This document shows positions 1 through 64,000 of a DNA stretch of 64,000 nt, piece after piece. Position numbers and translations under genes: made by a program. Position 1 is the first letter of the stretch. Every line of letters starts with the position of its first letter. Source of the stretch: Phoronis australis. Lineage: Eukaryota > Animalia > Phoronida. The stretch spans positions 185,348 to 249,347 of the forward strand of contig NMRA01000593.1 of the NCBI GenBank assembly GCA_002633005.1, read 5' to 3'. Below the pieces are notes generated by a model. The model was given only the letters and a program-made list of their open reading frames with translations, had not been told where the DNA came from and made no database searches.

Positions 1-170
1 GAAACGCGTTGATTTTCATAAAAACAATTCACAATGCAAAAAATATATTTTCAGATTGAACCCCCCCCCCGCCTCATTTTTTTCAAGTTTGTTTACTTGG
101 GGTTTACACACGTTGGCGGTGCTGTTTTTGTTTTGCTAGAGACGTTTTTTTTTAATTTTTGGGTCCTCGC

Positions 171-220
171 CCGAGGGGGGGTTTAAACCCCCTGAACCCC
201 CCCCCGTAGATCCGCCACTG
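171..220. repeat. Probable right terminus of a non-autonomous DNA transposon/MITE (GC-rich ...CCCCCCCCCGTAGATCCGCCACTG)
   Basis: G/C-run hairpin GGGGGGGTTTAAACCCCC followed by GATCCGCCACTG, a terminus style common in invertebrate MITEs. The matching end would lie upstream of the window. Confidence 0.4.
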
Positions 221-1212
221 GTATTATATGCAGTGTATTGGGGACGATCAGAAGCTGAGGACGCCTGTGGCTAATGCTACTGCTAGCCAGCCATTTACTG
301 ACGTGCTGTCGTACTGGGCTAGGGTACTAGTCGGACGTAGCGGTCTCACTTTAAATCAGTTTGAAAGCTGCAGTTTAACTGGAAGTTAAAGTTGAAGTAG
401 AGATTCGTTTGAGATTTTCATCGTATAGATTCCCGTTTACGAGACACAATGAAATCCTCCTTGCCCTTGGCTTCACTGACCTTCAGTCTTCAGTGCCAGA
501 CTAGTAGAAGTCTGTTTTTATGCGCAATTTTGGGTTAGGAATTTTCCAGAATGCGCTAATTTATGGGTCTAAAGTGACACGTAATAGACAATGAAAACGT
601 AAAATAAAGTTTCTTCACCAGATTTGCCAAATATGGGATTCACTCACCTGTTATCTGAGAAGTACTAGTAGGCACTCTCTTCAAAATGAACCAGGCGTGC
701 GTTCAGTAATGCTAGGACCTACGCTAGGCCCTGCACTAGGAACTAGCTAAAATCTAGCTAAAGTCACGCATTCTCATTTAAATACACGACCATATCTCGC
801 GTAATCTCATAAAGTCTTGCTTTTTAACGAGGTCCTAGCGTTAATGAATGGGAGGCAGGCCATCTCTTGCACTGAAACACGAAGCATGACTAACTCGGCT
901 CAACCAATGGATGGTATTTCCATTACAGTCAGATAAACCAACTCATTTCACTGAAAAACCTTGGAATTGCGTTTACTCTGTAATTTCTCCACAAAAGCAA
1001 AGATACTATATCCCCTATATCCACTATAAAATCTTTGACAAAAGTAAACATTGGCAAATTCCAAGCATGGTTTGATTTGGGTGGAAGTCATAAAATATCT
1101 TTAGGTGAAGTTCCCATTATTTGCAAAAAATTAATCAGCCAGTAAAAAAGTTGACCATTTTTGAGCAAAATATTTGTAAAATTACAGTAACATGTGTTTA
1201 ATTGTACTTTAG

Positions 1213-2756
1213 AGAACATGCCAAAGAACTGGGTAACCCTATACCAGACCAACCTCTGATCTTCATGAAGCCAACCTCTGCTTATATCACAGAAGGGCAA
1301 TGTATAAAGGTGAGTGAGGAATTTTTAAGTTATCACCCAATTTAGAATGCCATGTTCAAACTTGGGTGCATTTTTGTTACTGTGGCGTGATACCACGGTA
1401 CACATGTTATCCACGGATGCATAAGGTATTGATTTTCATTGTCTTGAATTCTTAGAATAGTCTTCGTTTTCTCCTAATGCCAGCCCCTACATTGGGTTGC
1501 ACAATTAGAAAATGGGGGAGGGGACCTTCTCACCAACATTTTCTTGGGCCACCAAACTCAAATTCTTGAGAATGCGATTATTGCTGTCAAGAGAATTTCT
1601 ATTGACAGTTCTAGATTATCTGCTTAAAAAATCGAAAAGCGTTTTTCAGTGTTCTATCTTACTTAATTTTCAACTGCGGAATCTTGTGCATTTGTCAAAC
1701 CTTTTTCTTCTAATTCACCATTTGGTGGATTGTTTTCTTGGAAACCATTGTTAGAAAAGTACTCAGTCATTTGTCACTCTCTTTAGTTGTACTGTTCAAA
1801 TTTTAAAATGTGACTGAAGTCATTGAATGTTTTAACATTTTAGCTCATGGACATATGTCAGAGCTCGGTAACATCATAGAAAGGCCCCAGTGCCTTCTGA
1901 GTAGGGTTTTTTGGTTGAAGGAAAAATCCCCCCTCACCGTCAATTCCTCCCACTTATCGGCATTGTTCATGGGCAATGCCTCAAGTAGCCGATACTGGCA
2001 TTTTTGAGTAAGTGATTTAACCTTGAGGGATTTTTTGTAATCGTTGCAGGGGAATTTTTTAACCTGTTGAGGTGAATTTCATGTGATTTTTAGATATTTT
2101 TATAGGGAAGTGTGGTCAATATTCGGCTTCAAAACTGAGGCATCAAGGGCCATGTATGTGTTCTTCAGGTTTAGCTGTATGATGGGAAACAGCAAGGCGT
2201 TGAAGGAAGTCTGCATTGTCTTAGTGACTTAGGTTTTAATCAGAACAATATTTGAATTTGTTGACAGATACCTCAGGACTCGGAAGAACTTCACCACGAG
2301 GTGGAGCTAGGTATCATCATTGGAAAGTCGGGTGCCAACATTTCTGAGTCGGATGCCATGGACTACGTCGGAGGATACGCCCTTGCTTTGGACATGACAG
2401 ACAGGGTCAGCCAATCGGCTCTGAAGAAAAAAGGTCAGCCATGGACTTGGGCTAAGGGCTTTGACACGTCGTGTCCAGTCAGTGACTTTATTCCCAAAGA
2501 CAAGATAGAGAACCTTAGCAATGTTAACCTGTGGCTTAAAGTAAATGGAGATACGAAACAAGATGGTAATACCTGTGATATGATATTTAGTATTCCTTAT
2601 CTCATCAGCTACGTCAGTAAGAGGTTCCGACTGGAAGAGGGTGATTTATTATTAACAGGCACCCCTGAGGGGGTCTCCGGTGTAAAGGCAGGGGATGTCA
2701 TCGAGGCTGGATTAAGCGATGTCGTCAAGATGAAATTTAAAGTAGAGCCATGGTGA
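1213..2756 (+). CDS. FAHD1: FAHD1 (fumarylacetoacetate hydrolase domain protein 1; acylpyruvase/oxaloacetate decarboxylase), last two coding exons
   Basis: Exon 1213-1309 (EHAKELGNPIPDQPLIFMKPTSAYITEGQCIK; ag/gtgagt) joins in phase to exon 2268-2756 (IPQDSEELHHEVELG...GGYALALDMT...AKGFDTSCPVS...DMIFSIPYLISYVS...EGDLLLTGTPEGV...FKVEPW*). The N-terminal GRNY exon was not found and probably lies upstream of the window. AATAAA near 3173. Confidence 0.93.
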
Positions 2757-4406
2757 ATGCGGTTCTACTCGCAACATTGTCTACTGTTTACGATTTTTAT
2801 TACTGAGCCAAGGTAAAAGTTGTGTACTTGTGAAAATTGGAATTATATATTTATTGGATGAATATTATAATCAGGTACAGGTTTTATTAGGATTTTGGAT
2901 GTTGGGGAAAATCTGGTTTTGAGATTCTTCTTTCATATACTCTGTGACAATATTTTATTTAATATGAATTATAACTTACGAAGTCATGTACATGATGTAT
3001 GACGTTAAGTTTGTTGAATATTTAAATTCTTAGCTATTTGACTCTGTGAAAGCTGTTGTGCTCTGTTGACAAAATGAATGGAGAAAAGATGTGTGCTGTA
3101 AGTTCTCTTTGTCAGGAGCAGGGGTCTGTTCCCGCGTTAGTGTTGAGCTTGGAGCAATAACACTTTGGTTAAAATAAATAGCAATATTGTATAACAATGA
3201 AACTGGACGATTTTTAAAATTTTTTGGCTTCTAAAATTGATTTTGTCGTTGAAAGTTCGTTTAGAATGATTTGTTTCCCGAACACGAAAAAGTTAGCCAA
3301 AACTGAATTATGTAATTGGATTGGGCTTGTTGACCAGTCAGGGCGGTTGTGTTCACCTGGTAAATAACTAGATTGCGAGACGATGGGCAAAAAGACTGTA
3401 AATGCAAACCAATGGACAAAATTGATATTTGGATTTGGAAACTGTTGTCTCAAGTTGAAACTAAATTAAATTGATGTGAAAAATCTGTATGGCTAGGGAA
3501 TCATTCACTCATTTCACAAAACGTGCATTTGGCATCCAAGATGATACCAAGTGATGAAGAAACCCATCCCCAGATGTCACTTCTTTTGTCCCCCCCACTC
3601 GAGATTATACCTGAAAGTCCCAAGTGAGTACACACCTGAGAGAGTAATACACCCATTTGACCATGTGGTTCATACGTGCTAACCCATCCAAAGAGAGAAC
3701 CCCCCAGGTGGTAGGTCTTGTTACAATTAAGGAAGTCTTAAAAGAAACTTTATTTAAGATATAAAAAAGAAATACAACATTATAAGATAACATAAATGAT
3801 GGCATAACCTGAAGACTTCAGAAGCTCGTTGACTTCAGGGTCACAAAAAGCACCAAGTAGACAAATGCAAGCATAGATAAAGTTTGACATGCTTGACAAG
3901 TACACACGAGTCCTTTAAATATGGCAATACTTTGCAACTTATGCACACAATATGGCCAAGTGAAATTCTGTTTTGTTGAATTTCTCCGCAAAAATTAAGA
4001 CATGTTTGCCCATTACAGTCATGGTTTGCAATGTGTGTCATAAAACAAACTTTGCAAAATTTCCCATTATCTTCAAAAAGGTTACCAGTCGTGGCCATTT
4101 TGGCAATTATTTTTGTGCAAAATAAGTTGAATACCACCTCAACAACAACTGTATATATACACATACTTGGGTAGGCCCATGCACTTAGGTCCAACTGAAT
4201 AACAAAATTTTCAAACAAATTTTTGATGGCAAGAGTTTGCAAACAGATGCATGCTCTTACACTTATAGGTATTCAGGTGTTCTATACATATGTATGGAAC
4301 TGGGTGCTCGTGTGCAATTTGTCCATTTTGAGAAATATAAATTTGAAACACATCAACATCTACAGATAAATGAACTTAAAAAGAATCATTAACCTTACAC
4401 ATGTCC

Positions 4407-4603
4407 TATGTTGGTCACATCACATGACCTATGGTTACGTCTGAAAAGATTTCTCCCCTCACCGGGGATCAAACCGGTAACTTCCTGCTATCAGTGCTGC
4501 AGACGCTCTAGTCCACTGAGCTGTCGGGACCACGAGTTAGAGCCCCGGTCAGGGCACAGAAATCTTCAGACTTATCTATAGGTCACGTGATATGACCAAC
4601 ATA
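4407..4603 (-). mobile_element. tRNA-like unit enclosed in nested inverted repeats (copy 1, more degenerate)
   Basis: Outer IR TATGTTGGTCACATCACATGACCTAT (4407-4432) / ATAGGTCACGTGATATGACCAACATA (4578-4603). Inner IR GTCTGAAAAGATTTCT / AGAAATCTTCAGAC. Minus-strand core GGTCCCGACAGCTCAGTGGACTAGAGCGTCTGC...GCAGGAAGTTACCGGTTTGATCCCCGG with A/B-box-like motifs. Confidence 0.75.
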
Positions 4604-5904
4604 CCAACAGGGTGTATAATTCCTCATATCAACATACTGATATATAACAACACAATTGTACTATACTTGAATGTGTTCATCTATTGTAGACAGTGTTCAT
4701 TCTACATATCGAAACTGAAGGGAATGATAGGTAACTAGCCTGCTTTTGATGGGACAGTCTTGCTCTTTAAAGCCATAAAGTATCCCAGTTTTTGACGCAT
4801 GAAACAATATTTATGTAGTGAGAACATTGTGCCAATGTATGGCACCATATTTCCAGAATTTTCAACCCTACGCACCTCTGTTTCTCCATTTCATTTCATA
4901 AAGAAACACATTCCCGCTCGTGCTTTGGCCTGGACCCAGATGTCTCTCTTTTTCATTTTAGAATGTTGACAACTACAATTCCAGTAAAGTCATCTTCCAA
5001 AAGTGGATCCCATTCAATTTCTAGGGGTCTGTAGAAACAGTCTTTACAGTATCAAAGGAAATTCATAATATGAATTCTGGAAAAATGAGACATATCTACT
5101 GGCACATTTTATCAATGGAAGATACAGCAACATAACTAAGAAACGAAACGTACTATTTTGATCTGTTTTATTTTTTGCAACTTTTGAAAATTGACCTATC
5201 ACCTGGATTTTGACTGACGGCTTAAGTGACCAATCAGAACTCAACATTCTTGACACACCTTCGTCTGCGTTTACAAGCCGCCATTTTACCCGACAAACAA
5301 CACGTCAATGACATTTCACAAGGGGCGGAGCTTGCGATAGGTTAACTGTATCCAAGGTAACACACCCATGAACTAGATATGTGGCTTTTTTACTTAAAGG
5401 ACAACAAACCCAGGCTTTCTGTCATGGACTAGCTTTTAATTTAGGCCACTTGCTATCTTAAATCCATCTCATCTCTCTGTCTTTGAGCAGATGGCATTGC
5501 TTTTGAAAAAAATGCGTCTTGAAAAAGTTTATGTTTTTAACATCACAGCGCATATTATTAGACATGAGGCAAAGGTGAAATTGCTCCCTCTAGAGGCCAC
5601 TAATATCCAGTTCCACATCACCTGAGGCTATGTTGTTGCGTGAAAGTCCATTTGGATAAAAAGCTTTATTTCACATACAAATTAATGTACAAGCCCAATT
5701 TTTAGCCTATATGTGGTATAGTGGCTGAACATACGCACCTCTATTTTATGGATATACAGGTATTTGCATTATATGCAAGCAGCAACCCTGGTAAAAAAAT
5801 ATGCTAAATTCACCTTGGTAACGAAATATCAAATAAAAACCTCATTGAAAAAACGGGAACAGTGTAACCAATAATCACTAGCATTGAACTTTTCCTAAAC
5901 ACAA

Positions 5905-8900
5905 CTACCACTGGACAGGAATAAAATCAAATGGTGAACGTGTGTACGTTATGATGTACTCCGGGTAATTTTGCCACCGTTCGAACGTCACGTAAATCGT
6001 AGGACATGATTCATGATCCACAACACTATCATAAAGCGCAGATCCTACGCCATAAGTAAGAGGTGGTGGTCTTTTCAGCTGGGCGTTTCCCTTAGTGTAT
6101 TTACCAGCAAGTACTCGACACACGAACATGACATACCTTTCCGTGCCTTCCCCAGGCCGAGGGGGAGGAATATAGCGAAGGTTTACATCGGATTCCTTGT
6201 TTTCGTGAAACATCGGCCATCCTTGTGGTAAGTTACTATGGTCACAGTGAGTTGGATGCAAGCCAATGTCCGGCACAGGCCAGCCATAATAGTACATAGC
6301 CACTTTGCAACCCGTTTTCTCAAACAACTCCCTGGCTGCAGGATCGTTTGCAATAACATTCGAAACCGAAGAAGAACCACTGGTAAATGCTGAGGCTTGG
6401 GGCAGTATGCTATTTTGAGCCGAGCCAAACAGACTCCGGGTGGAGGAACTGGGTCTATTTCCATATGATACTTGAAGCCCATTACTGGTGATGTTTACAA
6501 AAGGACCATTGTAGGAACTTTGGGTAGAATTATGGTTGTTATGAAAGAGTATTGTTCTGCCTGAATAAACGTTAAATGGTGAAGTTCCGTTGCTGTTCGA
6601 TGGGCCCCAGAATCCAGGAGGTCCATTGCTGTTCGAAGGGCCCCAGAATCCAGGGGGGTTGATAGGAGGGCGGGTGAAAACTGACGCACCACCTTAATGA
6701 AAAAAGAGGAAATCTTGTCAGGATTACACTTTGTGTTACATGAAGGTGTACATTGCATAAATAAGGAGACACAAAAAGGATTTTGAAATCACAGTCCACT
6801 GGATGCATTGAAAAGATGAATTAGATAAGATGAATTAAGCCCTGTCTGCATACTCTAATTTTTCATATAAGACGTTTGAATTGACTGTCATGTGTGACTA
6901 ATCGAGCTAAAAAGTCGTACACAAAGTCTCACAGGACAATCGGTGTGCAAGTCCTATACAGTCATACACCAAAATCTGAGTGTGTAGATAGGATTCCAGT
7001 TGCCTCGTTATTCCTTTAGTTTGGTCAAAGTGCGAGAAAACCCAAACAGGGTAAAGTAATTTTCAAAGTAAACTAGACACACTTTGACTGAACTCTGCCA
7101 AACTTGTGCAAACTTCTTCCCAGAATTATATGACAGCTAGGTCAAAGTTTTGTCACCACAAAACTGCAAAAATCCACAAAATAATCCAAAAGATGTCACT
7201 AGAATAGCATCATGTCATTAATCGCCTCCCTGCATGCATTTGGTGTCGTTCAACAATGTCCACCACTTTGTAATGCGACACCAGAAATTAAAAAATTAAA
7301 CTTCAAAATTCTATATCTAAAAGTCTTCTGAAAATTTGTTTTTGTTGCATAAGGTGAAATGATAATGATAATGATAGAATCTCGGGGGGTTACAGGGACT
7401 ATAAACTTGACGCGCTTTTATCAGCGATTTCAATAGTTCATTACCCACTCGGCTGAGGGGGCAATAAACATGATGATTACGCCTGGTATGGCAATGGAAC
7501 TACCTTTAAGTGAATGATGAGATGCTTTGAACGTCAACACAACAGCGGCATTAAGTTTATACAGTACAGCACTTTTTCGACAAGTGTGTTTAGTTAACCC
7601 AATATATACACAATTAGAAGGTACAGGAAAAGCACAATTGAGTCACATTATAACGTACCTGTCATTTATAACGTTTGATCGCTTCAATATACTCTTTCCA
7701 TAATTCGTTTTTAACGAACACGGATACAGAAGTTGTAACAGTGCTTGTTAGTGGATGGTATAACCACCAAATACCTATGTCGTGGTCGAACTGCCGTTCA
7801 GCATTGCTTGTAATGTGGTGGTCTTAAAAAGTTCTCGATAATTCTTGTGGAAAATAGATGGTAATTTTCAACAACTTAAGTGTCATTTTCCGTCCAACTT
7901 CCTTCCGGATTTTCCCCCATGACTTCCGACAAAAATCATTAACTCTTGAAATTAGCGTCATTATAGAAATCTATGTGCTTGAACACGGTCACCCGTCGCT
8001 CTCCTTTTGAAACGGCAAAAAAGACAAAACTTTACAGTTCACACAAGGCTCACAACACCCACGAGAACCGATTACTTAAAGTACTGTGGCGCTGCGCAAA
8101 TTAAGACTGTTGCAGATTCATAAATTCGTGAAATTTACTTTCTCATGACTTTTAACTCAGGTTTACTGATATTTCACACTAATTTCTGTGTATTTACTTT
8201 ATAGAAATTATAAGCGTACATTAAACACTTAACGGATATATATACAGAAGCGACCTCAGCTAAAGCTTCACCGATATTTACTGAGAGAGCATGTATGGAG
8301 GTCAAAATTTTATGAAGATTTCGAATTTTCTAATAGTTTAAATCCATCAGAAGAGCGAAAAAGTGAAAACAGACATGTTGTTTCGTTAGGCTACTCTTAT
8401 CTTAACACCATCAGCTAATGTGTATTAGCGTGAAATCTCATGTTACCGGCTAAATAAAGGCATGTGGTTGACTCAGGAATTTCGACCGACCCGAAAATGA
8501 GGGGAGGATTTTCGGGCCGGTCTATCACGACCAAAACACATTATGGAAAGATCACCATTTGAGAATAGGTTGCAATGCTTTTGAATGAAGTTTGTATTAC
8601 TAAAAATAACTGGTGAGAATATCTTTAAAACAGCAAAATTGGTGCCTAAAAAGATATTTCGATTGAGTAACAGAAAATAAGTCGCAACTGGTTTGCAAGT
8701 AATGCCAAGGATACTATAAAAGGCTTGACCTTTGGCCTTTTGACCTCTGTACGACTGAACCAACAAACACATAACTAGATCAACATATATATACTAACCA
8801 CTTCCACCCCTGGTTTTTGAGCTGTAACTATGAGACGTAGACGCTGAGGTGGCAAAGTAGGTCCCTGAAAAATGAAAAGTTAAAGACTAAAGAATTTTAA

Positions 8901-11900
8901 AAGCACAAGAAACATATGCTTTCCGTCAAGGACTAAATTTTGATGTTGGTGACTTATTGTTATAAAGTCGGTCTCATTCTGTAAAATGCTCGAATTAGGG
9001 ACAATTTTTAAGATTTGAAAGAACCGACAGTTGGTTATAGTTTCAGACCAGGCTCATTAAGTTACTTGTCACGGCATATTAATTTCAGTGGTCAAGAAAG
9101 TTTGGTCATCGGGTGAATTCCAGGCATTGTAGCCAATTTCAATTCAAACAAAGGATACGAACACCATAATGTTTGCTTTGGCGGAGAGAATTCACCTATG
9201 AAACAAAAAATAGTGCAGGAGGCCTAACACTCATATCACCACATGTTACAATGCTTACAAAACATATTAAAATGACACAGAGTCAATTACAAGTTGTCAC
9301 CTCTTCTCAAATCAGATTTTGGAGAAAAATACAAACAAAAAACTTTATTATCAATTCATGGATTTTTAGAAGAAAATTCTAATGCACAGAAAACTTTATT
9401 CCCTTCAAGTATTAACTTTCATACACACGTCAAAAACACCAGTGAAAGGGTGCACATGTCTTAGCAAAACCTTTGCATGCAGCCAGCGTCGAATACAGGT
9501 AGAAAACAGATTTTTGAAATAACAAAAAACAAATTCAAAAAAGGAATAGATTTTTCATTAAACTTCTTAATTTGTTCCTTAAGTACAAAAATGTGGCATG
9601 TTAAAAATTGAAATTGCGAAGCCCTTTCATCAACTGAACTTGCATCAGATGAGCTATAATTAAAGGTGTATTTCGTCCTGTTCAGCTAAGCTAAAAATGG
9701 AAATATAATGGCATTTCACCCCACATGAAATCAGTCTCATAATATTCCTTATTGTGACATCACTCCATTACCATTACCAAGAAGATCGTCAAAACCATTA
9801 GTGACTCAAGAAAACGTTCTACAGTTTATTGCTGTTGGCCTACCCCAAAATTGTGAATTCGAAAAAGAAACGTGGAGACATTTCCTGTGACCTCTGTTGC
9901 CTGCTCACCTGGCAACAACTCAAAATCGGATGAGCGAGGTCACGTCTTTAAACCTCAAAGTTCTGTGGTTAAGAATCCAACATTGATAGCTAAACAGGAG
10001 CTAATTACATCAAGACAATAACAACAAAGCTTAGAAAAGTGCATCAAACCCACTCTATTACTAGTAATGATAATGTAGCACAGCGCCCCCTCGAGATTGA
10101 ATTTTACCGTGGCCAAAAACAGTTCCGTTGGCATTTCCAGACAGCCGGAAGTCAAGATTCTGTTCACATATGATGTCGATCAGATGTGAGCTGGTGCCAT
10201 GAAACAGGTGTTTTTCGTTCAAGCCTGTGGGGCCATTCTTCTCCAACATCAGATTTTTGTGTCTGTGAATAGGCGCATTAATATACAAATGTATAAAAAT
10301 AACTAATTGTTAATTACTGCATTTGTAGAGGCTCTCTACAGGGAGAATGCCTGACGCAATGTCACATTGTTTAAGCACTTACTGCACATATGTCACATTG
10401 CTAAAACCATTGTATGTAAAGATACCATAGCTCCCAGTAAATGGAAGTATATTCCTTAGAATGTGTGGCTAAGCGGTTTGAGCTCTGGACTCCCGTTTGG
10501 GAGACCCAGGTTCAAATCCTGGCTTCAATCGAGCAAACAATCGAGCATTGCACAAAAGTGTCTCCTACTGCTCTGAGCAAGTTTCGATAAAGAATGTCAT
10601 TGGGAATCCATTCTATTCATTAAACTACTACCAGATATTTCACCAAGAATGGTGCAGACAGTCAACTACACAAAATTTGTCTAATTTCACTCTATCACAC
10701 TCATTGAAAAAGCATAAAATCGTCATTGTGACTCACAACGAGTAACATCGCCACAGATGAGGATTCTCGACCCGTTCAATGGAGGTAATGGTGGCACTCA
10801 TGGTGAGGTAGAACTTAGCGGCGACCTCCTTGTACTCTTGAGAGTCCCCTTCCAGCAGTATTTTCACAAAGCCCTGAAAGCAACAATGGAGGAACATGGA
10901 GTTTTATGAAATAAACGATAAGTAAATTATTTATAATTTGTGGACGGACTTAAAATGAGTTTGGTTCAAGTTTAAGTACATTCATATAATATTCCAGGAT
11001 CCTGGCTGTTAAAAGTGGATGTACGCCACTCAGTATAACCCTATACAGCACACACCAGAAGAAATCTGACAATATTGTGTCTCCATAATGACTGGCCATT
11101 CTACCTACTATGCTGATGAATTGTACTTGCACTGCGCCAGGTAATTCATTTTGCACTCAGCTGACACGACAGGGAATTCTGGGTCATTTTGTCAGATTGC
11201 ATTTGGTGTCTACTATAAATAAGCTGATATCTCCAGAAAGTAATTGCAGATCACAGCACAGCAGTAAAACTAGTTGGCGTTGGAAGGGCAAACAGAGTAA
11301 TGCCACTAAGAAAAACTTGCAAAGAATCAAACAACAACCAACAACATGTGGAACTCCAATGGCACGAAAATGAGGCAGCAAATGTGCCACGAAGATATTT
11401 GCTGCATTGTGGGTAAATACAGCGAGATTTGAGTGTCACAGTGTAATCCTGGACGACCCTATTTAAAGCTGGATTTCATCACACTTAGCTTTCAATGTTG
11501 AATTCTTAACCAAAGTGCTTTGGGGTTTAAAAACATGACCACGTTCATCCAATCTCGAATTGTAGTGGAACAAGTCAGCAACTCAGGGCACAGGCAATGT
11601 GTTCATGTGCCATTTCAAATTCATAATTTTGGGGTTGACCCACTAGAATAAACTCTTATGAATTTTTTGAGTCGCCGATTATTTTAATGTTCTTGTTGGT
11701 GACAGATTGGAATAGAATCATATCACAGTAAAGAATATTGGAAGACTCATTTTATAAGAGTAAAAGTCCTAAACTCAATTTTTGTTTTTTCACAAATGAA
11801 CAGGACAAATTGCAATTTTAAAATTATCTTTCCACTTTCATGGAGCAAAAATTTCTTCAGTTCCATTAAAAGTGATTGCTGCAGCGTACAAGTCCTTGGA

Positions 11901-14900
11901 ACAAAATACAATTTGCTGTTCATTTCCTGTTGAGAAATTCAACAAAATCAAATTTCACTTTTCCGCCACATTACATTTTAAACCAAAGCAAGTCTGCTGA
12001 GGTAAGAAAAAATCTTTCTCCTCTCCCTGTGACACTAGGCCAGTGTATATGAAGTGTACACCTACTCTCACCTGTTTAGAAGGGTCCCTGGTTACCCAGT
12101 TGTCAGGTATGTCTGGACTCTTCTCTATTCCACATTGACTGTGAGTAGAATTCTCATCCTCAGTGAACTCTTGTTTACAATAGCGGCACGTGGACTGAAA
12201 TCAAACACAGGACAAAATTAAACAAACGTCTTTTGGTGACAACAATTGAAATTACCATGGTCTCAGGATGTGAATTCCAATCCTGAAAGTACTCAAACAA
12301 TTTGAATTTCAGTTTTTCAGTATCTAAATGTGAAATTCAAAAGTTATACTTAAATTTCTCATATTTTCCATTGATCAGTATTAGCTCTAAAGACAAGTGC
12401 CTTTAATTTTGCACCCGTCTATATTATATATGATACCATGGCACTTTTTTATTGCCTGGCTGACATAACAAAACGGACTCTTTCGAACAAAATACCTAAA
12501 CCGTGTACTACAACACACTACCCACAACGGGACGGTGTATTCCTGCAAACCACATACTAGACAAAAATAAAATACATTTCTTTTATCCTCAATCTCCAGC
12601 TATATATCAAGTAAACCCATCAGTTAACTACATCCACCTGTTGCCAGACACTACATTTACCTGTCTACACTGCGGACAAGTTAGCACCTTCACATCATCA
12701 TCAAGATGGACAACCAAATTACAACCGGGGCAGCTAAAGAGAACAAAGAGGAGAATTGCACGACAGTCAAGCAGGTAAACACAAACACAAACAACAAAAT
12801 AGGCAGAACCCAAGAAAAATTCCAAATTTGCCTATCTTCACAGTGAACACCATACTTCAGAAGTGCTTAATCGGATTCATATGAAACTTTCGAGCTCATA
12901 ACTTTTTCGTGAATGCCCACAATTTTTGAAAATATTGTCCGAGTCGTAGCTATGGTAACAGAAGGGTACACATGGAATAGCAAGAATTGGTTCCAACACG
13001 TCTTTGATGGAAAAATGGGAAATAAACATTCACCACATTGTGTCCTAAATTGATGAGATTTTTATCATAGATAAAGACTGAATTTCCAAGCTCAAAAATA
13101 AGCTCATAACCAGATTCAAGATCTTTCACACAGAACACTTACGCAATCATGCCTTGTGCATTCTCAATTTCCTTCAAGGCATCATGCTCCATGCGCTCTT
13201 CAATGGCATCAACGATAAATGATGGCAAGATCTTTCGAAGTTCAACTGTAAGTCAAAGAAGAAGGAAATTGAAATTAGAAAAAGGTCTTGTCGAAGTAAT
13301 GTGGGATTTCAACAGGTAGTGTCAACATAATTGATTGTTCCCTGCCCCTAACATAATTGATTGTTCACTTCCCAAAAGTAATTTCATTAATAGTGACCTG
13401 GCAATGAACTTACCATTCAAGCACATCATCATGTGCATTACATGTCTAAAGTCTACAAATGACTTAATTATCCAATACATGAAACATAATTGCAAGTAGT
13501 TTATCCCGTTCAATTCGCCATCTTTTTGATCACATCACGTGACCTAATGTATAATATAAGTCCGAAAAGATTTCTGCCCCCGACCGGGACTCGAACCCAG
13601 GACCTTCTGCTAACCGTGCAGACGCTCCATCCACTGAGCCATCGGGACCACTGGTCAGACACAGAAATCCAATCGGACTTAGTAGTGGGCATCTTGCCCA
13701 TGATCTCCATTGTGTACGTAAATATCATCTTTTTCACATTAGGTCACGTGATGTGATCAAAAAGATGGCGGATTGAACAAAAAGATGGCGGATTGAACGG
13801 GATAAACTACTTGCAACATATTCCAAGCCTCACTTAAAAAGATGATATTTACATGAAAAATATTATTAAGTGAAATAACTGGCTCACAGTATCACATCAT
13901 TGTTTGCATAGCAAGCTCCTTTCCAAGAAGACAGAGCTTTTTGCATTTTCGCATTATCAACAAACCTGACATTACTAGCGGAGTTACATTTACATAATAC
14001 ACTTCCTATAAAGGTGTTAGGTGAATTCATAAGGCTTAACCACACGCCACCTGTTGAGATGGCACCACATTACCTAATGGTATGGAGTACCCACAATCCT
14101 TCACTGGGCAGTCAACAGAAAACTGTAACAAAGAAACTTTAATCAGTATCTCATTCATGAACCTAACACTACACAGAGATAAAATCACAGGCAGGACAAA
14201 GTGGGCAACAGAATATTTTTGTTAAGAAATTTTCACCAGGCAAATTGCAATAATGAAAAAAATATAATCGACAACTGAAATTTTGCGTAAATGACACTCT
14301 ATAAGATTTTGTAACCTGGACTATATACTTATGAAGGACACATTCATTGATAATAGAAAAATAATGTAATATCAAGTACGACCTAAGTTACCTCTTTGCC
14401 TTGGCCTTTAATGGCTTTCTTTGCATTATCTTCCATACATTTCCCACAAGTCAGGTGACCATCAAAGCAGACAACGAGCTTGTCGGGCAAGAATAAGGTC
14501 GAACAGGAGTCACAGGGAAACTTACTCTCTAAGGTTGGAGGAAAAGTACTTGTAATATTAAGAAGAGAAAACAAAGGTTGGTATGTTATTTAATAATTGC
14601 CTGTTCATATAACATAATGCAATCAAAGGTATTCTTCAAATCAATCAAATTTCGTAAATTGACAAATAAACCAAGCTAGTGTGCTGAATTAGAGGAGAAA
14701 TACTGTATTAAGGGGAACTGAATCAAAAACAAACTTAAAACAAATAAGTTACCTGCATCGTCTTTTGTTGAATTGTGTTTAACAGGAGAGAGATTAATCC
14801 ACGGCGACTCCCTGTCAGTATCATCATCAAGTAAACTCCTAGCCAGTTCATCATCGGTATCATCATTAAGTGACCCGTCATCACCATTGCGGGCATCATT

Positions 14901-16245
14901 GACCTCTCTTCGACGTCTACCTTTTAAAACTACCCGTGGTAAATGTTCCTCATATGACCTACTAAGGTATTCTTCGGCATTACCTGAGACGGGTGACATC
15001 TTATTGGTCCCACCATTGCGCTCAGATAAACCGTTGGATTTTTTCGGACTATCGTCAATATAAATTGACGCCGCTGAAGACGAAAAATTCCTCTTCTTAC
15101 TCCTATTTTTCGATACTAAACTAAGACTTGGCAATGCGTCGTCATCATTCCCAATGTTTAAAACACTTGGTAAAATATCTCCATCAGATTCGTCACTGCT
15201 GTGGTCACCAGTTCCAATCACTATCGATGACAACCGCTCCATCGATGAATTAATATACCTGCCCTTTGAAATGCCTCCAATCGCACGGCCATTACTTGTC
15301 TTAACAACAGAACCACTGGGCTTCTCAGATTTGTTTTTAAACAAATACTTTGTCCCATTTGCAAGTCCTTTACCCTTGCTACGAGAAACAACATGTTCAT
15401 TGACAATTTCTTCATCCGCCAGTTCGTCATAATCTGGCAATGAAGCTGAATAATCAACAAGTTTAGCACGTTTTGCGATAAACTCTGGTTCACCTGTAGA
15501 GCTCCCATTTGATCTGTCCACCAAATGTTTCCCTTCAGTACCGTCACCAAATCCATTACTTTTGCACGTCATTTCATTTGACCCCAAAGCAGAGCCTTCC
15601 CTCACCAACTTCCTTTTCTGAGAATGCGCTTCACCATTTTTCTCATTTGGCGAAGTGGCAATTACGGTAGTCGCACTGACTTTAGGATATTCAGTCATGG
15701 AAGAGATGTAACCACATACACGGTCACTGAGACCTTCGGTGCCGTATAACTGTCCCATGTCCGTCATCAACGACGTCAGCCATTTCTTATCCACTTCAGG
15801 GAAAATACTCGCCTGATTGAAGACAAAGAAATAACAAAAGAAATTCAGCAGACACTCGAATCTGTCTAAAATAGATTCATCACGATGACGCAGAATTGTA
15901 AGAATTTCATTTTCCATTCAAAATGTATATGGGAACAGATTTTCTGTTGACATTTTATTCTGGGACTGGAAGACGTTTCAACACACAATACACAGATCAA
16001 TGTAAGTTACAAATTCTAAACTGAGCTTAAACATGTCATTTGACCAAGGCAGAAAACAAATAAAGTTTGTTCTGTAAAGCATTATTCTGTTAAATACTTC
16101 ACAACGCCCTATTGAAGCAGTATTAAAATGAGTGAAATTTCCAGATAAAATTAAAAAGGATCTCACAGTTAAAAAAGTTTCAAGAATATTTAGCACTCAC
16201 CACAGCTTTGAAAGAATCTTCTGAAATAGGTCGACAGTCAGCCAT
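5905..16245 (-). CDS. RNF216-like RING1-IBR / mono-ADP-ribosyltransferase (PARP catalytic, H-Y-I) fusion protein, ~911 aa, 11 coding exons
   Basis: Exons (minus): 16245-16201, 15812-14753, 14528-14392, 14122-14074, 13245-13143, 12733-12661, 12194-12072, 10873-10737, 10262-10108, 8864-8799, 6692-5905. All introns are GT-AG, phases match, total 2736 nt is one open frame. Motifs: IFPEVDKKWL...EYPK; RING C-DS-C..C-FDG-H-LT-C-GK-C..C-PVKD-C; IBR CPGC..CPQC..TCRYC..H..C; PARP IPDNW, EYKEVAAKF, IERVENPHLW, NEKHLFHGTS, GTVFGHGTYFATSASTSHSY, MFVCRVLAGKY, LYDSVVD, PTIYVTF, NYPEYIITY. Confidence 0.88.
6586..6657 (-). repeat. Coding 36-bp tandem duplication (PPGFWGPSNSNG x2) inside the PARP-domain insertion
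   Basis: Two adjacent 36-bp units differing only at synonymous third positions (CCC/CCT, CCT/CCA, AAT/AAC). Confidence 0.85.
10462..10524 (+). repeat. Degenerate tRNA-derived (SINE-head-like) fragment in an intron
   Basis: GTGGCTAAGCGG (A box) ... GGTTCAAATCC (B box) at tRNA-like spacing; poor acceptor stem. Confidence 0.55.
13490..13816 (-). mobile_element. tRNA-like Pol III unit enclosed in nested inverted repeats (copy 2, well preserved)
   Basis: ~60-bp terminal IR TTGCAAGTAGTTTATCCCGTTCAATTCGCCATCTTTTTGATCACATCACGTGACCTAATGT (13490-13550) and its complement (13736-13816, with an internal 20-bp duplication). Inner IR TAAGTCCG..GATTTCTG / CAGAAATC..CGGACTTA. Core at ~13575-13649 has A box TGGCTCAGTGG, B box GGTTCGAGTCC, stem TCTGC/GCAGA and a downstream TTTT. 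Confidence 0.82.
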
Positions 16246-17704
16246 CTTTTCTGAAGTTCAGCGGATCAGTTCAATCCCCAGTTCAGTTGAAGCCTCAGCA
16301 CTGTTTAAACTTATCCTCACTAAATTATTCAACTATGTCCACTTGATCAGTCATTTATGATATCTCTAAATCCATTTTTCCTGATAGTCCTCCATAGAGT
16401 TTCTAGCAGAAAGAGCCTGTAATTAAATATTAAATTAGTTTACCAAATCGGAACTCTTTTTTGAGATCTATATTGAACTTTGAACTTTGAACTTGGAGCA
16501 GTCCTTTGTTGACTTATTATACCACTAGCATGCCCGTTTGGTGACATCAGCAACATCAAGAGCAACATCTATCACCAATTATCATTTGCTGGAATGGTGA
16601 AGGAAGCATCCTTTTGAGAATTTGACACCGATCCGTAAGTTTCAGAAAACTTGCATTATTTGTTGATATTACTGGCAAAATTGTCTTTTTATTTGCTTAT
16701 TTTTTTTTGGATTAACCTACAAGTCTTGGGAGGCCCCACGAGTGAGATTGAGTGTGCTTATGTAAAAAACTTGTTTCATAATATTGCATCTATCAGGGCT
16801 TGGTTGTATAAAACTTCAAAATTATCCACTGGATAAGTCTGATTGTTGCATGACGTCAGGTGCATTGTTCAACAATAACATGTGACACGTGATAATGCGA
16901 CGTCATTGTTACTATATGGCACATGAATTTTATGCAACTGAGCCATGTATGCAAGAATACTTTTTAAAAAAAACTATCAGATTGTAATTTTTTTCAAAGA
17001 TATAGTTACGCGTTGCAAATTAGATCCAGTAAACCTTTAATTGATTTAGGCAAGAATGTACTATAAGAATGGCATAATCCGTTTTCTTAATGTGTTCATT
17101 AAAAAATTTCACCACTAGATGTCGGTTCTGATGTTGATGACTTCACTGAAAGGGTTCACAGCTAAACAAAAAAGCCTCCTTCAGAGTTCAATAATAAACG
17201 AGGAGAGTTAAAATGTGGAGAGAAATCCACGTACATGACTTGTCAAAAGTAATGTTTCCCATCACGAACGCTGTCATGACCTGCCATTTTAGCATTTGCA
17301 CTGAGCCGTCATGATACGAAATTATGCTTACATTCACGTGTTTGTGTAATGAATTCAGAGTCACTTTAAATGTCTCTTGAGCACGTGGATACGTTCACAA
17401 CTCTAGCTTAACACATAACAAAGTTACGCCAGTTCAAAGTGGGACCGATATATCCGACTAGTGTTGCATTGGTGTTTTAAATTACTTTTTAACAAAAGAA
17501 AAATAACTAAAAACAGCCATCCAAAAAATAATAATGTGGTGAACCATTTCATATCGCATAATCATCCTCAACTTGTCATTTGGGCAAGATAGATCATTGC
17601 TGTTGGCGGTGTCACTTGCTTAGACTTGGAGCCCCTTCTGTGTTGGCGGTATCAGTGCCATTTTTGTCATTGATCGAGGACAGCAGCCCATTACGAGATA
17701 TCAG

Positions 17705-19635
17705 CATTTTGAGGAAATCCCTGGATTCAGGGGATATAACGTCATACCACCTGCTGTGCGCAGTGTTAAAAATGGCCAGTTTCAAATTTTGGGAACTGAA
17801 CGATGGACTACTCTAATAAAAAGTTTGATAACGAAAGAATTTGTTTGAGTTGGAAGGAATTAAAGGCATCTACGGCCTCCTAAGCTGTCCCTCTATGAGC
17901 AAAACCTACTAACTTATAACATGATTTTGAGGATTTTAATCAGTGTGAAGCATAACTCGCCAAAAAGCTTCCGGAGTATGAAGTGCCTACAGGAGCTTCA
18001 CCGTCTCTACTGAACCAGGTAGAGACGGTGGTCACTGTCCGGTGGTCTCCTAGCCTAGTCAGCCTGGCTGATAGACAGTGATCACCGTCTCTAGCTGAGT
18101 AGCCCAGTAGAGACAGTGGAGCTGCATACGCCAAAAGCTTTTCGGTGAATTATGCTTCACACTGACTAAAAAATCAAAGTCACGTTATAAATACCTTTTG
18201 CACATAGACAGACACCTTAGGAAGTCGTCGATGTATTGAATTCCTACCAACTCGAAGATATACTCCCGTTATCAAACTTTTTCTTCAAACTGTCCCTCGT
18301 TCAGTGAACCCAAAATCGGTAACTCGCCATTTTTAACACTGGACACGGCAGGTGGTATGACGTCATATCTCCTGCCATGCGGGTGTAAAAATGGCAAGTT
18401 ACCGATTTTTGGGAACTGAACTGGGGACTGATTGAAAAAAAAGTTTGATAACGGCAGTATTTCTTCGAGTTAAAAGTAATTAAATACATCGACGGCCTAA
18501 TAAGGTGTCCCTCTATGTGCAAAAGGTATTTATAANGAACCATTTCATATCGCATAATCATCCTCAACTTGTCATTTGGGCAAGATAGATCATTGCTGTT
18601 GGCGGTGTCACTTGCTTAGACTTGGAGCCCCTTCTGTGTTGGCGGCATAAGTGCCATTTTTGTCATTGATCGAGGACAGCAGCCCATTACGAGATATCAG
18701 CATTTTGAGGAAATCCCTGGATTCAGGGGATATAACGTCATACCACCTGCTGTGCGCAGTGTTAAAAATGGCCAGTTTCCAATTTTGGGAACTGAACGAT
18801 GGACTGCTCGAATAAAAAGTTTGATAATGAAAGTATTTGTTTGAGTTGGAAGGAATTAAAGGCATCTACGGCCTCCTAAGCTGTCCCTCTATGAGCAAAA
18901 CGTACTAAATTATAACATGATTTTGATGATTTTAATCAGTGTGAAGCATAACTCGCCAAAAAGCTTCCGGAGTATGAAGTGCCTATAGGATCGTCATCGT
19001 CTCTACTGAACCAGGTAGAGACAGTGGTCACTGTGTCTCCTAGACTAGTCAGCCTGGCTGATAGACAGTGATCACCGTCTCTAGCTGAGTAGCCCAGTAG
19101 AGACAGTGGAGCTCCTATAGGAGCTGCATACGCCAAAAGCTTTTCGGTGAATTATGCTTCATACTGACTAAAAAATCAAAGTCACGTTATAAATACCTTT
19201 TGCACATAGAGGGACACTTTAGGAAGTTGTCGATGTATTTAATTCCTTCAGGCTCGAAGAAATGCTCCCGTTATCAAACTTTTTCTTCAAACTGTCCCTC
19301 GTTCAGTGAACCCAAAATCGGTAACTCGCCATTTTTAACACTGGGCACGGCAGGTGGTATGACGTCATATCTCCTGCCATGCGGGTGTAAAAATGGCAAG
19401 TTACCGATTTTTGGGAACTGAACGGGAGACTGATTGAAGAAAAAGTTTGATAACGGCAGTATTTCTTCGAGTTAAAAGTAATTAAATACATCGACGGCCT
19501 AATAAGGTGTCCTTCTATGTGCAAAAGGTATTTATAACAACATGACTTTGATGTTTAAGTAAGTGTGAGGCATAATTCGCCGAAAAGCTTCCGGCGTATG
19601 AAGCTCCTGTAGGAGTTCCGCCGTCTCTACTGAGC
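17705..19635. repeat. Array of ~270-300-bp monomers in alternating orientation (foldback/palindromic repeat)
   Basis: The monomer (...GTTAAAAATGGC...GGGAACTGAAC...AAAGTTTGATAA...CCGTCTCTACTG) occurs +,-,+ twice. Palindrome centres TATGACGTCATA at 18356-18367 and 19358-19369. The ~1-kb doubling across the N at 18536 may be an assembly artefact. Confidence 0.8.
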
Positions 19636-19729
19636 TAGGCAACACGTAGCCCCTCCGTTGGCCAGTTAGATGTTACTAGTGCAATACTTCCCATCGCTTT
19701 CTGTACTAATTTCGTCTCGTGTATTTTCA

Positions 19730-20125
19730 ATGGGCGGTAGGCGAAATCCACACACCGATTAAGAGTTTTCACCATTTTAAAAATATCTACACTGATAACT
19801 ATCACTTAAAAAGACGCTTACTTTCTTCATTGATCCTTTTTGCTTCTACACAAATCTTTAATGAAGCATAGCTATGAGAATTAAGGTGACTTTGGTGAAG
19901 AACTCCAACTCCACTTTTTTGGTCATCGTTAAGTTTTTGACTGTGTGCGTGATAACCACAAATTTTTTAACTTGAGTCACGTGGGCTAGGCAAAGGCTAG
20001 TGCGAGACTGAGCGAAACGTGTGACATGGCAATGAAACTTGCAAATGTGTTAGATTTGCGTCCCTTGGACTATTTGTTCATCAACAGGCATGATTTCATG
20101 TAACTTCCTCAAAATGGCACCCGGT
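19730..20125. repeat. Dispersed ~400-bp repeat, copy 1 (copy 2 at ~48808-49229)
   Basis: Collinear similarity from GGGCGGTAGGCGAAATCC through ...AAGAACTCCAACTCCACTTTTT... to CCTCAAAATGGCACCCGGT. A second shared block lies at ~21030-21088 vs ~49397-49450. Confidence 0.8.
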
Positions 20126-21623
20126 GAGAGAGTCATGGTACCTGTTAGCCAGCCAGCTAGCTGTATGAAGACCGTCGTCAAAATACAGCTAGGTACCACT
20201 GTGTGTATTTCTTCCGAAAACCCCGAAATTGCACACAGCCGGGGTAGATCTGCTCGTCAACTCGCTGTGAAGCCTGTATCAATATGTAAAGCTAAAGACC
20301 GGACGGGGTGCATGCAAAATCTGGGAATCAACCGACACTCACCTTGCCCGTTACAGCCGTTTAAGTGAAAAACAATGCAATAAATGTCATTTTCTTGCAT
20401 AACTCTCCGCCTTTTCTAACAATGAAAAGTATGTCTTTGTTTTGAAAACAGTACGCTCATGTCACGCGCATGTGCTATTTCCGAATTTTTTTGCGACATC
20501 TCTCGGGAGATGATGGTAGTTTGACAGCAGCAAAATTTCTTCTGAAATTCGGTTTTTCGGTATCAAAATTCTAAAAACTTGTAATGAAGTGAAACCAGTT
20601 CTGATAATTTGTTGTGACGTGTACGCAACCTCGTGAAAGAAGAACAGTTGATTGCAGAATCGGCAAAAAAATGAACTGGCCAATAGGTGACGCAATATTT
20701 CATGGCACCGAAAGCCGTCACTAAAGATCGCTCCACAACTTCAGCAGCAGAATAACGGTAGAACGCCATTTTTTCCAACACCGTCAAATAATTTAGTTTA
20801 CACAAGGAAGACTGCAGTTTTTAATGACACTAATTCTGTGTCACATTTTATCTTACCACTTTTTTACCCACATCTGTGCAAAGCTGTATATTTACTAGTA
20901 TACAGAACATACACCTATGTACCAAGTCTACCAAGGCTAGGCTTAACTGTTCATTATAACTCTATGAGCAAACATGCATGTTTCATTCGATTTTGTTTGT
21001 TGTGTTTTTGAATGAGTAAATTTTTATGGGGATGTACTATCGCCCCTGTATGCCTGCAGCATTCACTCAGGGCGATGTAACTGCCTACTACACTTGTACT
21101 ACTCAGTACTACTGAGTATTGGGCCAGCTAGACTCCATCATTCATGATTCATGATTCATTGCCAACTGACAACTAACATACGGTGCTTCATGCTATCCTG
21201 CTAAATCCGCCCATAGGCCTAACACAGTGACCGCTATAGCGTGAACAATTTTACCAACACAAACCAAGGCGATAACTCACAATTTATGCACCACTGACGG
21301 TAAAAGCCCACTGACGACTCGGCTCCGCTGGAATTTCCCAAACTTCGATATCAACAAGATTGAGCGGATATAGTCTCATAACCAAATGTTAGGTTTTTCC
21401 AATAGTCTAGAATCGAAATATAATTGACTTTGAAAGGTGGAATTACTCCGCGACTGGGAAAATGTTAACCGTCTAATAATTTATACTAATCCAAAAATAA
21501 ATCTTTATTAATTTGAAAACAAAATCCCTTTGTTTGAATCTGGAAAGTTCCTGAGATAAATTTTAAAATATTCATTTTATCCATGAAAATAGTCTTTTTA
21601 CAACGAACTATATTCTGTTCCCT

Positions 21624-21637
21624 GGCTCCATGGAGAC
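21624..21637. promoter_or_regulatory. RFX X-box-like site upstream of CFAP58
   Basis: GGCTCCATGGAGAC, a near-palindrome resembling the X-box (GTYNCCATGGNRAC), ~110 bp upstream of the ATG of a motile-cilia gene. Confidence 0.5.
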
Positions 21638-21745
21638 GTGAAAATAACTGGACGAACAGACAATATTCTTGTTGGGTGCTGATGGTTCAATTTGCAACTT
21701 GATTGACATTTTTACGATTTGAAGTGATCAAGAGGATATATCATA

Positions 21746-24700
21746 ATGACAGAGGTATGAATACTTACGGTCAGACTTAAGTTTAGTGGACCTGAGTTCT
21801 ACGTCCAGGTGCTTATTAGAGTGAGGCAAAGACAACCACCACTCATGGTTCAGGGGCAGGGCAGGGTTGACAGTATTCAGTAACCACCGTCTCTAGCTGC
21901 CAGTAAAGACGGTGAATCTCCTATTGTAATGTCGTCTTGTTACTGTTAGGCTTCTTGATGATACGTTGTAGCAAATGAGTGCTGTCAAAAGAAAATAATT
22001 ATACTACATACGAGTCATCTTTGTAGTGTTGCACATTGAACCTCCATGGCATCAGAGGGCTACCTCACAATCGGTTTGTTGAGGTGGCTATTGCGTGACT
22101 TTAATGAGGTGAATCCGCCGAAGTGCTCCATAGCTAATTGCACACAACAATATAAGATATCGGTTGTAGTTGCATAGGTGGGTGACCGGCAGTGGGTCCA
22201 TGATTTAAAATTGAATTGAGAACCTGAGTTACTTCACTGAGTAATGGGCATTATTCCGTCGTAGTTATCGTTATCAAATCAGGAACACATCATGTATCCG
22301 ACTATAAACCTAAGATACCCAATATGCAAGTGTTGCTGGTAAACAACACAACAACTATAGCCTCTTGTCTGTTCACTAGCAGCATTCGTCTCCTCCAAAA
22401 ATAGTAGCGACCAATCTTATATTGTGCACTGTTCATTCGTCTCATTCTGACACGATGCATGCCCTTCACTTCTTGTAGTTATAACTAAATCAAGGAAATA
22501 GTCTGATATAACATGCCTGTATTTTGAGAGCCAGTTTGATGCTTGTTTTTCAGTGGAGAAAACTGGTTCTCAAAAATCGGGCACGTTATTTTAATTGTAT
22601 CCGATCATTACGCTAAAGCAATCCTCTGTCGAATATCTTGCTTTATACTTATGGGTTTAATCAAGAGTCCCAAAATTTACCTTTTGCAGTGCAGGTGGAG
22701 TTTTAATTAAATTTGCCATAATATTGTCAGAAACTTTTGTTTGGACTGCATGAATTGAAGCTTGACTGAATTGTTTTAAAAATTGTAATAAAGTACCCAG
22801 ATTTAACTTCTCCAGACAATGAATGACCATTTGCTTACCTGTAATAATTGAAAGTAATTGGCTTTGCTATTGTTAAGTGTGTTTTATTTGAACTAAACTT
22901 GGACTGTGGCATAATTTTAGGAAAAGAAAGAAACAAAAGTGGACCCAACCAAAGATGCACTGTCGATCAATGACAGTGCATTCGAATCTCTGGAGAAGGA
23001 CTTCCAAGATGCTTTGGCTGAACTCAAAGGTGACAGAAGTTTGGAGAAGTTCCGTGTGGAGTACGAAAAGCTTCACCGTGCCTTGAAGAAGTCCCACGAC
23101 AGTGAGAAGAGACTGATGCAGAAATGTCGCGAGCTCAATGCAGAAATTGTTGCCAACTCTGCAAAAGTCGCCACGGCGCTGAAATTATCACAGGAAGACC
23201 AAGCTACTATCGCCTCTCTCAAGAAGGAGATAGAAAAGGCATGGAAGATGGTGGATGCTGCCCACGAGAAGGAGACACGGGCAAGAGAGACAATCCAGTC
23301 TCTGAAGCTTGAGATCTCTAATCTAACAAAACTGGTGGAACAGGGAGCTGGCTTAACCATGGGCCAGGAGCACAGGTAGGGCATTGGATTGCAAAAGTAT
23401 GTTTATAAAATAAATTTGTTTTGTTCAGTTTGTTTAGGTGCACTCTGACATAGAAGCAATTTGTGTTTAATGGTACAGTATGTGGACGGTGTTTTTAACT
23501 AACATTGAACTGAAGTTAGAATTAACAGGGCTCGACGCTATTAAAATCGCCAGGTCGCATTTTGCGACCTAGCCAAAATCCCAAGTCGCATTTTCAAAAT
23601 CCANTGAAGTTAGAATTAATGGATCTGTACACGTGCTGCCGTTCTTACTTTGTTACGATTTCAATGAAATTCAGGTCGTCATTAAGATTGTTTTTTCAAT
23701 CAATTTTGTTTATTGGTGCCAATGACTGTTTGTTCCCCCCTAGTGTTAACGAGCTGTTGAAACAGAAGGAAGACCTAACCAAGGAGCGTGATGACGCGCT
23801 AGGTGAGGTTGTCAAACTACGTGAACAAATGACTAATGCCCAAGACCAGCAAGGCAAATTGGAGCAAGACAGAGCAGATGCTGAAATGAAGATATCTGAG
23901 GTAGATCGCCATCTGGTGGCTTCAGATGTTAACCAGTAATACAAGTAACTATAGCAGCTCTAGTCACCGTTTTGTGAGAGCTGAGGAAAATCTTGGCACC
24001 ATAAGATAGTAGAAAATCGTGCACATTTTAACAATTGGCTTTTCTTGATAGACAGAAACACTGATGCATGTGCATCCCAGTCTCCCAGAACAGTAGTTCG
24101 TAGGATATCTAACAATCTTGCTACATGGCTATTTGCATTTTTTCGGTTTCTGCCAATCAGTAGATCTGGTGGCTTGGTATATCCACTGCTGATACGAGGT
24201 TTCCCCATGCCTGTAAAAAAATAATCAATGTCAACTGCTGGGCTCCCCAACTCCTGTCGGCCTAAAATCTGTGTGTTTAGTTTCTTGTTTATGATACAGA
24301 ATTTGTGCTGAGAACTACATACACTCAATGTCTCAGTGTACTGGCTGGTCCAAGAAGTCATCTGAGGGCTTACACATTCAAGCCTCATTCAGAGCGACAG
24401 GAACGTTGCTAAACATTTATTGAGGCACAGGTGTGACTTACCCATTATGTGGTGGTCAGACTAGCTCTTACTTTGTGCAGGAGAAGAAAATTACATTTTA
24501 TACGTTCTTTCTGTTATAAGTGAGATAAAAATTCGTGCTACATCCTCATTTTCAATCTTTCTTGCAAGTATATAATTTAGATTGGTTCAATTTATGCTAT
24601 TTTAGTTCATTTCTTGTGTTATAATTTCGTAACCAAATATGTGTTAATGCCACTGGCTGAAGGTAGTGTTGCTGCTTTGCTACTCCATTTTGAACTGTAA

Positions 24701-27700
24701 GAACGTCCATAGTAGCTTGGCACTGTGGTGAATTGTTCGCTAATGCTGTCCAATCACATTCCAGCTGAAACAAGATATCCAGATGAGGAACAACGAGGCT
24801 CAGCGGGAGACGCGTAAAAAGGAAAAGATGGAGCGTGAGCTCAAGCAAGCGCGCGCCGATCTTGACGCGCGCTCCTCTGACATTAAGTCAATGACGACCC
24901 AGATCGAGCGCTACAAACAAGATGTTGCCAAACTAGAATCACAGCTCAAAGAACAAAGGGTGGGTTGGCACCAGTGCACTATATGCGTGTTAGATTTTTA
25001 GTGTTGGAGCACTGTGAATATGTTGCCTAACCAATGAAAAATTTATCATGATTTGTACCCTGTGAAAAATAGTGAATTGGTAAAATTCATACTATTCATA
25101 AATAGGTGTCATGATTTGATACACATGATTGACTTCGCTGGTTCAGCCGAGTCAACCAGGTGAGATACCTGATTGGTTCTTGATGAGGACTTTTGGCTTA
25201 CAGACCAATGACTTCTCTGCTTGACCACAGGCAAAGCTGGCAAAGTCAATCAAGCACAGCTAGTGTGCCAGTTATCTAGTGTAGGTGAACTATTGTATCA
25301 ACAGGTCACATGGAAATGAAAGTCCCACCAAAATATTGCAAAGCAGTGGTGCCATCTTTCATAGTTGTACCTTCTGTTTTATATCAACCGCTATGATGGC
25401 TGAAAATTAATGTATTAGTTTTAGTCAGAATTTTTTTTAAAAAATAAGCTTTAGCTTTTGTTGCAGAAGATCAATGTCTGCATTGCTTATTTGAAAGGTT
25501 GTTCCTACAATATGGCCGCTATGGTCAGGTTGATATCTAAAGACTCTTATGAATTCTATGTGTTCCCCCATTGTTCAGGTGATGAATGAGCGAATCACCA
25601 AGGACTCGGATATCTTAAATCAGCGTTTCCAGAAGCTACAGGGAGACTTTGAAGCTCAAATCGTCGCCACAGACAGTCTGCACGGAGAGAACCAGGCCAA
25701 AGTGTCGGAACTAAAGGTATGACGCTACTATGTTTACATTACAGGCAACTTGAGTGGAAACAAATTAATAATTATTTGTTTATTGATGTTAATTCTTCAG
25801 CCAATCTGAGACAAAAAAAAAATTTAAAGCATTTGAAGGGTTGTCTCGTGGTGAAGCGCTTTGGGGGCTCAAACATTACCACACTCGTGGATTGTTGCAC
25901 CATTTTCGAATTTGCAATTTAGGGCTGGCAACCCCCAATAAACTCTGAAGTATTTTCTTAAGTCGCTGATGGTTTTAATCTTCTTGTTGGTAATGGAAAT
26001 AGAATTCTATCGTGGTTAGAACTAGTGTGAGACGAATTTTGTGACAGTAAAATGGCTAATTTGATTTTTTTAGCAAACTAACCTGGGCAAAGTGCACCTT
26101 TAAATTGAATGAAAATATTTGCTTCATTTCATTGATGCCATCTTCTAATTAATTCTTGTGATAGTGCCATCTATTGTATAAAACTTACACTGTCCACATG
26201 TTGCATTGTCAATTACCCACTTACCTATTTGGTGTATTCTTCTGTAGCAAAAAGAAGATGAGGTGGGCGCGCTCAAATCGGAGGCACAGCGCATGTCTAA
26301 GATGAGAGAGACTGTCCAGCGCAAGCTGCGCACTGTAGAGGATCAGAAGGCAGACGTAGAACAACAGAGGGAGACACTGAAGAGCCAGATTACTGGCTTA
26401 GAGCGAGGTACAGCATTTAATATTTAATAGTTAGGCAAATGAACACATTCTCAATCAAACCCCTTAAGCCAGTCTTGGCAAGCAAAAACAGAAAATGTTT
26501 CAAGATTTTTGGCATGTGCGCTTTGATCTGTATCAATGACGTTTGACAAAAAGATGGTAGGCTTACTTGAACATCATTGCAGAATATTTAAGAAACAGAC
26601 AGTAATCTGGAATTTCAGTATTTAATTTATAAAATAATGTTTTTGAAACTGTTCTAATTCAGCACACATGGATGTGTGAAATAAACTGTCAGTTGTCACC
26701 ATATCAAATTCTCCAATAAGTTTGGCTTGTGTTTTGATATCTTTTTTGCATTTGAGCCTCAGAATGTGTTAATTTTTACTGCAGCATCTGTTAATTTTTT
26801 ATCGTGTACCTTAATTAGCAAAAATGTAATGCGGTTTTAATTGGTTGACAGAGCTTGATGCTGCCAAGAAGCAAGCCGAAGCTGACAGAAAGGCCATTGA
26901 TGATCTTGTGAGAGAGAGGGACATTCTTAATAAGGTAATGTAGTACACAGTCACAGAGGAAACGTGTGCGTTTATCATACGTGTTGTCACAATATGAACT
27001 GATCCAGCTTCTGGCTCCCGCTTTAAACAAGAGTACTTTGTCTAGTTTTGACTGATTTAGCAAATGTTGCCACAGTGGTAGATGGCGCTCCTCACCCATT
27101 GTTCAGCTGCATTTGTCACTCCACAGAGTTTTTTCTTTGTTCCCTCCTTGTTAAGTCAAATGCTACCTCTGACATACCGTTGCATCTTGTCATGTACAGC
27201 CTTTAAAAAATAATTGCAAGTGGGCTGGTACGCGTTGTACCAGATGTGCGCAATCCGCTCAGTGAACCTACTCCACTGTTTACCTGTTGGAGCCTTTAGA
27301 TAACGTGCCAATTATACTGTCAAAACAACCAAACTGAAGACTAAAACAAAAGCTTTCATTGTCTCAATAAACAATTTTCTGATCATGTCCTGTCTTGCCA
27401 TTGAGTTAATTCCACCTGTCACTCATCGCGTATATCTCTCGTTTTGTAGAACATGCTGAAGGCGGCAGGTGCCACCCAGAAGCAGCTGAATTTGGTGAAA
27501 CTGCACGAGCAGTCCAAGAAGAACCTGGAGCAGGAGATTCAGAATTACAAAGAGGAGGCGCAGAAACAGAGGAAGATCATCTACCAGCTGGAGAAGGAGC
27601 GGGATCGCTACATCAACGAGGCTAGCGACCTCACCCAGAAGGTGAGTTGAGGGGCAAGAGGAAGGAGAGAAAAGAAAATGGGGTAAAACTTGCATAGCTC

Positions 27701-30700
27701 GGATCGAACGGGTCCAAGTTCGGCAACGATTCGACTTATGTGTGTCGTACTTAGACACGTTTTGCTATTGATCTATGGTAGATTTGTTGTAATTGTTGTT
27801 GTTATTGTGTGAGCTGTAGATTGCTACGTTTTTGGCTCCTACCTGTATATTACCAATATGTCAGAAGTTTTCGAAATTCAGAAATTTCTGACAGAAGTTG
27901 AGTCATTTGTTGGCGTTTTTGTGATTTTGTGCTTGTTATCGCTATAATTACTAAATCGTCTTCATCCTCAGGTTCTGCAACACATGGAAGATGTGAAAGT
28001 TAGAGAGATGCAGATCTTTGACTACAAGAAGAAGATCGCCGAGGCAGAGACCAAGCTGAAACAACAGCAGAACCTGTATGAGGCCGTCAGGAGTGACCGG
28101 AACCTGTACAGCAAGAACCTGATTGAATCACAGGTGAGACCATGAGGGCCCTCTGTCTGTGGGGTCTGTAGGTGTGGGTCAGCTCTTGGAGAGACGTTTA
28201 TGATAATCAATTGAGATTTTAGGAGTTTCTGGTGTGAACAAGTTTTACTTTAATTGAATCTGGCTAAGAGAAGGTCAGTTTCGTAATTAGAGTAATATGA
28301 GGTGAGACTGCTCATAAGAATGCATTATTGGTAATGTGCTGAAATTAAGAAACTTTGCTAACTTGTGCAAATACATCAACATAAAAATCATACTTTCTTT
28401 TTGGGACAGATATGTGTTGAAAAAACGAACCAAAATTGGTGTCCGCAATTATGATTTTTGTGTCACTGTTTACAATATGCAATTTTTGTCTCGGTGATAG
28501 GATGAGATTACGGAGATGAAGCGCAAGCTGAAGATCATGAACCACCAGATTGATCAGCTGAAGGAGGAGATCTCCTCAAAGGAGGCAGCACTTGTCAAGG
28601 AGCAGCTGGAGCGCCAACGTGTGGACAAGGAGAAAGAAAGCCTGAAGATGGAGTTGCAGAGGATGAAACAACAGGTCAGTGGAACAAGCGAGCTGGGATG
28701 TCATAGGTTGAAGTTTCGATATTATTAAAGATCCGATACTGAGTTTAGCATATTGAAGGATTTTTTATCTAAAACAAAATCTTTCAAAAGTTTGCAGCGT
28801 GTTTTGTTAGCTTCTTCCTGAGAGTTTGTTCAATGGAAAAGCGTCATCTGTTTGTTGCCAATCAGTACCTGTGTGTGTATATAACTCCATAGCATACACA
28901 ATCAACTAAATGGATAGTGTTAAAGGCTTTTCCTTGTAAAATACCTTGATTGTTCACAGGCGTCAGAGAGCAAGGCATACATTGAGGCTCAAGAAGCTGA
29001 AGAACGTAAACTGCTAAAGATCATTGCTGAAGCCGACGCTGAGCGTGTACGTCAGAAGAAGGAGCTCGATCAGGTGATCAGCGAGCGCGACATCTTGGGC
29101 ACGCAGCTGGTGCGCCGCAATGACGAGTTAGCTCTCCTGTACGAGAAGATCAAAATACAGCAATCGACACTGAACAAAGGCGAGATACAGTACAACCAAC
29201 GTCTGGAGGATATCCGTGTGTTGAAGCTGGAGATTAAGAAACTGCGACGGGAGAAGTCGATACTGCAGAAGAGCGTGGCTAATGTAGACGATCTGAGGTG
29301 AGGGGAAATGTAGTGTATTTCCATTAGCTTTTACTTAATAGGTATTATTTGAGATAAATGTGGTTACAGACAAGCTTAGGATGAGGAAGAATGATGTTTT
29401 AGTGGTAATAGCTGACTTTCAAAATAGCCGCACCATATTGAAATTCACTAACCCGCCAGACGGCAATCAGGTCTTGGGTGGACAGGCATTCAGCGCCACC
29501 TTCAGAGCCCATGTAGTGCGGATGGGAGGTTCAAACGTACCGATGCCTTTCAACACTCAGGGCTTGGAATTTTCCGCGGAAACGCGGATTTCCGCTTTTT
29601 TGAAATGTGCTTTCCGCTTTTTTATAATATTTCCGCGTAAAAAATCGGATTTGATATGAAATTTCCGCGGCAAATTCCTTTCTTACCGCGGCGTTGCAGA
29701 CGACGTTCACCTCGGAAAGCGGAAGTTGCTCTTTATGTTTCGGAGGAACGTAAATTGTCAACATTGCCGGGGCATCTGGGTAAAGCGTGGTGTGATTTTC
29801 AGTGGCGGCTCGTGTTATTGTTAAGCGCGGCGACAAATACTACCGCTCTGCAGCCAAAATTGTGTGGGTTGGGAGTGGACGGGCGAGCTAAAAGGACACA
29901 GACGCATGCTACTGATGGTGGTAACATTTTTTTTTTTTTAGTCCTCCCAATTTTTGTCGCGGAAAGGTTCACATTGACCATTTCAAAGGCTGGTTATCGG
30001 CCATGATTTGGGCCGTAAAAGTTTCCGCGTTTTTTGTCATTGGTCATTCCAAGCCCTGAACACTGAACCTGCTATTACAATCCTGGAAATTTCCAGTGCT
30101 GTGTGGTGAGATGCCTTACGAAAAAGCCAAATCTTTTGAAATATAAATTGATGAGCAAGGGTGTCCTGTTCCATACATTTCTAACTTTAAAGATGTATCA
30201 GGCTGCGACAAAGCCAGTGGTTGCTGCTGATAAAGCGAGAGAATTTTGGTCCCAGCTGGTGTCAAAAGGCTAAAATAAATTAGCCAACTTTAACTAATCA
30301 AACAATAGGAGGCGCTGACAGTGGAATTATGTCCTCTCCTTTTATATTGATGAACCATTGTGTAGTTGTTGAATTTCTGTCCACTAAATCTGAGTTGGAA
30401 TCAATCCAAAGTCACTTTCTTGCTCTCATTACTCTAGAGAGCACCAATATAAAAGTCCCCTATTAGTGGCTTCATTGTCAAGGTGTCATTACTTGTTTTC
30501 TCAAGAGAGTCATTTAGCTTTTCCATGTTAAGCACAAATCATGTCACTGTTTGACCATCTCATGCAATTTTTGGCTGGTCATATCACTCTTTAGGTAGCT
30601 GTGTTAACCACCCTTAAGTGCTGTGACCAGTGAAGTGTATAATGTATTGTGTGTTTACAGACGTGAAGTGTACCACATCCAGCGTGAACTGCTACGGGAG

Positions 30701-32708
30701 CGTACTCGTTGCAAGGCACTTGAGGAAGAATTGGAGAATCCCATGAATATTCACAGATGGAGGAAACTAGAGGTAATTTTTCAACTGACTGTAATGACTG
30801 GAAACATTGACATATGCTACATACAGTGAGACTGAAACAAGCACCATTCATGGCTATTTGAATGTTTTTTTATCAAATGGTAGTATTTCTAAATCCATAT
30901 GCTTTAATTCTATTAATCCTGTAATTGAGAAATAAAATGCCTGAGAGCTCTCATGGTTAGTTTTGAATCAGGCACATGAATCTGATAAAAGTTGTTGTCA
31001 CTTTAGAAATCACGATGATTTACTCTTCGGTCAGTGATTGGTTCAGCCAAGACTAAATCTAAAAGCTTCTCTGCGGTCAGTCGAGGTTACTTTTGATTCT
31101 CTAGTGTGTTCATTCATCGGGAACTTACTGTTTGTCCTTGTATTCCAGGGCAGTGACCCAAGCACCTATGAAATGATTCAGAAGATACAGACGCTGCAGA
31201 AGAGACTGATCGCCAAAACCGAGGAAGTTGTCGAGAAAGAGCTGCTCATTCAGGAGAAAGAGAAGCTGTACGTGGAACTGAAGCACATCTTGGCAAGGCA
31301 GCCAGGCCCAGAGGTGGCAGAACAGCTGCAGATCTATCAGCAGACGCTCAAGGAGAAAACGAAACAAATGAAGGTAGGTGGATGAGTCAGGTTGCAATGT
31401 TTGTCAGAAGCAAGGAGATGATAGTTGTATAATATGTGAACTATAGACCCACAGTAGGTAAATATGTCTGTTTGTTGACTGGAATAAAAAACATGTTAGT
31501 TTTGTCAAATTGATTGGTTTACTGTAGTTATTATGCATTTTAATTTTCAGTTTAGATGTTTGAATCAAGATTGCTGTTGAAGATCAGGAACAAAAGCTTG
31601 GTTCAATAATTTGATCTGAGTGTCTGTATAGGTCACGGTCACTTTTTTGCTTAACTGGTCCTGAACCTCCAATTGAGCTCTTACCATATTTCTTTTGTCT
31701 GTCAAAAACCAGTTACCAATTGAACAACTTGTATTTAGACTGTCTTGAATTAGTATCGGTGTTTGTTTCGTGACATTTTTACGAGGAGCTAAGACCGAAG
31801 ACAAAAGTTTCATAAAATGGTCCCTTGTGGTTTCTTGGAAGGTTCATATTTAATAGCGTGCTTTAATTTGCGCAGGGCATGGCGTCGGAGTTGAACATGT
31901 ACGAGTCACAGGTGCAGGAGTACAAGTATGAGATCGAACGACTGGCGCGTGAACTGCAGGAGGTAAAGAAGAAGTACTACATGCAGCGGAGGAAGGAGCA
32001 ACAGCAGAAGTGAGTAAACAGGCTCCATCGGATTGTATTATGCAGCGTCAATGTAATTTAAAAGTTGGTTGTCAGATATTGGAGATACGGCCTTCCTCAA
32101 TCCTGGAGGAATTTCACAAAGTATAGTCATCTGGGGAAAAGTGTTGTCACACTTAAGTCAGAAATTTGGTGTTACACTCCCTCTGTGCTATTTGTAAAGT
32201 AAAGATTTTTGAATGTAATTGTTTACAGTTAAGTAATAATTTATACAAAATTTTGTAAATAACTAGCAAAATTTGAGAATATTCTCAAAGACTATGTACT
32301 TTGCTGCATCGAGATTAATTTATTTTTTAGAAGTGGTGATGTGGACCGTTTAACCTGAATTTCTGAGTTAAGCCCCAAGACGTTCATTTTGGAATAAACT
32401 AATGAAAATACTATGTATGTAATAGGTGTTATTTTGGGTCCAGTCATTGTGAGAAAGATTTTGTTTCAATAATCAGCCAAATATCAGGACAATCTTTGTG
32501 TGAAAGTTGTTGTCTAACTAATGCTTCTTCTTTAAGTTTTCCTCTATGTGGTAAGTACATATTATGTAATGACTTAAATTTTCTTTTCAGGGAACGTGAA
32601 CGAGCTATCGCTCAAGCAGGTCAGGCAGCCATACAACCTCAAAGGACAGATGCTGCCAGATTCACCGGAGGGGGATTTAACTTGAAGGCAACTAAAGGGG
32701 TGTCTTAA
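21746..32708 (+). CDS. CFAP58: Cilia- and flagella-associated protein 58 (CCDC147), ~883 aa, 15 exons
   Basis: Exons 21746-21754, 22921-23375, 23744-23900, 24765-24959, 25579-25716, 26248-26407, 26852-26934, 27450-27641, 27972-28133, 28501-28674, 28960-29297, 30661-30772, 31149-31373, 31876-32009, 32591-32708 (2652 nt, phases match). Diagnostic sequences: SLEKFRVEYEKLH..KCRELNAEIV.NSAKVATALKLSQ, LYEAVRSDRNLYSKNL, LVRRNDELALLYEKIKIQQS, ENPMNIHRWRKLE, FTGGGF. The 9-nt first exon is the least certain. Confidence 0.95.
23526..23603. mobile_element. Truncated left end of a hAT-like MITE (CAGGGCTCGAC...GGTCGCATTTTGCGACC)
   Basis: CAGGG terminus and short GTCGCA subterminal repeats, cut off at the N at 23604. 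Confidence 0.4.
29558..30058. mobile_element. 501-bp hAT-like MITE in CFAP58 intron 11
   Basis: Perfect 13-bp TIR CAGGGCTTGGAAT / ATTCCAAGCCCTG. 6-bp direct repeat AACACT on both flanks (29552-29557, 30059-30064). Repeated TTTCCGCG subterminal motifs. Confidence 0.85.
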
Positions 32709-34157
32709 TCTCTGGAACAATTAACCACACATGAACTCTTGCTGATTATGTTTTATCAATATTTATTACTGACATCTTTTGGCTGTGAACAGCACTACTC
32801 TCTGCTGTGTGAGATATCACTGTCTTCATCTATTGATGTTCAAAGTGCAAAACAATCAATTGGTTTTAATTAATATTCTATCAATCAAAAATTATTGTGT
32901 TAAAGGTCAGTTGTGAGCATTATGTAATGCAAGATATGTATAATAAAGTTCGTTGTTTCTATGAAGTTTTGATACAGCATTGTTTCGTTGCAAGGCATTC
33001 ACTCTTTTTGAGACGCACAGTCTATTATATGCAGAATGCATTTACGGGCTTCCATGCTTTTTAGTGCGTTAGCACATCATGATTCAGACCTCTCAAAGTT
33101 TAACTTTTTCCCAATTTTTCCTATTGTTTTGGAGGTATTCCTGTTTTTTCCTACTTTTTACGTTTTTCTACTTTTTTGTAGAGATTTGTCGATGAGTAAA
33201 TTTCTTGAAACAACGATTGAAGTATCAATTTATCAGAACTATTTGACAACTGTGCTAACTGTATCAGTTAGAGTTTTCAAGCTGTTGCATTGAACAATGG
33301 GTCCTCTTTGACACTGGTATTTCGAGAAAGGTTGCTTGAAACAAGGGTGTTAAAACTGATCACATGTTCACCCTTCACTCATTAACATAAAGCGGATAGA
33401 GATTGCCTGGAATATTGGATATTATTTGGTTTATAAAAGTGCATTTTCCATTTTATGAATACCTTCAATTGAATTTTCATTCATTCAGTTTTTTGTACAT
33501 TTGCGTTGCAATTTCATGGTTCATTTTAGTAAAACGTGACTTGATCCACAGGGCCTCAAATCTATGATTCAATTTTGAAGATCTATGGGTCATCAATTTC
33601 TGCCTGCCATTCATACATTTGCGAGGTTTTATTGCATTATTTGCATGCTTTTCCTTTGTGTTTTGCTTATGTTTACCCCCCTCTAGTAATGTATAAAGCC
33701 AGGCATTCACTTCATTTCCTGTTTAGAAACCTAACCACTGGTATTATGTTTTGTTTCTATGCCTTCCTTGTATAGACTATGCACTGCTAGACTAGTCTCA
33801 AGGCCATGGTCAAGTTTTAAGTTACAAATGAAATATATTAAATATAAATCACAAGGCACTAAGTTATTTTGAAATACTTTTGTGTACATTTGAATATACA
33901 TATATTAACGTTCAAACTTAGGCGGGTATTCCCATTACCCTAGGTGACGATGGGGTACACAGCCACAGGGGCATGTTATTTTAAAAATTAGCCCAAGTAA
34001 GGCATTCTTATTGATGATTAACTTAAAGAAAACGCCATGCCGTTTATTGATTAACACCCACTGCATGGGTAAATTTTGTGTACTAGCCGTCAGTTTCAAA
34101 ATATCTTACATTCGGCAACACTCAGAGAAAAATTGTTTTAGAACTATCACTTAGTTT

Positions 34158-34232
34158 TCTGTCCAGCCAGGAATCAAATACACGTCCCCGTCTGTCACAG
34201 TTTGCTACCTTCACCACCAGGCCAACGACTGG
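34158..34232 (-). repeat. Degenerate tRNA-like fragment
   Basis: Minus strand TTGGCCTGGTGGTGAAGG (A-box-like) ... TTTGATTCCTGG (B-box-like); short flanking IR TTAGTTTTCT / AGAAAAGCTAA. Confidence 0.4.
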
Positions 34233-34809
34233 TTGATTTTTAATTAGAAAAGCTAATTTACTTGATATGCTAATGAGCAGGTGAAAATCCATTTTGCAGA
34301 CTTTATGATGACATTGGGTGTTGTGGCTATTTATCATGCCATATTGCCTGTTTTATGGGAAATGATTTGTTACTTTGGTACTTGATACAAATAACTGAAT
34401 GGCCTTTTGTCATTGAATACAATTACACTTTGTTTAGTGTTGATTATGTTAAAATAGCAAACTATGTTATACATTAGCATAATTAGGAGCATGCAAATAC
34501 ATCTTTGTATAATTATAATGTACGACTTAATTTTGAGGTGGTTGTTCGTCCACGTGCATCGTCATGACAACGCTAAGAGATGTAGGTACTGATTTTGTTT
34601 AATTTGAATGACTTATTCCAGAAAACTACTGTCAGTTGATATAAAATGAATTACTAGCTAACATAAAGGATAAGATTGTCCAAAAAATAGTGGTCACTTG
34701 TTAAATTACGCATTTGACTGAAACATGTTCAAGATTTTGTAGCCACAATTTTTGCAATATTAATTTAAATGTTTAATGAAAAAAAAAATTAAACCAAGTA
34801 TTTGAACTG

Positions 34810-35147
34810 TTACTCACATTTTAGCAACATTGCGCCTACATCCAGCAGGCTTCAGCTTGTAAGGTGATGTTATGATGGGCCTGACCAACAGGAGGCGTCC
34901 TCGACAATGTGTCAAATCAGTACTGAGGTTCTATCCCATACATGGGACAACAGAAACCTGAGACCACCATGTCTAGTCAATGATGGTTTCAATTGTCATT
35001 GAATAAACATGGCGGCCTCAGGTTTCACCGGTCCCATATATGGGATAGAACTCTTGCTATGATGCCACCTGTTGGTAAGGTCCAAACATAACAATTGCCA
35101 AGCTGAAGCCCATGGGATGAGAGCGCAACATCGCTAAATGTGAGTTA
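34810..35147. repeat. ~340-bp foldback (hairpin) MITE-like element between CFAP58 and the nuclear receptor
   Basis: Paired arms: ACTCACATTT(T)AGC/GCTAAATGTGAGT, GGCTTCAGCTTG/CAAGCTGAAGCC, CCAACAGG/CCTGTTGG, GTTCTATCCCATA/TATGGGATAGAAC, GAAACCTGAG/CTCAGGTTTC, TCAATGA/TCATTGA. Confidence 0.8.
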
Positions 35148-37939
35148 AGTGTTCCAGTATTTCTTCTATATGAAACTGGATGTCTCAAAATTTACATGCT
35201 TATATTAGATGTTTAAACATTACAGCTTGTGAAGTAACGACACTTTTATTGCAAAAATAACACCACATACCAAAGACTGTGCTTCAACATGAATAGTCGC
35301 AATAAAAACCAGTCTTGACCATTCCATAAATAGGCGTGGGGAACAGGCAAATATAGCTTCTCTTTCATTTTGATTTTAAACATTATCTAAGTCAAGAATT
35401 AATCTTCACACTAACATTCTCCAAAATGAGGTGAACCAAATGTACAAAAAACAAGAAGAAAACAGTAAAGCAATGAATTACATCAACAAATATTTTACAA
35501 GACAATGGCAAAAAGTGGCGCAAAAGCAGCTGACTGCAAACAATACTTTCCTGTATTCTCCAGTATATAAAAAGTAAAATAAAAATCTTTCATAAGAAAG
35601 ACTTTTAACACTAAATAACAGCTCAATTGCGCTACTTCTACTTTCATGGTGTCTGTGTATTTTATTTCCCACATTGATATATGCAAAAAAAAAAACAGCG
35701 TTTATGCTCAGTTTTCATTTAACGTGGTTATAAACCAGTTTTCCACCAAAAAACAACTTCTAATTTAGACCACTTACCAGAATGCAATAGATCTTGAACG
35801 GTTCCTTAGACGAAGTGGATATGATTTCAGGGTTTTGGAAGAACAAAAAATAATTATCGCTATTGACATTAGGCGCTACACGTTATCTTCTCAGGGCGTG
35901 TCAGTTTATGCGCTGAGCATTGTCCAAAGTGAACTAATAACGAAACATCACTTTTTGGCAAACCCCGAAATCAATTCTCATCTGTGTAAGGTAAGAGTTA
36001 AAATCAAATTTATAGCGGTAAGCAGTCTAAATCAAAAGTTGGATGGAATGCAGATTGATACCGTCCCACTGTAACACCCAGTTACTGAAATAGGCTTCTC
36101 AAACACAATTGTTGCACAGAAAGTCTCGCCAACTCCTCTTTGAGTTAAGAAGTTTCCCTCTAAAATGCACTGCAACGACAAGGACTGGAATGTACTTCTA
36201 CATAAATCAACTCACGTTTTGAAGCAAACAATGGCACGCTTTTGGCCAAAACAAATGGCTTGAATTGAGCAATCCATCAACGGTGCACAAAAACATACGT
36301 TATTCTCAGGTGCAATTCACAAACAATTAAAAACATTGGAACATTGAAACATACGCTGTAAAGTCTCTTTACAATACATCACATACACGGGGTGACTTCA
36401 GGCTTTCAAAACAACAGTGTTCTGGTATTTTTGTCCTCATCTTATGGCGTTATTCACAACCAGGGAAATGGAGGTTTTCTAATAGAACAGGCCCAAAGGA
36501 CATTAAACTCCCCTTGATCTGCCTAAGATACACTTGAACAGTAAAAAATTTGATTTCATGCAAAAAATTAGGCAATAGCTGTCTGAGCCAATAAATGAGT
36601 TAAAAAATAAAATTCCCATTCTGCCATATTTTGGCCTACTCACGGATTATTCCGTAATTTGTTGATCATGATCCTTAATATATCAAATACCTTCTCCTGA
36701 AACTATCAAGTCAAAAATATGCACACAAATCAATGTGAAAATTCAACAAGAGCACAACGAAAACTAGCTTCCAGTCAATTACCTCGAATTGCGCGACATA
36801 CACAAATACTATTTTGGTCAAATGAACCCTGTAAAATTAACCCATTTCATGAACAGTCAACTTTCACAATCATACTGTAATAGAAATTAGGATAAAAACA
36901 GATACAAAATCACTACGAGACTAAGAATGACTAGACCAAGATAGACAACTGAGAAAGCTTAAAACTGCATTATGCTTTGTTTAGCTGGCTAAAAAACGAA
37001 AATGGAATTAAGCCCTTTACTCCCATAAGATTACTAACTGCGACACAGACAGGATTCCATTTTCAATCCTAACACGAACATGGAAAAATTCAGGGGTTCA
37101 TCAACCCTAAAACTGCAAAAATGGCATATATACAACGCATTGCCTGCGGCAAGAAGGCAAAATGCAACTTCAATTTAAAAGTAATCCATTGGAAATCAAA
37201 ACCAAATTTAAGCCTCAACCAGACAGTCAAAATTATGAGCCAGACTGTGGTAAGCTATGGTGCTGGAAATTGGAGCAAACCGTGGCGAAACAGGCAGCTA
37301 CAAGCACTACATCCGTGAGCAGCAAAGGTCGCTATGGTGATTATAATCTGTTTAAGACTACAATGAGTCACCCTAGATTCAATGTGAATCCCACGCACTA
37401 CAGTGCTGCTCCAATAAAGACCTGTCATCACCTTCGTCAACGTAAGACTGCTAAGCTGTTTACCACTATGTTGACAGTATCACTAAGTTTGTCTGCTTTA
37501 CTAGCAAAACTCTACGGTTAAGTTAGGGTTATTGTGAATAAGAAGATTAGCAGGTAGTCTGACAGCAGAATCTACACTACAATGATTTGTACATAAACAT
37601 TCTAACTTAAAAGTCATAATTCACACAGAAACAAAATATAATAACACCCATGACAGCAGGCACCAACACAAATGGGTAATAGATAATAGTCTGCTTTAAC
37701 TAATCTGTTATACTGGTAACAATATTTGATCAATCAGTCTAATATCTAATACTAAATAAATTAACACCATAAAATTATAATAACATCAGATCTAGGTCAC
37801 AAATTATTTCTGAAATCTTTATGACAGGTAAAACATGTTTAACGATCAAAAATTGATGAAAGTCAAACGATGTATACATGATGAGGAACAATCACAAACA
37901 ATTACACGTAATATTGAACACAAAGAAAATATTCAACGT

Positions 37940-40900
37940 TTAAATACTGCCGACTGTATTACATTTCTGTAGCTTAGCCTTTCCGATATCATGAAAGTCA
38001 AATATTTCAAGCAACAATGGCTCGAGTGCGTCCGGGTCACAAGACAGCAAAACTTTGCCGTGATTTTCAGAGAGTACGCGAATTTCCGACAATTTCATCA
38101 TCAATGCTGTGTGTATGGAGAAGGCCTCGGCGTATCCATACGTTGCTTCCAAATAGTGCTTCAGCAAAGCTGAATAGCGATCCTGAAGATTAGATACATA
38201 GGCTTTAGAGCCGACGGATGCAAATATGGGCGTGAACAAACATGTGATCTGTAACAAGGCAATAGTGAATGTGTCGTCCCGCAACAGTTTGCGAAGTTCT
38301 TTGACAAACTTGAGGTGCTCCATGTGAAGGGTCTTGTTGAAATCTTGCACAGCATCGTGGAGCACAGTTGACGGAGTCTCACCACGGGGGGTGATCCACG
38401 CATCCTTTTCCACCGAGAACAACTGGGCTGAGCGAATAAAAAGGCACGTGAGTGTCATCCCCTTCAGGATGTTGATCTGATCGACTTGCTCTAACGAGAT
38501 AAAGTCATCGATTTTTTTTGCAAATCGTATCAGACGACGTACAACTGCTCCCATACTGTTTATAAGAACGTTGAGGTTGATCTCTTCTGTCATGTCAGGG
38601 GGGTGTATGTCCTCCTCTGTGTTGCCAACGGTTACCATATACAGCTGCTCAAACTGACGGATCAATGAATTCTCCTCCGGCGTGAGTTGTCTATGACTTT
38701 CATCAGAGTCATGGGGATCGTCTGCAAGGAATGACAAGGAAGTAGAATAGATGGCAAGATACATACTTTGGTTCAATCAAGAAAAGACCACAAACTTTTG
38801 AGTATTTCTGAGTATTTTTGAGTATTGTTGCAGATGTGATCAGTTAGGCCTATGGCTGATTCATTCAGGTTAAATGTCTCTCTAAACAAGTCATTAAAGG
38901 ACCAGTGTCCAGTTGTCGGCCTCGAAACTAAACATTAAAACTGATCTATCTGAACATAAACTTAAAAAAACGATAAGTGGCATACAGCTTCAAATGCACG
39001 TTTGTAGGTTGCTCAGAATAGTGTCAGTTTGAAAAAAACAAAAGAATGTTTTCTACACAAAATCTCAAAATATAATTACCCAAAAACTTAGGAGAAAGAC
39101 CCAACTGTTTATATGGGAACTTTCAGTAAAAGATTGTGGGCTGAGTTTATTGGACATCCCACCTTTAAATCAAGGTCGCAACAAGAGACTATCACTGTCT
39201 TAAAGTGGCAATAAAAACACTCCCCGTCAAAAAACTATTACAGAACTGGTCATAACTTGCTCCTTACTCAGATTAGAAGTGATTTTTAGGTTAGGGGAGA
39301 ATGGTAAGTTTGTTATTTCCTTGGTACAATATGTTGGCAGCTAATATAGGGTCGCACAAGGAGAATAGGAACCAGCATGAACGCTGCGTCAGTTTTTTTC
39401 AAGCCAAGAAATGAATCCCTAGCATCAGAGTAAAGAACATGATAGGGTGAGTTCTGAAGCAGAAATTGACCAAAATCAAACCATAGACTGATTTTTTTTC
39501 AAGATTTGCCATTAAATGATGGATGAGTTGAATAAGAATCATGTTTAGCAAAATGTTAATTTCAACTAACGTATTCGTTTCATTTTGTTAGCATGCTGCT
39601 TTTCATGAAGACCAAAGTTCGACCGTACCTAAATTCACGCGTACTCAGAGTAAATGGTCAGTTCTCCAGCACAGGATTGGCAAAATGCGTGAATACCAGT
39701 TCACTGAGCCTCGTCTGAATAAAACTAAATGACAGAAAAATACTGTCTTACTCACTCCATGGGAAGGTCATGGGGACATTACGCTGAGGTAGAGTAGATG
39801 ACGAAGCGTTCTCACATGCTGGCCCCATGGATTCACTAGTCTCCGATTTGATGGCCACCAGCACCTGTCGACGCTCCCTATTCATTTTTACCTTCATTGT
39901 ACGTTTCTGTCGCTCTGTGTCATCTGTAAAGACAGCCAATGCCCAGTCATCACGTGACTTACCACAGAGCATACATTGGCAAATACCACTGTGACAAAAT
40001 TTAAGCTTCCACTAAAAAAGAATTAAGCAGAGCCGTCAATGCTACATAACTCCTATCATTTGCATGATTGACTTTAACATAATTAAGTGATTCCAAAGGT
40101 TAAAAAGAAGTTAGATCCACAAAAATTCTGTTACTTTGTAGTTACAAGAAGTCATGGAGACATACTTTGGTTAATATTTACCAATCTGGTCAATACGCCA
40201 TCTGTTGGCCACATTTCCTGACCTCAATGACCCACAGTACGTGAAGTCCAAGAAATTCAAACCGTGACAGAAATCTGCTCAAAATGAAAGAGAAAATGGG
40301 CCACAAAATGCGACCAGTTCGCGTTAAGACCGTCACCTGTCTTACCAAGAATCATGTCTTTCTTCATACCAACATCTAAACACTTCTGCAGTCTACAGGC
40401 AGAGCAGAACCGTCTCGTATTGATGTCAATCTTGCAGTCTTTTGAGAACATACATGCGAGAGGCTGTAATGTAATAACATCAAATGTTAGATAAATCATA
40501 CTACTTTCTTAGCACACAACCTTTCACGGAACCCGTACATTCTAAAAGTGTCCGAAAATATGCAAATAATTGCAGGCAGTCTGATACACGTTGTACCCAT
40601 TGCAGTGAGCACCTGGAACCATTTTTATGCTTTATGAATGTATAGTTAAAACCAAACTGAGGACCTGAGACCTGACTCAAGGGTCTAGCAGTGTGCCCCA
40701 GCGGGACTCAGTTCCACGACCTTTAGTAAAGAAAGCGGACACTTGTATCACTAGGCCACACTGCATTCACATTCCAACCACATATCACTGCCCATTTGTT
40801 TAGACACAACGTGTGACAGAATTCCTTTGACTGCTCTTGACCTATCCTTTACCCACCAAACTTTACCAAAGACTCAATTTGCCAATTGACCAATAGCATG

Positions 40901-42220
40901 TAAAGTAAAAATTGAAATTAATTATCTTACTAAAGATCAAATATTTCATCAATTTTTCATTTGATTCTCAAGCACAGTTTGGTGGTTTTTTGGTTCCTGA
41001 AGTCCACTGTGGGACTAAAGAAGACAAAAAGCTAGAGTGAATTTGCACAGAAAATAAAAATATTTCACCAATTACCATACAATTGAGCTACGGTATAGGT
41101 CTTCATGGCAATCAGACACCAGGGAACAATATGTAGTGCATTTCAAAACTCTGTCTCACGCTCATTAGTACAGTAGGCAGTAACAGTACACAATTCTCAA
41201 TTTCAAACACTAAAAATTGATACTTTTCTCAACACTTAGGAGGTTAAGTTCAGATACATAAAAATCAAATCATTAGGTAGTTAACAATCGTGCATTCAAA
41301 ATATTTACTAACATGACAACATCCATCACCCAAGCTCATATTTTTCAAAAAAAAAATCATAAGGAAAAGACTGATTTGCCCTCTTACATGTACAGACACA
41401 CACAAGACCAGTATTCCAACATGGAGACCACATTAACTGCTAGTCCATAAATACATGTGCTCAAGATTTAAGACAATGTATGCGAAACAGAAATATAGAT
41501 TTACTATAAATACGTAACACTTTATTGACAACTCTGCATAGTTAGCCAAATATCTAGATTTTAGCTTAGTAAAAGCATATATCTTTTCAACATAGAACGA
41601 TAGTAGAATTTGATTTTTGATTTTTTGAATCTGCAATTAATTGTACCACATGACCATGTCTTGACAACAAAATTTAGCACAAAAAGGTTTATCGATAATA
41701 AAGCAACAGTATCAAAAACATGATCAAATTTTGTTTTATATAAATGTTCAAGATGATGTATCGGAAAACATTTTCTAAAATACTGTTTCATTTTTGTAAC
41801 ATGGAAGTTTCATTTTTTTCATGAAAAGTCCCGTTTTTTGATAGCCTCTCGTGCAAAAGTGGAACATCTTAAAAATAATTCCTACCAGCATTTTAAAGAG
41901 CGGTGAATAAACCACAGTGCCTGAAGGTTTCACATGAATCGTATCAGCCATTAATGAGACATGATGTTCTGGAGTTAGCCAAACTGAGACATTTTCCTAG
42001 GGTACTACAAAACCTTGCACATCCAGATGGCTAATTCACGTACCTTTGATTTTAAGGCATTCCGTCGAAAGAATGCTTTGCACGATTCACACGTGATGGC
42101 GTCAAAGTTATAGCCAAGAGCTCTGTCGCCGCAGACCCGGCAGATTTTGCTCTCTTTACTGCGTAGCTTCCTTTTCTGTGCGACATGACGAGACTCTTCT
42201 AATGAGCCCAATGAGTCAAT
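37940..42220 (-). CDS. HR96: Nuclear hormone receptor, NR1J (HR96/DAF-12/NHR-8-like): DNA-binding, hinge and ligand-binding exons
   Basis: Exons 42220-42044 ([29 protein letters not shown], the NR1J-type ESCKA P-box), 40463-40346 ([36 protein letters not shown]), 39923-39756 and 38721-37940 ([27 protein letters not shown]; AF-2 [10 protein letters not shown]). Phases match. The exact paralogue cannot be assigned. Confidence 0.9.
40692..40764 (-). repeat. Degenerate tRNA-derived SINE-head-like fragment
   Basis: Minus strand GTGTGGCCTAGTG (A box) ... GGTCGTGGAACTGAGTCCCGCTGGGGCAC (decayed T arm). Confidence 0.4.
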
Positions 42221-43671
42221 CTGAAGAACACAAAAATGTAGAGTGTACTAGACGATGGATGTTATCATTCATCATAAATAGATTAAAAAATACAAAGTCA
42301 TGACAACCGCAGGGGCTTGATGACATTCTGGTTCCTGCAAAAAATTTCGTCGCCATCTGCCGAAGTTGTTGTCGATGAACATTGACAGAGGGCGACGAAA
42401 TNATTTACAGCAAGGCTATGATAATGATATGCATATGGTTAAAATCTCCATTAAATTCTGAACAACTTTCATACAGACTACTTTTCTGTGAAGTTGACAT
42501 TTTCCTTTCAAATTTCCAATTTAAAAATGTTAGGTCATTAATCTGAGTGACCTTCATAACAGCCCAGTGTACAGGAGTAGTGGTGACCTACTTAGCTCAG
42601 CACACAGGGAAAGTTGTCTGAATAGAGGCTTAGCAGGATAAGGGTTAAGTGAATATGCCAACACTGTCAACTTGATACGATGAAATTTAATTTCTAAAAT
42701 TTTTTCATAAAGGATAAGTATGATAGAATGAATGCTAGACTATTTTCAAGTTCTGTACACTAGCTACCGTCAAACAGCATTTTTGAAAAATTAAGGACAG
42801 TAACAATGTTGGTAACCCTTTAAAACTGAACATATAACTGGGCACATAAATTTTTTTTTATTTGAAATTGGTGAGATTTTACTGCAAACAAAACGTATCA
42901 ACGGTACATTACCTTTTACCTCTATGATATTTTTCAACACAAAGTTCATTTAATTTTTCTTCAATTCCTCGAAAATGTACACGGCATGAAAAACAACCCC
43001 GGTAATAAAAAATGCGCACCCTACGAGTTAGTTTGAATGTTCCATTCTCCTTCCTGGATGTCCAAATACCGTCCAATCAAATCAATCCGAAGAATTTTTA
43101 GAAGTTATTACATATCTAACATTGCGGCTGTTAAAATTTAAAGAAACAGAAATAGTGTAATAATTATTTAATATTCTGAATATTAAATCACCAATGTGAT
43201 TTAATACCTTGCTGCGTGACCCACTGTAAACAGATTTCAGCACACCACCTACTTTTTGTTAAATCGAGTAGTTTCGACACCGATTTTCCAAACCTCTCAA
43301 TAGTTCAATTTTTTTCTGTATTTATGATTTTCAAGAGATTGCCAATATCCAGTAAAACAGGGATAATACTAAACAGATCATACAATGTCTTCATTGATGA
43401 AAACAGAAAAAAATTTTTAAATGTGCGAAATGTCTGACATACGCAACAAGAATAGTACATTAACCGACAAAGGCTAACTATGTAAATAAATCTGTACAAT
43501 AATTTACTTTTAAATACAATTCGGTAAAATTATATTAATAGAAATGCAAACCTGTATAATTCAATGTTAGGACTTGATACCAATCTGCCATTGATTGAGT
43601 CCGGCGACAATACAGTCTTTTAAATAAAAATTAAGAAAAAACAAAAAAGTGCGTTCATCCCAACACATTGA

Positions 43672-43761
43672 CAGCAAATTTCAATAACATGTTACAGTAT
43701 GGCAGCAAATTTCAATAACACGTTACAGTATGGCAGCAAATTTCAATAACATGTTACAGTA
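43672..43761. repeat. Minisatellite, 31-bp unit x~3
   Basis: CAGCAAATTTCAATAACA(T/C)GTTACAGTATGG repeated in tandem. Confidence 0.9.
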
Positions 43762-46700
43762 TTCTAAATTATCATTTTGTTCTCGTTTTATGCGAATTTT
43801 TCCCTAGACAAACATTTTTGATGATCCCTGCTTCAGAATAATTCCAAACACCATTCTTAACAGAGTTTTGTTGAACAGAGCATCAGTTTCATTTGAATCC
43901 AATCCTCCATTTCTGAAATATGATGGTCCAAAGTTAGCAGGACTTGCATATCTGTCCACAACCCCACAGTACTGTTCACTGCATAGTTTACTACTGAATA
44001 ATTTACTACGCAATCACCTGTAAAGGATCTATGACATTATGACACACCACAAAATCTTCAAACTGGGAAAAGCATTGAGAGAACTGTCCAATATTATAAA
44101 CGAAAGGTCGTTCAACTACATCTGCTTACCAGCATTCCAACCAGAATACTAGAACAGCCCGTTAGAAATCCCAACTCAAAAAACATGGCATTTGAGAACA
44201 ATTTTGTGTATCAAAATCTATACCGTGAAATCTCAGGAATCTCAGACTACAGCAATTGTCAGAAAGACCTTTGTCGACCTATTTTTAATTTTTCATAAGC
44301 TTCTGACTTGTTGTGAATGCTCACGAGTTTTCAAAATATTTGTTGTTTATGAAAAAAATGCATCCTAAATTGGTAAGAGTGTATCATTAATGTTTTTGGA
44401 CAATTTTAAAATAGCAAAAATAGATGTTAGTAGATAGCTAAAAATACAAAAACAGTGATCTTTCAAATTGTTGATGAATGTATAGCACACATTATCACAG
44501 AAAAACAATTACCCGTGGCTGGGCGGAGTTACATGGTGACATTATTGTAACAAACATCCATGCAAAGTGCACAGGGACTCATAATTAAACACCCCTACAA
44601 CAACCATCAAATATGCTTACAAAGAAACCAGACAGAATTCATTAAAGTCCTTGAACTACCAGATACAGTGTGGAGTTATCACCCAAAGGCAGAAAGTAAA
44701 AATAAGTAGTTGCTATGAAAACACCAATACTGATAAACTGGTTCGTGAAGCCAAACAAAACCTGCATTCAACTCATGAGGAACATTAACAGAAAGTGACT
44801 ACGCAATTTAAATCAGAGCCACAAAGCAAAACTGGTATTTGCAAAACCAGAAAATTGTAGGTATCAATATTGGCTTTACTGTAAAATGGCTGTACATGAA
44901 ATTGCACCTACATCAGGAATTTTGTATTCCGCTTCAAGCAAAAACACGTGAGCAATGACCAAAAACAAGTTTTGCGGTAAAATCTCACCAATTTCGGACA
45001 AAAATAACAGCACTTTTCAAAGTCTTCTAACACTGTTGTGAATAATTTTCAAAATATTGTTTGAATACACCAAACCATCATTTTTGCATTTTATGAAAAA
45101 TTTCACCTGTCCACCATGTTGTGTGAAAATTGGCGGCATTTTACCATAAAAAGGAGGCAGGTGAAGCTTAGTCATACTTCGTTAATTATTGATGTTTTAA
45201 AAAAAATTACCTGTTACGGTGATTCAGCACTTCTTTAGCACAAAATATGGCCAAGCTGACAAGCGCAATTGTATTTTGACAAATTCTCCACAAAAATAAA
45301 CAACGGGAACATTTTTGTTGTCTACTGTTATCATGATAAGTAACCTAAATTGAAAAACGGAAAATGACAATTTTGGCAATTAATTTTAAACAAAGTAAAA
45401 AAATATTCTGTACAAAGTGATATGTAGATTATTCACTTTTTACACAACAATAACTACCAAAAATTGTCATTTTACGAATTTTTGATGCTGACTTAACTTT
45501 GCGACAAATAAAAAACTTTATAACATCTCTATACAACAAACCAGCCTAATAATGAACTGAGAATATCTTAATCTTTATTTCTATTGAGAAATTTGATAAA
45601 ACGTCCACCATATTGCGTGCAACACGAGTTTCTAATAGTAGAGGGAATTGGAAAATTGTTCAGAATTGATGAAACGGAAACCATTCCAGATTCGATGCTC
45701 GGTTCTGACATTCTTACTAAGCACAGGGACAAGGTAGTTTGCTTTGAAGGGCAATGAGACCAGACCAGAACACCTAAACAACAGAAGGTGCTGTCCTTAG
45801 TTACCAGAAGGAAATGTACGTGTGGCCACTGTAACTTTGCCCTGCTTACCTGACATTTTATATTTATTAGCAATGTTGAACAAAGATTTGCGTGCGGCCA
45901 TGCTCTCATTGCCTCATCTATGTGAATTTTAAATTTTTTGGCGATATCGCAGAAACGATTTTACAGTCATGGAATCACGTTTAATTCGACATTTTTCAGT
46001 GGCAACGATGACGGCTACAAATCATTGAATCGTATTTAATTCAATATTATTCAATATGGTATTTAGTCATTTATGAATTGTACTAAGGATGAACAAAAGA
46101 CATACAGAACATATTTACTGTGACAAGCGCGTATAAGGAAGTCGCTTGTATACCTTAGTGAGGCATCAGTACATATTCCTGTATGCGACACACTTGAGCC
46201 GAAAAATTTTTGAAAAAGGAATAGTATTTCCCATATAGGCATGCAGGCCTCAGTATGTGCATTGTCACCAAACTGTCATTCATTGGAAAGAAGAATGTGC
46301 TAAGGTATTTTGAGAAAGCAGTTTCTCTGCTATAAATAGTAACATAACCATTTTGTTATAAAGAGAAATACGTTTGTTCATACCCGAGGCCATCGGCCCA
46401 CAGTACTTACATATCAAACACAACAATAAAATACAGTAAATACGCATGTGTAGTAGCTTCAAACGTCAAGTAGTTTTTGTCTTAAAACAGAAGCCTGATA
46501 TACAAATTTGATTAGGTTTTAAGCACACAGGGATCAGAAGTTTTCATTAACCTTTGAAATCCACGATTAGTGGCATTGGTCCAATATATTCTAGGTAACA
46601 TTCTAATTCTCAGGTCTTCATACTATTTTGTTATTTAAATATTCTACAATAAAAATCAAATTTGCTATGTGTGAAACACTTGAGCAAAACCAAAAAAAAA

Positions 46701-47969
46701 ATTTCTAAATATTATTTGAGTGAAATTTGATGAAACTGTTAGACAATAACAGACGTCGATAGGTATTTGGTTTAACATTAATTTTATGCAAGATCCTCGA
46801 AAAACATGGGTCGGATTCACGTGAAAATTTCAGATATTGCGCTATATGCAGTGTTCTCTAAAACAATGTTAGGAATTAGTTTTAAAATGATTCACTTTTG
46901 TAGGAGAGACTATCACAAATAGGAGTTTCATAATTTTTATAAAAAGCTCAGGTTATATAAATAAAAACAATTATTTAAAGAACCAATCACTGCTTTTTAT
47001 ATTTCATCTCCATGAACATTTGTATGAAACTCAATTTAGTGGTTACTTACATCTCGTTCACCTACAAATGTATCTTAATTCTTTTTTCCTAAATTTTACT
47101 AAAAAGACAATTGGTATAAAGTCAAAAATTAAATTCTACAGACTTTTTACTTTCAGAAAATAAATACCTTTACACACTTAAATTTCAAGTTTTGTAGATA
47201 TTTGAATGACTGGATGGAGTTGTGGATAAGGTACAGAGCCTCAGTGTAAGCGCTTGAGAAACACTAGAGCAAACATTTTCTTCAAAAAAGCAAATTATTT
47301 TGAATGCAGACTCATGGGTCGAACTATGTGCAAATATGGTGAACACTTTCTGTATATGCGATGTTTCATGACATGGTCCCTCATTCAAACTTCACAGCAT
47401 TAAGATCACTCTGCTAAGGGGTGATGTACAAAAGTGAAGTCGCCCTATTGCATAATGCTCAGGCAGGTTATCTAAACCTGTGAGAAACACCTGTAGTTGT
47501 CTGCAGGGCAATGAAATGTAGCGTCTAATCGATAAATGAATTTCCGCGCAAGAGCAAAAACTTTCCCAATCTCACATAACTTCAGGGATTCTAAGGAAAG
47601 CTGCCTGTTTCGTGATTTAGAAGTTGTAAAAATCATCAACTTTTGTCAACTTCATTTTACGACTTTTAATTCCTACTTAACAATGGGACATATAACCTTG
47701 TGAAGCAAACCAGCAGCACCTGGACAGCCATTGAGGAAGATTTTATACACCACATTTGGACAAACGTATTTACGGAGTAATTTGTGAAGTTGATTACGTT
47801 AAAATCTAACCAATTGATGACACAATACGGCCGACAAGTGAAATTTTATTTTATCACTTTTTCATAAGTGACAGATAGTACCAAAATAGTGACCCTTGTA
47901 CCTAAGCCCTTAGAACTTTTTTAAAATGCAACTTTTGTGAAAAAAGCGCATGACCAAGAGATGATTACA

Positions 47970-48030
47970 TTTACAGCAAATCATTAGTATTTACAGCAAA
48001 TCATTAGTATTCACAGCAAATCATTAGTAT
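47970..48030. repeat. Minisatellite, 20-bp unit x3
   Basis: TT(T/C)ACAGCAAATCATTAGTA repeated in tandem. Confidence 0.9.
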
Positions 48031-48807
48031 TTTTGATGCGGTGCACGATGGCTTGCCCATCATTACCTTCAGTTTTGATAGTCCTAATTAAGTCTATCGA
48101 AATAGGTCAACTTATACCTCACAAAATGTTTTAACGAGCACCTGCTAACTGAGAATTTTGCAAAAAAATCAAAAGAGGAAGGAATATTTACAAGCAACTT
48201 GACACCTTATAACAAGATAATTACGCCTGCATTGATAATGAGATGAATTAACATGATGCAGGCATGGAGCCAGGATATAGAATAACAATTCAGCCAGATT
48301 CATAGCCAAACACCTTGAGCACATGGGCACTTTCAGTTACTTAATTTGCATGGATGAGGGGCTGTAATTTCCTCCTAACTTTTCCTTTTGTCTCTTCTCT
48401 CTTATGTGAAATACATAATGATTTGTTCCATTTTATGAAAGAGGTTCAACAAGGGCAGTTTCATCCTGCCCTCACCAACCACTGATCCATGAAAACTTTT
48501 GATAATTTAGTAGGTATTCAAACTCTTTTGTGAAGATGGGATATGGGGTGACAAAGAGGCAGGTGGTGAAAAGCTCTGAATCTGTTTAGTTTAATACCAG
48601 ATTGACCTCACGGATGGCAGTGCACTCTCTAGAACAGTACAAGAAGAGGCTACTATGGAGTAAGGACTTTATAAAAAAATACTTTTCGTTTACACGGAAA
48701 CATCAAGTACCATATTCACCCTAATAACCACCCAGGACACTTACAAAAATTCATTTCAGGGTGGGCACTTATTGTAACCCAAGGCGGTTGAAACCCATGT
48801 ACTTTAA

Positions 48808-49229
48808 ACGGGCAGTAGGCCAAATCCGGCCACCGATTAGGAGTTTTTACCTCGTCCAAAATACATTCCACACTTAAAACTATCACTTAAAAAAGTGCTT
48901 ACTTTCTTTAGTGGTCATTTCTACTTCTACACATATCTTCGATGAACTTAGTTACGAGAATTAAGATGACTTTGGCGAAGAATTCCAACTCCACTTTTTG
49001 GTCACCGTTAACTTTTTCCCCACGCGCGCGATGGCCACAAAGTATTTCAACTGAGTCACATGAGTTAGGCAAAGGCTAGCGCGAGACTGAGTGAAGCGCG
49101 TGACGCTGGCACGTGACACTTGCAAAATATCATAGGAAGGTATCAAGTGAAATTTGTAAGATTCGTGTCCCTTGGACTTTTTATTCAAAATGTGCGATTT
49201 CAACTAACTTCCTCAAAATGGCACCCGGT
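48808..49229. repeat. Dispersed ~400-bp repeat, copy 2 (copy 1 at ~19730-20125)
   Basis: Collinear with copy 1 in the same orientation, ending CCTCAAAATGGCACCCGGT. Confidence 0.8.
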
Positions 49230-49739
49230 AAGAGAAACTTGAGCAAACCGCAACAGATTTGTATTGATTTGTTCAAATTATCTTGACTGAAACATCTCCA
49301 GACTTACGGTGTGTGTTAATTATAACTCCATGTGCAAATATGTATGTTTCATTTGATTTCATTTCCTGTATTTTGAAATTCGTAACTTTTTGTAGTGATG
49401 TACTATTGCCTCTGTATGCCTACGGCATCCAGGGTGATGTAATTGCCTATGCGGCTGGATGCGTGCGTGACTATCTGACAGTTATTTTTCAGTGTAAGGT
49501 GCATTCACTGTCAGTGGTCATTTTATCGGATATTTGGCTTAAAAACACTAATTATGAATTAAATCAAACAATCCTTAAAAATAACGCAAAACATATTTTA
49601 TAGTGTAGAAATTGTTGGAAATTAGTGCCAATATTCATTTCTAGCGAATGCTATGCTACCCGTTTCATGAATGGATAGTTCCCGGCTAATGTCTTTGATG
49701 ACAGATACAATGTAGCGCGCGCTTCCTGGCCAGTGCTTT

Positions 49740-50103
49740 TAACGCTGGCCAAGCTTTTTAATAATCTTCGATTTGTGGTTTTTACATGTACAAAGACAAG
49801 TACACTACGTCTGTTCTGAAAAGCCGGACCATAGTGGGACACATTCGTCGCAAGATCAGCAAAACTTTTGTGTTCGTTTGAGGCAGCGCTGAAGTTTGAA
49901 GTCTACAAATTCTGCACACAATGATTTTTTCAGGACTGTCGGATATTATTGATAAATTGAAGACGTTACTGTAGAATTTTAGAACCGTAGGTAAGGCATT
50001 TTTCGCACGTACACGTTCATGGGCTGGGTGCTTATTTTAGCAAAGTCTGAAAATGCGTGGGGGGCGTTTACAGGGGCATGGACGGTTATTAGGACGAATA
50101 TTG
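49740..50103 (+). mobile_element. Degenerate partial copy of the HIRAN-carrying TIR element at 62635-63633
   Basis: Shares ACCATAGTGGGA.ACATTC, TTTTTTCAGGACTGT.GGAT, TTGATAAATTGAAGAC, GTAGGTAAGGCATTTTTC and a decayed right TIR (TTATTAGGACGAATA). Confidence 0.8.
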
Positions 50104-51187
50104 CAGTTTTCAAGCCAAAAAAGCAACTGGTTCTCGTCTATATCTGACTCCTTTTTTGAGACCTGTGCCCACTGCAGCAAAGGTAAGCAAGATTTGAAAC
50201 GCCATCATTTGCCAAGTAATGCACGGGGTAGTGCTCGAAAAGTTAACAGAGCTTATTTTAGCTAATCACATGTACTGGAACATTTGAAAGGCATCGTTAT
50301 CATTATACTGCTACACATTGCAATACTTATTAACGTGACTTTCACCACTAGCCGACTACATTTATGCTTCTGTCAGTTATGTATAATAAATTACTCCATT
50401 CCACCCTGCTCCAGTTCATTTCTTTCTTTGCGGCTCCTGTCGGTTGTTTTTGCTGCCCTCTCCTGTGATTTGAGCAAACTTACCGTGGAGCCACCTTGGA
50501 CTGACCCGTCTCCCAAGCTATTCCTTACCACCACCCAGCGTGATCTGCTTCTCAGTTTATTGTCAAAACGATAAAGGCATGCTTTTGAATGTCAAAAAAT
50601 TATTAAAAGGTAAACATTCTCAAATTTGTGACTGTGAAAGATTAATTAATTTGCTCTCAAGGCCAGAGCTTGTACCAAATTTTAGAAACAGGCAATACTG
50701 GCCATCCCAAATTCAAGAATTACCATAAATACGGTAAAATAATAATTAACTGCCAAATCTTATTTTCAGACTCTGCTGATAAAAAATACTGTGTCTGAAA
50801 TTTGAGAAAAATGATGTCCCAATCTGCAGAATCAAGAAAATTCAATTTCTGCTGGAACATCGGTGTCCCAAGTTTTAGAGACTGTCCCAAATTGGAAAAT
50901 TTTTTGCTAAATTGATTTTAAGCCACACTTGACATTACATCCAACTGGTAGCTTCTGCAGTCACATTTTTGGAAACGAAGCATATCAAAACATTGTTCAG
51001 TCACAGACTTTCATTCAGTGCCACAAATTTACAAAAAGAATCCTGTCTTTCGTGGCAATTTTGATGGCCAATTCCTGGCCTCATTTACTCTGTTCCAAAG
51101 TTGCAGACAGGTATGGTAGGGTCACGAGAAACTGTGCAAATGACCTAGTTTTTCCATATATGGCATAGTGTAGGTTGACTCACTGCA

Positions 51188-52300
51188 GTAGTAGTAGTAT
51201 TTATTTATTATAGTGACAAGTACAATTAATTCAAATAGTTATAGGTATATAACATTCCTTTAAGAAAGACAAGTACCCAGCCCAGTTGGGCTTATTAGTT
51301 ACTTTAACCACACAACGCAGATGTAGGCCTACCATAAATGCGTCGGTTTCTAAGTTCAAAAGCAGACTTGATATATTTAGCAAATTGCCTACGGAAATAC
51401 TGAAATAGGAGTTTTAACATGTCTAATCTACTGAAATCTGCCAACTGAGTTCGGGATTTAAAGTGAAACATTATTAAACAAAATAGACCTCCGTGCGTTA
51501 TAAAGAGAACAATCAAACACAAAGTGTAGCTCATCCTCCACAGAACCAGAGTCACAACACAAGCAAAGTCTTTCACTTACAGGAATGTTTACATAACGAC
51601 TAGTTTCCAAGTGCCATGGGAGATTTCCTGCTCTAAGTTGAGCCAGAGGAGGTCGCTCAGAACAAAATAAATTAATCTTTACATACGGCTCAGTTAGAAA
51701 CTCGTGCTAAAATAAAATGTAGTTTCTTAACTTGGGTATTTTTACAAAAGACTCAGTTCAAGCATGTTTCGCGTATTCAATTAGTTTGTTTCTAGCGTCT
51801 ACTATATTACAAGTAGTCAAATTTTGAAAACAGGATTGCATGCCAGTTATGTTAAACAAATTTTTGATTCCGTCTATCCAACCCTTTCAACCAACAGAGT
51901 AGTCCCATAGAAAAAATACCTTCTTCAGTAACCTATCACCACCTGTGGTTACTAGTTTGTTCCAAAGACGCAGCATGTTCAATTTAAATCTATTTCTGGT
52001 GGAGTTCCACCCCATATCGCCACTAACAGCATGAGTGGCTGTAAATCGGTTGACCCCTAAATACAAAACGCATAGCTCTCTTTTGAATATTTTCGTCATT
52101 ACCAAAATTTTTGTAACCCCAAACAGATGACTCGTAATCCAAAATTGGTGTCACACACGAATTCAATAATGTTTTAAACGTTTCGAATCCTAGATTCTTG
52201 TTATCACGGAATGTTGAGCATATCTTCCCTAATTCTTTACCAGAAGCTTCAGATAACGTACTCAAATTGTCTTTGAATTTAAAAGAGAACAACTTCAAAG
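51188..52300 (-). mobile_element. 5'-truncated, frameshifted non-LTR retrotransposon (L2/CR1-group ORF2 C-terminus and 3' tail)
   Basis: Translated pieces: LNSCVTPILDYESSVWG..IQKRAMRF / LGVNRFTATHAVSGDMGW..LRLWNKL..RLLKKVF / LAQLRAGNLP..ETSRY. Ends in AATAAATAAA(TAC)n at ~51188-51208. Confidence 0.8.
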
Positions 52301-54254
52301 TTATTATTGGCTAATACTGCCCTGACCCAATACCTGAGAAACTTTGGCAGGCTTTTGTACGTCCATTTATGATGCCGCTGGTTAAAAACGATGTGAAAGA
52401 GAACTTTGGCGAATGAAAATAAATTTCAAGAATAAATTTGAGCTGAATAATTTGTATTTTTCCACACAAAATACTGTACAGAGCATTCTGTATGACAATC
52501 TATAACAAATACAGAAAATTTACGCAGCCACCTGTAAGACAGCTGCATAAATGATTGTTGACAAATCACCATAAGTAGCCATAGAAATATTCAATGCACT
52601 TGGGTGCAAGGGTACCTAGGCAGCAACACCAGATGGTTTGTAAACGAAAGCAGTTTTTAAGGGTGCCTACTGTCAGTTAAGTACTAGCCCATCTATCACT
52701 ACAGGAGGAATGCTACAGGCATGTGTTGTCGCCAAGACTACCTCCCTCTGGCAGCCTTGCCCCACCCCAAATTGGTTAAAAATCCAGCATCATTTTTGTT
52801 CATCTCCAGTGGACTCTGTTTTGAAAATGTGAGCAACTCAAAAAAATCGTGAAACTGATCAGAACTGTCTGTGCTCTTTTGACCTAAAGGAAATCCACAT
52901 GCAGCAAAAAGTTAATGGAGAATTTTAAGTATGGTTGACTAAAATTCAATGGATGGTTGCTGAACACTTCTAAATAATAAAAAAAACTTCTATTTTTTTC
53001 TAACAATGTCATTTTTAAGATTAGTTGGCAACCTTATCAGTAAAAAGATAACTCCAGTTTCATGCAGCATTCTTGTATTGCATTTCTTTGATTGAAATTT
53101 TGTAATGCATTTCACGCGCACAATTTCTAGTTGTTGCAGATCATTTCAGCTGCCACTTTAATACCATTTGACTTGTTTTATTGCAGTGAGGACAATCAAT
53201 TTTTCTATGGCATGCAGGTAGAAGTTATTTTATGCCTGAGGGAAACTTGTCTTACTTATGATTTTCCCTCAAACAACAGATATATTTTAGTCATCATATT
53301 ATGATAGATTTCAATATAAAAACTGTGTTAAGCTCTGCGTAATAAACCTTTCCACCAGGGGTTTATCCATTAGATTTCAAAAACGGGACATCCGAAATGG
53401 ATTTCCCAATATCTCAGGGAATACATGATTAACGCATGTAACTACATTTGCGTGAACTCAAATCCAATATATTATAGTGTGGCCGCAACATGGTTTTGTA
53501 AAGCTTTCATACCTTACACCATTTCAAAATCTTTTTTTAATCTGGACAGGCCAATGAGCCCCCAGACCTGTTGCTACCAAGTGGGTAGAAACACCAGTAC
53601 TCACTTGCATACTTTACTTGTTACCGTATTATTAATGTGACATTTAAAATGAGGGTGGCCTCTTCAGTGATAGCACTGCTTTCCAAGAGGGCCCTCAACA
53701 AGAAAAATAGTAATATAATACAATAAAGTAATAAAACAACAATGAAATATACAGAACAAAGATACAATTAAAACAGGTTGAGAATTAAGACAATAACTAA
53801 ATGACAAATAATGGTAAAAATTTAACTAAGACAGATGAAATAAATTAAGATGATTCTAGACAATGAGAGTATTTACGACAATGAAAAAAATGACATGATT
53901 AAGACAGGCAGGGCGTCCAAATGCTGAACAGAGAGTCCAAGTGGACACCCTGGACACCTTATAAATGAAGACCTATAGTGGAATATGTCCCAAAATTCAT
54001 GCCAGTTGTACCCTTCTCAATAGGAACACATATGGAATTTCAAGAAAACCCATCAAGGAAGTTGGTAGATATTCAGTACCAAAGAAAGGTAATTGCAGAT
54101 GGACGGTAATATGACATAGCATACACAGAACTAAGTGGGTTAATAAAAAGTTGACGAAAATTCATCTTGTCGAAAATCAGTGAAAATATTCTTCTGACTG
54201 CTTTCATAACAAAAGTAATTTTCATCATGGTTTCGTTTTGGGTTTTCGCCATAA

Positions 54255-57200
54255 TAGTCCGGGAGCCAAATGCTGTTTTTTTACTTAACCTGGATTTGTC
54301 GGATAAAGTTTTTTCTTTGCTGTTTCATGTAGCCTAGGCATAGTAAATCATGATTTAGGGGGGGTGACTGATCGCAACCCTTGAGAATTTTTTAAAATAT
54401 GCAAATTAAGATCGCCATTATGCAAAATTCTATTTTTACTTATGATTTCCCTACCAAGCACTGTAGCCAGATAATTTTGACGTTTTTACCTATGTTTTCA
54501 TAGTCAATGAGTTTAATAGTACAAGTGTTTTCGTGAATACATTGTCAGTTTGCATAATTTATGCAAATTAAGGCCGTCATTATGCAAAATTCTATTTTTG
54601 CTTATAATTTCCTTACCAAGCACTGCAGGCAGGTTATTTTGATGCTTTCACCCATGTTTCCATGGTCAACAAATTTAATAGTGAAAGTTTTTGGGTGGAT
54701 ACATCGTCAATTTGCATAATTTATGCAAATTAAAGCCGTCGTTATTAAAAATTTTACTTGTTCTAATAGCCATGGCACCAATCACCACACGTGAATTATC
54801 ATGATATTTGCATCTGTTTCTATGGTCAATTAGTTTAGCGAAATCATGCATGTTGTTGTATGATAAATTTGCATAATTAATGCAAATTAAGGCCACCATT
54901 ATTCAAACTTATATTTTGTGTAAAAAAAGCCTTACCAAGCACCTCAGACAACTTATTTTAATGTTTTCACCTGTACTTCCATGGTCAGTGAATTTAATGG
55001 ACCTCGTTTACTGCAGGATACATCGTGAATTTGCATAATATCTGCAAATTAAGGTTGCCATTATTCAAAATTCTACTTTTGCTTATAGCTGAAGTACCAG
55101 GCACCCCAAGTTAACTATTTTAATGTCTACCCAATGTTTCAGTGAAATCAATTGGCAAGTTGATGAATTTTCATACAAATAAAGAACACCAGTATTCCAA
55201 ATACTGTTTCTGCATATAATTTCCTTACGGGCATTAAATGTAGATTATTTTCAATTTTTTCTCAAGTTTTCGTGAATTTGCATAATTGATGAATTACACA
55301 AATAACAACTGTCATATTCAAAATTCTGCTTGTGCTAATAACTGCTGCATCAGACCCCAGAGGTTAGTTAAAAATATTTGCACACATGTTTCAGTGGTCA
55401 ATGAATTTAATGAAATCTGCTTGCAGGTTGTAGCATGGTAAATTTGCAGAATCTCCTTTTTCATGATGAAATAAGAAAATATTTGGTGTAGCGTGTGTTC
55501 TGCAGTTTGAGACTTCAAATTCCAAGAAAGATGTTGCCTACGACGTATTTCCCTACGCTCCCAGAGACCATAGAAAAAACACAGATTAGGTTAATGACTT
55601 GGGTGAATGCTAGAATGGGGCTCGGAGCGATCAGTTTACAGGGACCCCATTCATGAGGTACGAAAACATTAGTGAGGGTATAGTAGATGAGACTCTTAAG
55701 CATTGGACACAAGTTGCCATTTGTCCTACAAAATTGAAACTGATCTTGGAAAGATGGAGAGCGGTCAACATTAGATCTTGTACTAAAACCTATCACACGG
55801 AAGAAAGTAAGGCACGTCTTGATGCACAAACCCAGGATATTGCACGAATCTATCAAAAGTAGATACCAGCATCGATCTATTGGTTCACTAGGTCCATCCC
55901 AAAGAGGCAGTAGTGAACATTAGCAGGGACAGGATTGCTACTCAAACAGCTAATGTAGAACTATGTAAAACAATAAGCATGGGACAAGCAATGTTATCAG
56001 AAAGGCTAGCAGTATGTTAAAAACACAAGTAGGTAATCACTGATGAAGATCCTTGTCCCTTGATATAGTACAAGGACAATGGAGACATCCCATGAAGAAG
56101 TTAGCTCCATTATTGTGCCACATGACGTGAAATGTGCATATTATGAATTTAACAAATTTCAGGTTGTTTCGGATGACAAAAATGTGTTTGTCAGCTTCAA
56201 ATACCATAACCATGAAATAACAAAAAGCGTAGAACAGTCGGAGACATAAAGTTAACACTGGAAACATGTAGCGATATTATGAAAGTCTCCTGATCTCTGC
56301 CCATGCGCTGTAGGGGTGTAACACATTGGCATGCTACTATGGAGTTGGAAAGGAATCCATCGTTAAAATATTGAAGGCTGGACATGAGCTGTCTGGCATG
56401 GGCACTCGGCTTATTAATGCACATTTTTCTGATAAAACAGGAAACTAAATGTATATGTGGCTGTTATGGAATGATAGAGAATCAGGAAGATGACAACAGA
56501 AGCATTTCACAGACAATGTAAATGTTAACAGAGCCCATTACCAGTCAGTCACGTGGTGGAATGTCACCAGCACTAGACCCAGAGGACTATGGATGGAAGA
56601 AAGATGCCATAAACAAATCACTCTCACCATCTATAATTCTGCATGGTGTACTATTGCATACTGGCGATGATTAGGTGTGACTGCAAAGGTCAGATTTCAT
56701 GAAGAACATACTATCGCAGTGTCAACTTTCTACCCTGCACAATATTTTGGGCACCCTATACTGTAGTGTGCTCACATTCCAAGTGTTGAATTAGCATTTG
56801 AAACGTCTTGTGACTGGTCTCCATAAGATAGGTTATGTCCTGGGTTTATGTCTACTACATATACCCTGGGTATCAGACAAAACTAGAATTTGTAATGTTG
56901 TGTAAAAAAATACTGACAGATCATTTATGATGTAATGACAGATTACATTAAATTCATCAGTAAAAATACCAAAATAATCTACATGTAGTGCGCCCTCCCC
57001 CCGTAAGAAAGTTACGAGCAGAAATAGAATTTTTAATAAATTATGATAATTTATCATGCAACTTGCAAACTGATTTCATTAACCTAATTGACCATAGGAA
57101 CATAGGTTCAAATATCATGAGAGTTTAACTGTGATGCTTGGTACCGCAGCTATAAGCACAAGTAGAATTTTGAATAATGATGCCCTTAATTTGCATTAGT

Positions 57201-57656
57201 TATGCATATGCAAATTTATCACGCAACAACGTGCAAACCGATTTCATTAAACTAATTGACCAAAAGAATATAGGTGCAAAAATCATGATAGTTCATCTGT
57301 GGTGCCTGGTACAGTAGCTATAAGCACGAGAAGAATTTTGAATAATGACGGCCTTAATTTGTATAAATTATGCAAATTGACAATGCATTCACGAAAAAAC
57401 TGCCACTATTAAATTCGTTGACCATGGAAACATCGGTAAAAACGTCAAAATTATCTGGGTGCAGCGCTTGGTAAGGAAATTATATGAAAAAATAGAATTT
57501 TGCATAATGGCGACCTTAATTTGCATATTTAAAAAAATGCTCAAGGGTTGCAAACGGTCATCCCCCTAAATCATGGTTACTTAACCCTAGGCTACATGAA
57601 ACAGCAAAAAAAAACTTTCGGGCAAAACCAGGTTCAACCCCCCGGCTCCTGGACTA
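54255..57656 (+). mobile_element. 3.4-kb internally deleted Academ-like DNA transposon with long TIRs and ~165-bp subterminal tandem repeats
   Basis: Termini TAGTCC(G/A)GGAGCC ... GGCTCCTGGACTA; 3-bp TAA duplication on both flanks; several hundred bp of inverted similarity. Decayed coding at ~56490-56750 reads TTEAF..RAHYQSVTWW..LDPEDYGWKK..MIRCDCKG..LPCTIF, matching the Cys-rich C-terminus I associate with AcademX-type transposases. Confidence 0.75.
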
Positions 57657-57721
57657 TAACTTCATCGAAATACGTCAACTTTTTTGGAAACCACTTCACT
57701 ATACTTTTCAATTCTACTTAC

Positions 57722-57856
57722 CGTTCGTGGTGTATCAGGAGTCTGCACATAGGACTCATCCGAGACGGACCCTACGCTGTCCACTTCCATGGACGCCAGA
57801 TATGAGAGCTCAGGAATATAGGGTGTAGGGTCAATGTAGCTGGTCAGACCAGGCAC
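57722..57856 (-). CDS. Probable upstream coding exon of the NR1J receptor (candidate ATG at 57790: MEVDSVGSVSDESYVQTPDTPRT)
   Basis: GC-richer island with a pyrimidine-CAG acceptor (57859-57857) and a consensus ACG|GTAAGT donor. Ends in phase 0, matching exon 42220, which has no in-frame ATG before its zinc finger. Gives a ~437-aa protein. Confidence 0.55.
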
Positions 57857-58674
57857 CTGGGAAATACATGAACAAAGTGAAGCTGAGGTCCTTTTTCAAT
57901 TTCCATAACATCTCGCCATATTCAGATTCATTTTGGTGGACAAGTGAACTTTCATTTTTTTCTTTGTAAAAATAAAATTTAATATGATAATTTTTCACTT
58001 ATTTAGCACAAAAAATGGGGCGACGTTGAAATTCTGTTTTATTAAATTTGTCCACAAAATGTAGTTTCTACTGTGCAGATATCATAAACCAACTTTTGGT
58101 AACTTTTCCCTTATTTGTGGTAATCGGCCTTTGAAAAAAGTAAAAATGACAACTTTGGCAATATTTTTATGAATGCAAAAAAGTGGAGATCACTGCAATG
58201 TCTGCTTTATTAATTTTATAGTTCAACAGTCAGACAATGCACATTAAGACTCTCAAACAGGACTTTAAAAAATTCCTTGCCATTGATAACCTTGTTTTCA
58301 ACACTTAGTCGGACTCACGATAACTTTCGATTCAACTGAAGTATTCACAAAGTGGAATGTCACTGGGTAGTCTTGTGATTTTGTGAATGTTTTTTGACTT
58401 GTAAAGCTCTGAAAGTTCTTCGTGACAAGGGAAAAATGTCCTACCATGGAAAGAAAAATTCTTTTAAGTGAAATTTCACAAAATAAAATTTGAATGTCCA
58501 CCATATTGTGCCCCAAACTGAAGATTATTTCACAGTGATAACAAGAAACAGTTCTATTCAATCATCAGTGCACACAGAACCCTGTTAGCAAATGAACTGG
58601 TACCTTGCACGCATGACACATTCAATCTCAAATAAATAAAGGAGAGGGAGGGAGGGAGTAGGGGGGAGGGAGGG

Positions 58675-59014
58675 NNNNNNNNNNNNNNNNNNNNNNNNNN
58701 NNNNNNNNNNNNNNNNNNNNNNNNNNNNNNNNNNNNNNNNNNNNNNNNNNNNNNNNNNNNNNNNNNNNNNNNNNNNNNNNNNNNNNNNNNNNNNNNNNNN
58801 NNNNNNNNNNNNNNNNNNNNNNNNNNNNNNNNNNNNNNNNNNNNNNNNNNNNNNNNNNNNNNNNNNNNNNNNNNNNNNNNNNNNNNNNNNNNNNNNNNNN
58901 NNNNNNNNNNNNNNNNNNNNNNNNNNNNNNNNNNNNNNNNNNNNNNNNNNNNNNNNNNNNNNNNNNNNNNNNNNNNNNNNNNNNNNNNNNNNNNNNNNNN
59001 NNNNNNNNNNNNNN
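58675..59014. other. Assembly gap (340 N) flanked by purine-rich GGGA repeats
   Basis: Run of N in the sequence. Confidence 0.99.
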
Positions 59015-59864
59015 TGGATATTGGGAGGGAGGAGATAAAAAATTAAAATAACAGACAGAAGGAGGTACAGAGAAAAAACAAATAATTTATCAAGTTTTAC
59101 TTTCACAGAACGACTACTTCCTCTTGTTGGTTTTAGGGAAATAACGAAAGTACCAACTACACTTTATTAGCAACTGTTTAATTAAGAGAGATCTCATTGA
59201 AAATGAAGCACAAAAAGTAAAAACAGCAGTGTTTGATACATTCTAGAGCTGAACGGACAGGACACAAACAGTGAATCAGACATAAAAACATAAGAGAGAT
59301 ATGAAACCTCAACACCAGAGAAGCAGACTTGACCATGGTAAAACAACAAAACCAACTTTTGATAAGAACATTTATAGCTACAAAACTGGGCTGATTTCTG
59401 GGCTCAGAAAGAGCTGGCTAACTCTTGAAACTACTCGGTGCATAAAACAGCCCACCATGACAATTCAACTCGCAACCTCAGGTCTCAAGCAATAACTGTC
59501 AGTTCTCGTAACCTCCAAATCAGCTCTAATCTGAGGAAGGGACAAAATGATACCAGTATTAAAATGATTAAACGTCTAACGGAAAAAGGTATCTTTAAAG
59601 AAGGCAGCCATATAGTCGTAGTCTAGTAGTTTAATCCATAATACTAGAACTTGGTAAGAAAAACATCGTTTAGATTTAACGGCATTTATAGTTACAAAAA
59701 CTATTTTGTAATTTTTAGTGTCTTTTATCAACATTTCGAAGCAACTAAATACTAAATATTTTAACAATTAACTCGGTTATCCAAAACAAAACCAGTTCAT
59801 CAACCTTTGTACTGTTTAACAAATGTGTATTTCGTCCTGTTCAAAAGGCTAAAAAACAATAATA

Positions 59865-60160
59865 GAATTAGGGTCTCAACTGTCATGAAATTAGACTCAT
59901 GATAGTCTTTATTTTGAAAGGATTCTATTTTTGCTGCCAACATGAACACCAAAATCAACCCAAATAAACTCTGAAGCGAATAAACTCTGAAACGAATAAA
60001 CTCTGAAGCAAATAAACTCTGAAGAGAATAAACTCTGAAGCGTTTCCGTGTGTCACAGATGGTTTTGGTGTTCATGTTGGCAACAAAAATGGAATCTTGT
60101 CACAGTAAAGAATATTAGGCGACCGATTTTATGTGAGTAGTAGACCCAATTCAATTTTCG
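59865..60160. repeat. Foldback MITE-like element with a central 16-bp x5 minisatellite; related relics at ~11620-11790 and ~62030-62370
   Basis: IR ATTCTATTTTTGCTGCCAACATGAACACCAAAA / TTTTGGTGTTCATGTTGGCAACAAAAATGGAAT. (AATAAACTCTGAAGCG)-like x5 at 59963-60042. The other sites share TCACAGTAAAGAATATT or GTTCATGTTGGCAAC. Confidence 0.75.
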
Positions 60161-62634
60161 TTTTTGGACATTACCAGACATTGCAGAATGTAGCTTTAAC
60201 TTGGTACCTAAGAAAACTATTAAACAAAAATAGAGTAACTAATTCTAAAGTATACTACAAGAGCTTTCCACAAACAATTGATGAGTTTTTTTTGTCGTTG
60301 AGAATCGAGGAAAATTTAGAAGGAAAATTTTCTGGATAATTTTCAAATGAACAGTGTTATTTTTTGTTCGATTCCCGTCACAAAATTTGATGAACCAGGT
60401 GAATTTTGACGATATCATATTTCTTTGAAAAACAACTACTAAAAGTATGTTAATGAGCTATAAATGATGAACCATACTGTTGGAACCTTTGCGACTAGTG
60501 TATATAAATATGTGTAGATGATTCACACAGATTGATTGAAACTTACACAATGCCTTCACATACAAAAAAAATGAATAAAATATTTTCCTGAATTTCATAA
60601 AGCTATACAAGTACCAAACCATAGGAATATATTAGTCAAGGGCTGTGCAGAACTACTGTAGTGAAAAATTCAACAGATGAGCCACTGTAATTTTCAGAAA
60701 ATGTAAACTAATATAACAGAGAAAAACAAAATGAAACCACAGAAAAATCACTAGGAGATAACTTAGTTAAACAATAAACGAGCAATTAACAAAAAATGTT
60801 ATCTTACTTCATTGCAATAGATCGCTTGCAAGATTTCCGAAAACTTGACATCCAGGATGCTCATTGTGCCGACAGGAAGTAGAAACTCAAGTTTCTGGCA
60901 ACTTTCAGGCCTATCTTGCTATATAAACCCTCAGTAAGAATTGTCCCTCATAATTAGTATTCACATTCTCACAACAGTCATGGCGGTGGCATGAGTGATA
61001 GAAATAGTACTGTCAGTGAATGAATCTTCACCTGGATGTAACACTGACAAAATTATTAATAAGTTGTTCAAATTCTGACCATTATCAACCAAAACAAAGG
61101 ATTATTCTGCAAAGTACTGGGGCGACCTTTGACCTTTGACACCTCCCATTGCCAATTCAACTCACCAGTAATCAGATTACATAAAAATATACACAAAACC
61201 ATGCTCCAAAAGATTGGAGCTGTTTTTTGAAATTTTCATTCCTTTGCTGTGGAAGAAGAGTGACATGCTGAAAATAATGTCAAACTATTTTTTTCTGTGG
61301 ATCAATGAAAAAAAATTTATTATTATTATTTTTATTCAATTGTTATAAAATGAGAGTGACATGATATAAACAATGACTGACTATTGCATCTTTCTGTGAT
61401 TGCAAAAACAACACATTCTATTGTTTCTTATTCCTTTGTTGCGAGATGAAAGCACCAATCTGTAAATAATGTACAACTATTTTTCTGTGGAACAATGCAA
61501 GTGACTGCATTTTTATTCCTTTAATATAACTTGAGAAGTCAATCAGCAATTAAACGGCTTCATTTTTTATGTGTATCGATGCAACATTTTTATTCATGCT
61601 GTAAATAATTCAAAACTAATTTTTAAAAAGGATCAATGCAAACACACGATCCACTGGCTCATGCTACATTTGCACATTTGACCATGAATAAAAACAAAAC
61701 AACAAAAAGGTACCATTATATTTAATCATAGAGACTTTATCGCTATAAATGAGCCACCATGAGAACTTAACCCAAATTGAAACTGCAAAAAACTCCTTTT
61801 TTCTCTCAATTCTAAATCACAAGTACCAGCAGCCTTTAATATTCATTCATCTATCAGAGAACGCATATGGTAAAAAAGAAAACGGTTAACCCGTAACAGG
61901 AAATGAACAAGAAATTACATCTGTTCGCAGTATCACCAAGTTCTTTTCAAAGGAAGCAAGACACATGTCTGAGGACCTTACTGACTAGGAAAAGATCTAT
62001 TTCACACTGTTTGGCTGACTAAGAAACAAAAATTAAATTAGGAATTTTACTTTCATAAAATTGGTCTCATAACATTCCTAACTAATTGAATGTATGTTAC
62101 TCATCCTGTTAGGGCATAATGCAAAACAAAACAAAAAATGAATCAATTTCTGGACGATCTCTGCAGAAGTCTCCACAGAGAAGTCCTGGAGATGGGGACG
62201 CTATGTTATCCTTTATATGAAGTAAGTCCAGAAAGTAACATTCCTAACTGTTAGGGATCTAGTTCCGCCCAATGCATGTTGTTCATGTTGGCAACCAAAA
62301 TAGAATGTGTCCTAGGGAATGTTATGAGATTGATTTTATGAGAGCAAACAGACCAAATAATTTTTGCTTTCAGTCAGAGTAACGGGGCAAAATGCACCTT
62401 CGACCTAAACAGTACGATTTTTCGTTTTCAATTTCATATGTGACTCGGGGACCACTGTCTGCATATTATGACTGTTGTATATGACTTTTTACCTCAAACT
62501 CATGTCAAAATCACTGTCTAACATATTTTAGAAAGGTGTCATGTCAGCATTGTTGAGTGTTCATCTTGAACATTTGGATCAAATAAAATTTGGTCTTCGC
62601 CATTGATACTGTTGCTCTACAATGAATGAATGTA

Positions 62635-63633
62635 CCGTATTCGTCCTGAATAAGTGTTCGGGTGCTCAGAAAAATTCCGTTTGGGGGGGTGCTTATTGTA
62701 ACTTGAGGCAGTTGAAACCCATTCTCCAAAACGGGTGAAATCGGAAGTTGGGATTCATCAAATTTACGCTCTGTGATGTATCTGTAACCTATCACAGACT
62801 TTCTACAAAACTGTGGTGTATATCAAACTTCATTGTTAAATTACGATCATTTTACAGAAAATTGTGCTGAAATCCGAGGGCAACAACTCGCCGATGTGTC
62901 ACGATTGCCGATAAGGCAACTTGAATAAAAATACGACTTAACAAATAACCTGAAATCCTCACTTAAGTTTTTCAAATAGGGTCCTAAGATTTTTAAGTTC
63001 CTGTGGAGTCGGGATTAACAGCAGGTTAAGTCCAAATCTGTGCAAGATTGTACCCCACAACACAAGAAAAATCTGGACAAACTCCTCGGAAAACACGTTA
63101 TCACATGACGTTTCTTTTGACTGGAATGCTTTTATCACCAATTTTTTTTTACTCGTGAGACAGTCGTCAGCTGAATGGCACGCTTTGAGTACCAGTCTTC
63201 GATTCGCGGTTTTCGCGTGTACAAAGAAACTTAGAATCACGTTGAACGAAAAGAATTGGAAACTATACGTGAAAGATTCAATCCCGTTGACAAGTACGCC
63301 GTGTCTGTTCTGAACGACCAGACCATAGTGGGAGACATTCCTCGGGAGATTAGCAAAACTGTTGCATTGTTTTTGAAGCACGGCGTAAGGTTGAAGTGTA
63401 GCCACGGCTATATACCAACACAGTGGCGAGGCTGGTGGTCTAGAAATTCTGTGCACAATTTTTTTCAGGACTGTTGGATCTTGTTGATAAATTGAAGACA
63501 TTACTCTAGAATTTCAGGACTGTAGGTAAGGCATTTTTCACATGTACACGCTCATGGTCTGGGCACTTATTTCAGCAAAGTCTGAAAACAGGAGTGCTTG
63601 AAGGGGCATGAGCACTTATTACGCCAAATACGG
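62635..63633 (+). mobile_element. ~1-kb non-autonomous Tc1/mariner (Tc2/pogo-like) element with TA TSD
   Basis: TA|CCGTATTCGTCCTGAATAAGTG ... CACTTATTACGCCAAATACGG|TA. CCGTA termini with TA duplication are Tc2-like. No transposase ORF seen. Confidence 0.75.
63175..63470 (+). pseudogene. HIRAN-like domain pseudogene carried inside the TIR element
   Basis: MARFEYQSSIRGFRVYKET*(TAG 63232, where W is expected)..IRERFNPVDKYAVSVLNDQTIVGDIPREISKTVALFLKHG..(frameshift)GGLEILC. This fits the HIRAN-like pattern RG.HVYK..W..RE..N..D.YAV.V...VG..PR.IS..GGLE.PC. Confidence 0.7.
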
Positions 63634-64000
63634 TACCTTTCTTTCAAGCTAAATTTTACTAAAATGACAGGACCACATGTCCAATTAATGCCATATTGGT
63701 ATGAAGACAAAATCAAACACTGCAGGATTATTTCGTTCAGAAAATATATCTTTTTACCAAGTTACGTGTTGCAAGTTTTATAAATATTTTGTTCAATACA
63801 CAGACATGTTGCTAAGGTTGCAAATAACTTTAAAAAGCAAATAAAGGCAAAATACCAATGGCCTGAGTAAAAATATACAAGGGACATTCACATAACTCGC
63901 CGCATCATATATATTTCTTTATAACAGTTCGTTCTGGTAGTCAGACTCATTTCGAAACCTCTGCCCCACTACAGTATTAATTTCAACCAGAGTCTCATAT

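What the first reader, a model, noticed from the sequence alone, without database searches (positions are those of the whole stretch)
5905..16245. RBR ligase whose catalytic RING2 is replaced by an ADP-ribosyltransferase domain (RING1-IBR-PARP fusion)
Seen: one phase-consistent 11-exon frame encodes a full C3HC4 RING1 and C6HC IBR, with all Zn ligands present and RNF216/TRIAD3-like linker text (ELRKILPS..., LDDDVKVLTCP). It runs straight into a PARP catalytic domain. The junction lies inside a single exon (12194-12072: TCRYCKQ..HSQC-GIEKSPD-IPDNW), so it is not a mis-join of two genes. No RING2/Rcat is present. Established: in RBR ligases RING1 holds E2~Ub and RING2 supplies the acceptor Cys; H-Y-I triads mark mono-ARTs (PARP7/11/12 type); ubiquitin/ADP-ribose crosstalk is known from separate proteins such as DTX3L-PARP9. 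Inference: the ART domain sits where Rcat would meet E2~Ub, so the protein may ADP-ribosylate ubiquitin or E2, or couple the two modifications. I do not know this architecture from characterised proteins.
Basis: partly seen in the sequence, partly recalled or inferred. Interest (0 to 1): 0.9.

Follow-up and report, generated by a model that had tools for sequence, protein, structure and literature searches.

The report
Ubiquitin ligase remnant fused to PARP
This spliced animal gene joins the front half of a relative of the ubiquitin ligase RNF216 to a PARP12-like ADP-ribose-writing domain, a design also found in a lamp shell and in bivalves, and it likely uses the ligase remnant to dock on ubiquitin-tagged proteins and add ADP-ribose rather than to transfer ubiquitin.

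Summary
Eleven GT-AG exons give an open 911-aa protein: RING1, IBR, then a PARP domain with an H597-Y630-I882 triad, and no RING2. Stranded RNA reads show 7 of 10 junctions, including both ends of the IBR-PARP exon. The same architecture occurs in Lingula and five bivalves; an IBR-less form occurs in Solemya and two unnamed animals. The front end derives from RNF216 (E 4e-23); the enzyme domain is closest to PARP12. The best reading is a ubiquitin-guided mono-ADP-ribosyltransferase with a pseudo-ligase front end (0.5); no binding or activity was shown. Ten literature searches found no description. Verdict: real, conserved, new variant of clade-3 PARPs, not an RBR ligase.

The parts
5905..16245 (-). 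11-exon coding region, 911 aa: CUE-like - disordered - RING1 - helix - IBR - PARP (with insert)
   Evidence: 7 of 10 joints in RNA reads
15681..16206 (-). CUE-like three-helix domain, aa 14-59 (exons 1-2), likely ubiquitin-binding
   Evidence: conserved in 6 of 10 family members; Lingula copy folds as three helices, pLDDT 88; best structural matches CUE/UBA but weak
14093..14514 (-). RING1 (C3HC4), aa 374-424, RNF216 type; E2-contact positions S376, S378, N403
12733..14092 (-). RING1-IBR helical linker, aa 425-465 (allosteric ubiquitin site in RBR ligases)
12132..12732 (-). IBR (C6HC), aa 466-510; acidic D476-D478 aligns with HOIL-1 E383-D385
12072..12194 (-). Exon 7, holds the IBR-to-PARP junction
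   Evidence: both borders spliced in reads
8824..12107 (-). PARP catalytic domain, first part, aa 519-641, with H597 (10201-10199) and Y630 (8859-8857)
6130..8823 (-). 196-aa low-complexity insert in the PARP domain, aa 642-837, with a 12-aa tandem repeat (6586-6654)
   Evidence: reads cover it
5944..6129 (-). PARP catalytic domain, last part, aa 838-899, with I882 (5997-5995) in place of the PARP1 glutamate
3749..5904 (-). Likely 3' UTR of about 2.1 kb, ending near an AATAAA at 3754
   Evidence: same-strand read depth; AATAAA at 5670, 5172, 3754; end inferred

Best explanation
The gene encodes an RNF216-type RING1-IBR joined to a PARP12-like domain with no RING2, and it likely works as a ubiquitin-guided mono-ADP-ribosyltransferase rather than as a ligase. 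Shown: the architecture, splicing, H-Y-I triad, loss of RING2 and of the donor-ubiquitin helix, and conservation in a brachiopod and bivalves. Inferred origin: an RNF216 duplicate had its 3' end replaced by a clade-3 PARP exon block before brachiopods and molluscs split. Inferred mechanism: (1) the CUE-like domain and the RING1-helix-IBR site, which bind ubiquitin chains in RNF216, recruit the protein to ubiquitinated complexes; (2) the RING1 E2 surface has decayed, so E2~Ub is probably not held productively; (3) the PARP domain adds single ADP-ribose units to the ubiquitinated target, its neighbours, the chain or itself, as PARP10 is thought to do with UIMs; (4) the low-complexity insert loops out of the enzyme and may promote clustering in condensates.
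For: RING1-IBR profile matches RNF216 residues about 513-653 and stops there (E 4e-23); the Foldseek best hit is also RNF216 8eb0 (E 1e-9). What is kept is the allosteric ubiquitin site (RING1-IBR helix plus IBR strand); what is lost is the donor-ubiquitin helix and RING2 (PMC9834252 passages and sections 9, 11). The acidic IBR position matching HOIL-1 E383 / HOIP E809 is D or E in 7 of 7 IBR-bearing members. Y519-equivalent aromatic in 0 of 10, central-helix Tyr equivalent aromatic in 0 of 10; the one RNF216-like fragment on hand (P0002) keeps both. RNF216 has CUE domains that bind K48, K63 and M1 chains (PMC7458406 passage); the conserved N-terminal domain folds like CUE/UBA (11 of 14 Foldseek rows; top three VIA rows, Z 5.2, rmsd 1.6-2.0 over 39-45 residues). 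H-Y-I in 10 of 10, both PARP halves 35-53% identical to the window protein. Five of the 6 listed read-versus-window differences in the coding sequence are synonymous.
Against: The CUE-like domain is found in only 6 of 10 members, 5 of which seeded the profile; its structural matches have E above 1 and a Z in the range of common helical arrangements, and Pfam and PDB sequence searches did not name it. Three of 10 members lack the IBR ligands as well, so ubiquitin binding through IBR cannot be the family's core. The RING1-IBR helix, where the ubiquitin I44 patch binds, is the least conserved folded part (20-29%). The HOIL-1 acidic residues were dispensable for activation in the paper, and RNF216 C517A is harmless, so Ser at that place proves nothing. 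The role of the central-helix Tyr is recalled, with HOIP and HOIL-1 as recalled exceptions. The fold model did not assemble the PARP domain across the insert. The window protein has Thr637 where 9 of 10 members have Tyr.
Confidence: 0.5

Rival explanations
1. The RING1 and following helix are kept as a scaffold for a partner unrelated to ubiquitin or E2 (or for self-association); CUE and IBR are fading leftovers, and the protein is a mono-ART with a novel targeting domain.
For: RING1 Zn ligands and the helix after it are the only front-end parts in 10 of 10 members; 3 of 10 lack IBR and 4 of 10 lack the CUE-like domain; E2 positions decayed.
Against: IBR is kept with all ligands and the acidic strand in 7 of 10 across two phyla (33-38% identity), and the CUE-like domain in 6 of 10.
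Confidence: 0.23
2. One reading: RING1 captures E2~Ub and the ART domain ADP-ribosylates the ubiquitin or the E2, shutting down or diverting conjugation.
For: RING1 fold and all Zn ligands are kept (pLDDT about 70-83); backbone contacts from Zn loop II also bind E2; the ART follows IBR directly.
Against: Y519 and helix-Tyr positions non-aromatic in 10 of 10; donor-ubiquitin helix lost; linker short and unconserved.
Confidence: 0.15
3. The PARP domain is inactive or crippled by the insert and acts as an NAD+/ADP-ribose-binding or scaffolding module, like PARP13 or PARP9.
For: A 139-307-residue insert where ordinary PARPs have 8-10 residues (36 of 54 measured by motif); poor model across it.
Against: H, Y, I, the G-x-G loop and the S-x-x-Y helix are invariant in 10 of 10; the insert sits in a surface loop between PARP12 residues 123 and 129 of 2pqf, the loop where tankyrase carries its zinc motif (recalled).
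Confidence: 0.07
4. RING1 works as a plain RING-type E3, so one chain both writes ADP-ribose and ubiquitinates it or the same target (single-chain MARUbylation).
For: Intact C3HC4 RING beside a mono-ART; Deltex RING E3s ubiquitinate ADP-ribose (PMC12687431 passages).
Against: Four residues in Zn loop II (C419-C424), the RBR type that holds E2~Ub open; E2 positions decayed; no Deltex DTC domain; no conserved Cys between IBR and PARP.
Confidence: 0.04
5. Artefact: two genes mis-joined, or a hidden RING2 exon.
For: 3 of 10 joints were not in the listed read joints.
Against: Junction inside exon 7, both borders spliced in three runs; six named homologues with the same order; no RING2 motif.
Confidence: 0.01

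Closest known systems
RNF216/TRIAD3 (RBR E3 ligase; PDB 7m4m, 8eb0)
   Same: RING1, RING1-IBR helix and IBR align over 141 residues (E 4e-23); N-terminal CUE-like domain and long disordered region before RING1.
   Different: No IBR-RING2 helix, RING2, catalytic Cys688 or C-terminal MIU helix; Y519 and central-helix Tyr replaced; PARP domain in their place.
PARP12 / PARP7 / PARP11-type clade-3 mono-ARTs (PDB 2pqf)
   Same: Closest solved catalytic domain (E 5e-47 for the Lingula homologue); H-Y-I triad; groups with PARP12-like and TIPARP-like rows apart from PARP14 rows (99/99).
   Different: No CCCH fingers or WWE; RBR remnant in front; 139-307-residue insert inside the catalytic domain.
PARP10 (UIM-bearing mono-ART)
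   Same: Functional analogue: ubiquitin-binding motifs plus mono-ART, acts in NF-kB signalling (PMC4245714 passage).
   Different: Different ubiquitin-binding modules, more distant catalytic domain (E 4e-18); that paper reports PARP10 only in vertebrates.
DTX3L-PARP9/PARP14, and Dictyostelium U-box-macro-PARP, fungal PARP-UBCc
   Same: Ubiquitin machinery coupled to a PARP, in a complex or in one chain.
   Different: Those use an active RING-DTC, a U-box or an E2 fold; none involves RING1-IBR in the passages read.

Membership tests
RBR E3 ligase | RING1 with eight Zn ligands and RBR-type loop II | tested here: met
   match to RNF216
RBR E3 ligase | IBR domain | tested here: met
   C6HC ligands; Pfam IBR_1 E 2e-4 on exon 6 alone, below cut-off; above cut-off in 3 of 5 named bivalve homologues
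RBR E3 ligase | RING2/Rcat with acceptor cysteine | tested here: not met
   no motif near the gene; no Cys between IBR and PARP in 7 of 7
RBR E3 ligase | Donor-ubiquitin helix before RING2 | tested here: not met
   RNF216 match ends just after the IBR; 8-residue linker
RBR E3 ligase | E2-binding surface on RING1 | tested here: inconclusive
   key aromatic positions replaced in 10 of 10; binding itself not tested
RBR E3 ligase | Allosteric ubiquitin site (RING1-IBR helix + IBR) | tested here: inconclusive
   elements present, acidic residue kept 7 of 7; helix poorly conserved
Clade-3 mono-ART (PARP7/11/12 type) | PARP catalytic domain PF00644 | tested here: met
   above cut-off in 8 of 8 full-length homologues scanned; window exon 9 alone E 1e-4
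Clade-3 mono-ART (PARP7/11/12 type) | H-Y-I triad, no catalytic Glu | tested here: met
   H597, Y630, I882; 10 of 10
Clade-3 mono-ART (PARP7/11/12 type) | Orthology to one named vertebrate PARP | tested here: inconclusive
   unresolved among PARP12-like and TIPARP-like rows; no PARP10 or PARP11 row in the tree
Clade-3 mono-ART (PARP7/11/12 type) | WWE / CCCH domains | tested here: not met
   none in Pfam scans of 8 homologues
Clade-3 mono-ART (PARP7/11/12 type) | MARylation activity | not testable with these tools
   needs an assay
CUE domain | Three-helix bundle with FP motif | tested here: inconclusive
   FP invariant in 5 of 5 aligned; CUE/UBA top the fold searches but weakly; no Pfam hit

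The most novel reading that the evidence does not exclude
An old, undescribed animal enzyme family in which an RBR ligase's catalytic half was swapped for a mono-ART, so that the ubiquitin-chain-sensing site that switches RNF216 on now targets or switches on ADP-ribosylation: ubiquitin-directed MARylation in one chain, the reverse order of MARUbylation, possibly marking the chains themselves, with a phase-separating loop built into the catalytic domain.
Probability: 0.3. Interest if true: 0.85.

Novelty: new variant of a known kind. Interest (0 to 1): 0.62.

Why it matters
Ubiquitin/ADP-ribose crosstalk is studied almost only in vertebrates and mostly in one direction, ADP-ribose first. A fusion kept in brachiopods and bivalves, lineages that parted in the early Cambrian (established knowledge), offers a single-chain system to test whether ubiquitin chains can direct mono-ADP-ribosylation, and whether an RBR RING1-IBR can serve as a stand-alone chain reader. 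The IBR-less branch is a natural deletion control. The insert tests how far a PARP domain tolerates, or uses, a long disordered loop. Scallop and pearl-oyster members make it testable in farmed species, where PARPs are suspected antiviral genes (PMC9334734 passages).

Tried and rejected
No whole genome is held, so paralogues and an intact RNF216 in this animal were not checked; tblastn found one copy in the window. Homologue search with exon 11 found nothing at E 1e-5 among 1234 candidates. The profile search scored only the top 7991 candidates and missed even P0007-P0009, so the family is undersampled and absence from other phyla is not shown. No listed run was an indexed RNA holder; the raw reads were laid instead. 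A closer read lay for joints 5/6, 9/10 and 10/11 was not available. The RING1-IBR-PARP model (scallop P0007, 9 sequences) had mean pLDDT 45 and pTM 0.32: usable for RING1 and IBR only. A SIM-like motif scan gave 0 in the window and Lingula proteins and 1-2 in the other eight, above shuffles at p<0.05 in 1 of 10: dropped. No RING1-IBR tree was built, since no RBR reference set was on hand; a RING1 score table did not separate the fusions from the RNF216-like fragment. The PARP tree does not show the family to be one clade (held together p-AU 0.19; IBR-bearing rows 33/65; 22 of 54 other PARP rows kept after removing near-copies). Literature: ten searches listed no paper on this architecture; six accessions or locus tags occur in 0 papers; 'IBR' and 'RBR' occur 0 times in two PARP evolution surveys. 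The 2007 RBR family review was not held, the RBR evolution papers of Marin were not read (recalled), no supplements were opened, and InterPro/CDART could not be queried, where the architecture is probably visible for P0007-P0009.
Full report
Gene model. Reading the minus strand and fixing borders by script gave eleven exons, all AG/GT, and a 911-aa frame with no internal stop. It holds a C3HC4 RING (aa 374-424), a C6HC IBR (466-510) and a PARP domain from P519. The IBR end and PARP start lie in exon 7. Raw RNA reads of three runs labelled as the same species cover the exons on one strand and show 7 of the 10 joints, among them both borders of exon 7 (4, 5, 14 and 6, 5, 9 reads). Three joints were not among the 15 listed, with 21 hidden. 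A six-frame motif scan found no RING2 near the gene.

A family, not a one-off. The RING exon, searched against 1.84 billion representatives, gave 6 hits; the best, P0001, is Lingula anatina XP_013416716, 39% identical over aa 341-650 and 53% over the last PARP part. Its RING-IBR-PARP region gave 56 hits, 7 of them covering 95% or more: itself, Pecten maximus, Mizuhopecten yessoensis, Ylistrum balloti, Argopecten irradians, Pinctada imbricata and an unnamed protein P0013; the other 49 match the PARP part only. A profile search added Solemya velum P0068 and the unnamed cluster P0067/P0070. Of ten full-length members, seven have RING1-IBR-PARP and three have RING1, the following helix and PARP but no IBR ligands. 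The named ones are annotated 'uncharacterized', 'hypothetical' or 'PARP'. Genomic fragments L007/L008 of the IBR-less type carry the helix-to-PARP junction in one exon, whose AG/GT-inferred borders match the start of window exon 5 and the end of exon 7 in place and phase, and the next exon ends like exon 8. This, with the shared insert below, argues for one origin; the PARP tree allows but does not show it (p-AU 0.19).

Origin of the parts. The family profile matches RNF216 from RING1 to just past the IBR (7m4m chain 6-146, E 4e-23; the next RBR entry, HOIP IBR, 4e-4), and the fold model's best match is RNF216 8eb0. Chain numbering plus 507 reproduces the paper's C517, Y519 and C559. The PARP domain is closest to PARP12 (2pqf, E 5e-47, against 1e-28 for PARP15), with H-Y-I in 10 of 10. 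A small N-terminal domain (aa 14-59) is conserved in 6 of 10 members, folds as three helices (Lingula copy, pLDDT 88) and resembles CUE/UBA domains, weakly. RNF216 has ubiquitin-chain-binding CUE domains in its N-terminal part (PMC7458406, passages). The simplest history, inferred, is an RNF216 duplicate whose 3' end was replaced by a PARP12-type block.

All ten members have a long insert between the helix after the catalytic Tyr and the next strand: 196 aa here, 139-307 in the family, 27-49% Q/N/S/G and 2-12% charged. In other PARP hits this loop is 8-10 residues (36 of 54 measurable by motif), and all 54 fit an insert-free profile as one domain. The insert is conserved in place and make-up, not in sequence (6-17%). 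A condensate role is a guess; several PARPs do localise to stress granules (PMC10789625, passages).

Mechanism. [quoted passage not shown] The fusion has lost the donor site and kept the elements of the allosteric site. At Y519 the family has S, S, K, K, K, K, R, M, R, K; at the helix Tyr (544 by my numbering; its E2 role is recalled) N, E, E, E, E, G, Q, K, Q, Q. The acidic IBR residue matching HOIL-1 E383 is kept in 7 of 7, though the paper found it dispensable in HOIL-1. I therefore favour a ubiquitin-guided mono-ART with a pseudo-ligase front end (0.5) over E2~Ub capture (0.15). The main rival is a ubiquitin-independent scaffold (0.23), because three members lack IBR, four lack the CUE-like domain and the helix is only 20-29% conserved. 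No binding or activity was shown here.

Comparison and novelty. It is not an RBR ligase (RING2 test not met). It is a clade-3 mono-ART by domain and triad, and likely works like PARP10. Known PARP-ubiquitin fusions in two surveys are UIM, U-box, UBCc, UBA and RWD types; IBR and RBR occur 0 times in them (PMC2964712, PMC4245714, passages). Term searches in bioRxiv 10.64898/2026.04.23.720386 gave 0 hits; passages of PMC12687431, PMC3670738, PMC11354881, PMC4327156 and PMC9334734 show nothing on it. Ten library searches (listings only) found no description; subscription papers, supplements and InterPro were not seen. Earlier scan notes, untested here, report RING1-IBR grafted onto other modules in protists, one next to a PARP.

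Verdict: real, expressed, conserved and apparently undescribed; a new variant of a known kind, interest 0.62.

Noticed in passing
P0050/P0066 (Ylistrum balloti XP_060077596): A Mind-bomb-like protein (MIB_HERC2, ZZ, SH3, ankyrins) that ends in a PARP domain, with no RING listed by Pfam: a second case of an E3's catalytic end apparently swapped for a PARP in a bivalve.
   Followed up: partly
P0068, P0013, P0067/P0070; L007:713-2276, L008: IBR-less RING1-helix-PARP branch (97/88 support), with the same insert; Solemya has this form while scallops have the IBR form, so they may be two old paralogues.
   Followed up: partly
window 1243-2756 (+): Fumarylacetoacetate-hydrolase-family gene (PF01557), tail to tail with the fusion gene's long 3' UTR.
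   Followed up: no
window 22921-31385 (+): Exons of a long coiled-coil protein, resembling the ciliary protein CCDC146/CFAP58 type (name recalled).
   Followed up: no
window 37940-42142 (-): Nuclear receptor: ligand-binding exon (PF00104) and two zinc-finger exons at 42142 and 40454. Its P-box is of the kind I recall from NR1J (HR96/DAF-12) receptors, which would fit a protostome host; not tested.
   Followed up: no
window 13490-13800 and 4400-4590: tRNA-derived repeat (ARAGORN calls tRNA-Thr at 13575-13649) in intron 4, with a related copy in the 3' UTR; reads of both strands pile up on it. Likely a SINE.
   Followed up: no
L001-L006: Intron-bearing animal PARP genes in metagenome contigs, some with an altered motif after the catalytic His; no RING exon matched in the fetched DNA.
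   Followed up: no
P0056, P0061: Kinase plus PARP proteins with Ig-like repeats in metagenome contigs (precomputed Pfam).
   Followed up: no
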